Shown here: positions 1 through 60,299 of the stretch, in pieces
How positions within the stretch are numbered: position 1 is the first letter of the stretch
Layout: each line of letters starts with the position of its first letter
Virus record (IMG/VR): IMGVR_UViG_3300022181_000098
Coordinates: 1-60,299 of that record
DNA length: 60,299 nt
Source of the DNA: a virus
Lineage: Duplodnaviria; Caudoviricetes
Direction: 5' to 3' (one strand)
The notes under the pieces: generated by a model
Database searches by the model: none
The model's input: only the letters and a program-made list of their open reading frames with translations
What the model was told of the DNA's origin: nothing
Program-made: the position numbers and the translations under genes

Positions 1-38
<38 letters not shown>

Positions 39-557
39 ACTTTCCCCAATCATTTCAAAGATAATGGTACTCAGGAATCTACAGATAATCGACAGATAGA
101 CGTCTTTCCCGTCCGGTGATATCTATAAAGGACGTGCGCGCGTAGCAAGGGTCGTGCCAGAACGGTGTCGAGATACGATAGAATAAATTCAGGACCAATA
201 TTATACCACACATTCCGCCAAGTATTACAAGATGTTAAGAAAGAAGACAGTACATTGACTTTTGTCGGGAGGTTTGATATCATCAAAAAGTGGACTTCGA
301 TGCGGAGGCTTGAAAGATGATCATTTAAAGCGCCGACGGGATGGCGCCACGACACAAGTAAAAAAAGAGGGTCAATGGATGGCCTGGTAACCGTACCCAT
401 TGACCCTTACCCGTATCAGGGTAGGAAATCTTTGTTTTTTTATTGTCACATTTCCTGCCAATTTTTGTCAATACAATTCGAGAACGAAAACCAGGAACAA
501 CGTTCAAAGGGCCGTCTGAGAACAGTTCGGACGTGATTTGAATAAGGAGATTCCACT

Positions 558-1325
558 ATGCAATTGGAACTAGCGCTTATCCCGCATAAGGTAGAAAACA
601 AACTCGTCAATCAGCGTGCTGCAGATGGATACATAAATGCCACGGCGATGTGCAATGCCGTCGGCAAAAAGTTCGCGGATTACTCTCGATTGACGACCAC
701 AAGAGCTTTTCTAGTAGAACTTTCGAGGTCTATGGGAATTCCCATAGACCTCTTGGTACACACAGTATCATCGGGCTCCAATGAAAGCAGGGGTACTTGG
801 GTACACCCGGACGTGGCAATCAATCTGGGGCAATGGTGTTCTCCGAAGTTTGCAGTGGCCGTTTCTAAATGGGTTAGGGAATGGCTCACCAACACTATAG
901 CACCGACCAGTCTTCCGCCTCATATTCAGCGTTACATGATCAACCGCGCCGAGATCCCGCCCACTCATTTTTCGATGCTGAACGAGCTCACCTTCGCCCT
1001 GGTCGCTCCACTGGAGGCCGAGGGCTATGTTCTGCCCGAAAAGATGGTGCCAGACATTTCGACCGGCCGGATGTTCTCAAAGTGGCTTCGGGAGGTGAAG
1101 GAGCTCGATACTGACACTCTTCCTAGTTATCAACACCGATTCGCGGATGGAAGGGTCGTACAAGCAAGGCTCTACCCAAATCAGCTACTCGCAGATTTCA
1201 GAAGGTATTTTCACCTCGAATGGCTACCATATCACGCGGGTGAATATTTCTCAAAAAGGGATCAGAAGGCGATGCAGCACTTGCCGAAACTGCTTCCGAA
1301 CCCAAAAAGGAAGTTGGGCAGATGA
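558..1325 (+). CDS. KilA-N (APSES-like) DNA-binding domain protein
   Basis: QR-DGYINATAMC...GTWVHPDVAINLGQWCSPKFAV is the KilA-N signature; AAGGAG RBS upstream. Confidence 0.9.
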   Translation: MQLELALIPHKVENKLVNQRAADGYINATAMCNAVGKKFADYSRLTTTRAFLVELSRSMGIPIDLLVHTVSSGSNESRGTWVHPDVAINLGQWCSPKFAVAVSKWVREWLTNTIAPTSLPPHIQRYMINRAEIPPTHFSMLNELTFALVAPLEAEGYVLPEKMVPDISTGRMFSKWLREVKELDTDTLPSYQHRFADGRVVQARLYPNQLLADFRRYFHLEWLPYHAGEYFSKRDQKAMQHLPKLLPNPKRKLGR

Positions 1326-1331
1326 TTTCGT

Positions 1332-1353
1332 GGGGGTTCCTTCGGGAGCCCCC
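1332..1353. terminator. Hairpin terminator between convergent kilA-N and membrane-protein genes
   Basis: gggggttcc-ttcg-ggagccccc stem with UUCG loop just after the kilA-N stop. Confidence 0.65.
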
Positions 1354-1422
1354 ATCTCCTTCCCTCTTTGTCAATTATCGGCCGAGCTCTTGCGAGCATA
1401 AGGGGTGAGCCAAGCGGTGATC

Positions 1423-2079
1423 CTATGGCACCCGCCGCCCCGCTCGTAGGATCAAGAGCACCAGCCCGGCAAAGCTCGCCGCCAACCCGGGTATTAGGAA
1501 CCATTTCCACAGAACACTGCCGCCGCTTTGGTGGTGGTTGCTCTTAACCAAGAGTGAGTCGTAAAAATCACCCTCGCCGGTCAGTAACCTCATGATTTTG
1601 TATGTGCAGGAATACTGATGCAGCTCATTCTTCATGTCACGGTACTCCACGAGAATCTCCACTTCGTCATATTTCTCGTAACCCAATATCCTTTCCCTAG
1701 TCTTTTCAGCCTGCTCGTAGAAGAGAAGCCACGTCAGTTCCTGTTTTGGAAGAAAGACAAATTTCCTGCCCTTTTGTGTATCCTCGAGGTTGGTGGGAAT
1801 TCTCACTCTGTTTTGAACAGAGAACCATTTCCATGACACCGTTGTCTCCGTGGCAGGATAGTTCCCTGAATTCACCAGAATCGCGGCGAAGGACACGACA
1901 TCGACCTTAGCTCCCCCGGAGGGCACCGGGGTCACCTTAGGCTCGATGCCCTTAACCCCACATATTGGTTGATTCAATCTTTTCGTAAGGTCGACCTGGT
2001 ACCAGAAGTAAACCAAGTTCAAAAAGAGCACGATCGCTATGATTACTTGAATCCAGTCGCCTGCAGCCAGCTTCGACAT
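1423..2079 (-). CDS. Membrane protein (N- and C-terminal TM helices) directly downstream of the CRISPR array
   Basis: 218 aa; hydrophobic WIQVIIAIVLFLNLVYFWY and WFLIPGLAASFAGLVLLIL segments flank a beta-rich domain; ATG lies 8 nt after the GGAGG end of the last repeat. Confidence 0.8.
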   Translation of the reverse strand: MSKLAAGDWIQVIIAIVLFLNLVYFWYQVDLTKRLNQPICGVKGIEPKVTPVPSGGAKVDVVSFAAILVNSGNYPATETTVSWKWFSVQNRVRIPTNLEDTQKGRKFVFLPKQELTWLLFYEQAEKTRERILGYEKYDEVEILVEYRDMKNELHQYSCTYKIMRLLTGEGDFYDSLLVKSNHHQSGGSVLWKWFLIPGLAASFAGLVLLILRAGRRVP

Positions 2080-2087
2080 AAATTATG

Positions 2088-2647
2088 CCTCCAACCTGCA
2101 CATGCGCGCGGATTGCAACTTACCCTCGAGTTCTTAAACACTATGGTGATGGCCTCCAACCTGCACATGCGCGCGGATTGCAACACCGTTACGAATGCGA
2201 CATGGCGCGGGTTGAGAACCTCCAACCTGCACATGCGCGCGGATTGCAACCGGGAGGATGAAAAAATTTGTATTTTTTTTCTTCCTCCAACCTGCACATG
2301 CGCGCGGATTGCAACGCCTCTCTCACGCACGTTCATTCCTTCCCGGGTCCTCCAACCTGCACATGCGCGCGGATTGCAACACGGCATCAATCCGTTCCTG
2401 TGTGAGGTTCCCTTCCTCCAACCTGCACATGCGCGCGGATTGCAACGTGGCGCCGCGGGTATCATGATCATAGACGGTCACCCTCCAACCTGCACATGCG
2501 CGCGGATTGCAACCCATGATGATCGCCCAGGTGGACCCGACGGTCGTCCTCCAACCTGCACATGCGCGCGGATTGCAACGAGCGTCGCATCGAAGGTCTG
2601 CGTCCTCATGCTCATCCTCCAACCTGCACATGCGCGCGGATTGCAAC
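2088..2647 (-). CRISPR. CRISPR array: 9 identical 32-nt repeats (GTTGCAATCCGCGCGCATGTGCAGGTTGGAGG on - strand), 8 unique spacers of 33-36 nt
   Basis: Repeats start at 2088, 2153, 2219, 2284, 2349, 2415, 2482, 2548 and 2616; spacer lengths 33,34,33,33,34,35,34,36. Confidence 0.98.
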
Positions 2648-2814
2648 TGTCACGGTACAAACGGCTTGTCAAAGAACCGCTTCCTCCGCAGTTTCCGCGA
2701 ACCTAATGAAAATCAAGGCCTCACGGCCGCTGGTTGAAGGAACATCGCTTCTAGAGTTGCTCCACGCTTACATCGCGAACCTCTAAGCAATTTCCTGTTA
2801 GCTTCAGGTTCGCG
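2648..2814 (-). promoter_or_regulatory. CRISPR leader with triplicated CGCGAACCT motif
   Basis: CGCGAACCT at 2696-2704 and 2774-2782, inverted copy AGGTTCGCG at 2806-2814; TCTTTGACAA (- strand, 2666-2675) near the first repeat. Confidence 0.7.
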
Positions 2815-2995
2815 TTTATGCAGATCGTGTCCCGGACATGGCGGGACAGCTGTTCCCTTGAGGGAACTTGCGGATCCTAACCACCTGTACTTCATAACAG
2901 GCGACTGGTCCGGTTGGCCTCGCGAGCAGGCCAGCGATCGTTCTGAAACCGCCTGGGGCGGTATCGAAACAAACGCCTATGCCATACGGCATCAT
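2811..2995 (-). ncRNA. Putative tracrRNA of the Cas12f system
   Basis: About six hairpins (2829-47, 2852-67, 2882-2903, 2915-33, 2945-65, 2979-92) and 3' anti-repeat GAUCUGCAUAAACGCG (2811-2826) pairing 14/16 (three G:U) with repeat CGCGCAUGUGCAGGUU. Confidence 0.75.
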
Positions 2996-2997
2996 CT

Positions 2998-4335
2998 TCA
3001 TTGTATCGATTGCTCGATTATCTTGTCAATCCCAATAACGGATAAATTGCGTGCAGCATTTTTGTCGGCATGGTCCTCATGCTCACACGCTACACATTTG
3101 AAGTATGACTGTCCTCTCTTTGCCTTTGGCCTGTTTTCCGAATCGATATGGCCACATTCGTTGCATCTCTGCGAGGTATACTTCGGGTCAACCAATTTCA
3201 GGTCGACCCCAAGCTGTCTAGCCTGCCACTTGATAGCGTCTATCAGCATGCCAGCCGCCCAATTGCGGGCAAGCCAGGGCTTTCCTTCTTTGAGGTCGAT
3301 AAGCGACAGATTTTCCAGCTGCCACGTCCCGGCTCCATTCCTTTTGGCTTGGTCAGCGATAATTGCCGCTAGTTTCTGGCTAGCCGTTTTCATTATCCTT
3401 TGTTCCTGTTTTCTCAGCAGGCGCAGCTTCTTCGTCGCCGCGTCCCGTGACGGCCCTTGCAGGGGTGTATCCTTACGTTTGAGAGCGCGCAAGAGACGCG
3501 TTATTTCCCTTCTCACGATGCCCCTCGCGTTAATCATCGCCTTACCATTCCCTATAAGCATTGCCCATTTCTGGGCATCGCCATTATTCCGGATATGGAT
3601 GGCCGCAGGCGTGGCAAGACCCAAGTCGATACCCATAACTGTTTCTGGAGAGAGTGGCTTATAAGGGTCCGGCTCGTAGTTTATGGATAAGTGCATCAGG
3701 TATTTCCGACCGGCGCTCTTTTTGCTCCGTACAAGTTGACCCATGCCGTGTTTCCATTCACCTTCGAGGATCCGATGCAGCTGCAAATAACCCGACTGAT
3801 CTCTTTTCTTGAGATGTATCTCGAAAGCAATCCATGAGGGCAACCCTTCGCTCTTTGCCCACGAGTCAGCAAATAGGCTGTATAAGATATAGAACTTATT
3901 CCCTTCATCGATATGGAGCCTTACGGCCTCATGGTGAAAACATATAGGATGAGTGCCGTCTGATTTATGCGTCGGCAATACTGTGTCACCTCGTCCCATT
4001 AAGCGCTTGCCATGGTCACCGGCAAAATGTGCTTTTGCTAGATTGAAGGCCTGGTTTAAGACCCTACCGTTCAAATGCGTCTCCAAATCAAGCTTCTGCA
4101 AAATGGGCACATAACCGGTATTGAACCCGAGATCACCTAGGTTCACTTTCAGAATCTTACTGGTATACAAGAGATTTGTGGTAAAATTACAGAGACGAGC
4201 GAAGTCTCTGAATGACTGGAGGATCTCTTCATAGACCTTCTTCCTTTGTTCATCTTCGAGGGGAATCAGGGTTTTGGACCGTATATCGTAGCCCATAACC
4301 TTACCAAGGCCAAATGTCACCGTCTTGCTTAGCAT
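2998..4335 (-). CDS. cas12f: Miniature type V CRISPR effector, Cas12f (Cas14/C2c10-like, TnpB family)
   Basis: RuvC-I MGIDLG, RuvC-II WQLENL, Zn finger CNECGH...CVACEH, RuvC-III HADKNAARNL; ~445 aa; adjacent tracrRNA and array; no transposase. Start ATG 4335 (TTG 4341 alternative). Confidence 0.9.
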   Translation of the reverse strand: MLSKTVTFGLGKVMGYDIRSKTLIPLEDEQRKKVYEEILQSFRDFARLCNFTTNLLYTSKILKVNLGDLGFNTGYVPILQKLDLETHLNGRVLNQAFNLAKAHFAGDHGKRLMGRGDTVLPTHKSDGTHPICFHHEAVRLHIDEGNKFYILYSLFADSWAKSEGLPSWIAFEIHLKKRDQSGYLQLHRILEGEWKHGMGQLVRSKKSAGRKYLMHLSINYEPDPYKPLSPETVMGIDLGLATPAAIHIRNNGDAQKWAMLIGNGKAMINARGIVRREITRLLRALKRKDTPLQGPSRDAATKKLRLLRKQEQRIMKTASQKLAAIIADQAKRNGAGTWQLENLSLIDLKEGKPWLARNWAAGMLIDAIKWQARQLGVDLKLVDPKYTSQRCNECGHIDSENRPKAKRGQSYFKCVACEHEDHADKNAARNLSVIGIDKIIEQSIQ

Positions 4336-4379
4336 TGTCAACGCCCCAATATTCTGACATTTAAGCGGATATCCCGAAT

Positions 4380-4408
4380 ATCCTATAATTGTGATATGTA
4401 GTTGTCAA
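4380..4408 (-). promoter_or_regulatory. sigma70 promoter for cas12f
   Basis: TTGACA-17 nt-TAGGAT on - strand. Confidence 0.7.
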
Positions 4409-4471
4409 TTAATTGTTTGCAAACGCTTTCTGTTCCTAAAAATTGGTACGTGGATAATTGGTGACGTCTCG

Positions 4472-4750
4472 CTACTGAATTCTCATCCCCTCGATGCTCT
4501 GTTCCAGGCTTTTTTCCCTGTCATCCTGGAGCGCCTTGTTCTTGAGCAGGTTTTTCGCGTTCTCCGCATCCAGGCAGTAATCGCCGCCCGTCTTCTGCCA
4601 CCTGACCTGGTAGTAATCCGGCTTCGGAGGGAGATCAGGGATTACCGGCCGTACGTACTCCGTCCGGACCAGCGCCTTGTTTCCACATCCCGTTAAGCTC
4701 GTCAAGGATAGCATCACCGCTACCGCCAGCAACAGCGTTGTCCGTTTCAT
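4472..4750 (-). CDS. Outer-membrane spanin (Rz1-like lipoprotein)
   Basis: Signal peptide with LTGC lipobox, Pro-rich segment, overlaps 3' end of the i-spanin. Confidence 0.8.
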   Translation of the reverse strand: MKRTTLLLAVAVMLSLTSLTGCGNKALVRTEYVRPVIPDLPPKPDYYQVRWQKTGGDYCLDAENAKNLLKNKALQDDREKSLEQSIEGMRIQ

Positions 4751-5033
4751 TTATTACCCCCGTAGGTGTCAGGCCGTCGATATACTTCAGCCTCTTGATC
4801 GTCTGGTCCTTCGTCTCTATCCGGGCCGTGCAGGACTTGTTAAGATTTTCGGCCTCTTTCTTTAACTCAGCGATCGTTGTTAAATTCGTCGTGTTCGCAT
4901 CCTTCGCCGCCTGCAGTTCCACTTTGACCGCCTTCACTTGTTGCCCCCGTGCCCACCATACACCGGCGCCGGCGAGTATCATACCGACGAGAAGGCCTAT
5001 GACGCCGCCCTTGAGATAGTCTAAGAAGTTCAT
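4635..5033 (-). CDS. Inner-membrane spanin (Rz-like)
   Basis: N-terminal TM helix then coiled coil; follows the endolysin. Confidence 0.8.
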   Translation of the reverse strand: MNFLDYLKGGVIGLLVGMILAGAGVWWARGQQVKAVKVELQAAKDANTTNLTTIAELKKEAENLNKSCTARIETKDQTIKRLKYIDGLTPTGVINETDNAVAGGSGDAILDELNGMWKQGAGPDGVRTAGNP

Positions 5034-5629
5034 TTGTACTTCTCCCCCTTTTCAAAAATGAGGTACGGATACTCGATGTTGACCTTGCAGAAGTCAAGGA
5101 TGGAGCCACATTTCAGCTTGATCTTCTTCCTCGCGCACTGCTTCTCGATAAGGGTGATGTCGCAGGATCCGGCCCGAATGATCTCCTTATTAAGATTCCC
5201 TTGGCCGCCGTTGTACGAGCGAAAAGCGAAGTACCACCCTTCACACTTCGCGGTATCGTAAAGGTACCGATCGTAGAGGATAAGAGCCCGTATGTTCCAC
5301 CGCGGGTCATAGGGATTCATGGGGAACTCCTGGAGCGCGTTTTCTCGCCCATGGATCCACTCAGCCGTGGACGGCATGAACTGTCCAAGGCCCGCGCCGC
5401 CGTCGAAGGCCGTCGCACCCTCCCTGCACCGACTCTCCTGTTCGATTTGCCCCATGAAATAGTGATAGGGCGCATCGGCCCCGATGAACACCCTCGCCTC
5501 TCTGACTACCTGCCTCTTGTACTTCAGGCAGCGGTTGACGGTCTGCCCATCACAGTCCGAGGGTAAGACTGACAATAACAGAACCGAGAAGCAAACCACG
5601 AAAAATGAGAACCGCAATCCTGCCAACAT
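5030..5629 (-). CDS. Endolysin, SLT lytic transglycosylase with N-terminal hydrophobic segment
   Basis: QIEQES, GLGQFMPST, SYNGG motifs; probable start MLAG at 5629 after a GGAGG RBS. Confidence 0.88.
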   Translation of the reverse strand: MLAGLRFSFFVVCFSVLLLSVLPSDCDGQTVNRCLKYKRQVVREARVFIGADAPYHYFMGQIEQESRCREGATAFDGGAGLGQFMPSTAEWIHGRENALQEFPMNPYDPRWNIRALILYDRYLYDTAKCEGWYFAFRSYNGGQGNLNKEIIRAGSCDITLIEKQCARKKIKLKCGSILDFCKVNIEYPYLIFEKGEKYK

Positions 5630-6035
5630 CGGTAATCCTCCCTTCCTTTTCTTGCCGGTCGAACGTCCGCTTGTACCCGACAACCCATATCAGTTCTGCG
5701 AGGATGTAGCCCACACACACGAGACAGCACTTGTAGAACATGGCTTCGACCATGTTGGGTTTGAGAATCTGCATGAGCGCAAAGACCCCGGCAAGAGGGA
5801 CTCCAAGCCTCAAAAGGTACTTAATGACCGTACTCCCTGACACCGGGGATACCTGGATGCTGCCGGTCTTGTCCTTGACATATTCGACCCCTTCTTTTGC
5901 CTTCTCAGCCGCCTGGCCCCGGAGTTTCAGATAGACCTTGTTGAACCACTCCGCGAGCTTGGGATTGCGGACCGCGAAGAGTATCCCGACCAAAAAGAAA
6001 ACGATTGCTACGAAGATGTGTGTGAACCAGAGCAT
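5550..6035 (-). CDS. Putative holin
   Basis: Several TM helices; directly upstream of the endolysin. Confidence 0.65.
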   Translation of the reverse strand: MLWFTHIFVAIVFFLVGILFAVRNPKLAEWFNKVYLKLRGQAAEKAKEGVEYVKDKTGSIQVSPVSGSTVIKYLLRLGVPLAGVFALMQILKPNMVEAMFYKCCLVCVGYILAELIWVVGYKRTFDRQEKEGRITDVGRIAVLIFRGLLLGSVIVSLTLGL

Positions 6036-6216
6036 ATTAGCCCTCCTTTCTTGTGTCGATGTGCTTCAACAGGCACTTGCCGACCGTCTTCAGGAACCCG
6101 CACAGCTGCACGTTGTAACCCCTGGCGATGATATATAGGAATTCCAGACGTTCCGGCAAATCGGCCTTCTCCCAATCCCTGATCAGATTCTTGGTTTTAA
6201 CCTTCGCCCCATCGCG

Positions 6217-6528
6217 TCACCCCCTTTTGGTCGCGTTCTGCAGCAATAGTTGGTCCAGTTTGCTGTCCAAACCCTTCACATCGCTCTTTACTTCGTTGAC
6301 CGAAGACTCCACCTTGCTGACGCTGTCTTTTAATGACTTTATGAGGTTGTTCTGATTCTCCTGGCACTTCTCGCAGACATCCTTGAAAACGACATGCCTC
6401 TTGAGCTCCTCGTGACTTTGCTCCACCTTGTCAAGACGGGATTTGAACCCCAGGGCAGCAAGGATCGCGCCGAAAAGACCGCTGCCGATCCCCACCCCTC
6501 CCGTTATCAACGTCCTTTCGTCGATCAT
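6217..6528 (-). CDS. Membrane-anchored coiled-coil protein (lysis region)
   Basis: One N-terminal TM plus coiled coil; GGAGG RBS. Confidence 0.65.
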   Translation of the reverse strand: MIDERTLITGGVGIGSGLFGAILAALGFKSRLDKVEQSHEELKRHVVFKDVCEKCQENQNNLIKSLKDSVSKVESSVNEVKSDVKGLDSKLDQLLLQNATKRG

Positions 6529-6539
6529 TTGCCACCCTC

Positions 6540-7061
6540 CTATCTTTTCCCGTTGAGGTTTGCCCTGAGGGCGGTCTGATTCGTTCCTCCGTTCCGCACC
6601 CTCAGCCTGGCGTAGTAGGCAACAACACCCTCAGAGATCTTCGCAGGGGTTCCCGCGCTGACGTTCACCGTCGCCGTATAGTCCACGTTCTGCTTGTCGT
6701 TGCTGAAATCAACATACCCGGTGCAGGCCTGCGAAGCCGCTATGGACCCCATGAGGTCGCTGAAGTGGCTTACGTCTTTGAAACTGCCGATGTACTCCTC
6801 GTTGAGGACGACAGCTGATCCAGGGGATTCAGCCGTAACCGTCTCCTCGACTACGATCTTGTTGGCGCTCACGGTTACCGCAGTAAAGGTCCGGTTGTTC
6901 CCGGCCTGAGCGGCTCCTGAGATCGTGAACTTCTCGCCGGCCTCGACCGTTCCGGTCCCTATCCCGGTTGCACCGATGGAGTTGTCTGCAGTGGCGAAGG
7001 TGACGGCACTGCTGGAGAAAGACTTAAGAAGGTGGCTGTAGCTCTGGACCACTTCGATCAT
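6540..7061 (-). CDS. Hypothetical beta-rich protein, possibly structural
   Basis: 173-aa ORF with RBS, rich in small residues. Confidence 0.6.
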   Translation of the reverse strand: MIEVVQSYSHLLKSFSSSAVTFATADNSIGATGIGTGTVEAGEKFTISGAAQAGNNRTFTAVTVSANKIVVEETVTAESPGSAVVLNEEYIGSFKDVSHFSDLMGSIAASQACTGYVDFSNDKQNVDYTATVNVSAGTPAKISEGVVAYYARLRVRNGGTNQTALRANLNGKR

Positions 7062-7157
7062 AGTTCCTTTACCTCCCTTCCGGGCCGGTAAAAGAAGCGA
7101 CCCGGTGAATGTCTATTCAACCGGGCCGAATGGTCCTCATCTTGAATGTCTACTTTG

Positions 7158-7185
7158 ATTATACCCCTCCGGGGCGCTGTGTCAA
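7158..7185 (-). promoter_or_regulatory. Consensus sigma70 promoter upstream of the lysis block
   Basis: TTGACA-16 nt-TATAAT on - strand, followed by a hairpin plus U-rich tract (~7090-7130). Confidence 0.7.
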
Positions 7186-7189
7186 GATA

Positions 7190-10100
7190 TTACTGCAATT
7201 GCTGAAACCTCCTGCGCTCCGACTTCTTTGGCTTCTCCATGTTCCTGCCCTGATCCTTCAGATTCGAGTACTTCATGAAGGGCACTATCCCCGCAAGGCC
7301 AGCATCACGGATGGACTGATTGTACTCAGCTTGCTTCTTCATCAGCCTGGTCAGGGCGTTCGAATCGCGGTTCGGATCCGAGAAGTACGCTCTCGCCTCT
7401 TCGTATATGCCATTCCTTGTTTCCGTGAACCCTCTGACAACCTCGTCATGTTCCCGTTTGCGTTCCGTCATCACCGCCTGTTCGCTCGGCCGGAAACCCG
7501 CAGCTCTCAGACCTGCCTGCCCCGTGCTCAGTTTCAGGTGTCTGCCTGTCTGGTCGTTGAACAGGGGCCTGCCCTTCTCTGAGGTCACGCCCCGTGTATT
7601 CTCCCGCACGGCCCGGACAGGGTTTGCCAATCCGGTCGGGAGGACTTTTTCAACAGCCCTCGCCGGCTGACCGGTCATGAGATAGTGCAGGCTCTTCTCT
7701 GCGTCGTCGTAGATTCCCCCTACCGCCCCGGTGAGTTCCCACATGCTCTTCGGAACGCCGACGCCGATCGACAACGAGCCCGATATGTCTATCCCTGCCA
7801 GACCGGTGAGGCCGTGCCTCGCAACCAGCTCTGCCCTCTTACCAAGGTGCTGGCGAACGGAGTCGTAAACGTACTTCTCGGCGTCACCTTTCTTGAACCC
7901 GAAGAGCTTCAGGAAGAAGTTGATAATGCCCACCATGAGGTCTTTCAGCGGCCAGGCTGCACCGCCAGCCAGAACGATCGGAGAGGCAAAACCAAACAGG
8001 AAGGCCTTTACGTCGTGTTTCTTGAAACCGAGGTCATACATCATCTGCAGGTAGTTGTGGCTGAACTTTCCGTAGACGTACATGAGCTGCCCAACCTTGG
8101 CGGCCGGATTCCCTCCCTGGGCCCAAGACGGAAGGGTCGACCTTCCGTAGAGGCCATGAGCCTTGTTCGAGGCATCCAGGGCGAGATTGTAGGCTTCTTC
8201 CTCATTCTTGCCTGAGGCCCTGGCCAGTCGGTACCCGGCAAGCATGGTGCTCATCCTGTTCCACTGCTCTGTTTTGCCGAACATCCACATGGAGACAGTC
8301 ATCGCCTTTGACCAGAGGCGGCGGTGGATCTTGTCTATGCTGCCCATGGCGTCCCGGGTGAGCTGCGGATCGTCGTAACCTTCCCGCTGAATTCGATCGA
8401 TGAACGCCTGCTCGTCGGCATCCTTGAGCTTGCGTCCGGCCATGACCGTCGCAATATCGGCACCCGCTTGGCCCACTGCCGTCAGGATCCTTGTCATGCT
8501 GCCCTTTCCGCCCATGACATACTGATGGATGGCCGCCGGCGCCGTCGTCACCATGGCCGTCATATTGACCAGCATCGACCTGGGATTGAACCCGAGATAC
8601 TTGAAGGTCGCTATGCTCTTGGCCACGCCGACAATCCTGTCGGTGTGATCCAGGTTCCGGAGTTGCTCGGCAATATACCGCTCGGCCGTGACGTAGGCCC
8701 TGCTCTCCGCCCTGGGGTCGATACCTCCCTCCAGCTGGCCCTTCTCGTTCCTCTGACCCAAGAGCTGCTCCATGGCACGGTGTGCAACCTGTGCCTTGGA
8801 AAACCCGCCGGCCAGATTGTTCACGTACGTCGCAAACCTCTCGAGGGGATCCTCCATGTAGCCCCTGACGACACCCATCTCCTCCGGGGATCCGCGGTGG
8901 ATCATCGAGGAGCGGAAGCCGCGGGACTTGATCATGTTGGAGACCTGTTCGATTAGCTCATCATTGAACGTCACGGCGGCCTCCCCCTTCAGGCCGGCAG
9001 ATGCGTCCTTGATGGCGCGCGCCACATCCACTGCCTTAAGGTTCTGGTAAACGGACTCCGGAAGTTTTGATATCTCGGTGACCCCGACGTCCGTCCAGCC
9101 TTCCTTTCTGAGCCTGTCGGCCAGGCGCTCCGCCGCGTACTTGTTCCTGTGTTCGCGGTACCGTTCTGTCTTGCCTCCGACCACCTTCTCCGCCTGCACC
9201 GCCCAGCTGGCGCGCTCCCTGAGCCGTGGAGCGTAAAAGCCGCGCCACTCCTGCATGGATGCCAGGGCGAACCGGAGTTCTTTCAGGGTAGTCTTGGTCT
9301 GTGCGCTGAGTTCGCCCTCTTCCATCTGGGCGACGAGGGCTCGGAGCTGTGAAGTCATCATGTCGAGAGCCTTGTCGTAGCTGGCACGGTGGAGCTTCCA
9401 CACCCTGATGGCCTCGTCGGATACCCCTCTCTTCTCCCGGAGATAGGTTTCGTACTTCTTCACCTGGTTCGCCACGACAGCCGCCCGTGCCTCTTCTGAT
9501 ATGTCCGGATCCCTCAGGCGCTCCATGCTGGCGTCGCCGCGCTTCCATTTCGTGTCGCCGTAGTCGATGGCAAAGAGAAGCTCTCGGTAGGCCTGTGGGT
9601 TCTCCTTCCTGAGTCTGTCCGTCTCCTCAATGACTGATTCCCCGTCCACGGTGACCAGATCCACCAGGGTCGTGTGGTAAAGGCGCTCACGGTCCATGGT
9701 GAAGAGGCGGACGATGTTCTTGAAAACAGGGTGCGAGTACCACTCCGGACTCTTCAGAACGTTCTCAAGGAAAGAGTTGTGGGGCATCCTCCCGGGCATC
9801 ACCGTCGCTATTGTTCGAAAGATCGCCGCCGTCTCGCGGTTCAGCCAGCTCCCCGTCTTCTTGTCGCTGTCATCTTTCGGATCCGGGATCTCCTTCGTCG
9901 GTTCCCCGAGGGGCTCAGTGCTCCTGTTGTTGCGATCGATGGCGCCGAAAACACCCTGGAGCTTTCTTGCCAGTTCTGGATTCTTGCTGGAGAGGTTGAT
10001 CAGGAAGGGGTCCGGTTCCGGTGATGCTTCCCTTCGGAAAGAGATATCCTTCCGCCCTTTCTTGACATTCCGCAGTTCCTCTGCTACCTTTTCTCTAAGG

Positions 10101-13100
10101 GAGGCAACCACTTCTGACAGGCTACCGGATGTCAGTTGTGCGTAGTCTCTGGGGTTGTAAGATTCCCCTTTGACACCCTCCTCTTTCTTTTTGAACCCCG
10201 TCAGAAGCCACGTTTCCTTCTTCGTGAATCTCGACTTCGACAGAATGGCAACATAGTCACCGTACTCTATATCGGCCCGGCCGATCTCACCGCCGTATTC
10301 CCGGGTCTTCGTCCCCAGGGCCACCGCCTTGATGACTCCGACGAGGTCCCCGGCGATATCGTCAGAACCTTCGAATGCCCTCTGGGCGACGATGTGAAGA
10401 AGGCCGCCTTCATCCTTCTCTTTTCCTCCGTAATACAAGGTGACGTCACCGAGATCGGGATTCCTGAGGGCTGCCGGCATATCCTTCTTGCCCTCCATGG
10501 CGGACAGCAGAGCATTCAGGCCCCTCTCTTCTTCTTCGATCTTGTGAAGGTCGTTCGATGATTCCTTGCGGAAAGATATACCTCCCCCAATCGACGGGCC
10601 TTCACCGAATTTCGGCTTGACAATGTCGGCTTCTGAGTGTATTTTGTATTTAAGGTTCTTGATGGTCTCCTCCAGGGGCAATTGTAGCCTGGCGGATGTG
10701 GACCATCTAAGAGCCTTTTCTTTGTCCATGTAGACAAGATTGCCTGCCTTGATCTGATCAATAAACCACTCCGGTTTTCCTGTCAGCGCATTATTCTCGC
10801 GGCCGTATATGCTCGTTATCTTGTTAACGTGAGCTCCAATGGTACCTACAGGAAAATTGAGTTTCACCGGAACTATGACCCACCTGCCTTGATTGTCCTG
10901 GGCCTCCGTCATCACGACGAAGCTGTCGGGTTCGGTTGCTGACTTAAGAACCATTATCGGGGCAGTGAGTGCTATCGGGAGCTGTTCGATGAGGTCTCTG
11001 GTAAGGCTGTGTCTGGGGCCGATGGCTTTTGTGAGGGTATCTGCAGTAATAGCCATGGGCAGGTCTTTCATTCCTATACGGTGGAGGCGCAACACCTGGG
11101 GTGTATTCATCATGACAGGAAGGTACTGACCCTTTAGGGTATGGTTGAAATAGTCGGACAGGACACCCTTCCATCTTTTCATTTCCTCGGTGATCCGTTT
11201 GCCTATTCTCAGGGCTGTCTGATCTGGACCGGTGGACATGTCCTTCTTAAAGCTGACCTGCCCATCTCCATCGCTTCTTTTCAACCCCTTCGCGCCTTCC
11301 GAATACTCCCACCCCTTCCGGATCAGATTCTTGATATCCGTATCCGTCCACTTCAGGCGGAAGTTGAGCCGTCTCAGGGCGTCCCGGATGACTCCGATGA
11401 TCCTCTGCATGACCGTGGGCTTTTCCCCGGACTCCGCCATGTGGGCTATGAGTTCACGCCCGGCGACGTACCTGTGGACCCTGTCGGCAAGGTCAAGGTC
11501 GTAGTCTTTCACGATCCTGTTCAGCCGGTCCGTGCCCTCGTACGCATCGACGGCCGCCTGCATGACCTTGACTTGCTCGTCCTCGTTGAGCACAGCCTCG
11601 ACTCCCCTGTGTCCGATGACCTCGTGAATGAGGATGGCATGGGCGTTGCGAATGTCCTTGACGGAGTCGGCGACGATGTAGGTGGTGTCCGTGGTCCGGT
11701 CGTAGGCTCCGTACACGGTATCCTGATCGGAAAGCTCGTAGGCGTCGACCCCGGGGATCTCAGCGACAGACTGGACGACCTTCACCTCGCCGATGTTCTT
11801 GAGCTTCCTGAGGAGGGGTTCGAGAAAGCCCTCGACCTTCTCGACGGTGTGTCTGGGACGAGCGGCGGGTTCAATGACGGAGGAGGAGTCGGACTGACGG
11901 GTGAAAGAGATCCGGTCGTCTTCGGGGTTCCATGTGCCACGGTTGTAGACGGATTTGATCTGGGTAGGGGAGAATGCAATATACGAGTCTCCTGGACCTT
12001 CTGCCGTCGTATTGCTGTAGACTATTCCGTCGTAGCCTTTTCGGCGGATCGCATCTTCCCAATCCTGCAAAGTTCCGCCACTCAGTCGCTCCAGTTCCGC
12101 TCTGTCGAAGATATCGGGCGGATTGACTACGCCCATTATGTCAGGGCGGATGAAACCGGTATCATGCATCCTGAGGGGATTTCTTATGTTGAGATAGACG
12201 GGGATTGTATTACCGCCCGGTCCCCACTCATCTGCTATAACGTTTGCCTGCTGCCTGGTTCCAAAATGGGACCACGGCCTGAATGACTCAAAGGCACTCG
12301 ATGTTCCATGATACACCACCAACGGTTCCCCGTTTTCATCCACGACCCTGGAGGGTACATATTTAAGATCTTCCTTCTTGAAAGCGGTCAGGAGGTGCGC
12401 TATACTTACCTTAGAGCTTGCTGCAGGCCGACTACCCAACGTCTCATTTTGAGAAGCGGTACCGGAGATACCGGCAAGCTCTTCGACTTTCAAGGCCTCG
12501 TGATCGTAAAACTTCTTCCCCATATCAACATATTCCTTGACCGTCAGTTTTACGGCGAACATTTGCCCGTCGATACGTAGAGGCGCGACAAAGGTATGCA
12601 CATACGGAATGTCGGGATTGGGAGGCCTGTGCTCATTCGTGGCGATCTTGTCCGCCCTCCTGATGAGGTCCACCATCGCGGGCACAGAATAGACCTGTTC
12701 CTTGCCTTTGTGTTGAAAACCGTGTTTTACCTGCTTAGGTTTCAACTGAATATCAAACCCGGTCCTCTCATTCAGGATGATATCCGTGTCGAGGCCATCG
12801 ATGAGCCTTTTCAGGTATTCCGTAGCGTTTTTACGTGCTTCCTTGGGATTGGTCCCCGATATCTCGTTGCCTGCGAGTTCCGTCACTTCGATGTCGGGAT
12901 GGGCGACGACCTCCCAGTCCCCAAACCACCGCTTGAATTCCGGGGTCCTGGTTTGTGCCTCTCGTGCTCTTTCCTTTTTGAATAACAGTACACCTCTGTC
13001 CGTCTCCTTTGATTCGATAGTGCTGAACAGGTTGTCGAAGGCCTCTGCCACAGGAACTATTTCTTCAGGCAACAGATATGGGTATCTTTCCTCACTGCGC

Positions 13101-16100
13101 GGGAAATTCTCTACATCTCGCACGTTAGCCAAATAGTCGTTATGGTATCCACCCTGCATCATCTTATTGATGACGTAGTTCTCAAAAGCACGGGCGGCCC
13201 GTTCAAGAATACGGCTCCAGTAACCTGATTGTGCCTTATCAATAAGGCGTGAGCGTTCTGCCATGGGCGACGCATCCAGCGTTGCGACCAGTTCTGCAAA
13301 CACCTTTTCCACTTCAGGGCGGACGCCTTGAGGGTGTTTAGGGTCTTTTTGCCAGTTGTCGGGATTGAGATATTCGGACGTAGGGTGATCCCTGTGAAGC
13401 TGTTCAAGACGGGCTTTTGCGGTCGGTGTGCTTCTCTCGGTCTTATGAACATAGAGGGGTTCAGGATGGTATGTAATAAAGTTCTTTGCCCGGTACGCCT
13501 CATCGGCACCGAATCCCCGTTTGACCTTCACTTCGCCGCTACGCATACGGGAAAAGTAATTGTCGAGGGCATGAAACCATTCGTGCGCGAGACTCCCGGC
13601 GCCCCGGGGCTTTGTCAGATTGATGACAAGCCTGTCGGGCTCAAAGTGTGCCGAGGCCCATCCGCTGCCCCGTGAACCGAAAGCAAGACCGAGAGACCCG
13701 TTAAGGGATATGGCTTTCGGCTGGATACCGATAATCTCAGCAAGGTCCATCAGCGCATCATAAGCCTGATTTAGCATACCTTGCCGCTCTTTGCTCCCAG
13801 TCCCCTGGCCGACCCAGTTCCCAAACTCTACACCGCGGAAGCCAAAGGTGTCGCCGAATTGTTCGGGTGTAACGTCCTTTCCGCCACGCCGATCGACCGC
13901 TGTCCGAGGGCGGTTTGTCTCTGCCCGCACATCGGTCTCTTTTACGTTGTCCTTCTCCTTAACCGCTTCCCAGGCGGCCACGAGGTCATTGTAGTTCTCC
14001 TTCATATATGCCCTGGCATCTTTGATGTCAGAGAAGGTCTTGAGTTTCCGGTATTCCCTGTCCCCCTTCTTGTTGATGAAATACTCACCGCTCCTGGGAA
14101 TTGTCCGGATCTCAAACCGCATCTTCTTTTCGGACGCGGGACCGGCCAGCAGGTCTTCTACCCCGGGCAGTGCATCGGCTATCTTCCTTGCACCTCTGAA
14201 CTCATGCCATCTCCCGTCAATTTCAACACGGGTGAAGGGACTTTCGACCTTCTTGCCTTCTTTGTCGTAGTAATATGCCTTTGGAAACGCCTCCACGTGC
14301 CCGATACGCTGCCACTGGTCACGATCGATGGATGCGAGCAGCTCAACCTTGTCTCCGAAGGAATTCAATATAGGGCGTCCCCGTAATCTCCGCATGAGTT
14401 CTTTGGGGTCAATCTCAACGTCCAAAATCTCCTTTGCCAGAGTCCGCATGGATTTAACCTTCTCCACCCATGCCTTCACTTTGTAGCCCACGCGTGGTTT
14501 CGCGGGTATTACACTCCGGGCCGCATATGCCCATGCAGCGGGGAATTTATCGTCTATGGCATTTATCTCATCGGCAGGCCATATCTTGTTGAGGGGTTGT
14601 GTGGCTATATCGTCATCGGTAAGGTCCCTTGACAGCGACGGGGCCTGATCCTTCCTTGCCCCCCCTATCTTCTCGCCGAAGTCTTCGATCCTGCCGGGTT
14701 CGGTAGAGGTTTTTTCTTTCTTCCCCTCCTCCTCATGTTCCCTCTTCGCCTTCTCCCCTGATAACCTCTCTTTCAGCTCGTCGACGTCCTGCTTCTCCAC
14801 GTCGAACATACGCTCGCCCTTCTTCTCGGCAACCTTCATCGTCTTCTGTTCATGGGGTTGGTTGCCGGACAGGGAAAACATGCCGGAGGTGTCGAACAAT
14901 TCCCCGCCAGTTTCTTCTCCCTGGGGGGCCTGTGCTCGTTTCTCGTCTTCGGCAGGGGTAAGGGCCGTCCCTTCTTCCGAGGGTTCAGCAGGACGCAATT
15001 CGTAGGGTGTTTCGGTGGGTTCTTCTACTTCTGAGACGAAGACGTCGTCGTCGCGGGTTTCATCTCCACGAGCTCGTGCCTCTTCAGCATCCCGATCAGT
15101 TTCTTCAGGCCGAGTATCTTCTCGTGTCGCGTCTTGATACGATCTAACAACATCTTCGATTTGGGACTCATCTGCACCATGGCGCTCTAAATCCTCCCTC
15201 AGTTCAAGTATATCATCCTTTTGCTCGGTAATAGCAACATTAAGTTCGCTCTGCATCTGATTGACCGTGGTCTTCTGCCCCCTGGCCGCCGCCTGGAGGA
15301 GTGACAGCACGTAGTTGTCGCTCGGTATGGTGTCGGGACCGGGCAGGATATCTCCCTTGCTCACAAGCTCCGTCGCGATATCGTCGAGGCTCCGACCGTT
15401 CTTCCGGAAGATGAAGGAAAGGCCGTGCTGCTGGAAATCCTCCTTCACGTTGAAGCCAGCCGCCTTGACCTTCGCAGCCGACAATCCCCCCATGTCGATG
15501 ACGACCCTGATGAGGGATTTCGCTGGTTTCGTCTTGATGGGTTCCGAGGCTTTCCTATCAACGGCCGCTTCCTCCTGTGGCTGCTGCCCCATCGGGAAGA
15601 AGCCCGGCTCGATGCCTTCCTGCGGTTTGACGAGGCGAGCCCCCCACAGACGCTCATGCGTCGGGAAGATAGGGTACAGGCCACCGCCCCGTTCGTTCGT
15701 GAAGTCCTCGACGAGAGGGATGACGTCTCCCTGGGGGGTGACATATGCCCTGTTCACCCTGAACCGCGCCGTATGGGGGCCCCGGACCGGGTGTGCCTTG
15801 ATATCGAATTCGTAGAAGTCGCCTGGCTCGGGGATCCCTGACGACTCCACCTGTTCCTCGGGAACCGTTCTTTTCAGTCTGGCTTTCTTCAGCCATGCCT
15901 TGAAACCGTCCATCGACATGGGCACCATATTCCCGAGGCCTTTCCATCCCGGCTCGTAGTTGGCAAGGTAGCCGGCTCGTGCTTCCTCGATGTTGTCATA
16001 TCCGACCATGGCCTTGTGCTCGTCGAACCTCCCGGTCTTCGGGTCCACCTGGTCGACCACGAACACTCGCTGACTCGTCGGGTTGTCGCCGATGAAGACG

Positions 16101-18493
16101 TCCACGTGGTCGCCATCAGCTCCTTCAGTGCGCCGGATATACCCGTAGTGTGCTTTGAGTTTGCTTTTCCATTCTTTTCCGTCCTTGGATACTCCTCTGC
16201 GGACCGATCCCTTGGGATTCTCGATGCTGATATCCAAGCCCTGGATGGAGACGTGGCCCTTCTTGTAGTTGCCCGCCTCGATCTGCGCCCGCGTGGGTTC
16301 AGGAAGGTCATTCTCAGGAGAAGAAGCTGCCTCGCCCGCAGCCTCGTCGACGTCCTCCTTCGTGACTCCACCTTCGAAGCTGGCTTGGGGGTACCTGAAA
16401 GCGATGTCATGTCTGTTTGCGGGGATGACACCGCCGGCACTGATATGCGCGTCGAGAAGAAGAGGTGTGATGCCCTGCGCCTTGTCGTCGTCCTGAGACA
16501 AGGACTTATAGATGGCCCTGGCCGCGGTAACGTCACCGGGCTGCTCGAAGGCGACTGCCGATGGCGTCCGCATGTCCTCGGCGGTGTATGAGACAGGGGC
16601 CCGCTCTCCCGGCAGGGGTATGGGCTCACCACCGAGGCGACGGGCCGGTGCGGTCGCCGCAGTCTCTTGGGGCGCTGCCGGGGCGACATCCGTGCGGGGT
16701 CGGGGCATCCCGGGCCGTCTCGTGACCCCGGCCACGGATCTCCGCTCTTCCTGCGGGAACTGTGCAAAGAGCATCTCCGCCCGGTCGAGGTCGCTGAGGT
16801 TCTTCACGACCCGGCCGCCGGTGCCGCCCTCGATGCCGCGCATCTTTCCGACTATCAGGTCGTAGATGGGATCCGTTGCGACAAATGGGGCCTCCAGGGC
16901 CTTGTTCACCGTGTCCATGCCGTCCTTCACGCCCGGAGGGAGGTCCAGCTTCACAATGAGGTCGTTGAGCCCTGTGACGAGGGCATGCTCGGCGCCGTAT
17001 GACTCGACCATCGACGGGAGAACGGCGTCCTTCAGTTCCTCCTTCGTTACCGTGCCGGCGTCGACGGCCTCCTTGATCTTGTCCAGGGTTGGCCTGTAGA
17101 CCTCAGCGTCTTCGGCAACGGGAGGAACCTCTGCGTCCGGTTGGGTTTTGGCCGGCGGTGCGCTGAAGTCCGTCATGTCGAATTTGCCGCTCCCCGTGAG
17201 CAGGGACATATCCACGGGCCGGTTGGCCCCGATCGCCGCGGTCGCCTGCTCACCCCACGCCCTGGCGAGCTCGGGATCCGTCTCAGCGATAAAGTCCTCG
17301 AGGTGCCTGGCTATGTTCGCCCTGTGCTCGATCATCCTGACAGCCGCTGGGTGCTGGTAGTCGACAGGATTGAGAAGAATCCCCTGCTGCGCCTTCTGCT
17401 GTGCCTGGACGTCTTCGTACTGCTTGCTTGCCACTGCCCCGCCCGTGCCGCCCATGACGTGGCCGCCGATCATGCCCTGCAGGCCGGCGTTGATGGCATC
17501 GCGTAGCGCTTCCTTCGTCCAGACGGACTTGGGATTTCCGCCGTAGTTCTCGAGGTAGGTCTGGACAAACTCCTCGGCGCCCTCTTCCAATCCCGTGACC
17601 CCCATACCCTGGAGAACCCGTGGAACCAGGTTCTTCTTCGAGAACTCTCTGGCAGCCGGACCCATTCTGCCCATTCTGGCAGCCAGGGCCTCCACACCAA
17701 GACCTCGCTCGATGAGGGTCGCCGGCACGGCCGTCGCTATGAGCCGGGTTAAGGACAGGTCGGCACCATTCTTTTCCTGCTCCTCGAGCTGCTTATTCGC
17801 TATCTCGCCGCCCTCCATGAGACCTATCGGTACATCCATCGTATGAGGCTTCAGGAAATTGAGAACACGCCCGCCCAGACCCCGTTTCACGACCTCCTTT
17901 CCGACCACCCCGGCAACTTCGGCCGGCTTATAGATGCCCGGAGCGAGCGCCGTGATGGCGAGGGACCCGGCCAGGTTGCCAACGCCGGTACTCGCATAGT
18001 CGATTCCATCAGCTATGGACTTGATGTCGGTGTAGGAATCGACCCTGGGCCTCAGGATCGGATCGTTCGCAGCCTCTCCCCAATACTCGCGTGCTGCTTT
18101 CCCACCGGTTTTTGCGAACTGAGTCAAAGGGTCAGTGGCGGGGACGGGGGTTCTCGTAGCCGGTCCGGTGAATTGTCCCGCATGTTCTCCGAGAATGGAG
18201 TCGGCGTCCAGATCCGGCCGACTGACGACCTCGCCCGGGTATCTCTCGGCCATGTGCCCCGTGTACTGCATAAGGCCTCCAAGGCCGGAGAGCGTATTCT
18301 GCACGGTTCTCGCAAATCCCTTAGCAACCTCCTTGCCCATCCTGAGCGGGGAGCCTGGCGTCATTTCGTCATACAGGCTGTCCTCATAACTCTTCCCTCC
18401 GAGGCGCCTTGAGGGCCCGAAGATGCCGAGGTCGTCTTTCATACCACCCGTCGAATCAGGTTCAAAAATGCCCAGGTCGTCTTTCATTGGCAT
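7190..18493 (-). CDS. Giant polyvalent protein (probable virion-ejected protein): InPase, LPD5-, LPD1-, LPD3-like, ART, zincin, MuF-C-like, PBECR-like domains
   Basis: AGNYKKGH..GADGDHVDVF (InPase); IEDFGEKIGGARKD; FGFRGVEFGNW..HEWFHALD; TPEFKRWFGDW..VVDENGEPLVVYHGT..GYDG..FSPTQIKS (ART); HEVIGH; ITSIYGR; GLLHI..WLLTGF. Confidence 0.88.
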   Translation of the reverse strand: MPMKDDLGIFEPDSTGGMKDDLGIFGPSRRLGGKSYEDSLYDEMTPGSPLRMGKEVAKGFARTVQNTLSGLGGLMQYTGHMAERYPGEVVSRPDLDADSILGEHAGQFTGPATRTPVPATDPLTQFAKTGGKAAREYWGEAANDPILRPRVDSYTDIKSIADGIDYASTGVGNLAGSLAITALAPGIYKPAEVAGVVGKEVVKRGLGGRVLNFLKPHTMDVPIGLMEGGEIANKQLEEQEKNGADLSLTRLIATAVPATLIERGLGVEALAARMGRMGPAAREFSKKNLVPRVLQGMGVTGLEEGAEEFVQTYLENYGGNPKSVWTKEALRDAINAGLQGMIGGHVMGGTGGAVASKQYEDVQAQQKAQQGILLNPVDYQHPAAVRMIEHRANIARHLEDFIAETDPELARAWGEQATAAIGANRPVDMSLLTGSGKFDMTDFSAPPAKTQPDAEVPPVAEDAEVYRPTLDKIKEAVDAGTVTKEELKDAVLPSMVESYGAEHALVTGLNDLIVKLDLPPGVKDGMDTVNKALEAPFVATDPIYDLIVGKMRGIEGGTGGRVVKNLSDLDRAEMLFAQFPQEERRSVAGVTRRPGMPRPRTDVAPAAPQETAATAPARRLGGEPIPLPGERAPVSYTAEDMRTPSAVAFEQPGDVTAARAIYKSLSQDDDKAQGITPLLLDAHISAGGVIPANRHDIAFRYPQASFEGGVTKEDVDEAAGEAASSPENDLPEPTRAQIEAGNYKKGHVSIQGLDISIENPKGSVRRGVSKDGKEWKSKLKAHYGYIRRTEGADGDHVDVFIGDNPTSQRVFVVDQVDPKTGRFDEHKAMVGYDNIEEARAGYLANYEPGWKGLGNMVPMSMDGFKAWLKKARLKRTVPEEQVESSGIPEPGDFYEFDIKAHPVRGPHTARFRVNRAYVTPQGDVIPLVEDFTNERGGGLYPIFPTHERLWGARLVKPQEGIEPGFFPMGQQPQEEAAVDRKASEPIKTKPAKSLIRVVIDMGGLSAAKVKAAGFNVKEDFQQHGLSFIFRKNGRSLDDIATELVSKGDILPGPDTIPSDNYVLSLLQAAARGQKTTVNQMQSELNVAITEQKDDILELREDLERHGADESQIEDVVRSYQDATREDTRPEETDRDAEEARARGDETRDDDVFVSEVEEPTETPYELRPAEPSEEGTALTPAEDEKRAQAPQGEETGGELFDTSGMFSLSGNQPHEQKTMKVAEKKGERMFDVEKQDVDELKERLSGEKAKREHEEEGKKEKTSTEPGRIEDFGEKIGGARKDQAPSLSRDLTDDDIATQPLNKIWPADEINAIDDKFPAAWAYAARSVIPAKPRVGYKVKAWVEKVKSMRTLAKEILDVEIDPKELMRRLRGRPILNSFGDKVELLASIDRDQWQRIGHVEAFPKAYYYDKEGKKVESPFTRVEIDGRWHEFRGARKIADALPGVEDLLAGPASEKKMRFEIRTIPRSGEYFINKKGDREYRKLKTFSDIKDARAYMKENYNDLVAAWEAVKEKDNVKETDVRAETNRPRTAVDRRGGKDVTPEQFGDTFGFRGVEFGNWVGQGTGSKERQGMLNQAYDALMDLAEIIGIQPKAISLNGSLGLAFGSRGSGWASAHFEPDRLVINLTKPRGAGSLAHEWFHALDNYFSRMRSGEVKVKRGFGADEAYRAKNFITYHPEPLYVHKTERSTPTAKARLEQLHRDHPTSEYLNPDNWQKDPKHPQGVRPEVEKVFAELVATLDASPMAERSRLIDKAQSGYWSRILERAARAFENYVINKMMQGGYHNDYLANVRDVENFPRSEERYPYLLPEEIVPVAEAFDNLFSTIESKETDRGVLLFKKERAREAQTRTPEFKRWFGDWEVVAHPDIEVTELAGNEISGTNPKEARKNATEYLKRLIDGLDTDIILNERTGFDIQLKPKQVKHGFQHKGKEQVYSVPAMVDLIRRADKIATNEHRPPNPDIPYVHTFVAPLRIDGQMFAVKLTVKEYVDMGKKFYDHEALKVEELAGISGTASQNETLGSRPAASSKVSIAHLLTAFKKEDLKYVPSRVVDENGEPLVVYHGTSSAFESFRPWSHFGTRQQANVIADEWGPGGNTIPVYLNIRNPLRMHDTGFIRPDIMGVVNPPDIFDRAELERLSGGTLQDWEDAIRRKGYDGIVYSNTTAEGPGDSYIAFSPTQIKSVYNRGTWNPEDDRISFTRQSDSSSVIEPAARPRHTVEKVEGFLEPLLRKLKNIGEVKVVQSVAEIPGVDAYELSDQDTVYGAYDRTTDTTYIVADSVKDIRNAHAILIHEVIGHRGVEAVLNEDEQVKVMQAAVDAYEGTDRLNRIVKDYDLDLADRVHRYVAGRELIAHMAESGEKPTVMQRIIGVIRDALRRLNFRLKWTDTDIKNLIRKGWEYSEGAKGLKRSDGDGQVSFKKDMSTGPDQTALRIGKRITEEMKRWKGVLSDYFNHTLKGQYLPVMMNTPQVLRLHRIGMKDLPMAITADTLTKAIGPRHSLTRDLIEQLPIALTAPIMVLKSATEPDSFVVMTEAQDNQGRWVIVPVKLNFPVGTIGAHVNKITSIYGRENNALTGKPEWFIDQIKAGNLVYMDKEKALRWSTSARLQLPLEETIKNLKYKIHSEADIVKPKFGEGPSIGGGISFRKESSNDLHKIEEEERGLNALLSAMEGKKDMPAALRNPDLGDVTLYYGGKEKDEGGLLHIVAQRAFEGSDDIAGDLVGVIKAVALGTKTREYGGEIGRADIEYGDYVAILSKSRFTKKETWLLTGFKKKEEGVKGESYNPRDYAQLTSGSLSEVVASLREKVAEELRNVKKGRKDISFRREASPEPDPFLINLSSKNPELARKLQGVFGAIDRNNRSTEPLGEPTKEIPDPKDDSDKKTGSWLNRETAAIFRTIATVMPGRMPHNSFLENVLKSPEWYSHPVFKNIVRLFTMDRERLYHTTLVDLVTVDGESVIEETDRLRKENPQAYRELLFAIDYGDTKWKRGDASMERLRDPDISEEARAAVVANQVKKYETYLREKRGVSDEAIRVWKLHRASYDKALDMMTSQLRALVAQMEEGELSAQTKTTLKELRFALASMQEWRGFYAPRLRERASWAVQAEKVVGGKTERYREHRNKYAAERLADRLRKEGWTDVGVTEISKLPESVYQNLKAVDVARAIKDASAGLKGEAAVTFNDELIEQVSNMIKSRGFRSSMIHRGSPEEMGVVRGYMEDPLERFATYVNNLAGGFSKAQVAHRAMEQLLGQRNEKGQLEGGIDPRAESRAYVTAERYIAEQLRNLDHTDRIVGVAKSIATFKYLGFNPRSMLVNMTAMVTTAPAAIHQYVMGGKGSMTRILTAVGQAGADIATVMAGRKLKDADEQAFIDRIQREGYDDPQLTRDAMGSIDKIHRRLWSKAMTVSMWMFGKTEQWNRMSTMLAGYRLARASGKNEEEAYNLALDASNKAHGLYGRSTLPSWAQGGNPAAKVGQLMYVYGKFSHNYLQMMYDLGFKKHDVKAFLFGFASPIVLAGGAAWPLKDLMVGIINFFLKLFGFKKGDAEKYVYDSVRQHLGKRAELVARHGLTGLAGIDISGSLSIGVGVPKSMWELTGAVGGIYDDAEKSLHYLMTGQPARAVEKVLPTGLANPVRAVRENTRGVTSEKGRPLFNDQTGRHLKLSTGQAGLRAAGFRPSEQAVMTERKREHDEVVRGFTETRNGIYEEARAYFSDPNRDSNALTRLMKKQAEYNQSIRDAGLAGIVPFMKYSNLKDQGRNMEKPKKSERRRFQQLQ

Positions 18494-19506
18494 TATTTCA
18501 GGTACCCCGCATTCTGAGATTCTCTGAGTATATCTCTCGCCTGCTGTTCGCTGTACCCGTAGGTTTTCCTGAGTCTGCGGACAGCTTCCGATGTCGTGGG
18601 CGCTCCCTTCACGGTATTGGCAAGGTCGGCATAGCTCGTCCCGGGAAGTGCAGCTCCACCTCCTCCGAGCTTCCTGCCAGGCACGCGGGAAAGGTTTCTG
18701 ATGAAAGCATCGACGAGCTCGCGCTCTTTAGCCTCTCTTTCTTCCGGAGGCGTCATCTCTATAGCATCCCTGAAATCCCCCGACCCAATGTACCTGTAGA
18801 AGGCCTCCCGGGCCTTGGCTTCATCCTTTGTCCCGCTCTTCGCCAACTCAGTGTTCGTCCGGTAGTAATCAGCGTGGGCCCTGCGCAGTTCCGCCTCTCC
18901 CGGCTTGTCAGAGTGAGAGATCGCCGCCCGGCGCTCGTCGCTCTTCCTATCGAGGTCCTTTTGTTTCGCGGCTTCCTGGGTCTTCATCCATTCCAGGGCC
19001 TTGGTGTTGTAGGTCCTCTCCGTCTCGATCTGCTTCTCGACCGCGGCCCTCTCCGCCGGGTCCGTGATTGTCGGTATGCGGGCTTCAAGGTCGGCGATCT
19101 TGAGCTTGCTGATCGCCTCAACGCCCTGAGCGCTGTCCATGTGACCCAGCACGGCTCTCATATCCTTGCCCCGTATCATCCGCTTCCCCGTGCCGGGATC
19201 CGCTTTGATGAAACCCGCCCTTGTCGCGTAGTCGACCCCGTAGTTGAAGGCAACCGGGTCCTTCTGACCCCAGGCCTGCCCTATCTGGTCAACGTCGAAT
19301 TCCTGGTTCTCCCGGGCGACCTCGTCCATCTTCGCCTTATGGAGGTCCTTGTCCATCCCGAACCTTTCCTGTTCCATCCCGATCCGTCTCTCGGCCAGAT
19401 CGGCCGCCCGCTGCCGCAGGGCCAATTCATCCTGTGCCCTGTTGTTCGCCACGATGGCAGTCAGACCTGCCTCAAGTCCCGGCCCCCATCCGCCAAGCCT
19501 AGCCAT
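18493..19506 (-). CDS. Probable internal virion (ejection) protein
   Basis: 337 aa, helical and charged; lies between tail gene and giant protein with overlapping start/stop codons. Confidence 0.65.
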   Translation of the reverse strand: MARLGGWGPGLEAGLTAIVANNRAQDELALRQRAADLAERRIGMEQERFGMDKDLHKAKMDEVARENQEFDVDQIGQAWGQKDPVAFNYGVDYATRAGFIKADPGTGKRMIRGKDMRAVLGHMDSAQGVEAISKLKIADLEARIPTITDPAERAAVEKQIETERTYNTKALEWMKTQEAAKQKDLDRKSDERRAAISHSDKPGEAELRRAHADYYRTNTELAKSGTKDEAKAREAFYRYIGSGDFRDAIEMTPPEEREAKERELVDAFIRNLSRVPGRKLGGGGAALPGTSYADLANTVKGAPTTSEAVRRLRKTYGYSEQQARDILRESQNAGYLK

Positions 19507-21667
19507 GCTTCACCTCCGTCGTTGCCCTGGCCCAAATGGCCATGGCATTGAGAACCGCGTCGCCGACCACTCCACACAGGGGTATGCCTATCCTCAGGAG
19601 GATCTTCCCCAGAGAATTACCCTTAATGCTCGGGTCCACCCGACTCGCCATCTCGCGGGCTGTCATGACCCCGAAAGGCCGCACGATGTTCGTAAAGGCC
19701 TTTGACCTGCGCATCAGGGCCACCACAGGACCGAAGAGCGTCAGATATCCGGCGTAGACGTTCTCAGGGATGTATCTCATCCTGCATTCGCTGTCCTTTG
19801 CGAGGATTTCATCGGAGAGGTACCTCTGCCGGTTGAGTTCGGTACAGACGATCTTGCCGAGCTTTACGGACGTGACGAGGCCTCCCCCGCGACTGCTGAG
19901 GGACACTTCAGGGGTTCCCCATGCGGTTGCTGAAGCTGGCGGAGCGTCAGGTTTGAACGGTTCGTAAATTCCCGGCTCGTAGTTGAACGGCTCGTAGGAT
20001 GAGTAGCTGTACGGGCTTTCGTAACTTGGCGCCGGCTCGTAGTTGAACGGCTCGTTGTAACCGCCGGATCGGCTGGACCCATAGCTGTATGAAGGGGGCT
20101 CGTAGTTGAAGGGCTCATAGCCGGGACTGACTATCGAGGAGGGAATACCGGCTGATCCCCCGGTAAACCGTGTCAGGACCTCGTGGGGAGTATTGCCGTA
20201 AGCCGGCGAAAAATTCGTCGCATAGCCCGGATAGTTCGACCTCTGCTCAGCGGACGGCGCAAAATACCCCGTCGGGTCGAAGGCTGCCGGCAGCACGCTG
20301 TCGCTCGCAGGGGTAAACTGATGCCCGTAGTATTCATCCGACGGTCCGCCACCGAGCTTCTTCGTGTTGAACGACCACGGCGACCCGCCGTCCTCCTGCC
20401 CCGCCTTGGAGGCGGCCAGTTGCTTTTCGACTTTCTTCACTGCATCCTTATAGGCCTTCTCCGCCTTCTCATTCTCTCCGGCAGCCCACAGGTCGTAGTT
20501 CTGTCTGGCAAGGAGGTTCTGCTCGCCGGCCCACCGATCATACTTGGCCTGCTCCGCTTTCTTGTCTTCGGTCCACTTCGAGTACTGCCATTGATCGAAA
20601 TTCTCCTTCCAGTCCTTGCCGTACTCGCCTCCCCAATCAAGCCATTGCTGCTCGGTAAATGCCGATCTCGGTTTGGTGTAGTTGAACGGCTCCAGAGTGG
20701 GTGCCTCGTACTCAGGCAGGTCGGGTGGCTGGTATGCCGGTATGTCAGCAATATCTGAGGACATACCCTGAGAAGCCGCTGACGAGGACCCAAACATGGG
20801 TTCAGCCGCATTTATCGTCTCCAGACCTGTGTCGGTCTCGAAAGGTGTCCGGCTCGTCTGCACCCCGGGCATATCGGGACCGGATACCGGCGAACCTATC
20901 GCAGGCTGCGCAAACTGGGCACCCGTGTCCTTCATGGTGCCGGCATCAAGGGACGCCATGCGGTAGGTACCGGCTGGTCTCTCCCCAAGTGACGCATCCT
21001 GGTTGGCCTTCGTCAGAGTCTCATAGGTAGAGGATGGAACCGCGTTGATGTCGCTGCCTATGGCCGGTGCCGGTGCAGCGGGCGCCGACGACACGGGAGC
21101 AGACGCCTGTGTCATAAATGCGTTGCCCGTGTCTGCTGGCGAGAAATAGCTCGCCGCCCCGGTAGTGCCGCCAGTCTCACCACCAGGGTTCGCCCCCCCC
21201 AAGGTGCGCTTGAAGTAGTTCGACGCTCTCGTCAGGGGCGCGACGGAATCCGCCACACGGTCCCTATCACTTGGACCTCCGCTCATGAAGCCCTTCAAGA
21301 GGAGGCCGGCGCCTTGGAGACCGGCATTGATGAGGCTTGCTTCCGCTGCATCCTTTCTGACGTCGCCGGCTGTTTCCTGTGCCCTGGTGAACTGATCGGC
21401 CTGTTGCGCGAGGGACCGGTCCTGATAATCCTTCGTGTTGGCAATCGACAACTCCTGCAGCGCCAAGGCCTTGTCCTTTGCCTCTTTTTCTTCGGCAAGC
21501 CTCCTGCGTGCAAGCTGCTTGTTCAGCTCGGCCTCCATGACACCCTTCATGAACGCTGTTGCCTCGAGGGGATCGTATGACTGCCCCCCGAGCCTCTTCT
21601 GGTTGCGCCGGCGCTCCCACACATCAAGGACACCGGACGGTATTGAGTAAGATCCGTATTCAGCCAT
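19499..21667 (-). CDS. Probable internal virion (ejection) protein with EPFNY repeats
   Basis: 722 aa, low-complexity middle, YEPFNYEP repeats, C-terminal GKIVCTELNRQ domain. Confidence 0.65.
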   Translation of the reverse strand: MAEYGSYSIPSGVLDVWERRRNQKRLGGQSYDPLEATAFMKGVMEAELNKQLARRRLAEEKEAKDKALALQELSIANTKDYQDRSLAQQADQFTRAQETAGDVRKDAAEASLINAGLQGAGLLLKGFMSGGPSDRDRVADSVAPLTRASNYFKRTLGGANPGGETGGTTGAASYFSPADTGNAFMTQASAPVSSAPAAPAPAIGSDINAVPSSTYETLTKANQDASLGERPAGTYRMASLDAGTMKDTGAQFAQPAIGSPVSGPDMPGVQTSRTPFETDTGLETINAAEPMFGSSSAASQGMSSDIADIPAYQPPDLPEYEAPTLEPFNYTKPRSAFTEQQWLDWGGEYGKDWKENFDQWQYSKWTEDKKAEQAKYDRWAGEQNLLARQNYDLWAAGENEKAEKAYKDAVKKVEKQLAASKAGQEDGGSPWSFNTKKLGGGPSDEYYGHQFTPASDSVLPAAFDPTGYFAPSAEQRSNYPGYATNFSPAYGNTPHEVLTRFTGGSAGIPSSIVSPGYEPFNYEPPSYSYGSSRSGGYNEPFNYEPAPSYESPYSYSSYEPFNYEPGIYEPFKPDAPPASATAWGTPEVSLSSRGGGLVTSVKLGKIVCTELNRQRYLSDEILAKDSECRMRYIPENVYAGYLTLFGPVVALMRRSKAFTNIVRPFGVMTAREMASRVDPSIKGNSLGKILLRIGIPLCGVVGDAVLNAMAIWARATTEVKHG

Positions 21668-21678
21668 CTCCTCCCTCC

Positions 21679-24600
21679 TCAGTTCGTCAGCTTCTCGTAC
21701 TGCTGGCTATAGACATACGCGAGGGCCAGCGGCTCGAACCCCGTTACCTCGTCGTTCGTCGTCATTTCGAACAGCCCTGAATGGAAAACACCCACCTTCG
21801 AGTTTATGGGCTCCACGATTGTCGCCACACGCCTGTTGGTCACCGCCGGGATAAGCGTAAAGTTTGTGCCAACCGGATCGGTATCGACATAGTGCGTGTA
21901 AGTGATATTGTTCGAAGTAATGCTCTTCTTCGTGGTGACGAGTTCGATCCTCTCGACTCTCGTCTCCATGGTGAAATCATTCTCCGATAAAACAAGGTCT
22001 CCGAGCTCTAACCGGTGTACAATGCCATTGCCGTCAAAGCTGGTGCCGTTCTCAAGGCGCATCATGTAGCCGCTGTCGATGAAGCCGTAGTTCCATTTGT
22101 TACCATGAACATCCCGAACCTCAGCCCCCGCGGCCAGATGCTTCCCGGGGCCACGGTCGATGAGGTACCATTTCCACCTCTTCAGGTCGAAAACCAGTTC
22201 CGTATTGGTGCCCGTCGCCGCGGCTCCGCTTGCGACATGCAGGTGATACTCCATCTTCGTCTGGTCGAGATCCGCCCACGATTCTCCGATCAGTTCCGGC
22301 TTGATATACGCCGTCTTCCTGGGGTCGAAGTAGTTTTCAATGTCACCGTGGATCGGAAGGGGAGCCCTGCCGTCGGAAACGTAGACGCCGTCCGATCCTT
22401 GCCAGATGATGACGTTGCGGCTGAGGCCCTGGGGGATGTCTCCGGGAAGGCTCACTGTCTTCAGCGTCGACGGCGCTGGGCATCCTACCTTGTCGCTGAC
22501 CTGGTGACGAACCCACTGCGGGAAATCTCCGCTGAGCTTCCACATCTCGCCGTGTTTGAAGAAGATGATCAGGTTGTAGAGGTTATAACCGTACAGGTTG
22601 TAGAGCGACGCTCCACAGGTGAGCTCGCCGGTCTCGCCAAACTCGATCTCCGTGGAGTTCGCTCCGTTGAAGATCTGCGCGGTCTGGTATTCACTGTGGA
22701 TCGCGGCGTTCTTCTTGCCGGCCATGTCGCAGCAGAGGAAAAGCATATCCTGGGCCATGAGCGGGAACTTGTACTGTCCGAACTGTCTCTGCACGGGGAT
22801 CCCGCTCACGTAGAAGAGCTGGACGTCATTACTGAGAGTCTGGGAGAATGTGATTTCGTAGTGGTACCTCGGGGTCACCTTAGAAACCCTGGACATGAAC
22901 TCCATCGAAATAGCTGGTGGGTTCCAGGTAACGGTACCACTCTTCGACATGGACACCTCCCCGCCTGACGTCCCATCATCGATGGTGCCGACGGTGATGA
23001 AGTTCTGGCCGTCCGAGGAATACCTGACCGTCATAACCGTGTTCGCCGTGGTGTTGACGTGCCCGCCAGCAATCCCGAAGTTGATGCCCATGAGGCGCTC
23101 GTAACTAGCAAAATACAGTTTGTTGGTTCCCGCAGCGAGACTGTCGATCTCCACAAAAGTGGCAACATCCGTCGAGTCATACTCGTTGGCGTACACGTTC
23201 AGGGTGTAATCGTTATAGGTGTTGTCCTTGTAGATGTAGAAGGCCATGCATTCGCGGTCCGTCCCGTCCCACAGGTCGATGATGGGCTGGATAGGCGTTC
23301 TGACCGTGGCATGATACACCGTGGTGGCAGGGTCAATGCCGGTGAAGGTAAGGCGATAAACGTAGCCTACCAGACCGTTGTACATGCGGGGCCTGGCCGC
23401 ATTCACCGTATTCCCGAAGGAAATAACTCCTGTCTGACCGAGGCTTTTTGTCCCCCCTTCCGCGGCCGTCCCGTCGAAGAGCGCCCCGCCTGCAGGGCCC
23501 AGGTTGTCAATATAGAAGGTGTTGGCGGCATCGGCGTTCACAATGGTGATCCGCACCTGGTCGATGGCGTTCTTGTTCGCTGCCGACACTCCGGAGATGT
23601 CCCATATCACATTATCAAAGACGTCCGGCACTGCGATATTGGGGGTCAGCTCGGTCCACGTGCCCCCGCTGTCGTGAATTGCGAGTTTGATATTGCTTCC
23701 CGTTCTCGATGACCGGATGTCGAAGGCAATCGTATCGACGCCGGTCAGGTCCACCGGGCTGGTAATGGTGCGCGTCAGGGTCTTATTCAGGCTCGTCGTC
23801 GGCGCCGCAACTGCTTTGAGCGAGAAACCGCCCTGCGTTGTAAGTACCGCCTCCGAATATGACTGGAGGCTGAGCGATGGGCCACTGGCGTAAAAGTTGT
23901 CGATGGTGAAGATGTTGGCAACCGAAGCGTTGTCGACGGTCACGCGAATCCGGTCAATGGCATCTTTATCGGCATCGGCAACCCCCGAGATGTCCCAGAC
24001 CACTGTCTGGAACTGGTCCGCATTGAGGATATTGGGAGAGATCGATGTCCAGGTACCCCCGCTGTCGTGAATAGCAACAGACAGATTGATACCGGGCCTC
24101 GATGCCTTGATGTCGAAGCAGAGCGTTTCGACGCCGGAGAGATCGATCGGGGGATCCAGTGTCTTCGTGAGTGTCGCGTCGATGGCGGAGGTAGTCGCTA
24201 CGCCCTGCAGCGCATGCGATCCCTGGGTCTTTATTGTATCGGAGAAGGCCTGAAGGGTCCTCTCTGAACTGCCATACCAGTTGTCAATATAGAAGGTGTT
24301 GGCGGCATCGGCGTTCACAATGGTGATGATGATGCTATCGATGTTGTTCTTATCGGCATCGGCAACCCCCGAGATGTCCCAGACCACTGTCTGGAAAACA
24401 TCCGCAGAGCCTACGTTTGGTGTTATCTCCAGGGTCGCTCCACCCGACTGATGAAGACCGACTTTGATGTTACTGCCGGTTCTGGATGACCGGATTCTGA
24501 ATGTGAGGGTACCCATGCCCGTCAGGTTGAGAGTCGGGCTTAGTGTGCGCGTCAGCGTTTTGTTGAGCGCGTCTGTTGTAGAAATGGCCTTGAGAGCATA

Positions 24601-26736
24601 CGACCCCTGGGTTTTGATTGAGGGCTCAGAGTAGCAGTTGAGGTAGCTCGCGCTTTCAACCTGGTCGATGATATACGTGTAACCGGCCTGCCAGTTGTAG
24701 CCCGTAACCTCATCGACCCCTGCATCCTGGGCGTTCTTGTACCCGGCACCATCTCCACCGGATGTTGTACCTGACACGTAGCTGTTGTTGCCCGTACTTA
24801 TCGACACCAGCAGATTAGATGTTCCGTCCGTCACGAAGGTCACCCAGTCAGACCATTGCGTCGTCCCGGCGGATATCGTCACGCCGGCATTGCCGCTGAA
24901 CTTGAGCTGCACCTTAGCAGGACTTGTCTTGAAATTTTGAGGACTCCCTCCCCCTGCACTTTCTCCAAGATATGCCGAGGTGATCCCGAGTTCGTTCGAT
25001 GTCCCCGCTTTGAACCTGACCCTGAACCTGCCGTGGACGGCGTCGGGAACCCCCGATGCCGCTATCACGGTTCTGAGGGTAAAGTTGTTGAATCCCGATC
25101 CGAGATTAGAAATCGTCTTGGAGAAGACGTTCGCCCCGGTGTCGCTGGTCACATACGCAGCCTGAGCCAGGGAGTGTGTTGAATACTCCATGTAGTCGAC
25201 CTCTGAGACTCCCCCGGCGTCGCTGGTCACATACGCAGCCTGAGCATCGGTGTCCGAGAGATATTCCATCAGGTCCAGCGGGATGTCGCTGCTCGTGTCG
25301 CTGGTGATGTAGGCAGCTTGGGCCGCGGCGTCGCTGGGATATTCCATATGGTCGATCGGAGAGGATGCTTTCGAATACGCCGAACCCGTCCAATAATCAC
25401 TTGCGACCGATGCGACGGCAGTGTTAGGCGTCTTCAGGTAGAGCTTTACAGCATCAAGGGGTCTGGGGGACACGACATAGAGCGTCGAGGATGACGACGC
25501 CGAATAAGCCGAGGCCTGCGGAGTAAAACCCTGGGTATGTCTCGCCAGACCAACGGAAAGGCGGAACTCATCCATCAGCATGGGAGCATATCCGGACCAC
25601 GAGGTGGTGTCATGAAAGGCGCCTATACCGAAATAGCCTGTATAGTTGGCTGGCCGATCGGCGGTGTTCATGGAGGATACCTTCACTCCATCTATATAGA
25701 GGAAGTAATCGTCACCGCTCTCCGTCATCTCAATATGATGCCACCGGCCGAGTTGAATGGATCCGATGCCGGAGGCTATCGTTGATTTCTCCACACTCCC
25801 CGCGACCAGGTTGTAGATAACGATACCGGAGCTGTTTACGTAGAGCCGGTGATAGTTGTTCGCGTCGGTCGCCTGGCCCCAGATTGTGCTCACAGAATTG
25901 AAGGAATTGAAGCAGACCCAGACGTCGGCAGACCAGAGTCCCCCGGATACATTAAAATCGGCATGGTCGGCGCACCAGAGAGTCGAAGGATAGGCTCCGG
26001 TGAAGGAGAAGCAATACGTTCCGAATTTCGGGTTGCTCGACGAATATGTGACCGAAGAAACCGTGAAATCGTGTCCCTTTCCCGAGGAGTCACTGGCGTT
26101 GTTCTCTGCGTGCAAAACGACCACGGAGTGCTCGTCGATGCCCCCGCCGGTCGTGGTCATAGTGGCCAGATTCTCGTCGTCCTCCATGAGGTTCTGAACC
26201 TTATCGGTGTAGTCATAGATGACCTGGCTGTCGGGGTTGGCGATGAAGAAGCCGCGCATCCGCTCCTCTTCTCCGCCCCATATGAGGGTCTCCTTGCTGT
26301 TGCAGTAGATAAGCGCCTCCCCCGGAGCGATGGAGAAGTACCCCTTGCGAGAACCGGCCGCGTCTGTCCACAGAGTCTCTGCCTCGAAATCTCCCGTGTT
26401 CGGCACCACCGTCTTGTTCTGCAGAATAACCGAGGACGACAGATCCGAGTTGTACGCCTGCGCGAGCAAATGGGATTCCTCCGGCTGCGACTTGGTGTAG
26501 TGGAAGGCGCTGCGGACCTTCTGGTGAGTGTCGTTCATAACGGTCGTATTGATCCTCGTCATGCCGGCGACGCCCGTCAGGCGCGTGTCCGTATATCGCA
26601 GGTTAGTCAACTGTTTATAGTTGAGGCCGAGGTCAACACCTTCATAGGCAGGGATCCACTTGCCAGTAAGAGGGATGACCTTCCTCGGGTACGGCTGATA
26701 CGTGAGATCGGTCGGTTGCTGGAGCATCGGGTCCAT
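21679..26736 (-). CDS. Tail nozzle / DNA-stabilisation-like protein with inserted LamG-like domain and three tandem carbohydrate-binding-like modules
   Basis: Propeller-like ends (KVGCPAPST, YLIDRG); LamG motif GRWHHIEMT..LYIDG..MDEFRLS; three repeats of LTRT..DLTG..F-I-SSR-G-NI...WDISGV...FYIDN. Confidence 0.75.
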   Translation of the reverse strand: MDPMLQQPTDLTYQPYPRKVIPLTGKWIPAYEGVDLGLNYKQLTNLRYTDTRLTGVAGMTRINTTVMNDTHQKVRSAFHYTKSQPEESHLLAQAYNSDLSSSVILQNKTVVPNTGDFEAETLWTDAAGSRKGYFSIAPGEALIYCNSKETLIWGGEEERMRGFFIANPDSQVIYDYTDKVQNLMEDDENLATMTTTGGGIDEHSVVVLHAENNASDSSGKGHDFTVSSVTYSSSNPKFGTYCFSFTGAYPSTLWCADHADFNVSGGLWSADVWVCFNSFNSVSTIWGQATDANNYHRLYVNSSGIVIYNLVAGSVEKSTIASGIGSIQLGRWHHIEMTESGDDYFLYIDGVKVSSMNTADRPANYTGYFGIGAFHDTTSWSGYAPMLMDEFRLSVGLARHTQGFTPQASAYSASSSSTLYVVSPRPLDAVKLYLKTPNTAVASVASDYWTGSAYSKASSPIDHMEYPSDAAAQAAYITSDTSSDIPLDLMEYLSDTDAQAAYVTSDAGGVSEVDYMEYSTHSLAQAAYVTSDTGANVFSKTISNLGSGFNNFTLRTVIAASGVPDAVHGRFRVRFKAGTSNELGITSAYLGESAGGGSPQNFKTSPAKVQLKFSGNAGVTISAGTTQWSDWVTFVTDGTSNLLVSISTGNNSYVSGTTSGGDGAGYKNAQDAGVDEVTGYNWQAGYTYIIDQVESASYLNCYSEPSIKTQGSYALKAISTTDALNKTLTRTLSPTLNLTGMGTLTFRIRSSRTGSNIKVGLHQSGGATLEITPNVGSADVFQTVVWDISGVADADKNNIDSIIITIVNADAANTFYIDNWYGSSERTLQAFSDTIKTQGSHALQGVATTSAIDATLTKTLDPPIDLSGVETLCFDIKASRPGINLSVAIHDSGGTWTSISPNILNADQFQTVVWDISGVADADKDAIDRIRVTVDNASVANIFTIDNFYASGPSLSLQSYSEAVLTTQGGFSLKAVAAPTTSLNKTLTRTITSPVDLTGVDTIAFDIRSSRTGSNIKLAIHDSGGTWTELTPNIAVPDVFDNVIWDISGVSAANKNAIDQVRITIVNADAANTFYIDNLGPAGGALFDGTAAEGGTKSLGQTGVISFGNTVNAARPRMYNGLVGYVYRLTFTGIDPATTVYHATVRTPIQPIIDLWDGTDRECMAFYIYKDNTYNDYTLNVYANEYDSTDVATFVEIDSLAAGTNKLYFASYERLMGINFGIAGGHVNTTANTVMTVRYSSDGQNFITVGTIDDGTSGGEVSMSKSGTVTWNPPAISMEFMSRVSKVTPRYHYEITFSQTLSNDVQLFYVSGIPVQRQFGQYKFPLMAQDMLFLCCDMAGKKNAAIHSEYQTAQIFNGANSTEIEFGETGELTCGASLYNLYGYNLYNLIIFFKHGEMWKLSGDFPQWVRHQVSDKVGCPAPSTLKTVSLPGDIPQGLSRNVIIWQGSDGVYVSDGRAPLPIHGDIENYFDPRKTAYIKPELIGESWADLDQTKMEYHLHVASGAAATGTNTELVFDLKRWKWYLIDRGPGKHLAAGAEVRDVHGNKWNYGFIDSGYMMRLENGTSFDGNGIVHRLELGDLVLSENDFTMETRVERIELVTTKKSITSNNITYTHYVDTDPVGTNFTLIPAVTNRRVATIVEPINSKVGVFHSGLFEMTTNDEVTGFEPLALAYVYSQQYEKLTN
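23503..24396. repeat. Exact internal DNA repeats in the tail gene
   Basis: 48 nt identical at 23503-23550 and 24280-24327; 47 nt identical at 23966-24012 and 24350-24396. Confidence 0.9.
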
Positions 26737-26745
26737 CCGCGCCTC

Positions 26746-27393
26746 CTATATGAACCCGTTCTGGCGACGGTCCCCTTCCCTGTCCCGCGAGTACATCAGG
26801 GACACGATCGCCGAGTTCTTTCCATGGTCGTACTGCCCCTGGAAGACCGCCCCGAGCTGCGGATTTGACCACACCTTCTTCGGCATCAGCATGAGCCGCG
26901 CCTTCGTACCGGCCGCTATGACACCGTGCCATTCCTGGTAGAAGACGTCCTCGATGGTTGTAACCGTCGTCAGTGGCTTGAAGGCAACCTGGAGATACAA
27001 CTGAACCGCCACCGCGTCAAAGGGGTATATGATGACGCTCGTCGATGTGGCCGGGTACCAGAACCTGGTCCGCCCTTCCACCACCGATTCGACGTCGTTC
27101 AGGTTGTCTGTGATGGTCCTGCGGGTGGCTTTATAGGAAACGCCGTTGATCCGGAGGGTGAGGATGTCGAGAGGCTGGTACTCCGTGAACGCTGCCGGTG
27201 TTGAAATGGTTATCCGGTTGTTGGGCGTTGTAGGGTCCGACGCAAGGACGTCGTGCTTGAACCCGCTGTTGATAATGCCGGTGTGAGAAAGGTCCTCCAG
27301 GGTTTCCTTCACTTTCGCTTCAATGAGCGGGTACGGGCACCCGATCACATCGGGAAGTACCTCGTTGACGAGAACGGAGATGGCTGTCGACAT
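26746..27393 (-). CDS. Head-tail adaptor-like protein
   Basis: LPDVIGCP...IAAGTKARLMLMPKKVWSNPQLG resembles podovirus adaptor proteins; synteny. Confidence 0.7.
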   Translation of the reverse strand: MSTAISVLVNEVLPDVIGCPYPLIEAKVKETLEDLSHTGIINSGFKHDVLASDPTTPNNRITISTPAAFTEYQPLDILTLRINGVSYKATRRTITDNLNDVESVVEGRTRFWYPATSTSVIIYPFDAVAVQLYLQVAFKPLTTVTTIEDVFYQEWHGVIAAGTKARLMLMPKKVWSNPQLGAVFQGQYDHGKNSAIVSLMYSRDREGDRRQNGFI

Positions 27394-28052
27394 TACCGGG
27401 GACCTCCCTTTTCAGCCGCTTTGTTGGGGTCGTCTTCCTTCTTGCGCTCTTCGCTGAGCCCAAGGTCGGCCATGAACATTCCCAGGAAGCCAGCTGCCAG
27501 TGTCGGCTGCTTCTTCAACCAGACTCGATGGAGCATGAAGAGCATAATCGCGTTCTCATGGCTGTCGTCGATAGGTATACTGGCGTTTACGGCTATGTCT
27601 GCCGGTATCGCGCAATAGCGCATCTCAACGTATCCCATTCCGGTCGCGGGCTGGGGAGGATAGACGTAGAAGGCTTTTTGGTCCTCTTTCGGGTCGTAAA
27701 TCCAGTGGATGACCGTGACATTCGCCGTGGCTGCCATCCACCCGGGGAGCGCTGCGTTCATGTCCGCCCGGCCGACAAGTGTGATCGCCGTTCCCGATGT
27801 GGTTCCGCCCGCCCCCATGTTCCGGATGATGTCCTTGAGATAAACTCCTCCGGCCGGAAGCGCCTGCTTCGCCCCCGCAGCAAGTTGCACCGGTGCGGTG
27901 ACGACGTAGGCGTCCGGCTTGAGAACGCAGATCTTCTCTATGGCGTCGTTGAGGTGACCGAGAAGCTCGGCCTCCCCCCAGGTGTTGTTCCCGGGATCCT
28001 GAAGGGTCGTCTCAACCTTGTCGACGATGCTCTGGGCGGTCAGAGTTCCCAT
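27393..28052 (-). CDS. Head-tail adaptor-like protein (DUF6682-like)
   Basis: TLQDP..WGEAELLGHLNDA..KPDAY..FYVYPP pattern; synteny. Confidence 0.7.
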   Translation of the reverse strand: MGTLTAQSIVDKVETTLQDPGNNTWGEAELLGHLNDAIEKICVLKPDAYVVTAPVQLAAGAKQALPAGGVYLKDIIRNMGAGGTTSGTAITLVGRADMNAALPGWMAATANVTVIHWIYDPKEDQKAFYVYPPQPATGMGYVEMRYCAIPADIAVNASIPIDDSHENAIMLFMLHRVWLKKQPTLAAGFLGMFMADLGLSEERKKEDDPNKAAEKGGPR

Positions 28053-28055
28053 CCC

Positions 28056-28697
28056 TTACCCTGCCGCAAGCTGTCTCGCCTGCTCGAGCTCCTTGATCTT
28101 CTTGATCATGCCCATGCGCTTGTCGTCGGGACCGAACTCACAACCGTACAGATCCTTGGCATACGCCCTGAGCTGGGGCTCCTTGAACCCCATGAGCGCC
28201 CCCATGGTGACCGGTTCGACGGCGGGCTTGCTGTCTGCTGCCGGCGGTGCTGCCGGATCTCCGGAGGCGGGCGGGGGCGGTGTGACCGGTGGTACGGGGT
28301 CGGGCCCTTCTATGCCGTCGCCGCCCAACTGGTCCTTCGGTCCTCCGTCGTCTTCATTCAACATCTCACGGGCGGCCTGCTCGGGAGTCTGGGCACCTTC
28401 GGGTGAAGCAGCCGCGGGGGCTCCGGTGCCGTCCGGTACGTTGGCTGCCGGCGGCGTCGCAGCTGCCGCAGGAGGCGCAAAGGGCTTCTCGACACCGACG
28501 TTGCCGGGAGGAGTCAGTCCTTCCCGGGAAACACCCACGATCCGGAACATCCGGGGGTTGACGGCCATCATGTTGGTGGCGTCCTGGTCGGTCATGTCGA
28601 CCGTGGTGTTGGGACCCTCCACGACGTATTTCTGTGACAGGAAAGGAAGGGACAGGATGAAACCGCTCTTCTTCCCCAGGTATTCGAGTCTAATCAT
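28056..28697 (-). CDS. Hypothetical Pro/Ala-rich head-region protein
   Basis: In operon; low-complexity linker and short helical C-terminal domain. Confidence 0.6.
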   Translation of the reverse strand: MIRLEYLGKKSGFILSLPFLSQKYVVEGPNTTVDMTDQDATNMMAVNPRMFRIVGVSREGLTPPGNVGVEKPFAPPAAAATPPAANVPDGTGAPAAASPEGAQTPEQAAREMLNEDDGGPKDQLGGDGIEGPDPVPPVTPPPPASGDPAAPPAADSKPAVEPVTMGALMGFKEPQLRAYAKDLYGCEFGPDDKRMGMIKKIKELEQARQLAAG

Positions 28698-29007
28698 GGC
28701 TTGCCTCCTTTACGGTGACTTCCGGCGCCTCCATGACGCGCCGCACCAGTTCGACATCCTGCCGAGCGTATCCCGTCAGGGTATTGCATGCGTTCCTGAG
28801 GGTCTGGTATTCGACCTCCTCGAGGAGAACATCGGGCCCCGGGGCCTCGGCGATCTTCGTCGCGAGAGCGTTATTCGCCAGCAGACACGCTCCATTGAGC
28901 CTCAGCTTCGGGGCCAGAAGCATGTCCGCCAGGGAATCCCTGACGTCGTAGTCTGTCTCCGCACCGTTGATCTTTACCTTGTAGTTGGTTACCGCCAGTT
29001 TCCTCAT
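28690..29007 (-). CDS. Hypothetical protein
   Basis: MRKLAVTNY start after AAGGAG RBS. Confidence 0.6.
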   Translation of the reverse strand: MRKLAVTNYKVKINGAETDYDVRDSLADMLLAPKLRLNGACLLANNALATKIAEAPGPDVLLEEVEYQTLRNACNTLTGYARQDVELVRRVMEAPEVTVKEASHD

Positions 29008-29063
29008 GTGCTGCTCCTTTCTTATTGTATGAGGGGAGGCTCCGACCTCCCCTCTGTGAATTC

Positions 29064-29771
29064 TTATTCCACGGCCGTCGCCAGCGGGATGTAGCGGATG
29101 TTCCCGTTCACCCTGACCCGGAGGGCTTCCGTGCATGCCGCGTTCATCGTGGCTGCCGTGATGGTGCTGATGTGCATGTTGCCTGCCGCCTCTTCGCCCG
29201 TGGGCACGTGAAGCGAAAGTAGGTTCTTCACCCGCCCCTGAGCCGTTGAGTTGCCGCCCTGGACCGTAAAGTCCATGACGGCGAACTCAGTCACCGCCCC
29301 GGGATCGGAGTCGTTGCCGTCGCAGTAGATCTCCGCCTGCAGGGCCGAGTAGGACCCGCCCGCCGGCATGGCGCCGTTGGGGATGTGGAGGGTGGCCTTC
29401 ACCGCCCGGCCTTCCCCGGTCACCTTGGATGTGGCATATGCCGAGAAATTGAGGGAAATGTGCGCCCCCCTCGCATTCGCTGCCGCCACGCCTTCGACCG
29501 TAGCAAAGGCCCTGAGGGCCTCCCCGGACTGTCCCGCGCCGGCCAGGTAGTGCCGCCAGTACAGTCCCTCGCTGTCACCGCCGCCCGTGTTCTTCGTGTA
29601 GAACGAGGCCATCTTCTGACCTGCGACCGCCGTGGCGACAGGGTCCGCCGCTTCACCGCCGCCCAGGATCAAGCCGGCGTGCGTCTTGAGCCCCAGACTG
29701 ATCATAAAGGCCTGCGGAGCGTCGTCGTACTTCTTTCCTCTCCATGAAGGCCAGCCTTGCAAATCTGCCAT
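29064..29771 (-). CDS. Probable virion structural protein (head fibre/decoration-like)
   Basis: Gly/Ala-rich, C-terminal LRVRVNGNIRYIPL; follows capsid genes. Confidence 0.55.
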   Translation of the reverse strand: MADLQGWPSWRGKKYDDAPQAFMISLGLKTHAGLILGGGEAADPVATAVAGQKMASFYTKNTGGGDSEGLYWRHYLAGAGQSGEALRAFATVEGVAAANARGAHISLNFSAYATSKVTGEGRAVKATLHIPNGAMPAGGSYSALQAEIYCDGNDSDPGAVTEFAVMDFTVQGGNSTAQGRVKNLLSLHVPTGEEAAGNMHISTITAATMNAACTEALRVRVNGNIRYIPLATAVE

Positions 29772-29836
29772 TTTAGATCACCTCTCTCGTAAGAGAGGGG
29801 GACTCACGGCCCCCTCTCGTTTGGTTGCTTCAGCCG

Positions 29837-30346
29837 CTACACCCCTGCGTCGTCATCCGCCGTGCCGTTCACGTCCTCTATCTCATCATCGAACGTCGGC
29901 ATGACGTAGAACACGGTGCCTTCGATGTACTGGTCCACGGGCCAACCGTTGGCACCCGCGAACTCGAGGTCGATCCAGGACTCGGCTGCGAGTTTGTGCT
30001 CGCACGTCTCCGCCCCGGCCGTCTCATCGGACAGTCGCCAGTACCCCGCGGACCCTCCGACGAGGCCGGTCTTGATGTCGGTGTGGGTGGTCCCGTCGGA
30101 CGTGGCGCACCGCCTCACGTTGATCGTGTTCGTGCCGCCGCCCGCCTCCCACCGCATGTGGATGTCTTTGATGATGGCGCCCTTGGGGAGCTTCACCGCC
30201 CTGGCGACGCTGTTCTGCTCGAGGGCAGCGCCTCCGTTGGCGACAGAGGCGATATGTAGACGGAAGGATTTCGCCTTTACTGCGCCGTCAAGGGTTTCCT
30301 TCACGGCCACCTTTGCGCTTCGCATGAGAATGGTTACTGCTGCCAT
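29837..30346 (-). CDS. Probable capsid decoration protein
   Basis: Directly after the capsid gene; KLPKGAII motif. Confidence 0.55.
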   Translation of the reverse strand: MAAVTILMRSAKVAVKETLDGAVKAKSFRLHIASVANGGAALEQNSVARAVKLPKGAIIKDIHMRWEAGGGTNTINVRRCATSDGTTHTDIKTGLVGGSAGYWRLSDETAGAETCEHKLAAESWIDLEFAGANGWPVDQYIEGTVFYVMPTFDDEIEDVNGTADDDAGV

Positions 30347-30411
30347 ATTTGTGTACCTCCGTGGTTATACAGGCAGGAGCGGGATCACCCCGCCCCTGCT
30401 GCTCTCGATGT

Positions 30412-31491
30412 CTAGGTCGGGTCTTCATAATAGGTATCGACGGCGATAACACCAAAGTCCTTGTTGTTGTAACGGGACTTCTTGATACCGTATATGGCCC
30501 CTGCCGTGATGGCGAGGGCGTTGCCCCTGTCGTCCGTCTCCTCGTTCCAAGAGTAACGGCCGATGCCGCTACCGTTGCCGCCCCAGGCGATCATGCCTGC
30601 CTGAGATCCCAGGAAGAGCGCCCTGGCTGCCGTGACGGTGCCTCCCGAGCCGTAATCCGCGAACCGGATTACGTTGCGGTGTTTGTGGAGGACAACGCCG
30701 TTGAACTCACCGAGGGCATTCTTGTAGATGAGGCTCGTCTGCCCGTCGGTGTTCTTGTGGAGGTCCATCCAGTCATTGTTGCTGACGGACTTCCTGAGGG
30801 CGAAGGCCTGGAAGATGTGCATGAGAAGGACGAACTTGTGCTCTCCGTCGATCATAAAGGGGAGCATCTGCGGGTCCATCGTCTCGACCTTGGCCACGAG
30901 CCTGTCGATGAGCGTCAGGACCATCCCGTCGGCGGCATCGAGATCGCTCTTGCCGGTCGCATTGCCACCATAGATGATGTGGTCGCCGTCCGGAGCTATC
31001 AGGGGGTTGCCCGCCCTGCCGTTCCATCCGATCGGAAAGTGGAAGGATGTGTCGATTCCCCGGGCGCCGGCCAGATACATCATAGACTGCTGGTCGTAGT
31101 CCTCGGCAAACCAGGTAGCCAGCGCGTCCCGGCCCTCTTTCCGCATGCTGTAGGGAACCCTCTGCTCGGACATCTTGCCCTTGCTCTTGGTGCCCTTCCG
31201 TCTCTGGTTGATGGTGAGTGTGTCGTTGAAGAAGCTGAGCGCCTCTTCCGCCGTGGTGCCCTCGATCGGGTTGTCACCCTCGACACCGTCGCCGTCGAGC
31301 TTCATCCGCAGACCAACGGTGATCGTCTCACCGGCATTTTTCTGAAGCTCTTTCTTGATCTTGATGAGGGCATCGTCACCGGTGCCCATAAACTTGTTGA
31401 AATACTGCTTGGTTTCTGCCACTACGGCCAGCGAATCACTCCAGCGCTGTACCGCAAGGGGATGCCCCAATGTGAATTCGGTCGCTGCCAT
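30412..31491 (-). CDS. Major capsid protein, N4-gp56 / DUF4043 family
   Basis: KELQKNAGETITVGL..GVEGD..MSEQR..YLAGARG..GIKKSRY..DFGVIAVDT. Confidence 0.9.
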   Translation of the reverse strand: MAATEFTLGHPLAVQRWSDSLAVVAETKQYFNKFMGTGDDALIKIKKELQKNAGETITVGLRMKLDGDGVEGDNPIEGTTAEEALSFFNDTLTINQRRKGTKSKGKMSEQRVPYSMRKEGRDALATWFAEDYDQQSMMYLAGARGIDTSFHFPIGWNGRAGNPLIAPDGDHIIYGGNATGKSDLDAADGMVLTLIDRLVAKVETMDPQMLPFMIDGEHKFVLLMHIFQAFALRKSVSNNDWMDLHKNTDGQTSLIYKNALGEFNGVVLHKHRNVIRFADYGSGGTVTAARALFLGSQAGMIAWGGNGSGIGRYSWNEETDDRGNALAITAGAIYGIKKSRYNNKDFGVIAVDTYYEDPT

Positions 31492-31531
31492 GTCTTATAC
31501 CTCGCTCGTTATAGCCGGTATGCCTCGCACG

Positions 31532-32674
31532 CTAACCCCCCAGAAGCCGCCTCTGGTCAGCCTCGGACAGGTTCCGGAATTCATCTTCCGTGATGATCTG
31601 CCCGGTGTCCTCGGGTATGATGGTCTGCGCAGGGTTGTCGCCGAGACTCTTGTAGACCCCGGCATCGGTTTTTACTTTCCCCATCACCTGTTCTGTGATG
31701 GACCTGGTGAGCTCGTCGCGTATCCGCGCCTCGCCCTGGTAGAGGTTGTGGATGAGCCTGAGGGTCGCCAGGGCGCCTCTGCCCAGGTGGATCCCGGACT
31801 TGGCCCCCCGCTGCACGATAACCGTGGCGGGATCCGTGAGGGCGGCCAGCAGGTCGCCATCCATGCCGTGCTGCTCCGCGAACGTCATGAGACGCTCGTT
31901 GATGTCGCTCTTCTCGTCGTAAAGGCCTGGCACTTCCTGAGCCATGGCCTCTCTGCTCGTGTTGATGATGGTGGCAGCGTTGCGCTGTGCGGCCTCGCTG
32001 ATGGATCTCTGCTGCCGGTCCTGCTCCGCCGCGGTGTGCTGGGCCTCACGGTAGTCCGCGAGCCTCTTGATGTACCGCTGCGCCTCCGCGTAGTCCGTGG
32101 TCACGAGATCGTCGTACTCGTTGTCGGAGAGTTCCTTGAAGTCTTTGAACTTGTCCATGGGGCTGGCCTGTGGCGGAGTCACCCCGCGCTGGATCTCTCC
32201 CTGGAGCTGGTTGATCGTCTGCTGCGCCACCTCGAGCTGCTGTGCCAGCGTGCGCCTCGCCTGACGCTCTTCCGTGAGCTCCCGCCTGATGCCTTCCGTG
32301 GCCCTTACTATCGAGTCCTTGCCGGCATCCTCCGCCGCCTTTGCTGCCGCCTCCCGCTCCGGGGTCTGGACTTCCTTGCCGGGGTCGCCTGCCGGTGGGG
32401 GCGTCACCGCTTCTTTCGCCCCTGGCTGTGTCGGTGGTGTCGCGGCGGCCGGTGCTGCGCCGTCGCCTGCTTCCTCTCCCGTGAGCTCCGCTTCCGAGAA
32501 ACGCTGTTCGTCACCGAAGAGCGACTCCCGGGTGTCGGTTATGTCGCTCTTCTCTTCCAGGACCGTTACGGGCCCGTCAGGGACAACGATACTCGGCGCA
32601 TCTGCCGCCGGCGGTGCCGGTGGCGTCGCGGGTGCGGCTGGTGCTACTGATGTGCTGCCGTCTTCTGGTGCCAT
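31532..32674 (-). CDS. Capsid scaffolding protein
   Basis: Acidic/Pro-rich N-terminus, coiled coil, directly upstream of the capsid gene. Confidence 0.75.
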   Translation of the reverse strand: MAPEDGSTSVAPAAPATPPAPPAADAPSIVVPDGPVTVLEEKSDITDTRESLFGDEQRFSEAELTGEEAGDGAAPAAATPPTQPGAKEAVTPPPAGDPGKEVQTPEREAAAKAAEDAGKDSIVRATEGIRRELTEERQARRTLAQQLEVAQQTINQLQGEIQRGVTPPQASPMDKFKDFKELSDNEYDDLVTTDYAEAQRYIKRLADYREAQHTAAEQDRQQRSISEAAQRNAATIINTSREAMAQEVPGLYDEKSDINERLMTFAEQHGMDGDLLAALTDPATVIVQRGAKSGIHLGRGALATLRLIHNLYQGEARIRDELTRSITEQVMGKVKTDAGVYKSLGDNPAQTIIPEDTGQIITEDEFRNLSEADQRRLLGG

Positions 32675-32873
32675 GTGCTGCCTCCTTTTTAACGTCCAGG
32701 TGGACGAATCATGCTCTGTCGGGGCATGTCCCGAAATAAAAAGGGCCGGATCGACAACGACCTTGAGGTCCCTCTGCCTCCGTCTGTGAAGACTGCGAGG
32801 CTGGATCTCCGTCCGTTCTCGGCCCGGCCCAAATGGTGCTCATCGCCGTGATGCTATTCGGTTGTGGGTTGTG

Positions 32874-33044
32874 CTATCTCAACGGCCTATCCTCCGTCGC
32901 TTCCGTCACCTTAATACTGATCTCCTTGATGGTGATCAGCTTCAGGTCCGGGGTCTTCCTGAATTCCACGGTCGAGAAGAGGCCGTGTTTCTCGCACAGC
33001 TTCTCGAACTCCCGCAGAACAGCAATGGCCCGGTCCTTGGTCAT
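32874..33044 (-). CDS. Small 56-aa protein (not in the ORF track)
   Basis: MTKDRAIAVLREFEKLCEKHGLFSTVEFRKTPDLKLITIKEISIKVTEATEDRPLR; starts 2 nt after the upstream stop. Confidence 0.55.
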   Translation of the reverse strand: MTKDRAIAVLREFEKLCEKHGLFSTVEFRKTPDLKLITIKEISIKVTEATEDRPLR

Positions 33045-33046
33045 GC

Positions 33047-33463
33047 CTACTCTGCTTCCTCCTCTACCTCAGCGCCCTCGATGAAGGGAGCGAGCACATT
33101 CATGTCCGCCGGCGACAGCCTCACACCCGTCGCCTCGAACTCCGCCATGGCGACAGGCTCGTACCAGATCTGCCGGTCCGTCGCCATGTACGCCTTCACT
33201 TCCTCGGTGAACTGCTCCTCGTGCTCCTTCTTGATTTGCTTGCCGTCGGTGGGATTGCCTTCAGGGTCCAGGATAGGTTCACCATATTTCTCGAAGAGCC
33301 CTTCCCTCAGCTTCTCCACGTCCTTTGCAGCTTCACGGGCCGACCTGAGGAGACGACCGAAGCGATAAGCGAGCTTGAGGGGAAGGTCCAAATTCGCAAG
33401 TTTATTGAGGCCTCCGGGGCCGCCGCCGATCGTACTGCATAACTGCTCTACTGTCGTGTGCAT
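33047..33463 (-). CDS. Hypothetical phage protein
   Basis: MHTTVEQL start after AAGGAG RBS. Confidence 0.65.
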   Translation of the reverse strand: MHTTVEQLCSTIGGGPGGLNKLANLDLPLKLAYRFGRLLRSAREAAKDVEKLREGLFEKYGEPILDPEGNPTDGKQIKKEHEEQFTEEVKAYMATDRQIWYEPVAMAEFEATGVRLSPADMNVLAPFIEGAEVEEEAE

Positions 33464-33714
33464 AAATCTCCTTTCTGTTCGGTATTTGATGGACTCCTCA
33501 TGTCGCAGCCCTCTATCTTGCAAGCTCCGCACATGCGGCTGCCGGGGGCGTTCGGGAACGTCCGGCACATGCCCATGGCGTAGTTGTCGGCGACGGATCC
33601 GCCGTGCTCTCTCATGTTCCACGCGAGGAAGTTGCGCCCGTTCGGCGCCTCGCGGTGGCTCCTGAAGTACTTCTCTTCCTTGGCCGCGAAGGCCCTTTCT
33701 TCCTGTTCGGTCAT
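33448..33714 (-). CDS. Hypothetical Cys-containing protein
   Basis: ATGA overlap with the portal stop. Confidence 0.6.
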   Translation of the reverse strand: MTEQEERAFAAKEEKYFRSHREAPNGRNFLAWNMREHGGSVADNYAMGMCRTFPNAPGSRMCGACKIEGCDMRSPSNTEQKGDLCTRQ

Positions 33715-35828
33715 GCCGTCGCTCCTTTCTCTTCCCTGGTAAGTCCCTGCTGGTAATCCCGCATCTGCTCCGCCTGCCGCTGTCTCGCCCGGTCGGCCAC
33801 TTCCGCTCCGACCCTGAAGCCGTCAATGTCCGCCTTGGCCTTGGCCACCTTCACCTTCATGATGTCAATCGGGTCGCCGTTCCTGACGGAGTCGATCTGT
33901 GCCCTGAGGAGGTCGTTCTCAAGCTGCACCTTCTCGAGGGCGAAACCCTTGAGCTGCTGCTGGAAGGCCGCCTCTTCCTTGGCCTGTTGCGCGTGCCGTT
34001 CCAGGGTATCGATGATCCGCTGCTTGCGCTCGTCCTCGGACATGTCCTCGTCGCCCGGCCTGACCCCGACGATTTCCTTCAGCTTCTCCATGAGCATGTC
34101 CTTGTTCGGAAGCCCACTGAGGTCCATGGCTATGAGCATGATGTGCGGGGTCATCTCCGGCGGGGCCTTCTTCGCCCACTCGATGAGGAGGTTCATGTTC
34201 TGCTCTCTCACGGTATCCGTAGGCGGGGCCTCGGTCACGACAACATCGAACATCCCCTGAGTGACATTGTTCCTCACCACGTAGGTCCCTTTGTGCTGGT
34301 CGAATACGCGCTCGTTGAGGGACACGTACTTCTCGGCACCCGTCGCCCTGTCCGTCACCCTGAGAACCCGTTCGCCCGTCCATTGACCCTGGATCTCCGC
34401 CACCTGCAGGAGCCCCAGCATCCGCTTCGACCGGCGTAGGTTTTCGGCGAGCGGCGCCAGGATGATGGATGACTGAGCCTGTCTCTTCTCCTGCGCGACG
34501 CCGGAGAGGGCCTGGCCCTTGTAGCCGGCCTGCTCGTCGTTGGCGCCGCTGATCTCCTTGATCTCACGCTCACTCTCATGGAGCATGAGGACCTGGGCCT
34601 GCAGGGCACCCCTCTCGATGCCCTCCTGGATCGTGAAGGCACCTGACTTACCGGGAGCAACAACCATGAAGCCGTCGAGCTTGTTGGCCTCCTCGTAGAG
34701 GTGTTCGAGGGCGGTCTTGGCGGTGGCCCCTTCGGGCACCACGTCGGACTCTGCCACAACGCGCCGCTTCTGCAGCAGCGCCAGCGTCATGCTCCGCCGC
34801 TTGTTCACCTCGATTTGCTGCCCCTTGAGCTGCTGCGGCACACCGTAGGGGAAGCCGAAGCGGTCCAGGTACCCGACGAAGGGGACAAAGGGATAGTAGT
34901 CGTGGTTGAAGGGCGACGGGCCGTCATAGAGGACGATGTTATCCAGGAAGGAGGTCGTCCACATCCTGCGGACCGTGGCCCACACGACCTCGTCCGCGGC
35001 CTGCACCATGGCGAAGGCCTCCATGACATCACCCTTGAGCGGGATCTCCCGGGCCGTCTGGTCCCTGAACTTCGCCCAGAGGCTCTTCTGCGACACTGGA
35101 TACCACATCTCCACGGGACGGACCCGCCGGCGCTGCCGGGAGCGGCCGCCGAAGGTGCCCTTCAGGTCCTCGACCTGCTGCGCCTCGTCGTACCAGATGT
35201 TCACCGCGGAGTTCTGCCGGCCGTCACTGACCTGATGAGAGTAGACCTCGAGTTCCTCGCGCTTGTCGGGGTAGTCGTCCATGAGCGCCTCGATGTCCAT
35301 CCAAGGCTGGTGGAAGACGTACCGGCACTTGTCCGGGTCAAGCCACGGACTGGCGTACGGATCCCACCACATCTCCTTCCAATCCCGGGAAGACACCCGG
35401 ATCTTCTCCCTGCGGGGATCCCTGTCATGGCCGAGCATGAGCCAGCCGATGCCGGGCACTATCTGGCTCCTATAGGCCTGCGTGACGAGGAACTCCGTGC
35501 CGCTCTGGTCGTTGATGAACTGGATGCCCTCGCTCATCAGCTGACCTATCTCGCTGTCCTTATGGGTCCGGCCCTTGGCGCCCGTGTTGAACTTGTTCAC
35601 GATCTGCAGGCCGAGGAGGAGGTTGACCGTCGGGAAGATGCGGTTGATGGTCAGGGGATCGATGCCGGCGTTCCTCAGCTCGTCGTACTGGAGCGACGTG
35701 TACTGCTGGCCGTCGACGAACTCCTCGGCGGTCCACGACTCCGGCCGCCAGATGGTCGACACTTCCTGCGCCTCACGGACGAAGTTGTGCAGGTCCAGCA
35801 ATGAGTATCGGTCCTGACCCAGTTTCAC
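33711..35828 (-). CDS. Portal protein (P22-like)
   Basis: FVDGQQY..PLTINRI..WWDP..YPFVPF..PYGV..QIEVNKRRS..EISG; 705 aa downstream of terminase. Confidence 0.9.
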   Translation of the reverse strand: MKLGQDRYSLLDLHNFVREAQEVSTIWRPESWTAEEFVDGQQYTSLQYDELRNAGIDPLTINRIFPTVNLLLGLQIVNKFNTGAKGRTHKDSEIGQLMSEGIQFINDQSGTEFLVTQAYRSQIVPGIGWLMLGHDRDPRREKIRVSSRDWKEMWWDPYASPWLDPDKCRYVFHQPWMDIEALMDDYPDKREELEVYSHQVSDGRQNSAVNIWYDEAQQVEDLKGTFGGRSRQRRRVRPVEMWYPVSQKSLWAKFRDQTAREIPLKGDVMEAFAMVQAADEVVWATVRRMWTTSFLDNIVLYDGPSPFNHDYYPFVPFVGYLDRFGFPYGVPQQLKGQQIEVNKRRSMTLALLQKRRVVAESDVVPEGATAKTALEHLYEEANKLDGFMVVAPGKSGAFTIQEGIERGALQAQVLMLHESEREIKEISGANDEQAGYKGQALSGVAQEKRQAQSSIILAPLAENLRRSKRMLGLLQVAEIQGQWTGERVLRVTDRATGAEKYVSLNERVFDQHKGTYVVRNNVTQGMFDVVVTEAPPTDTVREQNMNLLIEWAKKAPPEMTPHIMLIAMDLSGLPNKDMLMEKLKEIVGVRPGDEDMSEDERKQRIIDTLERHAQQAKEEAAFQQQLKGFALEKVQLENDLLRAQIDSVRNGDPIDIMKVKVAKAKADIDGFRVGAEVADRARQRQAEQMRDYQQGLTREEKGATA

Positions 35829-35853
35829 ATGTGCCCCCTGAGCTCCTCGCCCA

Positions 35854-36786
35854 TCAATTCACCCCGAACGACGCGGGAAACTTCCGCCCTAAGGCCAGGT
35901 CTGTCTCGTATATCGGCGACACGCGGAACGGCAGCACGTCGCACTGGAACCCTGCCGCACCTTTGTGACCGCCACCGCCGCGCCTCTTGCACACTTCGCC
36001 GACGTCCACGTCCTCCCGGTCGCTGTAGAGCGAGACGGTCCAGCCCTTTCCACGATACCCGAAGGCCAACATGGCATCGTACTTGTTGCGGTCCCAGGCG
36101 GACTCAAAGAGCTTTGAGTTCGATAGCAGCTTGTTCACGGCCAGACACTTGAGCCCGTCAAATAGGACCGGGAAAGCCGCTGCGGCCATGTACTTGGCGT
36201 TTGACTGCGCCTCATACTCGAGGATGGCCTCGCCCTTCCAGATGATCCCGTCTACCTCCCAGCCCGGAAACTCATCCGGCTCGAAGAAGCGGCCCCAGAA
36301 TCCCTGGTCGTTCGGATCCGTGTTGTAGGTCCGCATACCATACTGGAACGCAAGCACCTGAGGGTTCTTCAGATCCCATACGTCGTACCGGCCCAGAAGG
36401 TGAACCGCCAGCGGTACCGGCGCCTTCTCGGGCTTGTCCCGCATGACGAAGTCCTGAATGTACTCCCAGGTAAGCTCGCAGCCGGCGCGGCCCACTTCCC
36501 GGAGGCCGGAGATAGCCTTCTCGATGTGGCGGGCGACGGACTCATCGATGGCGGTCTTGTGGTGGTCTATCCAGACCAGCGTGGCCAGGTTGGCCAGACG
36601 GATCATGTCCTCAAAGGGCTGCAGGCTGAAGTCGACCATGAACACGGGCTCGTTCTTCTCGATCGCGTCCCAGGGGAACGGCCGCCCGTAGTTGATGCCG
36701 ATGAGCTCGCACTCCGGGTAGAAATGCTTCACGATGGCCCCGGAGCACTGGCCGTCGAGGTCCGCGCTGTGGTAGAAACATTTCAT
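35854..36786 (-). CDS. DHH/DHHA1 family phosphoesterase
   Basis: H-ADLDG, VDF, WIDHH, GGGGHKGAAGF motifs. Confidence 0.9.
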   Translation of the reverse strand: MKCFYHSADLDGQCSGAIVKHFYPECELIGINYGRPFPWDAIEKNEPVFMVDFSLQPFEDMIRLANLATLVWIDHHKTAIDESVARHIEKAISGLREVGRAGCELTWEYIQDFVMRDKPEKAPVPLAVHLLGRYDVWDLKNPQVLAFQYGMRTYNTDPNDQGFWGRFFEPDEFPGWEVDGIIWKGEAILEYEAQSNAKYMAAAAFPVLFDGLKCLAVNKLLSNSKLFESAWDRNKYDAMLAFGYRGKGWTVSLYSDREDVDVGEVCKRRGGGGHKGAAGFQCDVLPFRVSPIYETDLALGRKFPASFGVN

Positions 36787-37109
36787 GCCTTTGCCTCCTT
36801 GGGCTGCCTGTAACCCCTGATGAGTGCTTCGAGTATCCAGACATAGTCAGCCGACGGATGGATGACGAGCACCCTGACAAGCTTATGGTTCTTAAAATGG
36901 ACATCGCGTACCGTGTACCGCTCGGTGGCGAACGTCACCCTTGCCTCTGACTCAGGGTGTGCCAAGGGGTAGATGATATCCTCCGCTTCCACGCCGTCGC
37001 CCTTCAGCTTTACGACGTGCGTCAGGCTCTCCGTGTCCCCGTCGCGTTTCCACTCCGGGACATCCACGACCCGGCCGTCATTGTGTCCGCCTATGCACAG
37101 GACGTTCAT
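36783..37109 (-). CDS. Hypothetical phage protein
   Basis: LCIGGHNDG motif; ATGA couplings. Confidence 0.6.
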   Translation of the reverse strand: MNVLCIGGHNDGRVVDVPEWKRDGDTESLTHVVKLKGDGVEAEDIIYPLAHPESEARVTFATERYTVRDVHFKNHKLVRVLVIHPSADYVWILEALIRGYRQPKEAKA

Positions 37110-37498
37110 ATCTTCCCCTCGTCGAGTTTGTGATCGCCACACCAGTCAGTCTCGAAGACCGCGGGGAAACCGTTCATGGTCGGGGCACGACGGCGACACC
37201 GCCCGAGACGGCCTCTCGTAGGTTTGCCGTTGACGTGCGTGACGACAAGAGGCACGGTCAGAGACGCGGCCTTGGCCGCAAACCACATGCAGGTCTTGCA
37301 GCGCATTCCGTCGGACCTGTGCGCCCAAGGGTCGTCTGCGGGTGCGCAAGCGGGGATGTCCAAGTGAATAATGACGTCGCCTGCCTTCGCCGCCTCCGCA
37401 TCGAGAAATGCCCGCCGTTTGGCCTCGGCCTCGCCGTCCTCCTTCTGTTGCTGGCTCTGCATCTTCCCGTCCGTCTTTGGCTTCTTTGTGCTCGTCAC
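37106..37498 (-). CDS. Hypothetical Cys-rich (metal-binding) phage protein
   Basis: CKTCMWF..GRCRRRAP..FPAV..DWCGDH. Confidence 0.65.
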   Translation of the reverse strand: MTSTKKPKTDGKMQSQQQKEDGEAEAKRRAFLDAEAAKAGDVIIHLDIPACAPADDPWAHRSDGMRCKTCMWFAAKAASLTVPLVVTHVNGKPTRGRLGRCRRRAPTMNGFPAVFETDWCGDHKLDEGKI

Positions 37499-37812
37499 AG
37501 TTCCACCCGGTCTATAAGCTGCCTCAGGGCGTAGACGACGTTGTCCACGCGGTCTGCGTAATAGGCGAGGTCTTCAGCAAGCGGAGTTGTATAGGGCGGC
37601 CTTCCCTGCTGCGTCGTCTCCTTCGGCGTTTCGGCATTGAGTACCGGCGCGAGCACGTCCAACAGAACAGGCACAAACGCCTCCAACCGGTCAATTGCGG
37701 CGCCCATGTGCCCCATTTGAGCCCGCACTTGCTTCTTCGATGGATGAGGGTCGGGTTCCCCACCGGCGATGCTGTTGCCACAGTTCCTTAAAGCGACATT
37801 TCTTGGGTCCAT
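37495..37812 (-). CDS. Hypothetical protein
   Basis: AAGGAG RBS; coupled to the next gene. Confidence 0.6.
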   Translation of the reverse strand: MDPRNVALRNCGNSIAGGEPDPHPSKKQVRAQMGHMGAAIDRLEAFVPVLLDVLAPVLNAETPKETTQQGRPPYTTPLAEDLAYYADRVDNVVYALRQLIDRVEL

Positions 37813-37826
37813 ACTGCTCTCCTTTC

Positions 37827-39371
37827 CTATTTCCTCTTGGGCTGAAAGCCTTCCAAGCCCTGAGCCCCGTAGAGGTTCACGCTTGTCGAGAAGACGTGGA
37901 AGGCGTCGGCGCCGTTGCTGGCCCAGTCATGAAGCGGCTGGTTCCGGTAGCAGCCGTTGTGCTCATCCCACTCCTTCCGGTAGTTCTCGAGACACTTGAT
38001 CCCCTCGGCACATCTCTCCTCGTCGAAGATGCACAGGGGGAGGACTTCTCTCGTTGCCGCGATCTGGTCTTCCTTGATGACCACCGGCGCCGGCGTCGCC
38101 TTGATGCCGTACCTGGCCGCCTGCTGGACCCGCGTCTTTCCCGGGCCCCACTCGCGGACCTTGACGTCGTGGGGGAACATGAACCGGCCGTACTCGTAGC
38201 CGCGGTCCTGCTCGCGCCGCCGGAGCTCCTTCGCGTAGTAGTCCAGGCCTTCACCGTTGTGCTCGAGGAAGTCGATGACCGCGAACACGCCGCCGCGGGG
38301 CTGCACGAACCAGATGTCGGTGGTGTCGTCGATGCCGATGTCCCAGTACGTGTCGACGGGGATTCCGGGAACATGCGGGACCGACTTGATCCGGCCCTCG
38401 CGGTAGATCGCCTGGAACTGGTGGGTGAAGTAGGCGCCGACGATGGTCGTCTCAAAGGCCTCCTCAGGCGTTGACGGATGTTCGCGCTTCATCTCGTCGC
38501 CCTGGATGACCCACTTCTTCGCGTACCACGCCTTCTGCCGCGCCGTCAGTCTGATGCCGCCCCTGATAACCTGGTTACCGCGCCAGTGCTCCTTCAGATT
38601 CTCGAGGGATGTGAAGTACTCCTGGAGTTTGTCCGGGATCGGCACGTTCTCCGCGTCCAGCTGGTTGCGGGGATCCTCGAACCAAGCGTAGAAGAAGAAC
38701 TTCATGTCGAGGGGCGTGAGCGGGCCGTTGGAGAGCCGGGCCTTCTTCGCTGTCTCGCAGAAGTCGAAGAAATAACCGCCTTTGCCCTCGGCGGTGGACT
38801 CAATGATGATCACCTGGCCGACGTGGACCGTGTTCAGGGCACCGGTGACGATCTCCTTCGCCTTCTCAGGATACTTCCTGCAGGTCTTGCCGAACTCCGA
38901 TATATGGAGGTACTGGTTCGTCGAGGACCTCATCGAGGTACCGACGCGGATGGCACTGTTGTTGTTGAACTTGAGCTCCCGGGTGCTCGAGGTGTCCGCC
39001 TTGCGCCAGGCTCTGAGCTCCTCGTCCAGGTTGTCGTAGGCGAACTTGATCTTGTCCTGGAAGAAGGATTCTGCGTCTTCTCGGTTGTGGGCGATGATGG
39101 CGCAGCGGATATTGTCGTTGAAGAGGCACGTATCGAGGAAGATGATGCAGACCTCGGTGGTGATGCCGTGCTGCCGGCTCTTCAGGATGATGGTGCTGTA
39201 CCAGAGGTCCATGTAGAGGTCGAGTTGGACGGCGGTCATCTGGAACTTGACCTTCTCGCCCTTCTCGTTGATTATCCAGTAGAGGTTGTTCAGACGCCAC
39301 AGCTGGTCGTCGAAGTGCTCTTCGATCTGCCGGTCCAGGGATTGGGCCGTGTTGTTAGCTTGAGCGCTCAC
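37827..39371 (-). CDS. terL: Terminase large subunit
   Basis: ILKSRQHGITT (Walker A), LHISE (Walker B), IESTAEG, WDIG..D, HDWASNGADAF; GTG start 39371. Confidence 0.95.
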   Translation of the reverse strand: MSAQANNTAQSLDRQIEEHFDDQLWRLNNLYWIINEKGEKVKFQMTAVQLDLYMDLWYSTIILKSRQHGITTEVCIIFLDTCLFNDNIRCAIIAHNREDAESFFQDKIKFAYDNLDEELRAWRKADTSSTRELKFNNNSAIRVGTSMRSSTNQYLHISEFGKTCRKYPEKAKEIVTGALNTVHVGQVIIIESTAEGKGGYFFDFCETAKKARLSNGPLTPLDMKFFFYAWFEDPRNQLDAENVPIPDKLQEYFTSLENLKEHWRGNQVIRGGIRLTARQKAWYAKKWVIQGDEMKREHPSTPEEAFETTIVGAYFTHQFQAIYREGRIKSVPHVPGIPVDTYWDIGIDDTTDIWFVQPRGGVFAVIDFLEHNGEGLDYYAKELRRREQDRGYEYGRFMFPHDVKVREWGPGKTRVQQAARYGIKATPAPVVIKEDQIAATREVLPLCIFDEERCAEGIKCLENYRKEWDEHNGCYRNQPLHDWASNGADAFHVFSTSVNLYGAQGLEGFQPKRK

Positions 39372-39969
39372 TCGGGATCCCTTTCGTGTGGTTGCAGACC
39401 CTATCGAGGATGTTGCCCAGCGGGGAACCGTCCGGGTTGCCGATGGTATGGTCAACCTTGTCCCTCATGTCCGTGCAGTTGACCGCGACGAACATGGCGA
39501 ACTTGGTGTCATAGAGGCCGGCGAGGCCATTGTGGATCAGGAATTCCTTCTGCAGAGCCTTCGCACGCGTATACGCTCCCAAAAACTCCTCGTGTTCCTT
39601 CGTCCAGTTCAGCAGGGTGTTCTCATCGACACCGATCGACCGGGCGAAGGCGGACAGCAGGGGGAGCTTCTCGGGAACCTCGACCATATGCTTCGTGATG
39701 CCTGTCTTTGTGATGTGGGATACTTCCTTCAGCGTGGTCGGGTCCTTGCTGAAGAAGGCGATGATCGCCTCACAATACTCGGGTCTATACTTGGTCGGGC
39801 GACCGCCCTTATCCTTGGAGGTTTTACTCGTGGGGCGACCTGCCTTACCCCTGGAGGCTTCGGTGGTCACCCCTTTGTTTGGTTTTCGTGTGGAGGTCGG
39901 AGGGGTCGCCGCTGCGGGCTTCCCCTTTTTTCCGGTGGTCTTTGAAACAAGAGGCTTCGACGAACGCAT
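39355..39969 (-). CDS. terS: Terminase small subunit
   Basis: GGRPTKYRPEY..FARSIGV..TLLNW..EF; overlaps the terL start. Confidence 0.85.
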   Translation of the reverse strand: MRSSKPLVSKTTGKKGKPAAATPPTSTRKPNKGVTTEASRGKAGRPTSKTSKDKGGRPTKYRPEYCEAIIAFFSKDPTTLKEVSHITKTGITKHMVEVPEKLPLLSAFARSIGVDENTLLNWTKEHEEFLGAYTRAKALQKEFLIHNGLAGLYDTKFAMFVAVNCTDMRDKVDHTIGNPDGSPLGNILDRVCNHTKGIPSERSS

Positions 39970-40004
39970 GTAAACAGTCTACCGGAGGGCTGTCACATGC
40001 GACA

Positions 40005-40055
40005 GACCTCAAAGGGACTGCAAAAGACCCTCAAAAGACCCTCAAAGAGCCCTCA
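40005..40055. repeat. Phased ~11-bp direct repeats upstream of terS
   Basis: gacctcaaag..caaaagaccctcaaaagaccctcaaagagccctca. Confidence 0.65.
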
Positions 40056-40276
40056 TTCTTTTTGGTGCGGAATTCGTCCCACCAGCTACTGAATTTCTCG
40101 GGATCGATATAGGGCTTGCCGTTGACATGCCTGTCGAGAGGAAGGCCGTACTGCTTCTCCCACCTCTTCACCTTCTGCCACTTGTGTTTCTCGGACGAGG
40201 AGGGCTTCAGGTCCATGAACATTCTCAAGAAATCGATGATCGGCTTGCGACCGACTATTTCGGGATCCTCAGGCAT
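40031..40276 (-). CDS. Small HTH-like DNA-binding protein, candidate late-gene activator
   Basis: GRKPI..FL..KVKRWEKQYGLPL..GKPYID..L/F..WW resembles MerR/Xis-like HTH; last gene before terS. Confidence 0.55.
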   Translation of the reverse strand: MPEDPEIVGRKPIIDFLRMFMDLKPSSSEKHKWQKVKRWEKQYGLPLDRHVNGKPYIDPEKFSSWWDEFRTKKNEGSLRVF

Positions 40277-40581
40277 CTTTCTCTGTTCTTCGAGGCAGCG
40301 TCATCGTGAACATCTCCGGATTGTCGACAATAAGAGCCTGGATACCCGCCGCGAGCCGTTGCACCGTATCCTCCTTCAATTCGAGATGCAGCGCATACGA
40401 GATCTGGTGAAATATCTCATGCAGCAACGTCTCTTTCTGCTGGGACTCCGTCTGACAGGTATCCACCCGGATATATCCTTTCATCCCGCAGCTGTTACCC
40501 AGGTATCCCCTCGTGCCGAAGGTCCCTGTATTCGAACGTGTATGTGTGACCCAGAATCTTGATGGAGTCTGCCATACCCAT
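40269..40581 (-). pseudogene. Small HExxH (zincin-like) phage protein with a 1-nt frameshift
   Basis: MGMADSIKILGHTY.. frame stops at ~40495; removing one G from the G4 run (40507-10) fuses it to ..ETLLHEIFH. Confidence 0.6.
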
Positions 40582-40729
40582 TGTTCTCTCGTCCCTCTTT
40601 CCGAAGCGCTGATCGGATTCGCTCACTTATCCCCCTTCATCACCATCTCCAGTAGCTCGACGACATACAGGCCCAGACCGCACACCACGACTATCCCGCA
40701 CAGAATGAGCTCCCAGAGGCTCGGATCGT

Positions 40730-41575
40730 TCATGCTCCGCAGGCCTTCATTCCGTGGTGCAGATACCACGCTACCTGCTGCTCCGGTGTCCGGAACTCCG
40801 CGTTCGCGTGCTCCCGGATCCTGTCGATTAAGTCTTCCTTGCAGACGATGGTGATGAAATCCTTGCCGACGAGGCCGATTGGCTTGCCTGCTTTCTGCGT
40901 TTCATCCGGCGCCGCCTTTGACTCCTCTTTCGGGGATATCGTTTCAGCCGCGGGCTCCTTCGTTTCACGGACGGGCTTTTCTTTCTCAGGTTTCGGGGGT
41001 TTCGTTTCAGCTGCCGGCGGATTCTTGCGACCAGCATCGACCGAGTTCAAATGGTCGTCCGTCTTTATCCTGAGAGCGACGGACTTCGGATCCTCGCCGT
41101 TATGCGCCCTATTCTTCAGGTATGTGTAGTACGTAATCCCGTATTCCACGCGGAAGTGCGTGGCGCAGAACCCGAAAAACGCTCCGTACTTCTCGCAGCC
41201 TTCGACTTTACAGATGAGGTGTCTCCCCATGCTCTTTTCCTCCTTGAGCGGCTTAAGCATTTCGCCTTTTCGCCTTTTTTCAATAAGACTTTCGCCAAGT
41301 TGCATCGGGCTACTGCTGTTTGCGTTAATATTATTAGCGGGATTTACACCGCTGAAATATGTTGTGGAATAAGTTACGGGCTCTTTTACAGCCACCATAA
41401 ACGGCCACCGTGCCGGCACGCCCACAACCGCATAGTTCCCGCAGCCGCAGTGGTACTCAACCGGGCTGTTCGCCCGGCCGGTGATTACCTCTACCTGGTG
41501 GCCGTGCATGCAGTGGGCGCAGACGATCGGGCGGTGGGGGTTCAGGAGGGGCTGGAGTTGGGGCTTGGGGTCCAT
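40730..41575 (-). CDS. Hypothetical protein with Zn-binding motifs
   Basis: CAHC..CGC and CKVEGC..CATH motifs. Confidence 0.55.
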   Translation of the reverse strand: MDPKPQLQPLLNPHRPIVCAHCMHGHQVEVITGRANSPVEYHCGCGNYAVVGVPARWPFMVAVKEPVTYSTTYFSGVNPANNINANSSSPMQLGESLIEKRRKGEMLKPLKEEKSMGRHLICKVEGCEKYGAFFGFCATHFRVEYGITYYTYLKNRAHNGEDPKSVALRIKTDDHLNSVDAGRKNPPAAETKPPKPEKEKPVRETKEPAAETISPKEESKAAPDETQKAGKPIGLVGKDFITIVCKEDLIDRIREHANAEFRTPEQQVAWYLHHGMKACGA

Positions 41576-41964
41576 CAGGCAGCCACCATCTGACTGAACG
41601 CCTCATAGTGCCAGTGCTTCGGCGCTCCCCTCACTTTCCTGTCTTCCTCGCGCTTCTTGTATTCCACCCCGATGAAGACGAACTCCGGATACATGGCTGC
41701 CGCCACCTTGATCTTGACCCGGGCGTCTTCCTCCCAGAAACCTTTCGTTTCATGCAGCTCGATGTGATCGTCGAACGTGACTACAAAGTCGGGCGTGTAG
41801 AACGTGTTCGCGGCAAGTCTCAGCTTCAAGGCTTCATAGCGGTAGCTCACGATCTCCCCACGCCGTTTGCGCTCCTCGAGGACCTGATCGGCATACAGTT
41901 TTTCCAAAGAGCCCATACTCCCTGGAACGGGCTTCGGTCGTGGCCTGATCCTGAATCCTTTCAC
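41575..41964 (-). CDS. PD-(D/E)xK nuclease, DUF1064-like
   Basis: YTPDF..ELHETKGFW..KIKVAA; GTG start 41964. Confidence 0.8.
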   Translation of the reverse strand: MKGFRIRPRPKPVPGSMGSLEKLYADQVLEERKRRGEIVSYRYEALKLRLAANTFYTPDFVVTFDDHIELHETKGFWEEDARVKIKVAAAMYPEFVFIGVEYKKREEDRKVRGAPKHWHYEAFSQMVAA

Positions 41965-42248
41965 CCTTCCACCCCCTGCCGCGGCCGGAAATGGCCGGTC
42001 TTCTTCCCGCTGAGTATGTCCTGAATGTCCTGAAACCGCCGCGGGTCCATCTGGCCACAGTAGACGACGATCGTCAGGTCCCCCTTCCCGGTCCAGTCCG
42101 TCTTGTCCTGGATCCGGTGGCCGATGACCTGGCCGGGCTGCAACGTGGAGAGCTTTTCCTCGAGCTCGGCAAGGGGGCGGGGCGGCTTGGCGGGTAGCTC
42201 CTGGGGAGCCTGCAACATTGGCGGCCTGTATCTGCGCATCCAAAACAT
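41961..42248 (-). CDS. Hypothetical protein
   Basis: GGAGG RBS, coupled to neighbours. Confidence 0.5.
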   Translation of the reverse strand: MFWMRRYRPPMLQAPQELPAKPPRPLAELEEKLSTLQPGQVIGHRIQDKTDWTGKGDLTIVVYCGQMDPRRFQDIQDILSGKKTGHFRPRQGVEG

Positions 42249-42249
42249 A

Positions 42250-42471
42250 CTATTTGCCCTCCTTTATCAGCCTTGCGGCCTTCTTGAAATATCCTTGTGC
42301 GCGGACCATCCGGCGCTTCTGCTCCTCGATGTTGCCCGCATGGTAGGCCTTCTCCATCTCAGCAATCTCAACCTTAATCGCCCTGGCATATTTCCATTGC
42401 TTGCGCTGTATCTCATCAAGTGTGACTTCCTGCCGGTCCATCCAATCCAAGAGTGCCTTGAACATCTTCAT
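42250..42471 (-). CDS. Hypothetical protein
   Basis: 73-aa helical ORF with GAGG RBS. Confidence 0.55.
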   Translation of the reverse strand: MKMFKALLDWMDRQEVTLDEIQRKQWKYARAIKVEIAEMEKAYHAGNIEEQKRRMVRAQGYFKKAARLIKEGK

Positions 42472-43111
42472 CAGTTACCTCGAGCTCGGGAATAAAATCG
42501 TCTTCAGGCGGAGGTGGCTCAAACATCGACTGCGGACCCCTGCGGGCCGGCGGGCCGTCCATTCTTGGAGTCAGGATCCGGTGGCGGACCATGCTGGGTC
42601 TGATGTGCATCGCCCTGACCATCTGGTCCCCATGCTGTTCGTAGACGATGGTGATAGCCTTGCCGGGCTCCAGGTTTGTGTCGTTCGGGTCGATGTAGGC
42701 TGAAAGCGCCTTGCCCTCCTTCGTCCATATCGTCGCGTTCGCCTTGATGAAGTCGGGCACCTGGACGGAGGTCGGCTTCTTGTTGATGACCGCATCGACC
42801 AGTTCCGCGATCTCAGCGTGGGTCATCATGATATCTTTGACCTCGTTCTTTTCCCGGAGTTTGCGGCGCTGCAGCTCGGCGCCCACCCTGGTCTCCTTGT
42901 ATTTCCTCAGGTAGCGCATGAGAATGGGATACGTCAGTTTTATGACCTCCGCCTCCATCATCTCATCGAAGGACCTGACCATGTCGTCGTCGGTGAAGCG
43001 CCCGTTGATCCTGTCGAAGATCGCCATGGCCGTCGGCTTGTTTGAAAGATCGTTCACGTTCATGAGGTTGCAGAAGTCACGGACCTTGTTTTTGTAGAGT
43101 TCCTTGTTCAC
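42416..43111 (-). CDS. Hypothetical replication-region protein (helicase-loader position)
   Basis: Directly after the initiator gene; GGAGG RBS. Confidence 0.55.
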   Translation of the reverse strand: MNKELYKNKVRDFCNLMNVNDLSNKPTAMAIFDRINGRFTDDDMVRSFDEMMEAEVIKLTYPILMRYLRKYKETRVGAELQRRKLREKNEVKDIMMTHAEIAELVDAVINKKPTSVQVPDFIKANATIWTKEGKALSAYIDPNDTNLEPGKAITIVYEQHGDQMVRAMHIRPSMVRHRILTPRMDGPPARRGPQSMFEPPPPEDDFIPELEVTDEDVQGTLGLDGPAGSHT

Positions 43112-43120
43112 GGTGCCTCC

Positions 43121-43924
43121 TTACCAGTCATAGGCGTCAGCTCCTTCTCCCCTCGACATCTGAGCAACGAGGGTGTCCCATTTCTCGCGGAGCTTGAGGC
43201 CTGAGAGGATGTTTCCCTTCCAGAACGAGTCGGCCGCCGCCCACGCTATTACCTTCTCAATTCTTTCCGCCGGCCGCTTGTCTATCCGCATGAGCCTCTC
43301 TATATCCAGGGACCATGCGCCGACGGTTTTTTCCTTTCCGCCGTTGTTGAGCGCGTGAAGTTTTGATTCCGGTTGGTTCTTCAATATCGACGAAAAGAGG
43401 AGGTCGGCGAGTCGGACGGCTTCGGTGTCCGACGATATGTTTCTCTTTACTTTACTTTCCTTTCCTTTACTTCCCGGCTTTCCGTCACCGGAAACGTCCT
43501 CTGTGGTATCGTTTCCGGCGCGGAAATTCCCATTACCCCCACCTTCCCGCGCCTGAAACTGTGATATTGATGGTTTCTCGGGAAGGGGTATACTGCGCTT
43601 TCGGTAGACCTCTTTGACACTTTGGACGAAGGAATCGGCCCAAATTATCCGGATCGACCATAGCTCAGGGTCAATGATTTCAATGTCTGAGAGTTTCTGG
43701 AGGATTTCCGGCGCGGAAACCCCCATTTTCGCGCAGATAAATTCCCATTTATCCGGTTTCCGGGCATCATAACAATGACCAGGTTCATTTCCGAGGATCT
43801 CGAAGAGCTTGTAGAAGGCCGCATAGCCGTGGTCCCCCCATCTCTGTTCAAGGATAAAAAGGGTCTTACCATGATGAACATAATGTGGGAAATACTCGAC
43901 GGTCTGCTTTGACGGTCTACCCAT
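43121..43924 (-). CDS. Replication initiator (Lin1244/DUF4373-like N-terminus)
   Basis: MGRP-K-TVEYFPH..ILEQRWG..GYA..KLFE; C-terminal D-R..W..DSFW..NILS..KLREKWD. Confidence 0.8.
   Translation of the reverse strand: MGRPSKQTVEYFPHYVHHGKTLFILEQRWGDHGYAAFYKLFEILGNEPGHCYDARKPDKWEFICAKMGVSAPEILQKLSDIEIIDPELWSIRIIWADSFVQSVKEVYRKRSIPLPEKPSISQFQAREGGGNGNFRAGNDTTEDVSGDGKPGSKGKESKVKRNISSDTEAVRLADLLFSSILKNQPESKLHALNNGGKEKTVGAWSLDIERLMRIDKRPAERIEKVIAWAAADSFWKGNILSGLKLREKWDTLVAQMSRGEGADAYDW
43445..43719. repeat. Probable replication origin iterons inside the initiator gene
   Basis: TTTCCGGCGCGGAAA at 43512-26 and 43705-19, variant at 43479-94, pyrimidine pentamer repeats at 43445-72. Confidence 0.6.
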
Positions 43925-43927
43925 CCC

Positions 43928-44074
43928 CTACCCCTGCCTCATCCAGATCACCGACACCTGGAGGATCGACGCGCCGAACCAGTACATGGCGAGCTTCCAA
44001 TCCCGTTCAAAGACAGCGACGACCAGGATCACCAGGTAAACAATCAGAAGCATCTTGACCAACAATAAAGCCAC
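43928..44074 (-). CDS. Small membrane protein (48 aa)
   Basis: Two hydrophobic segments; ends just before the initiator start. Confidence 0.45.
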   Translation of the reverse strand: MALLLVKMLLIVYLVILVVAVFERDWKLAMYWFGASILQVSVIWMRQG

Positions 44075-44160
44075 GCGGAACCCCTTCCTTGCTTATTCCC
44101 CCCCACCCCGTGCTATGATTTGCTTGCGGGCAAAATCCACAATAGAGGAGGTGAGGGGAA

Positions 44161-44301
44161 ATGATGTCAGACGACCAGGTATTAAAAGAAGCGGCAGAGA
44201 TCGTGAAGGTTTATATCGCCGCAAAAGGACCAACACGAGATCAGGTTGTGGAATTTCTGGAACAGGTTCATACGAAGCTAAAAGAGTTAAACGCGCGTTA
44301 G
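44161..44301 (+). CDS. 46-aa protein on the strand opposite the early operon (not in the ORF track)
   Basis: GAGGAGGTGA RBS, extended -10 TGcTATGAT (44111-19); MMSDDQVLKEAAEIVKVYIAAKGPTRDQVVEFLEQVHTKLKELNAR. Confidence 0.7.
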   Translation: MMSDDQVLKEAAEIVKVYIAAKGPTRDQVVEFLEQVHTKLKELNAR

Positions 44302-44489
44302 AACTCAACCTTCACCACCTGAGGGAGGAGTCGTGCCAGTTCAAACTCGTTGTGCCCCGGGAACTCCTCCTTCAGTACCCTGATAGCTTCCTTCAACCCA
44401 TTTATCTTGTCCCGTCCTGCGCTGGTAAGTTCGTTCAGACTGTTACATTTCTTTTCCAATCCTTCGATCGCTTCCGTTAAACCTGACAT
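44298..44489 (-). CDS. Hypothetical coiled-coil protein
   Basis: AAGGAGG RBS, 63 aa. Confidence 0.5.
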   Translation of the reverse strand: MSGLTEAIEGLEKKCNSLNELTSAGRDKINGLKEAIRVLKEEFPGHNEFELARLLPQVVKVEF

Positions 44490-44653
44490 AATCCCTCCTT
44501 TGTTCTCTCCACCAACGCCAGATTCCCACATTTGGGACACCGATACTGCCAGTAGAATCCGGTCGGTCTTCCCCTCAGCATCGGGTTCTCTTCCCCTTTC
44601 TCCAGGCAGACCGGGCAGAGTTCGGCATTATTGTCCAAGACGGTTCTGCTCAA
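44477..44653 (-). CDS. Small zinc-ribbon protein
   Basis: CPVC...CPKC; TTGA overlap with the upstream stop. Confidence 0.5.
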   Translation of the reverse strand: MSRTVLDNNAELCPVCLEKGEENPMLRGRPTGFYWQYRCPKCGNLALVERTKEGLCQV

Positions 44654-45099
44654 TGCCGGCCTTCCTTGCTCTTCTTTTTTTTAAACGCCACCGCGAAGAG
44701 GCCCTTGTGTGACTTTATGTAGCTGTCCAGAATTTCGTCCGGGTCCAGGCCGTGTTCCTTGAAGGCCTGCCTGAGGACGATAACCTCGTTCTTCGGGTCG
44801 AGTCTCACCTTTCGGGCGGTCCTCTCAAACCCGTGATTGTCAGCCAGGTGGTTGATCAGGATGTCGGCGCGGCCGGTGACCACGCAGATCCGGTCGATGT
44901 CCTTCGGCTTGAAGTGCTGGCCACTGTTGGGGTCGAGGCACTTCGTCAGCCAACTCTTCGCATTCCTTACTTTGGCATCGTCGTCGCGGCCGCGGATGTC
45001 GGGCCGGGCCAGAATGGCTATTTGCTTGCGACTATAGCCGTGGATGTTACGGTCGATCATGAACTCGATGGCTTCTAGCATATCAGTCGGCTGGTCCAT
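44650..45099 (-). CDS. CII-like / YmfL-like phage regulatory protein
   Basis: Downstream of cro; L-KCLDPN..HF..I-RIC-VTG..LA..GF pattern. Confidence 0.6.
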   Translation of the reverse strand: MDQPTDMLEAIEFMIDRNIHGYSRKQIAILARPDIRGRDDDAKVRNAKSWLTKCLDPNSGQHFKPKDIDRICVVTGRADILINHLADNHGFERTARKVRLDPKNEVIVLRQAFKEHGLDPDEILDSYIKSHKGLFAVAFKKKKSKEGRH

Positions 45100-45197
45100 G
45101 TACCCTTCCAACTTTGTTTCCTTACTACACCGCAGGGATCGCGGGATAATTGGGGCATGTGCTACCCCCTCTCATTATCTGACAGTTCCCGATCCGG

Positions 45198-45395
45198 CTA
45201 TTTCACCCTGTCCAGTATCGTCTGGATGTCGGGTCGAAGATCGACCGCTCTATACTTCCCGCCGCTCGCCTTCTCGATTTCTAACGCGAGGTTGATCGAC
45301 GGCTTGACCCTGCCGTTAAGGACGGCATTAAGGTGTATATGATTGACGCCCAGTTCCTCGGCCAACTTCTTTTGGTTGGATTTCGTTTTGTCCAT
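45198..45395 (-). CDS. cro: Cro-like XRE HTH regulator
   Basis: NQKKLAEELGV..HLNAVLNGRVKPS..LALEIEKASGG..DLRPD; divergent from the repressor. Confidence 0.85.
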   Translation of the reverse strand: MDKTKSNQKKLAEELGVNHIHLNAVLNGRVKPSINLALEIEKASGGKYRAVDLRPDIQTILDRVK

Positions 45396-45402
45396 AAAGT
45401 AC

Positions 45403-45482
45403 ACCATAAACAATATTCGTTTACCTGTCAAGCCCTAAGTAAACAATTTTCTACACTATGCGAAGTAAATAAAAATTGTTAA
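45403..45482. promoter_or_regulatory. PR-like promoter and operators
   Basis: - strand TTGACA-17-TATGGT (45431-45403) enclosing GTAAAC..GTTTA inverted repeat; degenerate copies at ~45439 and ~45465. Confidence 0.75.
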
Positions 45483-45491
45483 GAGATAATT

Positions 45492-46049
45492 ATGCCGAAG
45501 AAGACCGTTAAGGGTGGATCTCCCAAGAGGCAAGAATTTTACTACGAAAAGGTGGCCCGAGAAAACGCCAGACGGTTCATAGACGAAAGCTCCATGTCCC
45601 AACGAGCCGTCGCAAAAGAACTCGGCATGAATCACTACCAGGAATTGAACAACATGCTCCGGGGGAGTACGACCATACTCAACCAAATCCCTGCATTAGC
45701 CCGCGTGCTCGGGAAATCTGAATGTGACTTTTTCAAGGAATCGAGTGCCCATGGCGACAAACTCTCCGCCATAAACAAATACGGTCGCCTCGTTTCGAAG
45801 GTCGTCGATATCATGGATTCAGACGATAAGGGCACGAAGACCGCTCTTGTCCAGAATATCCAGATGTTCCACGAAAAGATCAGCGAGAGACGGAAGGCCA
45901 GCAAGCAAATCAAATCGCTTGGCGATAAGGTGGCTGATCTGACTCAGGAGGTGCGCAATCTCGCGCGGCAGAACGATGCCCTCCAGAAGTCCCTCGGGTC
46001 AGATCCCCTTCCCGTCAATTCCGCCATGACGGAGAAGGGGAGAACGTGA
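45492..46049 (+). CDS. CI-like repressor (XRE HTH plus coiled coil, no S24 peptidase)
   Basis: MSQRAVAKELGM..ELNNMLRG..LARVLG; divergent from cro. Confidence 0.75.
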   Translation: MPKKTVKGGSPKRQEFYYEKVARENARRFIDESSMSQRAVAKELGMNHYQELNNMLRGSTTILNQIPALARVLGKSECDFFKESSAHGDKLSAINKYGRLVSKVVDIMDSDDKGTKTALVQNIQMFHEKISERRKASKQIKSLGDKVADLTQEVRNLARQNDALQKSLGSDPLPVNSAMTEKGRT

Positions 46050-46189
46050 TTTATGTGGAGTTTGGAAGGGTCTGTGTTGGAGAACCGGTAGCGGGGATAG
46101 ATCAGGAATCAAGCAGTCCACGTTGATTTCTCACCTATCGACACTCAGTAGTGGGCTCTTGCCCGTAAATAGAATTACAGGAGGGAACC

Positions 46190-46441
46190 ATGAAGGGGTT
46201 CGCATTTCTCGTGCTTTTCGCGGTTCTTGCAACATCATCTTTCGCTGGTCAGTTGTCTCAACAGACCGCAAGTGACCGAGATCCGCCACGGGTCGATTGG
46301 AAGAGTCTTTGCACCCGTAATTACCAGCCAATCGAGGAACGCCGGGGCTGTTGTTCCCACCACGGCGGGGTCTGCGGCTGCCAGGGAGGCCGGGCGCTTT
46401 GTTGCGACGGAACCCTGAGCCCGAGCTGTGGGTGCGACTGA
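46190..46441 (+). CDS. Secreted Cys-rich small protein
   Basis: Signal peptide; RRGCCSHHGGVCGC..CCDGTLSPSCGC. Confidence 0.75.
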   Translation: MKGFAFLVLFAVLATSSFAGQLSQQTASDRDPPRVDWKSLCTRNYQPIEERRGCCSHHGGVCGCQGGRALCCDGTLSPSCGCD

Positions 46442-46459
46442 TCCGGAAGGAGAAACTAT

Positions 46460-46624
46460 ATGCGAACACGTTTTCTGCGGATAGCGTTGATCGTCTGTGT
46501 TCTGCTGGGAATCCTCGGGGGATGCGCCACATATCAGGGCGATAGGATCAGACCTGCCGAGTATTATAGAGACGGCAAGCCCGTTCCCGGTAATTACAGA
46601 GTTGAATCGGTGTTCCAGTTTTGA
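46460..46624 (+). CDS. Small lipoprotein (54 aa, not in the ORF track)
   Basis: AAGGAG RBS; MRTRFLRIALIVCVLLGILGGC lipobox. Confidence 0.65.
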   Translation: MRTRFLRIALIVCVLLGILGGCATYQGDRIRPAEYYRDGKPVPGNYRVESVFQF

Positions 46625-46920
46625 ACTACTCTTTTCTTCGCAACCTCTCGGCCAGAGATCCGGAGCTTGCCGAGAGGTTGCGAAGCGCCCTTCATGAGAC
46701 GACCCCTGACACCGCCCGGCAGGGGGCTCCTCCTAACCCCAAATCTAACCCTTCGATAATAAGATTTTTTTGCATCTCCGTTCGGAAGGTGATATCAACA
46801 AGCATCTTATGGACTGTCCGTGTGTGGTTTGTCCTTGCAGTGGTCGGAATATTGCTTGCCTTTATTGCCGGTTTCTTCCGGGGATGCTCCGCGTTTCTGG
46901 GTCCGCTTCCCCCGGATTAA
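46621..46920 (+). CDS. Membrane protein
   Basis: C-terminal TM; TTG start overlaps the lipoprotein stop (or is a frameshifted continuation of it). Confidence 0.45.
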   Translation: MNYSFLRNLSARDPELAERLRSALHETTPDTARQGAPPNPKSNPSIIRFFCISVRKVISTSILWTVRVWFVLAVVGILLAFIAGFFRGCSAFLGPLPPD

Positions 46921-46930
46921 GGAGGAATAG

Positions 46931-48217
46931 ATGATAATGGTGCGGTCCGTGCTGGTTGTCTGTGCTGTGTGCCTTCTCGTTCCGATCGCCCTCCACGCTC
47001 GCGGGATAACGAGCAGGTATGATGTCACGTTCGGCGGTTATGTGAAGTACGACTTCGGCTGGTCTTCCCAGAACACATCGGCCGATCCGGCGGGGGCCTA
47101 CAGGACCAGTACATTGAGCAGGGTTGTGCTCGGAGACGAGTACGGCAACACCTTCATGAGCGGTGCTGAGACCCGCTTCAATTTCCTCATCAAGGGTCCC
47201 GACCTGTGGGGCGCCAAGACGAGCGCCTTCATCGAGGGGGATTTCCGTGGTGTCGACACTGACAATCGTTATGGTGGTTTTCAGATACGGCACGCCTTCC
47301 TGACGCTGTCTTGGCGGAAGGCAGAGTTGATGATCGGCCAGAACTGGCAGCAGTGGGGCATGCCATACTACGTAGCCGCGATCGGCGCCAACGACTTTGC
47401 CATGTACAACCGGGGCGTGAGGCAGCCCCAGGTGGCATTCAGATATCTGTTCACGAAAGAACTGAACGCCATGTTCGGGGCGATATCAGCAACGGATGCC
47501 TATGGTGTGATCCGCGGATACAACGACGGCTACGCGATCAGCGACTGGCCCGGTCTCATGGGCGAGTTCGCTTACTGGACCGACCGTGCTGGCAGGATCG
47601 GCCCTCACAACATGAAGTTTGCCCTCGGCGGTTACTTCGGAAGACACAAGGAGCCCGGCACGGACCCCGCCGATCGGTCAAGGATCAAGGACGACACCCT
47701 AAACGCCTGGCAAGCCACATTCCGCTACTCAGTGCCGATCATTGCGGAAAGGAGAGGCAGCAAGCAAATGGGCCTTCTCCTCAACGGCAGCTTCTTCATC
47801 GGCCAGGATTCCGGTGGCGCCGGCAATTTCCTCTCCCGCGATGCCGATTCCGGCACCTACACCTTCACCAGTCGCACGGGAGACTGGTGGACGGAAGCCC
47901 CTCAGTACTTCGGGCTTTTTTCCCAAGCCAGCTGGTGGCTTACCAATGCCCTGTCGGTCAACGGAATCTACGGTTACGTAAAGCGCAACTTCAGTTCGGC
48001 GTCCCGCAACGGCCTGCCAAATCTGGTTAACATGCAGCAAAGCTACGCCGCCAGCATCCTTTGGGACGCCAACGAATCCATCCGATTTGGCCTCCAATGG
48101 ATGCGGATCTTCACTTCCTACAACGGTCCCGGAGGTGGAGTTGGAGCCGGGGCCGGTCTGGCGCAGAGCACGGGTGTCATAGATCAGTACCGAGTGGGGG
48201 CATGGTACTTCTTCTGA
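46931..48217 (+). CDS. Outer-membrane porin, DcaP-like
   Basis: Signal peptide, FGGYVKYD..ETRF..FIEGDF..IRHAF..GQNW..RQPQ, amphipathic beta strands, C-terminal aromatic residues (WYFF). Confidence 0.85.
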   Translation: MIMVRSVLVVCAVCLLVPIALHARGITSRYDVTFGGYVKYDFGWSSQNTSADPAGAYRTSTLSRVVLGDEYGNTFMSGAETRFNFLIKGPDLWGAKTSAFIEGDFRGVDTDNRYGGFQIRHAFLTLSWRKAELMIGQNWQQWGMPYYVAAIGANDFAMYNRGVRQPQVAFRYLFTKELNAMFGAISATDAYGVIRGYNDGYAISDWPGLMGEFAYWTDRAGRIGPHNMKFALGGYFGRHKEPGTDPADRSRIKDDTLNAWQATFRYSVPIIAERRGSKQMGLLLNGSFFIGQDSGGAGNFLSRDADSGTYTFTSRTGDWWTEAPQYFGLFSQASWWLTNALSVNGIYGYVKRNFSSASRNGLPNLVNMQQSYAASILWDANESIRFGLQWMRIFTSYNGPGGGVGAGAGLAQSTGVIDQYRVGAWYFF

Positions 48218-48371
48218 GATCGGTTCACACTTAAGCATACCGCCCCAGCCGGAGCAATCCCTCCTGTATCTCGTGGGCGTTCTCCCAACGAAGGCAAGGA
48301 ATAATTTCACTTCAGCGACCCTCGGGTCGTCTCCTTGTCCGTCTGACCAATAATCTTTGTTTATTTTTTTC

Positions 48372-48400
48372 TTGACAGGTAAACGATGATTGTTTACTCT
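48372..48400 (+). promoter_or_regulatory. PL-like promoter with operator
   Basis: TTGACA-17-TACTCT enclosing GTAAAC-N7-GTTTAC; near-identical to the PR sequence; T-rich UP element upstream. Confidence 0.8.
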
Positions 48401-48436
48401 TTCCACATGATGATCACCCAACCCAAGGAGGTCTCG

Positions 48437-48538
48437 ATGACCCACAAAAGCGACCACCCTTTGTCAGACCTCGTCTGGTCAGCCGTGGCTATCATCTCCA
48501 TCGCGGCGATCATACCGATCCTGATGGTGAACATATGA
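48437..48538 (+). CDS. 33-aa single-TM peptide
   Basis: AAGGAGG RBS; ATGA overlap with the next gene. Confidence 0.5.
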   Translation: MTHKSDHPLSDLVWSAVAIISIAAIIPILMVNI

Positions 48539-48939
48539 AACTTTTGCCCGCCTTCATCCTGCTGTGCCTGCTACTTTGCTCTACCCCCACAGGGACGGAG
48601 CAGCCACATCCTGTCAATACACAAGCTCCGTCCCGCCCCCTGATCGAGGCGATGATCAAGGTCGAAAGTTCCGGCAATCCGAAGGCCGTCAGCAGGTGCG
48701 GGGCGCAGGGACTCATGCAAGTCAGGTGGTCGGTCTGGAAGGACGAACTCAGGAGGGCGGAGATAGCCTACAGGAAACAAGACCTCTTCGACCCCGAGAC
48801 GAACGTCAGGGCCGGGTCCTATGTCCTGGCACACTATCTCAGGAAGCATAACGGCAATCTTCCTAAGGCCCTGCACGCCTATTCAGGCGGAGCGAGAGGG
48901 TATGTGAGGAAGGTCATGGAGGCGAAGGGAGGCAAATAA
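48535..48939 (+). CDS. Second SLT lytic transglycosylase (secreted, early operon)
   Basis: IKVESSGNP, GAQGLMQV, LFDP..N..G..L, AL-AYSGG; signal peptide. Confidence 0.9.
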   Translation: MKLLPAFILLCLLLCSTPTGTEQPHPVNTQAPSRPLIEAMIKVESSGNPKAVSRCGAQGLMQVRWSVWKDELRRAEIAYRKQDLFDPETNVRAGSYVLAHYLRKHNGNLPKALHAYSGGARGYVRKVMEAKGGK

Positions 48940-49370
48940 TGCGTGAAAATTCTCCTCTGTGCCCCCACTGCCAAACCTACAGAATGTACCGGGACGACCC
49001 CACGGTCGACGCTCTCGCCTGCCGTTGCGGCTACGTCCTCTATCCCGGGTTTCCACCGCGTTCCGGAAATGAGCAGCGGGGCCTCAAGAAACGCGAGATG
49101 CTGCGCCAGCACCAGGACCTGAAGGCGCGGGGCCTCGTCAGCGAGGAAAGAAACGTCAGCGTTACCGAGGAGACAAAGCTGTGTGCACACTGCAGGCGGA
49201 TCGAGGTGCCCAGGGGGATTACCTACTGTGATAGCTGTAAGAGGGAGATCAACCGGGCCAACGTCGCCGCATGGAAGGCGGCTCACCCCGAGAGGTACGC
49301 ACAGATCCAGCAGAAATTCCAGGAGCGTCGGACGGCAAACCGAAGGTGCGCAGCCGACATCGGCTCCTGA
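48939..49370 (+). CDS. Zinc-finger protein
   Basis: CPHC, CRCG, CAHC, CDSC. Confidence 0.6.
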   Translation: MRENSPLCPHCQTYRMYRDDPTVDALACRCGYVLYPGFPPRSGNEQRGLKKREMLRQHQDLKARGLVSEERNVSVTEETKLCAHCRRIEVPRGITYCDSCKREINRANVAAWKAAHPERYAQIQQKFQERRTANRRCAADIGS

Positions 49371-49390
49371 GAGGGGGAGGAGTCATCCAG

Positions 49391-49540
49391 ATGAAGAAAC
49401 CCTATACCAACACAGACCTATCCGACCGGCAGTGCAAGAAATGCGGGCGGTATCTCAAGAAGAACCTTGTAGCCAAAATTCCCGGTGCGGAGTATTGCTG
49501 GCGCTGCTGGCGGGGGAAAGGAGGATCTCAACAAGAGTAG
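49391..49540 (+). CDS. Small zinc-finger protein
   Basis: CKKC..CWRC; GGAGGAG RBS. Confidence 0.55.
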   Translation: MKKPYTNTDLSDRQCKKCGRYLKKNLVAKIPGAEYCWRCWRGKGGSQQE

Positions 49541-49604
49541 TACCCACAGAGCGGGGCCGGGCTCATGCCGGGTACCGGCCCCGCGAATTGAGAGGAGGCA
49601 AACC

Positions 49605-49814
49605 ATGTCAATGCTGTTTTCGGGTCGCATCACAGGGGTACAGCTGTTCGAGTCGTCGATCCCCTCCACGGTCACCCTTACCGGTCACCTGGAGGACGTC
49701 GCCTGCACCATAACCATACAGGTCAACCGGGATAAGGCGAAGGCGATTGCCGGCGCCTACGGCATCGACGATGAGCCGATGCCCATACAGCTGGGGAACG
49801 GGGGGAAGCTATGA
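49605..49814 (+). CDS. Hypothetical protein
   Basis: AGGAGG RBS; ATGA overlap with sbcD. Confidence 0.55.
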   Translation: MSMLFSGRITGVQLFESSIPSTVTLTGHLEDVACTITIQVNRDKAKAIAGAYGIDDEPMPIQLGNGGKL

Positions 49815-51076
49815 AAGTGTTCCATATCGCAGACGTCCACTTCAACAACAAGGTGCAGCTTCTCGCGGACATCATGAAGTGCGGGGATTTCATTGTGGGG
49901 AAGGCGATGGATGAGGTGCCGGACCTTATCGCCATCGCCGGCGACCTCTTCGACGAAGGGGTCCAGCTCGGCAGCCCGGCGAGTCTCGCGGCGATCGAGT
50001 TCGTCTATAAATGCGCCAACGTGGCGCCGACCGTCGTCATCAGGGGCACCACCAGTCACGACGCAGAAGGGAGCATCAACGCCCTGGCCAAGCTCAGAAC
50101 CGCCCACCCTACCTACGTCACTGACAGACTTGAGCAATTCGCAATCACAAACGTCTACGGGGACCGCCACATGGTAAGAATCGAGGAGGATGGAATAATA
50201 GCTCACGGAGCCGTTGCCATTATCTCAACGCTCCCCTCCATCAACAAGGCCAACGTCATGGCCACCCTCTCCGGGTCCGTCACCGACACCGGCCGCGAAA
50301 CCATGGATCTGGTCCGTGACGTGCTGCAGGGCTGGGGGGTGATCAACGAACAGGCAAGGGCTCTCGGCATCCCCACCATCCTCATCGGCCACGGCACGGT
50401 GACGGGCTCGCAGCTCTCCACCGGTCAGACCATGGCCGGCAAGGATCTGGAATACACGACCGGGGATCTTTACCTGGCGAAGTGCGACCTATACTGCCTG
50501 GGTCACATCCACAAACGCCAGGAATGGGGCAACATCTTTTATTCCGGCAGCATCACGAGGCTGAACTATGGGGAGCAGGAGGAAAAAGGGTTCTATGTCC
50601 ACGAAATTAAACATAACGTGATGACCACGGGCCACGTGCCCTTTTTAGCCGAGTCTCGCTTTGTTGAGACCCCGGCCCGCGCGATGCGCACGAAACGCCC
50701 CGAAGGCCTCCCGGGTGTCGAGGTAGTCGAGGACGTCCAGCAGGGCGACCTGGTCAGGATCGTCTACGAGGTGGCGGAATCCGACATTGGCAAGGTCGAC
50801 GAGCAGGCCATTATCGACGCGGCCATGGCAAGGGGCGCCGCGGAGGTCAAGATCGAGAAGCAGATCATCCCCACGGTCCGCGTCAGGGCCGAGGGTATCA
50901 GCCGCCTGGGCAGCCTCGAGGAGAAGCTCCTGAAGTGGGGCGAGACCACGGGTCAGGGCATCACCGCGGAGATCTCCGAGAAGCTGGCGCTCCTCGAGGA
51001 GACGGAGGATCCGCAGACGATCATCGAGCACGTCTATGAAGGGAGGGTCAATGAAGCCAATTCAGCTGCTGCTTAA
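49811..51076 (+). CDS. sbcD: SbcD/Mre11-like metallophosphoesterase nuclease
   Basis: ADVH, AGDLFD, GTTSHD, GHG, LGHIH, YSGS. Confidence 0.9.
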   Translation: MKVFHIADVHFNNKVQLLADIMKCGDFIVGKAMDEVPDLIAIAGDLFDEGVQLGSPASLAAIEFVYKCANVAPTVVIRGTTSHDAEGSINALAKLRTAHPTYVTDRLEQFAITNVYGDRHMVRIEEDGIIAHGAVAIISTLPSINKANVMATLSGSVTDTGRETMDLVRDVLQGWGVINEQARALGIPTILIGHGTVTGSQLSTGQTMAGKDLEYTTGDLYLAKCDLYCLGHIHKRQEWGNIFYSGSITRLNYGEQEEKGFYVHEIKHNVMTTGHVPFLAESRFVETPARAMRTKRPEGLPGVEVVEDVQQGDLVRIVYEVAESDIGKVDEQAIIDAAMARGAAEVKIEKQIIPTVRVRAEGISRLGSLEEKLLKWGETTGQGITAEISEKLALLEETEDPQTIIEHVYEGRVNEANSAAA

Positions 51077-53498
51077 GAATTTCAAAGGCATCAAGGCCGG
51101 TATGGGGCTCGACGAAGTGACGGTAGATTTCACATCATTGAACGGCATCGTCGTCTTTTCGGCCCCGAACGGATCGGGCAAGACCACCATCCTTGACAAT
51201 CTTCACCCGTACCGCCTTATGCCTTATCGCGCCGGCAACAGTTACCGGCCCACAGCATTCTCATATTACGACCATACCTATGGCGACGCGGTCAAGGTCT
51301 TCATCTTCGAGGTCGACGGGGCGACGTACATGAGCAAGATCCTCATCGACACGGACCGGAAGAAGGCCGAGGCGTACCTGTACACCTGGCGCGACAATCC
51401 CGACCCTGCAACTGGCCGGGAAGGTGAATGGGACAAGTACCCCGGCGTCGACGGCAAACTCGAAGCCTATGACCGCGCCGTCGAGGAGGTCCTCGGGTCC
51501 CCGGAACTGTTCTTCACGTCCATATTCAGGGCGCAGAACGCGAAGGCCCTCAGCGACTACAGCAAGGGCGACATCAAGGACCTCTTCGTCGAGCTCCTCA
51601 ATATTTCCCACCTGCAGGCCATAGGCGAGAAGGCCCGCCGCGTGAGGCAGGACCTCTCCGGCAAGGTAGAGGTCGCCATGGTAGACCGCAAGCGGCTGCA
51701 GGACACCGTGGCCAGGGAACCGGAGACCATGGCAGGCATCGCCGGGACCCAGGCCGACATCAGTTGCATCGCCGGCGAGATCGAATCTCACGAGCAGGAG
51801 GCCATCACCCTGCAGGAGCAGATCAACGAGGTCGACGTCAAGATCGGGCTGCAGAAGAAGGCCCGCGAGGAGGTCGACAAAATCCAGAAGGAGCTCAACG
51901 AGGCCAACGTCAGGTATCGGAAGATGTCCGAGACAGCGGAGACCAAGGGGATGGAGCTCTCGAAAAAGGCCGCGGCCGCGGCAACGAGAGCGGGCACTCT
52001 GAAAGGGAACATAACCACAGCTGAGGCCCAGGTCGCCAGCCTGCCCTATCTTCGGAACCTGGCAGAAGAGAAAACAGCGAAGGAAGAGACCCTCGAGGCG
52101 ACGAGGACCGATATCAGGGACGTCGACGCCTCCCTTGAGGTCATGAACAAGGCTTTGAACGATATCCTTTCTTCCGACAAGACGATAGCGGAGAAGGAGT
52201 CCAGCCTTAAAGCGAAACAATTCTCGCGCACCAATCTGTTAGAGAACAATCTGAAGCGAGAGCTCCAGAGGGCACAGAAGCAGGCCGAATACATCCAGTC
52301 AAGCGGCTGTCCGGTCGATAACCCGGCCTGTAAATTCATGGCGGCTGCCGTCGCTGACCGCAGCAAGATCCCCGAGCTCGAGCGGGACATCGAACTATAC
52401 AGCAAACCCGCGCAGGACGAAATCGACCTCGAGGCTGAGATAACTACTCTCAAGGCACAGCGCAGGGATCCCGCGGCTATCCGCGGCCAGATCAAGGCCG
52501 TCACGGACACAAAGACCAACCTCCTCCTCACCCAGAAGTCCATCGAGGCAGACCTGCAGGAGATAAACAAATCCCTCGAGCGTCTTCCTCTCGCCGAACA
52601 GGCTGAGGTACAACTCCCCGAGCTCCGGAAGCAGATGCAGGAGACCGAGGCCGAGGTAGCAGCCTGCGAGACCGAAGCCGCCACCTACGCAGTCGAGGTC
52701 AACAAAGAGCTCGTTGCCATCCGCGAGACCATAGGCCAGCTCAACATGAAGCTCCTCGACGCCGGCGACAACGGTCCCGACTACGAGAAGGAGAAGGAGG
52801 CACTGGCCGGGAAGCAGGCCCATCACCGCAAGGAGATCGAGGAAGCCCGTACCCGCGAGGCCGGACACCGTCAGCACCTTGGCGCCCTCGAGGAAACTCT
52901 CAAACAGATCGACAAGGCCAAGGGCGAGCTCGACACCATCGGCGCCCGCATCACCTACCTCAACGACGAGATCAGCCAGTGGTCCACTCTGGAGAAGGCC
53001 TTCGGCAATGACGGCATCATCGCCCTGGAGCTGGACGACGCAGGCCCGCAGATATCTGCGATCGCCAACGAACTCCTGCAGGTCTTCGGCGGCCGCTTTG
53101 CCGTCCGCATCGACACGCAGAGCGCGAAGGCGGCCGGCGGGATGAAGGAGGTCTTCGACATTACCGTCTTCGACAACCAGACAGACGAGCAGAAGTCCAT
53201 CAAGCGTCTGTCCGGAGGGGAAAAGACATGGATCGAGGACGCGGTCACGAAAGCCATATGTATCTACAACAAGACCGCCAGCGGCCGACAGTTCAAGACC
53301 ATCTACACCGACGAGAAGGACGGGGCCCTCGACTTCGAGAAGAAGAAGGAGTTCTTCGCCATGAAACGGCGGGTCCTCACCCTGGGCGGCTACGACCGGG
53401 AGATCTGCATCACGCAGAGCCCGGAGCTCATGGCCATGGCAGACGGTGTCATCCGTCTGTCGAAGGAGAACGGCGTGGAGGTCATCACCAATGCCTGA
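51051..53498 (+). CDS. sbcC: SbcC/Rad50-like SMC ATPase
   Basis: Walker A PNGSGKTT, coiled coils with central Cys motif, LSGGE, DEKDGALD. Confidence 0.9.
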   Translation: MKPIQLLLKNFKGIKAGMGLDEVTVDFTSLNGIVVFSAPNGSGKTTILDNLHPYRLMPYRAGNSYRPTAFSYYDHTYGDAVKVFIFEVDGATYMSKILIDTDRKKAEAYLYTWRDNPDPATGREGEWDKYPGVDGKLEAYDRAVEEVLGSPELFFTSIFRAQNAKALSDYSKGDIKDLFVELLNISHLQAIGEKARRVRQDLSGKVEVAMVDRKRLQDTVAREPETMAGIAGTQADISCIAGEIESHEQEAITLQEQINEVDVKIGLQKKAREEVDKIQKELNEANVRYRKMSETAETKGMELSKKAAAAATRAGTLKGNITTAEAQVASLPYLRNLAEEKTAKEETLEATRTDIRDVDASLEVMNKALNDILSSDKTIAEKESSLKAKQFSRTNLLENNLKRELQRAQKQAEYIQSSGCPVDNPACKFMAAAVADRSKIPELERDIELYSKPAQDEIDLEAEITTLKAQRRDPAAIRGQIKAVTDTKTNLLLTQKSIEADLQEINKSLERLPLAEQAEVQLPELRKQMQETEAEVAACETEAATYAVEVNKELVAIRETIGQLNMKLLDAGDNGPDYEKEKEALAGKQAHHRKEIEEARTREAGHRQHLGALEETLKQIDKAKGELDTIGARITYLNDEISQWSTLEKAFGNDGIIALELDDAGPQISAIANELLQVFGGRFAVRIDTQSAKAAGGMKEVFDITVFDNQTDEQKSIKRLSGGEKTWIEDAVTKAICIYNKTASGRQFKTIYTDEKDGALDFEKKKEFFAMKRRVLTLGGYDREICITQSPELMAMADGVIRLSKENGVEVITNA

Positions 53499-53697
53499 GC
53501 TCATGATAGCAAACATTGTCCGCCAGCGGCTCACGCAATCGAGACAGGTCCGGACGCAGCTCTGCCGGCACTGCGGCGAGGAGATCCTCGTCATCAAGAC
53601 CCGCCTCGGCGGCCTCGTATTCCTTGACATGGAACTCAGAAAACATATCTGCCCGAAGGGCAGAAACAATACAGGAGGTAACAATGGAAGACTTTAG
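53491..53697 (+). CDS. Small Zn-binding protein
   Basis: CRHCG..HIC; overlaps the sbcC stop. Confidence 0.55.
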   Translation: MPELMIANIVRQRLTQSRQVRTQLCRHCGEEILVIKTRLGGLVFLDMELRKHICPKGRNNTGGNNGRL

Positions 53698-54901
53698 AGA
53701 CGATCTGCTCGGAAGCACTGACATAGCGCAGAGAATGCCCCTTCTCGGCAAGCTGCGGCCCGGCATCAAGATCCTGAAATCCGGATGCACCGACCTGGAC
53801 AAGGACATCTATAATCGTATGGTGGCCGAGGGCGCGCTGTGGTACGAGATCGACCGGAAGCTCGGCAACGACCCCAAGGGAAAGTCGAAGCTCATTCCCA
53901 CCAACCAGGACTATTTCACGGTCCGACCGTCGGACTGCAAGATCAACCCGCTGAATGCCGAGAAACTGCACCAGCTCTACAACGACTCCGACGGCCAGAT
54001 CCGGAGTGTGCCGATCGTCTTCATGTTCAACGACTGGTTTCAGAACATACCCCACAAGCTGGTCAACTGGGGCACGAACGGCGCCAAGTTCCTCAGCGAC
54101 TACCGCGAGATCGACGGTAAGATGCAGCGTGTCTGCACGTCCCCTCTGCCTCGTAAGCCGAAGGAACGTCCGACCCCTGGGAAAAGACCCATGCACGTTC
54201 ACGGCCCTTGCTGCCCCGAGTCCTGCGAGGTCTACCAGAAAGGATACTGCAAGCTCCACGGCTACATTCAGTGCATCATCCCCGGCACCGTCGGCGCGGG
54301 CCTCTGGAGGATCGAAACAACGTCCATCTACTCCCTGCAGCAGATCCGACAGACCATGATGATGGTGCAGGGTATCACGAGCGGCCGCCTGGCCAGCCTG
54401 TACAGGGACGGAGCACCGGTATTCACGATCAGGAAGATTGAGGACACAATCTCTCGCGTCGACCTCGACTCAGGCGAGTCCAAGAAGCAGGACCAGGACC
54501 TCATTTACCTCGACGCCAACATCGACATGGCCGAGCTCGCGCTTGCGTACCAGGAACAGGCTATGCTCGGACGTGGTCAGCGAGCGGCGGCCGCATTGGG
54601 GACACGGATGCCGAGAGAGCAGGAACCCACGGGCTCAGGTCCGACCATAGAGGCACAGGCCTCCTCTGAAGCCGAAAAACCGGAAGACCCCCCGGAGCCC
54701 GAAGAGACCGGGGAAAGATCAAGACTCACCGAGGAGGAAGAGAAGGCCGCCCTCTTCGGCGCCATCATCCCGGCTCTGAACAGTCTTCCCACGGACGTCA
54801 AAATGAGAATCAGGAAGAGCTACCCTCAGGACCTCATGAAGATCGACCTGGAAACACTCCGGAGACTGGACAAGGACATCAAGACCGCCATGGCGGCGTA
54901 A
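53684..54901 (+). CDS. Recombination protein, gp3-like 'recombination directionality factor-like' family
   Basis: GKLRPGIK..DYF..C..C..CKLHG..IPG..G-WRIETTS-YS; follows sbcCD. Confidence 0.6.
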   Translation: MEDFRDDLLGSTDIAQRMPLLGKLRPGIKILKSGCTDLDKDIYNRMVAEGALWYEIDRKLGNDPKGKSKLIPTNQDYFTVRPSDCKINPLNAEKLHQLYNDSDGQIRSVPIVFMFNDWFQNIPHKLVNWGTNGAKFLSDYREIDGKMQRVCTSPLPRKPKERPTPGKRPMHVHGPCCPESCEVYQKGYCKLHGYIQCIIPGTVGAGLWRIETTSIYSLQQIRQTMMMVQGITSGRLASLYRDGAPVFTIRKIEDTISRVDLDSGESKKQDQDLIYLDANIDMAELALAYQEQAMLGRGQRAAAALGTRMPREQEPTGSGPTIEAQASSEAEKPEDPPEPEETGERSRLTEEEEKAALFGAIIPALNSLPTDVKMRIRKSYPQDLMKIDLETLRRLDKDIKTAMAA

Positions 54902-55057
54902 CATGACGACCCACACGAAAGGGGCGCGGGTGGCTGAAAGGCAGCGGATAGGCCGGACTGCAAAAACCGGCCGAGAGAAATCAGGTTTGAAGGCCGACGA
55001 CACGCATAAGAGCCGGGGTCACGTACCTGCCCCGCGCCCCGAATAAAAGGAGAACCC

Positions 55058-56764
55058 ATGGCAAAGAAACTCGCCGAAGTGATCGACAAAAAGACAGCCC
55101 CCGTTGCGGATCCCGTGGACGGTCAGGACAGCATCGAGTACCTGCCAGTAGGTGCGATCGCTCCCAACCCGAAGAACCCCCGTAAACTGGGCAACGACGG
55201 TCTCGATGCGCTCAGCGAGCTTGTGACATCGATCGAGCAGCACGGCATCCTGCAGCCCATCATCGTCAGGCCAAGGATCAACCTGGACACCGGGGAGGGC
55301 TACGAGCTCGTCGCCGGCGAGAGACGGTGGAGAGCTGCCACGATCGCGGGCCTCAAGGTCATTCCCGCGATCGTCAAAGACCTCACGGAGGACGAGGCCT
55401 TCGACATCATGACCATCGAGAACCTGCAGCGCGAGGATCTCACCGAGGCCGAGGAGGCCAGGAGCTTCAAGGCGTACGTAGACACCAAGGGCCCCGAGGC
55501 CATCGAGGACCTGGCACAGCGCTCCGGAATCAGTGCCCGCTACATCCGCCGCCGCGTCCGGGTTCTGGAACTGCCCGCGCAGATCCTCAAGGAGTGGGAA
55601 GACGGCAAGATCGCGTTCGGCGTCCTGGAGCAACTCCTCCGTCTGGATCCGGACAAGGTCGAGGGCTTTCATAAGCGTCATATGAAGGATGCTTGGGACC
55701 TCCGTGTGGATCGCGTCAAAGTCAACATCGACAGCATGGCCATCCCCCTGGGCGGGGCGCTTTTCAAGACTAAGGAGGCCGGCTGCTCATCCTGCTCTGC
55801 CAACAGCAAGGTCCAGGTGTCCCTCTTCGGCGACGACTTCTCCGAGAAGAATGTCAACTGCATGAACCCGGCCTGCTTCGTCGAGAAACAGCGGGCCTTC
55901 CTGACCGAGAACTGGGCGGAAACGAAGATCGCGAAGGAATGCGGCACGAACGGCTTTGCGTTCCAGGAAGAGACCGGTTACGACAAGTACGAATCCTTCT
56001 ACACGGGCAGACCGCCATGGGAGAAGTGCAAGGACTGCGAGTCCTTCGTCACGATACTCTACCGCCGTTCCGGACAGGTACACCACGATAAGGCCTGCAC
56101 CAGCACCGCATGTTTCAGATCGGAGTCAAAGACCAAAGAGCCGGGCAGCAACGCGAAACCGTCGAAGAACCTCGGCCCGGAGTTCCAGGACCGCTTCTAC
56201 CGGGAGAGGATCCCTGCGGTTGCCGTTTCCCTACCCTTCGACGACGAACGTCTCATGCGCACCATCGCCCTGGCCCTCATCACCAACAGTGAACGCACCA
56301 GGAGCATGTTCTTTAACGAAATGCAGATGAAACACGTCTACGCATGGGAAGGCCATGAGAAGATCTGGAAGAAGCTCGAGGATCTGGCCACGGAAGAACT
56401 CATAACGTGGATCCGGCGGGCCTCTCTCTATCTCACCCTCGAAGACATGCAGATGGGCTCCATGCTCAGTCACAAGCACCTCATGGCCAAGCACCTGGGC
56501 GTCGACCTGAAAACGGAGTGGCGGCTCCACGAGGAGTATCTCAAGCGCAAGACCATCCCCGAGATCCTCGATCTGTGCAAGGAGCTGAAGATCCTGACGG
56601 ACCCCAAGGTGAAGGAGTTCGCCGCGGGGACCCTGAAGATGAAGACCGACAGGTACGACACCCTCAAGAAGAAGGACCTCATCCGCCTCATCCTCGAGAG
56701 CGGCGTCGACCTCGCTGGCCGGGTACCGAAAGAGATACTACTGACCATAAAGAAGGAGAGCTGA
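55058..56764 (+). CDS. ParB/RepB/Spo0J family protein with Cys-rich C-terminal part
   Basis: NPRK..ELVTSIEQHGILQPIIVRP..VAGERRWRA..IENLQREDL. Confidence 0.9.
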   Translation: MAKKLAEVIDKKTAPVADPVDGQDSIEYLPVGAIAPNPKNPRKLGNDGLDALSELVTSIEQHGILQPIIVRPRINLDTGEGYELVAGERRWRAATIAGLKVIPAIVKDLTEDEAFDIMTIENLQREDLTEAEEARSFKAYVDTKGPEAIEDLAQRSGISARYIRRRVRVLELPAQILKEWEDGKIAFGVLEQLLRLDPDKVEGFHKRHMKDAWDLRVDRVKVNIDSMAIPLGGALFKTKEAGCSSCSANSKVQVSLFGDDFSEKNVNCMNPACFVEKQRAFLTENWAETKIAKECGTNGFAFQEETGYDKYESFYTGRPPWEKCKDCESFVTILYRRSGQVHHDKACTSTACFRSESKTKEPGSNAKPSKNLGPEFQDRFYRERIPAVAVSLPFDDERLMRTIALALITNSERTRSMFFNEMQMKHVYAWEGHEKIWKKLEDLATEELITWIRRASLYLTLEDMQMGSMLSHKHLMAKHLGVDLKTEWRLHEEYLKRKTIPEILDLCKELKILTDPKVKEFAAGTLKMKTDRYDTLKKKDLIRLILESGVDLAGRVPKEILLTIKKES

Positions 56765-56766
56765 GC

Positions 56767-56967
56767 ATGGAAGAACAAGTCGACATCACCTGTACCTTTA
56801 TCGCAAGCAGCGCCGGCGCCATCCTCATAGAGGTCGACGGAATCGAGGACTGGATACCGAAGAGCCAGATAACGGATGCCAGCGTCGACCTTGAAGGCCT
56901 TGAGAAGGGCGACGTGCTGACCATCACCATTCCGGAGTGGCTCGCAGAAGACAGAGAACTCATATAA
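56767..56967 (+). CDS. Small phage protein
   Basis: AILI..WIPKSQI..ITIPEWLA. Confidence 0.7.
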   Translation: MEEQVDITCTFIASSAGAILIEVDGIEDWIPKSQITDASVDLEGLEKGDVLTITIPEWLAEDRELI

Positions 56968-56977
56968 GGAGGCATAA

Positions 56978-57316
56978 GTGCCAACAATAGGACAAAAGAC
57001 CGTGGAAGCGGTATCCGACAAGATCAGAATGCTCCTCTCAGAGCACAAAGAAGACCTGGATAAGGCATGGCTCAAGTGCGACAAGACGCTCACCGTCCCG
57101 ATCAGCCTGAAATTCAAAAACGGCCCCGGCTCCGGTGACATGGAGTACAACGTATCCATGGACATCATCACGGACAGGGTGAAGACATCCGGATCCGGCG
57201 TGGTCAACGAGCGCCAGGACGAGCTTTTCCCCAGGGAGAAAAAGGCTCCCAGGCGCGCTGCCCCTCTCGTTTGGTTCGCCATGCCCGACTGCCGGCTCGA
57301 TGCCTATAAACAGTGA
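56978..57316 (+). CDS. Hypothetical protein
   Basis: AAGGAGG RBS, GTG start. Confidence 0.6.
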   Translation: MPTIGQKTVEAVSDKIRMLLSEHKEDLDKAWLKCDKTLTVPISLKFKNGPGSGDMEYNVSMDIITDRVKTSGSGVVNERQDELFPREKKAPRRAAPLVWFAMPDCRLDAYKQ

Positions 57317-57457
57317 CCAAGTTCCCGTGGCCGCGAGTATGCGCAAGCCGTATGGTACGTCATCAAGCAGCTTCCGAAAACTACCCCCCAACGGGGACCG
57401 TCAGGAAACCTATCGCAGGGTTCGCGGCCGACGGTCCCCAATAAAAGGAGATGAACC

Positions 57458-57706
57458 ATGTCAAAGAACAGGCTCATAGATTTGAACGATCACCTCTTCT
57501 GCCAGATCGAGAGACTTTCCGATGAGGACCTCAAGGGCGATGCGCTGAAGTCTGAGATCTCAAGGGCCGATGCCGTGACAAAGGTTGCCAGGGAGATCAT
57601 CAACAACGCCCACCTGGCGCTCAAGGCCGAGGTCGCCATGTCGGAGAGGGAGATCGGCAAGCTGCCGCCGATGCTTGAAGGAGGAAAGAAGCAGGATGCG
57701 GCGTAA
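57458..57706 (+). CDS. Conserved phage protein preceding HNH gene
   Basis: [37 protein letters not shown]. Confidence 0.75.
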
Positions 57707-58502
57707 CTACACCCCTGAAGAGATTCGCTTCCTGAAAAAGGGATACCGCAAGATGCGGATACCCGAGCTGACGGCCGCCTTCAACAAGAAATTCGGCACG
57801 GATAAGACGGAAACCGCAGTCAAGTGCGCCCTGTCGAACCGCGGCCACACCTGCGGCCGGCCGACGGGCACTTTCAAGGGGACATACCGCATCTTCACGC
57901 AGGAACAGGCAGCCTTCATCGAGGGGACCTATCGCCTACTCGATCAGGAACGGCTTACGGCGGCAGTTAACGATGCGTTCGGGACCAGCTTCACCGTGGG
58001 CCAGATACGGTCCTTCACCCGCAACCACCGCATCAGGTCCGGCAGGACCGGCTGCTTCGAGAAGGGAAGCCGCCCCTGGAACGCAGGGACCAAGGGAGTC
58101 ATGCGCCCGAATAAGACCAGCTTCAAGAAGGGCAACGTACCGAGAAGCAGGAAACCGATCGGAACAGAGCGCATCGACTCGAAGGACGGGTATATCCTCG
58201 TGAAGATCGCGGAGACCGATCCCTACACCGGCTTCCCGACACGCTACAAGCTCAAGCACATCGTCATATGGGAGCAGGCCCACGGCCCGGTACCCAAGGG
58301 AATGGCGGTCGTATTCAAGGATGGCGACAAGAGGAATTTCGACCTGGAGAACCTGGCGCTGGTAAGCCGGGCGGAACTGCTGCACCTGAACAGAGTCAAA
58401 TATGCCGAGACACCGGCCGAGCTGAAACCGAGCGTATTCGCCCTGGCGAAGCTGGAGGTTGCGGTGTTCGGAAAGAATAAGGAGGCAAGAGAACGTGGAT
58501 AA
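57696..58502 (+). CDS. HNH endonuclease (HNH_3-like)
   Basis: [44 protein letters not shown]. Confidence 0.85.
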
Positions 58503-59049
58503 CTCAAAGGGCAGATACTGGGATCGCCCGTGGTCTCTCGTCGACGGTTGTACCCCCTGCTCGCCAGGGTGTGATCACTGCTGGTCAATGGCAATGGGGA
58601 AACGATTCCACCGGTGGCCGGAGAAGGTGACACCGCACCCTGACCGCCTCGACATCCCCCTGCGGACGCGGAAGCCGACCGTGTTCGCGGTGTGGAACGA
58701 TTTGTTTCATGAGGATGTGCCGTTTGATTTCCAAAATCAGGCGCTCATTAATATGGCCTTGGCAAGACAGCACACCTTTCTAATCCTGACAAAACGGCCT
58801 CATATCATGGCTAAGGCCATTGTGGGATGGAGGGGAGAATACGATCATGTCTACCTCGGCCTCACGATCTGCAACCAGGACGAGGCCGACAGCAAGATCC
58901 CTGAGTTCCTCGCGGTCCCCGGGAAGAAGTTCCTGTCGATAGAGCCGATGTTCAGGAAGAACGGGGACATCGTTTGGGGCGTGATAATTTTAAATACGGG
59001 TTACAGGGTGCCCCTCGTGGAAGAGGTCTACCAGGTAACAACGGCTTGA
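58495..59049 (+). pseudogene. DUF5131 (phage Gp37/Gp68) protein, apparently C-terminally truncated
   Basis: GCTPCSPGCDHCW, DLFHE, LTKRP, FLSIEPM, then unrelated sequence; lacks the GGESG/FFKQWG part. Confidence 0.7.
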
Positions 59050-59123
59050 CGGATAATTGACCACGGCATCGATGTCAAGTGAAAGGGTGTTTTAGGCATC
59101 TCTTCCCAAAATAGGAATTTGAA

Positions 59124-59153
59124 TTGACAGATCCTCGACCCCAGTTCTATAAT
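59124..59153 (+). promoter_or_regulatory. sigma70 promoter of the integrase
   Basis: TTGACA-18-TATAAT, ending 6 nt before ATG 59160. Confidence 0.7.
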
Positions 59154-59159
59154 CCCCTC

Positions 59160-60299
59160 ATGCATCTCAAGGGGACGATCACCTGCCAGAAGTGTGGCAA
59201 AAAGCGGGATATTCTTGCCGAGACATGCTCATGCGGCTACAAAAAGGTCTTTTTCCGCATCGACCACCAGGGACAAAGATACCGCTTCTTCTATGACAAG
59301 GAAGGGGAACCGTACACCGTCACGACCGCCATGTCAGCCCAGGTGGAGATCAACCGGGCGATCAAGGCGCACACCTTTGACCCTTCCGAGTGGATGCCGA
59401 TCAACACGAACGAGAGGCGCTTTACCATCCTTTTTGAGAAGTTCCAGGAGCAGAAGGCCAAGCGGAACCACCCCGGGACTCAGCACGTGTATGACGTCTA
59501 CTACCGGGTCCACTTCCCTCCCCTCTATGACATGGACGTGCGGGACATCAGAATGAAGCATCTCCAGAAGTGGTACGATGCCCTGCCCTCCAAGCTCTCT
59601 TCGAAATACAAGAAGAACATGGTCGACTGTCTGCGCGCCTTCTTCAACTGGCTCGTGAGGTGGGGCGATCTCAAGGAATGTCCGGTCATGCCCGATATCG
59701 AGGAGCCGGACAGCGTACCGCGGACCGCCCTTGAGACAGACGAGCAGGAGGAGCAGCTCTTGAAGATCCCCGAGCCCTACCGTGATTTCTTCGAATTCCT
59801 TATGGAAGCCGGGTTAAGGCCCGCCGAGGGTTGTGCCCTCAAGATCGGAGACTATTCGAAGGGCCGCATCCTCGTGCAGAGGACGTACAGCCGCGGCATC
59901 CTCATCGACACCACGAAGGGGAAGAACAAGACCTGGCGTGTCCTGTCGGAAAGGGCGAACGAGCTCATCCTGCAGGCCATGGGAAACGACATCGACGCCG
60001 ACCGGTTCATCTTCATCAACCCCGCCACGGGGAAAGGATATCTCCCCGAATTTTGCCGTAAACGGTGGCGCCGGCACACGACCGTACCGGAAGACCTCTA
60101 CGCCGCTACCCGTCATTCCCTGGGCACTCAGCTTGCCGAGCAAGGAGCCCCGAAGAAGTATATCCAGGAGATCCTGGGGCACAAGGACGGGAGATCCACC
60201 GACGTGTATATGCACCCTTCCGATTCCAAGAAAAAGGAATACCTCGACGGCCGGAAGGGCAAGGTCGTTGATATTCGACAGAAGAAAATCGACAGATAA
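59160..60299 (+). CDS. int: Tyrosine integrase
   Basis: GLRPAE (R), TKGK (K), YAATRHS (H replaced by Y, R), LGH, TDVY (Y); N-terminal CxxC..CxC. Confidence 0.95.
   Translation: MHLKGTITCQKCGKKRDILAETCSCGYKKVFFRIDHQGQRYRFFYDKEGEPYTVTTAMSAQVEINRAIKAHTFDPSEWMPINTNERRFTILFEKFQEQKAKRNHPGTQHVYDVYYRVHFPPLYDMDVRDIRMKHLQKWYDALPSKLSSKYKKNMVDCLRAFFNWLVRWGDLKECPVMPDIEEPDSVPRTALETDEQEEQLLKIPEPYRDFFEFLMEAGLRPAEGCALKIGDYSKGRILVQRTYSRGILIDTTKGKNKTWRVLSERANELILQAMGNDIDADRFIFINPATGKGYLPEFCRKRWRRHTTVPEDLYAATRHSLGTQLAEQGAPKKYIQEILGHKDGRSTDVYMHPSDSKKKEYLDGRKGKVVDIRQKKIDR

Follow-up and report, generated by a model that had tools for sequence, protein, structure and literature searches.

In the window, by which we mean the whole 60,299-nt stretch of phage DNA analysed, a cas12f gene, a tracrRNA region, a CRISPR array and a gene for a membrane protein follow one another on the reverse (-) strand. 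The effector gene (type V-F, V-U3-like; 2998..4341) encodes 447 aa from a TTG codon, or 445 aa from an ATG two codons later. Its product matched Pfam Cas12f1-like_TNB (PF07282, 1.8e-17), PADLOC Cas12u3 (2e-58) and Cas12f (6.6e-56), NCBIfam guided_TnpB (3.4e-36) and the solved Cas12f chains 8j3r (3.2e-37) and 7wju (1.2e-34). Among 40 homologues, E343 and D426 were invariant, D239 was nearly invariant, and four cysteines were invariant or nearly so; by their motifs, D239/E343/D426 are the putative RuvC triad.

Only two promoter-like sites were found nearby on the - strand, both sigma70-like candidates. One of them (TTGACA-17-TAGGAT, 10/12; 4380..4408) lies upstream of cas12f, within a 130-nt stretch (4471 to 4342) that has no counterpart in the cassette-free provirus L009 described below. 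The other (TTGACA-18-TACAAT, 11/12; 3000..3029) overlaps the end of cas12f, was the top-scoring site in 1-5200 and likely drives the tracrRNA and the array. The sole terminator-like site on this strand (4210..4190) falls within cas12f.

The tracrRNA region (2648..2997, - strand) carries a scaffold conserved across the family, with conserved hairpins in a 12-locus alignment (A4). It was covered by RNA-library contigs in two runs, of which X1 record 3 (2618-2969) reaches into the first repeat and X2 record 6 (2550-2850) spans repeat 1 and spacer 1 and enters repeat 2. One X1 contig has a loose, adapter-like end at 2969, which hints weakly at the 5' end of an RNA. The anti-repeat CGATCTGCAT (2818..2827, - strand) pairs with repeat nucleotides 19-28, up to the first G of the GGAGG with which the repeat ends. 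This pairing was taken from an alignment-based pair count, duplex folding of repeat halves against tracr regions being noisy: 86.4% of the cells of the 10-bp helix were paired, compared with 24.5-39.1% in slid controls, seven of the ten pairs had changed on both sides, and none of 500 shuffles reached the covariation score. A second anti-repeat candidate, CCTTCAACC/CCTCCAATC, which is complementary to GGTTGGAGG, was present in the tracr regions of the window and of locus L014 only; it lacked conservation in the other 10 loci and was dropped as a family feature.

The CRISPR array (2088..2647, read from 2647 to 2088) begins 350 nt after cas12f and consists of nine identical 32-nt repeats (GTTGCAATCCGCGCGCATGTGCAGGTTGGAGG) and eight spacers of 33-36 nt, with the units oriented repeat-then-spacer and a start-to-start spacing of 65-68 nt. 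All nine exact copies (0 mismatches) lie on the reverse strand, while the forward strand and a reversed control pattern gave 0 each. Searches of the eight spacers and the pseudo-spacer with blastn-short against the masked window and the compared loci returned only matches of at most 19 nt; the whole array had no match in 50,697 phage records, and 24 nt of spacer 4 had 0 matches in viral_contigs. No Rfam family matched the window at the gathering threshold, and no adaptation genes were seen among the ORFs scanned from 1-7061. With its small TnpB-like effector, conserved acidic residues, adjacent array and tracrRNA anti-repeat, the locus is a type V-F CRISPR-Cas12f system.

The junction with the membrane-protein gene

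Read directly, the - strand runs across the array end as ...GCAGGTTGGAGG CATAATTT ATG TCG AAG... The terminal repeat (2088..2119) is intact, and its last five bases, GGAGG (2092 to 2088), form a putative Shine-Dalgarno (SD) site. The 8-nt linker CATAATTT (2080..2087, read from 2087 to 2080) separates them from the ATG at 2079 and contains an in-frame TAA two codons 5' of that ATG; therefore, the ORF is unable to reach into the repeat. No terminator-like site was found on the - strand from 3000 to 1423. An earlier note on this DNA had described a non-degenerate last repeat, followed by no terminator, whose GGAGG end lies 8 nt before an ORF for a 218-aa protein with two transmembrane (TM) segments, and all of these observations were borne out. 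An intact last repeat (0 mismatches) followed by non-spacer sequence is the arrangement of an extraneous crRNA, and the linker supplies the opening bases of its would-be guide, a putative RNA starting CAUAAUUU.

The gene itself (1423..2079, - strand) encodes an N-terminal TM segment, a conserved domain of ~160 aa with two conserved cysteines and one C-terminal TM segment; a Kyte-Doolittle scan placed the two hydrophobic segments at about residues 5-23 and 193-211. Its start codon had been chosen correctly in the earlier note, as it is common to five homologues, and M1 and D8, I10, Q11 onwards are invariant in the six sequences. Judged by this conservation, the 218-aa ORF is a genuine conserved gene, its predicted start lying 8 nt past the repeat. 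The frame is uninterrupted and keeps all conserved N-module motifs, and family members with the N-module only exist (e.g., P0103, 187 aa). Compared with its closest homologues (P0003-P0006), the protein lacks the last ~38 aa and the third TM segment; a tblastn search of these homologues against window positions 1-2300 for a remnant of the lost C-terminus gave only weak matches (best E 0.32).

The family is rare, with five homologues among 404 candidates. When viral_contigs was scanned with P0001 and P0002 as single proteins, no relatives turned up, and a wider profile (A6) re-found only the L009 record. The protein matched 0 families in PADLOC, PHROGs, Pfam and NCBIfam, its best hit in a PDB profile search had an E of only 0.89, and the neighbours of its Atlas model (pTM 0.66) were all annotated as 'hypothetical'. 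Because no database family matched, the identity proposed for it previously, an exclusion or abortive-infection effector, is a guess. A gene for a BstA-like abortive-infection protein adjoins the membrane-protein gene and is convergent with it.

In the window, AGGAGG, AGGAG or GGAGG occurred at -17..-4 in 13 of 49 crude ORF calls, compared with 2.8% of random positions, and the strong SD sites of the phage ORFs had spacings of 4-10 nt. The array end thus presents a GGAGG-type motif 5-10 nt before a conserved start in a phage using such motifs, which by sequence marks it as a putative SD site. Chance does not account for nine perfect repeats; all that could be fortuitous is where the array ends with respect to the ATG. 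For a random non-coding position, a co-directional ORF of at least 150 aa starting 5-10 nt downstream had p = 0.0053, a crude null from 16 sequences.

RNA-library contigs were compared for runs X1-X4, with X5-X8 (shares 0.10-0.20) left out. The body of the membrane-protein ORF was covered by contigs in all four runs. Part of this cover could be antisense read-through, because the contigs on the 3' half of the ORF extend beyond it into the BstA-like gene, which is convergent. X3 record 9 (1882-2111) comprises 198 nt of the ORF and the 32 nt preceding it, 24 of which belong to the terminal repeat; it is a strandless Logan contig, which may be DNA and is silent on translation, and a Logan contig across two genes shows no single transcript. 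Its end at 2111 may reflect low cover only. Within cas12f, contig cover was limited to X4 (3342-3509), and the middle of the array (2156-2476) had no contig; repeats break assemblies, and this is not evidence of absence.

Related loci and the origin of the arrangement

The related provirus L009 is 85% identical to the window through the spanin-like genes, which are followed by a 138-nt intergenic region and then by a homologue of the membrane-protein gene. In L009, this gene sits behind the same lysis genes, has its own upstream region and is accompanied by no CRISPR array. At the gene, nucleotide similarity between the two phages begins with the ATG and is lacking upstream of it, the linker included. 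Since the gene of L009 stands without CRISPR and behind its own upstream region, a cas12f-tracr-array cassette of ~2.4 kb appears to have been inserted before a pre-existing phage gene. No Cas12f was found in the 41.8-kb record of L009, which is only 49% complete. In L014, the Cas12f protein is 81% identical and the upstream flank is unrelated; therefore, the cassette occurs in different contexts. A tRNA scan gave 0 genes in both the window and L009, and no attachment-site tRNA could be named; the GC profile of the cassette showed no clear contrast.

Arrays were found at the equivalent position in 18 related Cas12f loci. The repeat 3' ends of the 18 other family loci with arrays were mostly GTTGGAGG, GTTGGGGG or GTTGGGAG, and otherwise a related G-rich motif. 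Because the GGAGG belongs to this family-wide repeat end, beside a covarying anti-repeat helix, the comparison indicates that it was not shaped for the membrane-protein gene and is not an adaptation to it.

The last repeat was altered in 10 of the 15 family arrays with flanks. The earlier note had raised the question of whether homologous cas12f loci keep an ORF just after the last repeat, and the GGAGG-8 nt-ATG layout was found in only one of the 14 other family arrays with a downstream flank (L018). There it precedes the gene for a 356-aa URO-D-family enzyme, unrelated to the membrane protein. The chance of at least one such layout in 14 arrays is ~0.07 (from p = 0.0053, index case excluded); therefore, its recurrence is only suggestive. 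As a sequence pattern, the L018 layout fits a generic outcome in which the repeat supplies the SD.

Readings of the junction

Based on the above results, we favour a pathway in which transcription of the tracrRNA/pre-crRNA reads through into the gene and translation begins from the GGAGG of the terminal repeat, as a by-product of cassette insertion (probability roughly 0.6). We prefer this reading because the phage uses strong GGAGG sites and because an RNA-library contig bridges the repeat and the ORF. The process would start with the entry into a temperate phage of a mobile module of ~2.4 kb (promoter, cas12f, promoter, tracrRNA and nine-repeat array; about 4471 to 2080). It is proposed to have separated the lysis genes from an accessory membrane-protein gene that was already there, and to have replaced the 5' region of that gene. 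The gene would now be the last cistron behind the array, transcribed most likely by tracrRNA/pre-crRNA read-through, and ribosomes would load at the terminal GGAGG, 8 nt before the conserved ATG. The GGAGG was presumably present for CRISPR reasons, as the repeat end flanking the anti-repeat helix, and then co-opted. Such 'SD capture' would be favoured because the downstream gene stays expressed only if the junction retains a ribosome site at a workable distance.

The proposal of the earlier note that the gene is translated from the pre-crRNA is thus plausible in view of the conserved start, the lack of a separate promoter- or terminator-like site, the SD usage and the bridging contig, although the GGAGG was not made for this gene. 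Competition between ribosomes and Cas12f-tracrRNA at the terminal repeat would be an expected side effect and not a demonstrated function. Occlusion of the site by Cas12f-tracrRNA, as proposed there, would make mechanistic sense; if the tracrRNA and the nine repeats share one transcript, it would be at most partial.

Two other readings leave the repeat with little role in expression or the gene without a working product. The juxtaposition may be neutral, the gene being expressed from its own unrecognised promoter and start signals or only by late read-through from the lysis operon, with the GGAGG contributing little. This would agree with the tight packing of the cassette into a genome that is about 90% coding and with the unremarkable local RNA fold of the terminal repeat and start region (-29.4 kcal/mol, z = +0.46, 135 of 200 shuffles as good), which showed no special structure. 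A separate promoter is disfavoured by the lack of sigma70-like sites on the - strand from 2997 to 2080, although the scan knows the sigma70 consensus only, and the host may use other promoter types. Moreover, a second ribosome site would not fit into the 8 nt between repeat and ATG, the phage itself prefers GGAGG at this distance as its signal, and the X3 contig extends from the ORF into the repeat; we therefore regard a neutral juxtaposition as unlikely. That the array end abuts a dying gene, whose ORF no longer yields a working protein, seems very unlikely to us: the missing C-terminus with its third hydrophobic segment and the rarity of the family would suit such decay, but the frame of 218 aa is unbroken with its conserved motifs, natural members of N-module length are known, and contigs lie over the region in all four RNA libraries compared.

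The membrane protein may also be part of a selected sensor or guard, in which binding of Cas12f-tracrRNA or processing at the terminal repeat represses the translation of a membrane effector, and loss or inhibition of Cas12f or of the tracrRNA de-represses an exclusion or abortive-infection protein. The intactness of the terminal repeat, when two thirds of the family arrays with flanks (10/15) have an altered one, speaks for this, as do the anti-repeat helix stopping at the first G of GGAGG, the segment CCTTCAACC/CCTCCAATC complementary to GGTTGGAGG, the neighbouring BstA-like gene, the return of the 8-nt spacing in L018 and the precedent of CreTA (see below) for CRISPR effectors restraining toxins. 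However, the membrane-protein gene occurs without CRISPR in L009, the gene downstream in L018 is a URO-D-family enzyme, and 13 of the 14 other arrays lack the layout. In addition, the protein is C-terminally shortened and without a match in the four family databases, and the extra tracr segment lacks conservation in the remaining 10 loci. A single transcript would also provide one tracrRNA per nine repeats and therefore probably a low occupancy of the last one. Consequently, the coupling of a membrane effector to the state of the CRISPR system, as envisaged in the earlier note, is not upheld by the related loci, and we consider the sensor quite unlikely. Similarly doubtful is the more general view that the repeat moonlights as an SD site, with translation inversely tied to terminal-repeat occupancy as a translational 'guard' of the phage-borne CRISPR system and the L018 spacing reflecting selection for repeat-driven expression of any gene located downstream. 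In a related view, spacer-protospacer recombination, on which Varble et al. reportedly worked in 2019, may have brought the cassette into the phage and left the junction as its scar.

Comparison with known systems

Like the type V-F (V-U3 branch) Cas12f systems (chains 8j3r/8j12 and 7wju), the locus has a small TnpB-derived effector with RuvC and zinc ribbon, a tracrRNA between the effector gene and the array, and a repeat whose 3' part pairs with the anti-repeat. It differs in that the cassette lies on a provirus and the array runs straight into a protein-coding gene; similarity to the solved Cas12f proteins was only about E 1e-35. With prophage accessory ('moron') genes, the membrane-protein gene shares its position at a prophage end, by lysis and BstA-like genes, and presumably expression from incoming transcription; it is set apart by having a CRISPR array as its upstream unit of transcription and a CRISPR repeat as its putative ribosome site.

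According to Liao et al. (2019, PMC6610086), an intact last repeat can yield a functional crRNA together with its downstream sequence, since spacers come after repeats in type V arrays, and native V-A terminal repeats were mutated in 11 of 14 cases. This proportion may be compared with the altered last repeats in the present family (10/15). In contrast to the extraneous crRNA of Cas12a described there, the last repeat of the window is intact, and the putative extra guide would consist of the ribosome-loading region and the first codons of a real gene.

In CreTA (PMC9458426, PMC10097628, PMC8501985), a repeat-derived RNA element reportedly ties the expression of a harmful product to the presence of a CRISPR effector: a degenerate ectopic repeat RNA guides type I Cascade to the toxin promoter, which is thereby repressed. 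The control proposed here differs from this, as it would target the site where ribosomes load on an mRNA and would involve a type V-F effector, a putative 'effector' protein and a pairing of gene and CRISPR system that is not conserved: the gene of L009 stands without CRISPR, and 13 of 14 arrays are without the layout. Furthermore, the pseudo-guide of the window coincides with the ORF start by construction, and the repeat, and no known PAM, flanks it. Control of neighbouring genes by the guide RNAs of Cas12f relatives is reported for dCas12f-sigmaE (PMC12259090), in which nuclease-dead proteins act on DNA together with an ECF sigma factor. By comparison, the Cas12f of the window retains the conserved D/E/D positions, and its array is an ordinary one with several spacers.

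A literature search over titles and the starts of abstracts, which is not proof of absence, returned no description of a CRISPR repeat acting as a ribosome site. If the terminal repeat is indeed such a site, a CRISPR array can form the 5' leader of a protein-coding gene. Selection could then maintain an intact terminal repeat for the sake of the gene downstream and not of immunity, which would be an added reason for the non-decay of this repeat in some type V arrays. The junction would also be a natural overlap of a guide-RNA scaffold and a ribosome site, usable as a Cas12f-responsive translational switch. If the layout reflects packing only, it would be a mere curiosity. The locus also documents a compact V-F (V-U3-like) cassette that is carried by a temperate phage, has a BstA-like defence gene in its vicinity and moves from one genomic context to another.

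The array end and the membrane-protein gene

The 32-nt repeat GTTGCAATCCGCGCGCATGTGCAGGTTGGAGG is present in nine copies on the minus strand (2647→2088), spaced 65–68 nt from start to start; all of them (9/9) matched with 0 mismatches, and the reversed control pattern gave 0 matches. After the terminal repeat (2119→2088) come CATAATTT and, at 2079, the start codon ATG of an ORF (1423–2079, −) that encodes 218 aa. A TAA is located in frame two codons 5′ of this ATG; therefore, the ORF frame is unable to extend into the repeat. A hydropathy scan revealed two hydrophobic segments in the protein, at approximately residues 5–23 and 193–211. Consensus scans of the minus strand found no terminator-like sites from 3000 to 1423 and, for the sigma70 consensus only, no promoter-like sites from 2997 to 2080. 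The earlier note had described a non-degenerate last repeat, no terminator after it, and a GGAGG repeat end 8 nt before an ORF with two transmembrane (TM) segments; this anatomy was confirmed by the exact terminal copy, the terminator scan and the agreement of sequence and hydropathy.

A search of 5.8 billion proteins gave 404 candidates, among which five were homologues of the ORF with 55–65% identity. In their alignment with the ORF, M1, D8, I10, Q11 and many later positions were invariant. The invariance of M1 supports the proposed start 8 nt after the repeat, and the ORF is evidently a real gene with this ATG as its true start.

The family is modular, as shown by a profile search against 1.84 billion representatives, which gave 63 proteins at E ≤ 0.001 (36 at ≤ 1e-10). 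The N-module (profile positions 1–185) combines a TM segment with a ~160-aa domain, in which the LNQPxC and YSCxY motifs are conserved, and is also found alone, e.g., in P0103 (187 aa). The C-module (positions 189–255; ~66 aa) consists of two TM segments and also occurs as free-standing proteins of ~70 aa, whose size and topology are reminiscent of small holins. This two-module make-up of the family was read from the window ORF together with P0003–P0006, P0126 and P0136–P0162. The window protein has the N-module but, of the C-module, just the first TM segment; the last ~38 aa of its closest homologues, P0003–P0006, are missing, and the second TM segment of the C-module is lost in this copy.

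No family match for the membrane protein was found in Pfam, PHROGs, PADLOC or NCBIfam, and a profile search against PDB gave nothing (best E 0.89). Its structural neighbours in the Atlas are unnamed TM-plus-beta-sandwich-like proteins. The proposed role of an exclusion or abortive-infection effector thus gained no support from defence families; this label was suggested only by the prophage-end position beside a BstA-like KilA-N gene (558–1325, +; PHROG 6287, 4.9e-58; PADLOC BstA, 2.1e-18). The latter gene, of the abortive-infection type, and the membrane-protein gene converge. Two very long ORFs, of 3767 aa (7190–18493, −) and 1685 aa (21679–26736, −), are located in the structural region of the provirus.

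The cas12f–tracrRNA–array unit

The window, an IMG/VR provirus of 60,299 bp with an estimated completeness of 81%, carries a bona fide small type V-F (V-U3-like) CRISPR system by all features tested. Upstream of the array, a 447-aa ORF (2998–4341, −) matched Cas12f1-like_TNB in Pfam (1.8e-17), Cas12u3 (2e-58) and Cas12f (6.6e-56) in PADLOC, guided_TnpB in NCBIfam, and the solved Cas12f chains 8j3r (3.2e-37) and 7wju (1.2e-34). Across 40 aligned homologues, E343, D426 and four cysteines did not vary, and D239 hardly did. Judged by their motifs, we take these residues to be the RuvC triad and zinc ribbon; given their conservation, the Cas12f nuclease looks active.

Between cas12f and the array, 350 nt could be aligned in 12 family loci, with conserved hairpins. 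The anti-repeat CGATCTGCAT (2827→2818, −) pairs with repeat positions 19–28: 86.4% of the cells were paired, compared with 24.5–39.1% for control partners slid by 1–3 columns, changes on both sides occurred in 7/10 pairs, and the covariation score was reached by 0/500 shuffles. The helix contains eight G-U cells, which become mismatches if read on the other strand; therefore, the RNA strand is the minus strand of the window. Of the promoter-like sites in 1–5200, the best one (TTGACA-18-TACAAT, 11/12; 3029..3000, −) is located directly before the tracrRNA region, and a second one (10/12; 4408..4380, −) precedes cas12f.

The tracr regions of the window (2732–2740, −) and of L014, the closest Cas12f relative among those with DNA available, carry CCTTCAACC/CCTCCAATC, which can pair over its whole length, G-U pairs counted, with the repeat end GGTTGGAGG and its SD-like bases; this segment was not conserved in the other 10 aligned tracr loci. 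Spacer 6 (2251–2283, −) is AT-rich (AAGAAAAAAAATACAAATTTTTTCATCCTCCCG), and its reverse complement reads GGAGGATGAAAAAA..., i.e., the ribosome site and start of some target gene. No target was found for this or any other of the 8 spacers, either by blastn-short against the masked window and related loci, where matches did not exceed 19 nt, or by a comparison of the array with 50,697 phage records. In L011 (1–147) and L026, a Cas12f homologue (41% identity) with no array detected downstream is preceded by three tandem 49-nt units with GAGGTGGAGG.

The comparison of Cas12f relatives covered 4 viral, 34 metagenome and 18 genome loci, 18 of which, besides the window, had an array at the equivalent place. 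Their repeats mostly end in GTTGGAGG, GTTGGGGG or GTTGGGAG; the three other ends are ATCAGAGG (L053, L055) and AGTGAGGG (L010). The last four repeat bases are situated just 3′ of the covarying anti-repeat helix. Since the ends are kept across loci and beside this helix, each repeat in the family arrays carries an SD-like end, and by this comparison GGAGG is part of the CRISPR repeat and not of the membrane-protein gene. A strong SD (AGGAGG, AGGAG or GGAGG at −17..−4) was found in 13/49 crude phage ORF calls versus 2.8% of random positions, with SD-to-start spacings of 4–10 nt; thus, GGAGG, 8 nt and ATG make a strong and typical ribosome site for this genome.

Origin and recurrence of the junction

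In the related provirus L009, the stretch through the spanin-like genes, which come after the SLT endolysin, shows 85% identity to the window. Beyond these genes, L009 has 138 nt of intergenic DNA, with AAAGGA 9 nt 5′ of the ATG, and then a homologous 256-aa gene; the array is absent, and no Cas12f match was found in this 41.8-kb record (49% complete). The similarity between the two ends at the stop codon near 4472 and is back from the ATG at 2079. By this alignment, the ~2.4 kb comprising promoter, cas12f, promoter, tracrRNA and array were inserted here and took the place of the gene's original 5′ region. In L014 (81% identity), the upstream flank (1–335) is unrelated to that of the window (4330–4660); therefore, the cassette occurs in different genomic contexts, and the unit appears to be mobile between them. 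The L014–window comparison showed neither a transposase or integrase nor flanking repeats.

The earlier note proposed to test whether related cas12f loci keep an ORF a few nucleotides past the last repeat. Among 15 arrays with at least 300 nt of downstream flank (the window included), a long ORF 5–10 nt after the last repeat was found in the window and, of the other 14, only in L018 (2494–3602), an unrelated metagenome contig where three repeats form the array that follows a Cas12f homologue of 49% identity. There, ...GGTTGGAGG CGGTCTAG ATG has the same 8-nt gap, with an in-frame TAG, two nucleotides are deleted from the GC-rich 5′ half of the last repeat, and the ORF encodes a 356-aa URO-D family protein (Pfam, 2.5e-25). 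Elsewhere, L048 has, at 6 nt, an ORF of 56 aa that matched no family and is probably spurious, L010 a 74-aa ORF at 15 nt, and L055 a gene ~65 nt downstream with its own AAGGAG (by eye). The next gene of L016 is on the opposite strand; in L021 and L029, a degenerate last repeat is followed by a pseudo-spacer and a hairpin-plus-T-run terminator; in L052, decayed last repeats precede a toxin–antitoxin-like pair. L052 (9900–11000) is the closest genome-borne relative (Cas12f 64% identical, >33 repeats, MAG labelled delta proteobacterium), and its pair, by eye only, is a small antitoxin-like ORF ~50 nt past the array and then a MazF/PemK-like ORF.

In a crude null (16 sequences), a random non-coding position had a co-directional ORF of at least 150 aa 5–10 nt downstream with p = 0.0053; two or more hits among 15 arrays would then have a probability of 0.003. 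With the window set aside as the index case, the chance of one hit among the 14 others is ~0.07 at p = 0.0053, and higher under looser nulls. The recurrence is suggestive but not established. The last repeat is altered in 10/15 arrays and intact in five (window, L016, L048, L050, L055), which is akin to the 11/14 mutated terminal repeats reported for Cas12a arrays (PMC6610086).

Transcripts and probable translation from the last repeat

Eight metatranscriptome runs contained 10–28% of the sampled words of window 1300–4500, and contigs of four runs were placed. The ORF body was covered in 4/4 of them. X3 record 9 (230 nt; 1882–2111) crosses the ATG, with 32 letters upstream of it, 24 in the terminal repeat. 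X1 record 3 (2618–2969) runs from the tracr region into repeat 1, and X2 record 6 (2550–2850) extends over the 3′ part of the tracr region, the first repeat and spacer, and the greater part of repeat 2. These placements are consistent with transcription from the tracrRNA promoter into the array and with an RNA that includes the repeat as well as the ORF; the contigs are assembled, strandless and possibly DNA, and spanning two features is not proof of one transcript. Contigs on the ORF 3′ half extend into the convergent BstA-like gene, so this cover might be antisense read-through. The X1 contig ends at 2969 with Illumina adapter letters, which may mark the tracrRNA 5′ end; this position is ~24 nt downstream of the start that the promoter-like site at 3029..3000 would predict and just after the CCGNATGG hairpin, conserved across the family.

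The best reading is "SD capture", in which the repeat's GGAGG serves as the ribosome site of the membrane-protein gene. The insertion would have deprived the gene of its own leader and made it the last cistron of the tracr/pre-crRNA transcript, where the invariant GGAGG could recruit ribosomes. Junctions with GGAGG 5–10 nt from an ATG would keep the gene behind them alive, which would also account for L018 with its ordinary enzyme gene.

The earlier note went further and tied a membrane effector to the state of the CRISPR system. To our knowledge, how V-F systems cut pre-crRNA is not settled. With the last repeat intact, Cas12f-tracrRNA should be able to load there and would compete with ribosomes, so the idea is mechanistically sound; loading may yield an "extraneous" crRNA guided by the linker and the first ORF codons, such as was shown for Cas12a (PMC6610086). 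However, the gene is present without CRISPR in L009, the sole other instance (L018) has an unrelated enzyme gene, the protein matches no defence family, and, if the tracrRNA is co-transcribed, one tracrRNA per nine repeats should leave occupancy of the last repeat low. A selected regulatory coupling is unlikely; the repeat–ATG anatomy is real and slightly surprising, and its function plausible yet incidental.

Judged by titles and abstract starts, no description of a CRISPR repeat as a Shine–Dalgarno site was found among the papers listed. The layout resembles the extraneous-crRNA problem of type V arrays (PMC6610086), CreTA modules, which tie a toxin to the CRISPR effector and are alike in concept (PMC9458426, PMC10097628, PMC8501985), and dCas12f-sigmaE systems, where Cas12f relatives control neighbouring genes (PMC12259090). 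Unlike these, the window layout would act, if at all, at the ribosome site of an mRNA.

Follow-up and report, generated by a model that had tools for sequence, protein, structure and literature searches.

The closest described system to the locus reported here is AsCas12f1 of Acidibacillus sulfuroxidans (422 aa; PDB 7WJU, 8DZJ, and 8J12), which gave the best sequence, profile, and fold match to our protein. A second point of reference is offered by c2c10-like V-U3 / V-F1 loci on Bacillus plasmids, which we take to be of the V-U3 type and to lack adaptation genes. TnpB nucleases and their omega RNAs (ISDra2, ISFba1) share a RuvC and zinc-ribbon core fold with our protein, and likewise have the guide scaffold encoded at the gene's 3' terminus and beyond it. 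Phage-encoded type V systems (CasPhi/Cas12j, Cas-lambda, the Cas14j/k clades, and virus-borne V-F1/V-U3-like loci) are described, in the portions of the literature drawn on here, as one small effector plus an array and no acquisition genes; according to the same accounts, phage-borne V-F / Cas14-clade effectors without adaptation genes have already been published.

The window, i.e. the whole analysed stretch of 60,299 nucleotides, holds a locus that we read, with a probability of roughly 0.85, as a self-contained type V-F CRISPR-Cas module (Cas12f1 / V-U3 kind) that forms an accessory cassette of a temperate tailed phage. The locus is real and probably functional. CasPhi is a crRNA-only effector of ~700-800 aa from a huge phage, whereas the window module is of the tracrRNA type, has an effector of 445 aa, and resides in a temperate phage of ~60 kb. 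The features of the locus are as follows.

2080..4471, minus strand: whole cassette, 2.4 kb (limits from sibling-phage comparison)
2088..2647, minus strand: CRISPR array, 9 repeats (GTTGCAATCCGCGCGCATGTGCAGGTTGGAGG) and 8 spacers (repeat/spacer pattern; strand from scaffold covariation and relatives)
2615..2977, no strand assigned: RNA-library contig cover from the scaffold RNA through leader and first repeat (seen in 2 of 2 RNA runs)
2648..2704, minus strand: leader, in which the motif AGGTTCGCG occurs a second time at 2696-2704 (aligned loci)
2705..2769, minus strand: variable region with repeat-complementary stretches at 2756-2767 and 2729-2742, and a GC hairpin with T-run at 2705-2728
2770..2934, minus strand: tracrRNA-like scaffold core (pairing statistics and covariance model)
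2806-2814 with 2774-2782, minus strand: scaffold stem E (covariation)
2819..2827, minus strand: anti-repeat CGATCTGCA, pairing with repeat positions 20-28 (TGCAGGTTG)
2828-2848, minus strand: scaffold stem D (covariation)
2852-2867, minus strand: scaffold stem C (covariation)
2907-2911 with 2872-2877, minus strand: scaffold stem B (covariation)
2915-2932, minus strand: scaffold stem A (covariation)
2979..2992, minus strand: small hairpin of YCCGWATGGR type at the cas12f stop codon, probably the first scaffold stem (read from printed locus sequences)
2998..4335, minus strand: cas12f, 445 aa from ATG 4335, with an in-frame TTG at 4341 giving 447 aa (profile, structure-library, and fold matches)
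3000..3029, minus strand: promoter-like pattern TTGACA-18-TACAAT inside the last cas12f codons (11 of 12 hexamer matches)
4380..4408, minus strand: sigma-70-like pattern TTGACA-17-TAGGAT, ~45 nt upstream of the cas12f start (10 of 12 hexamer positions matching)

CRISPR array and spacer targets

The nine perfect repeats and eight different spacers of the preliminary description were recovered at 2088-2647. The identical 32-nt repeats (CCTCCAACCTGCACATGCGCGCGGATTGCAAC on the plus strand) start at 2088, 2153, 2219, 2284, 2349, 2415, 2482, 2548, and 2616, and these nine exact copies are spaced by 65-68 nt, while the reversed pattern, used as a control, had no match. No two spacers are alike, their lengths range from 33 to 36 nt and their GC content from 0.27 to 0.65, and no second CRISPR-like array occurs anywhere in the 60,299 bases. 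The array lies downstream of cas12f at a distance of 350 nt, and it is read on the minus strand because the anti-repeat covariation points that way, because relatives carry their array downstream of the gene and on the gene strand, and because the last repeat of one related locus (L017), at the distal end, is degenerate. Since adaptation genes are missing and all nine repeats are identical, the array may be static; new spacers, if any, would have to come via adaptation proteins supplied in trans.

Judging from the solved Cas12f relatives, foremost AsCas12f, two copies of the protein would bind one scaffold:crRNA duplex, the complex would find a PAM-flanked DNA match to a 33-36-nt spacer (the PAM of AsCas12f being described as 5'-NTTR), and the single RuvC site would cut both DNA strands. 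By analogy with published phage-borne CRISPR systems, competing phages or plasmids might be destroyed in this way in a lysogen, and perhaps during infection.

Spacer searches, from which a PAM had been expected, covered 50,697 phage records, 72,556 plasmids, 5 MAGs, 10 viral records, and the provirus itself; no credible protospacer emerged, and consequently no PAM was derived. The single match among INPHARED phages was 37 nt at 84% (E 0.6), and PLSDB plasmids gave none. The five MAGs, which carry relatives of the protein and none of which is the host, yielded array-to-array repeat matches and matches of at most 23 nt (E 0.19 or worse), and the best match in the ten viral records, sibling phages included, was 23 nt at 87% over a repeat/spacer border (E 0.04). 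Absent targets are weak evidence at the scope of these collections. Since no spacer target was found, the “weapon” against rival elements put forward in the preliminary description stays conjectural. A functional module aimed instead at the host or at the phage's own control (host defence loci, lysogeny control) seems unlikely: the literature, in the statements drawn on here, has the roles of virus-encoded CRISPR systems awaiting characterisation, which would accommodate such targets, but no spacer matches the provirus or the five MAGs (although none of these is the host), and the wide range of spacer GC content is as expected of mixed foreign sources.

Scaffold RNA and effector

A conserved folded scaffold RNA lies between cas12f and the array, on the same strand. 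In the alignment, 92.9% of its cells are paired versus 80.3% in shuffles (0 of 500 shuffles reached the observed value), pairing falls to 29-47% when the partners are slid, and 26 of the 43 pairs show compensatory changes. The covariance model gives the window locus 139.6 bits and also finds the scaffold in a viral locus outside the training set (L009; 74.8 bits, 5e-23). It finds none in eight sibling-phage loci (0/8) and none on the gene strand of distant TnpB-like loci (0/14), with two weak matches on the opposite strand of the latter (E 0.009 and 0.07). Rfam gave no family match within 1900-4600, and RNAduplex, run across the whole intergenic region, did not tell the two strands apart.

Across 11 loci, seven of the nine pairs that the anti-repeat at 2819-2827 makes with the repeat change on both sides, and in all 10 of 10 loci the own repeat ranks first or second of 10 as its partner (0 of 5000 permutations as good); the pairing leaves the last four repeat bases unpaired ahead of the spacer. 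Judged from this covariation, the window locus has a tracrRNA-type scaffold with an anti-repeat, so that the tracrRNA proposed earlier can now be specified as a scaffold whose anti-repeat covaries with each locus's own repeat. It resembles AsCas12f1 in being long and multi-stemmed with repeat:anti-repeat pairing (the AsCas12f sgRNA is described as having six stems, two of them repeat:anti-repeat segments), but the repeat and scaffold sequences are apparently unrelated.

Towards the array, the variable region (2705..2769) gives a weaker signal: the cognate repeat forms duplexes of lower energy than other repeats do (permutation p ~0.006), but it ranks first in just 4 of 10 loci. The stretch at 2729-2742, chosen by eye as an anti-repeat, was set aside, as its repeat partner overlaps that of the better-supported 2819-2827 and its own support is partial. 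The leader motif AGGTTCGCG is readable by eye in 9 of 11 aligned loci, and the leader copy pairs with 2806-2814 nearly as well as the first copy (84.4% vs 86.7% of cells). At the opposite end, the YCCGWATGGR-type hairpin could be read by eye in the window and, among 12 related loci, in all but L010, where it is not evident. It stands after the stop codon in the window and five related loci and within the last codons in six, and its conservation is thus independent of the reading frame.

Promoter-like sites in the region (2 observed) are about as frequent as expected by shuffling (2.2). The promoter of the preliminary description therefore stands as a pattern, TTGACA-17-TAGGAT running from 4408 to 4380 on the minus strand, and is a hint rather than evidence, because the site count matches chance. 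The hexamers of the second pattern, TTGACA-18-TACAAT, recur at the same place in related locus L018, and from its position we infer that transcription of the scaffold RNA could begin near 2992.

Both RNA libraries contain scaffold, leader, and first repeat, which is a hint of expression. A contig of run X4 (record 13) covers 2615-2977 and one of run X5 (record 16) covers 2618-2969, neither with mismatching letters, and both continue into Illumina-adapter letters past 2977 and 2969, respectively; such contigs indicate presence and are silent on strand, ends, processing, and whether there is a single transcript. Out of 30 bins between 1300 and 6200, contigs covered 6 in X4 and 10 in X5, compared to 28 in DNA run X1, and this patchy cover argues against plain DNA carry-over. 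No RNA-library contig in X4 or X5 falls on the cas12f ORF, which proves nothing about cas12f expression.

The cas12f ORF (2998..4341, minus strand, 447 aa from TTG) is full length and free of stops, and translation from the ATG at 4335 would give 445 aa, the same length as a database copy (P0001). As described before, it encodes a nuclease of ~445 aa with a D/E/D RuvC triad and a zinc finger, which could be assigned to D237, E341, and D424 (445-aa numbering) and to C391, C394, C414, and C417. Among 31 family members, E341, D424, and the four cysteines never vary and at least 90% have D237; the residues align with the IDLG, E, and NADxNAARN motifs and the CxxC...CxxC of AsCas12f. One might suspect a module that binds without cutting (array-programmed silencing or regulation), or a decaying, inactive one, from the lack of adaptation genes and known targets. 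Either is quite unlikely in view of a catalytic and zinc-binding set that is intact here and conserved family-wide, an uninterrupted gene, perfect repeats, and a structurally constrained scaffold RNA that is present in RNA libraries.

Phage setting of the cassette

The 60-kb record consists of provirus only (81% complete by CheckV) and encodes a terminase, P22-like portal, capsid, endolysin, and integrase. The lysis genes do adjoin the cassette, as had been noted, with the SLT endolysin at 5030-5683. Likewise, the reported lack of cas1, cas2, cas4, and tnpA held up, with 0 matches for the Cas1, Cas2, Cas4, and Y1 TnpA profiles in the whole record; in 14 control genomes the same profiles found Cas1 in 7, Cas2 in 6, Cas4 in 8, and Y1 TnpA in 6. 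The limits of the cassette follow from a sibling viral contig (L058), which has ~140 nt where the window has 2.4 kb. This short gap sits between the homologues of orf4472 and orf1423, and homologues are kept in the same order, i.e. endolysin (72%), orf4635 (80%), orf4472 (80-86%), and orf1423 (57%), the last of which gave no named family in an atlas search. It is very improbable that the cassette is host chromosomal DNA, taken in by too wide a provirus boundary. It does lie near the left end (2-4.5 kb away) of a provirus record whose limits were set computationally, and 10 of the 13 family loci (window counted) are chromosomal, but the genes flanking it on the lysis side and on the orf1423 side are adjacent in an independent viral contig, and a KilA-N / BstA-like gene, a kind typical of prophages, is found further left.

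Placement within Cas12f and relation to TnpB

On its profile, PADLOC, and fold scores, the protein is placed well inside the Cas12f1 / V-U3 group (the AsCas12f group). It matches Pfam PF07282 (Cas12f1-like_TNB) at 1.8e-17 and 63.7 bits (cut-off 26.3), and the top PADLOC model is Cas12u3 (2e-58), followed by Cas12f (6.5e-56), the match being nearly full length. Against solved structures (entry identities taken from Foldseek titles and papers), the five best matches of the single sequence are all AsCas12f entries (3e-37 to 1.5e-34). The HMM comparison called for earlier puts Cas12f far ahead of TnpB, with the family profile reaching 1.2e-51 (179 bits) for AsCas12f, 7.7e-43 for SpCas12f1, 8.8e-39 for OsCas12f, and 2e-28 for Un1Cas12f, versus 0.009 (17.9 bits) for ISDra2 TnpB. 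With an AF2 model of the protein (pLDDT 88.9), Foldseek gave AsCas12f at 9e-32 and Cas12f chains throughout ranks 1-23, the first TnpB matches being 8iaz (1.6e-13) and 8h1j (4.8e-13); moderate TM-scores (0.43-0.61 by query) are in line with a model of a two-lobed protein built in the absence of its RNA. AsCas12f1 is similar in size class and in its RuvC and zinc-ribbon residues, but identity is ~25-26% (Foldseek alignment), the first ~85 residues of the window protein have no sequence match, and the window locus is phage-borne. No curated type-specific Cas12f model passed, and NCBIfam Cas12f2 (NF049972; 89.1 bits vs a cut-off of 450) indicates that the protein is not Cas12f2. The Bacillus plasmid loci are linked to ours by the Cas12u3 model and by tblastn matches (B. 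thuringiensis, B. cereus, and B. anthracis plasmids, 27-28% identity over 79% of the protein) and differ by low identity, hosts, and replicon type; no tblastn match in phage records exceeded 35% identity, and BFVD returned TnpB/Fanzor-like “transposases” alone (at most 18% identity).

The clade comprises ~75 metagenomic sequences labelled “transposase” or without a name. Of 12 loci whose protein is 41-64% identical, 10 have a similar 32-nt-repeat array (2-64 repeats) downstream on the gene strand, so that association with CRISPR is a trait of the family. Chromosomal relatives reach 42 and 64 repeats, and adaptation genes were not nearby among their flanking ORFs of at least 90 aa after an overlap filter (83 + 18 ORFs), a scan that a short cas2 could escape. 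Four of the five MAGs that carry relatives have Cas1 at another place, beside arrays of unrelated repeats, which neither supports nor excludes adaptation in trans.

A reading of the protein as a TnpB of the IS200/IS605 type with an omega RNA in cis, i.e. a transposon passenger and not a CRISPR effector, is close to refuted: the protein clears the cut-off of the NCBIfam umbrella model guided_TnpB (125.3 bits vs 100), PHROGs and database names read “transposase”, and the scaffold RNA begins at the gene's 3' end, where omega RNAs lie, but the guides come from many different spacers via a separate anti-repeat and not from one fixed guide, arrays recur in relatives, Y1 TnpA is absent from the record, sequence similarity to TnpB is very low, and the IS-family models failed by far (IS607_TnpB 32.5 bits vs 350, IS200_TnpB 30.2 bits vs 425). 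Nor does the suggestion of a TnpB-to-Cas12 intermediate fit a protein well inside Cas12f1 / V-U3 that comes with a fully split scaffold RNA and an array.

Within the reading as a Cas12f module, a linked pair of proposals is rather doubtful, namely that scaffold and array form one transcript whose first unit folds in cis, and that foreign type I machinery supplies spacers in trans. A single transcript may start from the promoter-like pattern in the last cas12f codons, with the first repeat-spacer unit folding back and later units pairing in trans. Such a cis-folding unit would resemble a TnpB omega RNA carrying its guide and, if true, would represent a living half-way stage of the split into tracrRNA and crRNA. 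Trans supply of spacers is conceivable because the only Cas1 loci in the genomes of the 42- and 64-repeat relatives accompany repeats of an unrelated kind.

Published work already covers this kind of system, including the missing adaptation genes and the probable role, and the locus opens no new question. The branch of the Cas12f family to which the window protein belongs is uncharacterised, and its members are of the same size as the smallest known genome editors. The locus provides a well-documented case in which a temperate phage of medium size has taken up an entire Cas12f module (2.4 kb) in one piece. Moreover, the CRISPR cassette stands beside a second defence-like gene (BstA-like) in a lysogeny-expressed arm, an arrangement that fits protection of the host provided by the prophage.

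The Cas12f effector and its array

The preliminary description of a gene plus array agrees with the sequence, in which nine repeats, eight spacers and a minus-strand open reading frame of Cas12f size were found:

4341 to 2998, minus strand: cas12f open reading frame, 447 aa, or 445 aa when counted from the ATG at 4335, as long as the database copy
2088, 2153, 2219, 2284, 2349, 2415, 2482, 2548 and 2616: starts of the nine repeats, identical and 32 nt long

Profile, structure and fold matches, together with the kept active site, assign the protein to the AsCas12f / V-U3 group of Cas12f and predict it to be catalytically competent. Pfam gave the Cas12f1-like TNB zinc ribbon at 63.7 bits (cut-off 26.3) and a sub-threshold OrfB_IS605 RuvC match, and PADLOC matched Cas12u3 (2e-58) and Cas12f (6.5e-56) models, both near full length. 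The only NCBIfam model passed was the umbrella "guided_TnpB" (125.3, cut-off 100), with the Cas12f2, IS607-TnpB and IS200-TnpB models scoring far under their cut-offs. Among solved structures, the top five sequence matches were AsCas12f entries (3e-37 to 1.5e-34, query residues 89-446). A grouping with IS-associated TnpB would have counted against the preliminary description; a profile of the family instead placed AsCas12f far ahead of ISDra2 TnpB.

Table. E-values of a profile built from 31 family members against solved relatives
AsCas12f: 1.2e-51
SpCas12f1 (9I8Y): 7.7e-43
OsCas12f (9NZQ): 8.8e-39
Un1Cas12f: 2e-28
CnCas12f1 (8HR5): 7.6e-28
RhCas12f (9NZP): 7.7e-26
ISDra2 TnpB: 0.009

Structure entries were identified from Foldseek titles and two papers, excerpts of which give 7WJU as AsCas12f1 and 9NZO-9NZT as Al3Cas12f, OsCas12f and RhCas12f. 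With an AlphaFold2 model from the family alignment (mean pLDDT 88.9), Foldseek returned Cas12f chains at all of ranks 1-23 (AsCas12f 8.9e-32; TM 0.43-0.61 by query) and a first TnpB match at 1.6e-13. D237, E341 and D424 of the RuvC site, like the four zinc cysteines, have aligned counterparts in AsCas12f and are invariant or nearly so across the family; the D225A mutant of AsCas12f is, in the excerpted literature, its nuclease-dead form. The suggestion of a TnpB-to-Cas12 intermediate gained no support beyond what applies to every Cas12f.

The eight spacers are all different, 33-36 nt long, with a GC content of 0.27-0.65. A reversed-pattern control for the repeat gave zero matches, and no second CRISPR-like array occurs in the 60,299 bases of the window. 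The spacer comparison once proposed for deriving a PAM was run against INPHARED phages and PLSDB plasmids, and also against the provirus itself, five MAGs with relatives and ten viral records, but yielded no credible protospacer and hence no PAM. The AT-rich spacer at 2251-2283 (GC 0.27) resembles, on the plus strand, a ribosome-binding site followed by ATG and a Lys/Phe-rich gene start, so its source may be the gene start of an AT-richer element. Within 2079-2119, the last repeat ends in GGAGG 8 nt ahead of the ATG of the flanking gene orf1423 (1423-2079, minus strand; 218 aa, no family assigned in family and profile searches) and would thus provide the ribosome-binding site of that gene. Upstream of its orf1423 homologue, the sibling phage differs in sequence.

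Scaffold RNA and its presence in RNA libraries

The 350 nt from gene to array are conserved among loci even though their proteins share only 44-64% identity. Of the 44 pairs predicted by RNAalifold, 27 show compensatory changes, and pairs were counted on a cleaned six-helix structure. Paired cells amounted to 92.9%, compared with 80.3% in shuffles (0/500 reaching the observed value) and 29-47% when partners were slid by 1-3 columns, while 26 of 43 pairs had changed on both sides (13.6 in shuffles, again 0/500). Directly after stem D of the scaffold lies a 9-nt anti-repeat (2819-2827) that pairs with repeat positions 20-28, both sides having changed in seven of the nine pairs. Across loci, each locus's repeat ranked first or second of ten candidate partners for the anti-repeat of that locus in 10/10 cases, and none of 5000 permutations was as good. 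This covariation shows tracrRNA-type pairing between scaffold and repeat, and it establishes that the array is read on the minus strand of the window.

A 170-position covariance model of the scaffold core scored 74.8 bits in the viral locus L009, on which it was untrained, and did not find the scaffold in the viral locus L010 or in eight sibling-phage loci. For 14 distant TnpB-like loci it gave no match on the gene strand and two weak ones on the opposite strand, and no Rfam family matches the scaffold. Of the 12 loci printed, 11 share with the window a small hairpin at the stop codon, which lies within the last codons in some and after them in others, so the scaffold starts at the same point relative to the gene as TnpB omega RNAs do. 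On the minus strand, AGGTTCGCG occurs twice, ~78 nt apart (2696-2704 in the leader and 2774-2782), each copy complementary to 2806-2814, where the leader copy could replace the other as partner. In two MAG loci (L017, L015), both copies carry the same variant letters when the alignment is read by eye; the two copies could serve alternative pairing or as a leader signal.

A search of public runs found the sequence in nine, six of them metatranscriptomic, and contigs of two RNA and two DNA runs were compared with window 1300-6200. In both RNA runs, a contig over 2615/2618-2977/2969 with zero differing letters covers scaffold, leader and first repeat, and at 2977 / 2969 it passes into Illumina-adapter letters; orf1423 is covered by weaker contigs. 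The two runs differ in study code and share year and label, and are thus perhaps one campaign. As the contigs carry no strand or ends and may be several transcripts, they are a hint of transcription of scaffold, leader and first repeat. A TTGACA-18-TACAAT pattern (3029->3000) ending at the cas12f stop codon would be a candidate promoter with an RNA start near 2992; the frequency of promoter-like patterns near the cassette is not above chance.

Related loci and the carrier phage

A word-indexed search returned 94 proteins, ~76 of them 41-81% identical over nearly full length, all metagenomic and named "transposase", "hypothetical" or not at all. No relative exceeded 35% identity in deposited phage genomes or 32% in plasmids. 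Twelve loci with close relatives were located:

IMG/VR (n=2): L009, L010
MAGs (n=8): L013-L020, labelled Sumerlaeota, Kiritimatiellae, Pirellulales, Sedimentisphaerales and "delta proteobacterium"
Metagenome contigs (n=2): L042, L043

Similar 32-nt repeats (GTYGCAAC...GGTTGGAGG type, period 65-68) follow downstream on the gene strand in ten loci, in 2, 3-4, 5, 5, at least 6 (the contig end cuts the array), 12, 13, 14, 42 and 64 copies; no array was seen in L010 and L013. Since Cas1, Cas2 and Cas4 matches were also absent from the 83 + 18 flanking ORFs (>=90 aa), an effector plus array standing alone is the rule in this clade. Cas1 was found elsewhere in four of five MAGs tested, beside arrays with unrelated, type I-looking repeats.

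Several loci depart from this layout. In L009 (5472-5800), the scaffold is short (118 nt vs ~165) and abuts a partial repeat 41 nt ahead of a 3-repeat array, resembling a more compact, perhaps single-guide-like arrangement. L013 (9372-9700) keeps the scaffold (123.6 bits) with no array in ~1 kb downstream to the contig end, and the L010 gene (41% identical) has neither downstream. The biggest arrays, with 64 (L020:7965-13000) and 42 repeats (L018:7920-12500), adjoin truncated or frame-broken effector genes: the L020 match spans residues 362-445 only, beside an array with exact duplicates of repeat-spacer units, and the L018 effector, split over three ORFs, may be broken by assembly errors.

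The carrier is an IMG/VR provirus (CheckV completeness 81%) encoding small and large terminase, P22-like portal, SU10-type adaptor, major capsid protein, SLT endolysin, replication genes, ParB, a recombination directionality factor-like protein and, at the right end of the record, a tyrosine integrase. Eight IMG/VR contigs have an endolysin 61-82% identical. One of them, the sibling phage L058, shares the order endolysin - orf4635 - orf4472 - orf1423 (72%, 80%, 80-86% and 57% identity) with ~140 nt separating the last two genes at the place that 2080-4471 occupies in the window. Hence the cassette represents a discrete insertion or deletion inside phage synteny, rather than host flank.

Elsewhere in the window, a KilA-N protein (558-1325, plus strand) matches the BstA abortive-infection family (PHROG 6287 4.9e-58, PADLOC BstA 2.1e-18), so this prophage arm may carry two defence-type modules inside 4 kb. 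A 3767-aa polyvalent virion-type protein (7190-18493, minus strand) has inorganic pyrophosphatase, ADP-ribosyltransferase, MuF-C and LPD1/3/5 domains and a DarB-like antirestriction PHROG match. The right end (49811-53498 and 53516-60299, plus strand) encodes an SbcCD-like nuclease pair, Gp3-like recombination directionality factor, ParB-like protein, HNH endonuclease, DUF5131 and the integrase. The record ends with the integrase stop codon, making the right provirus boundary a gene-call boundary and not an attachment site.

A phage-borne module and its probable use

Phage-encoded type V effectors, Cas14/Cas12f-clade and V-F1/V-U3-like ones among them, accompany arrays but lack adaptation genes according to excerpts of PMC12607003, bioRxiv 10.64898/2026.09.14.751636 and PMC11748809, which cite Al-Shayeb 2020 and 2022 as primary papers. 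Among the 12 of 504 literature matches listed, none described a naturally occurring Cas12f in a prophage, which does not establish its absence. The kind of system is already known, and what is new here is an uncharacterised clade.

Besides an intact Cas12f gene, the locus has a constrained repeat-pairing scaffold RNA and a multi-spacer array; sequence from it is present in RNA libraries, and it lies in a temperate phage. By analogy with solved relatives, a Cas12f dimer would assemble on the scaffold:crRNA duplex and make PAM-dependent double-strand cuts. In a tree of 30 proteins, where most rows other than the virus-borne copies have no known genomic context, the three virus-borne copies fell into three separately supported clades and grouped together in 0% of bootstrap trees, which indicates that the module has been exchanged between phages and chromosomes more than once. 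As in published phage CRISPR systems, it would be used against competing mobile elements.
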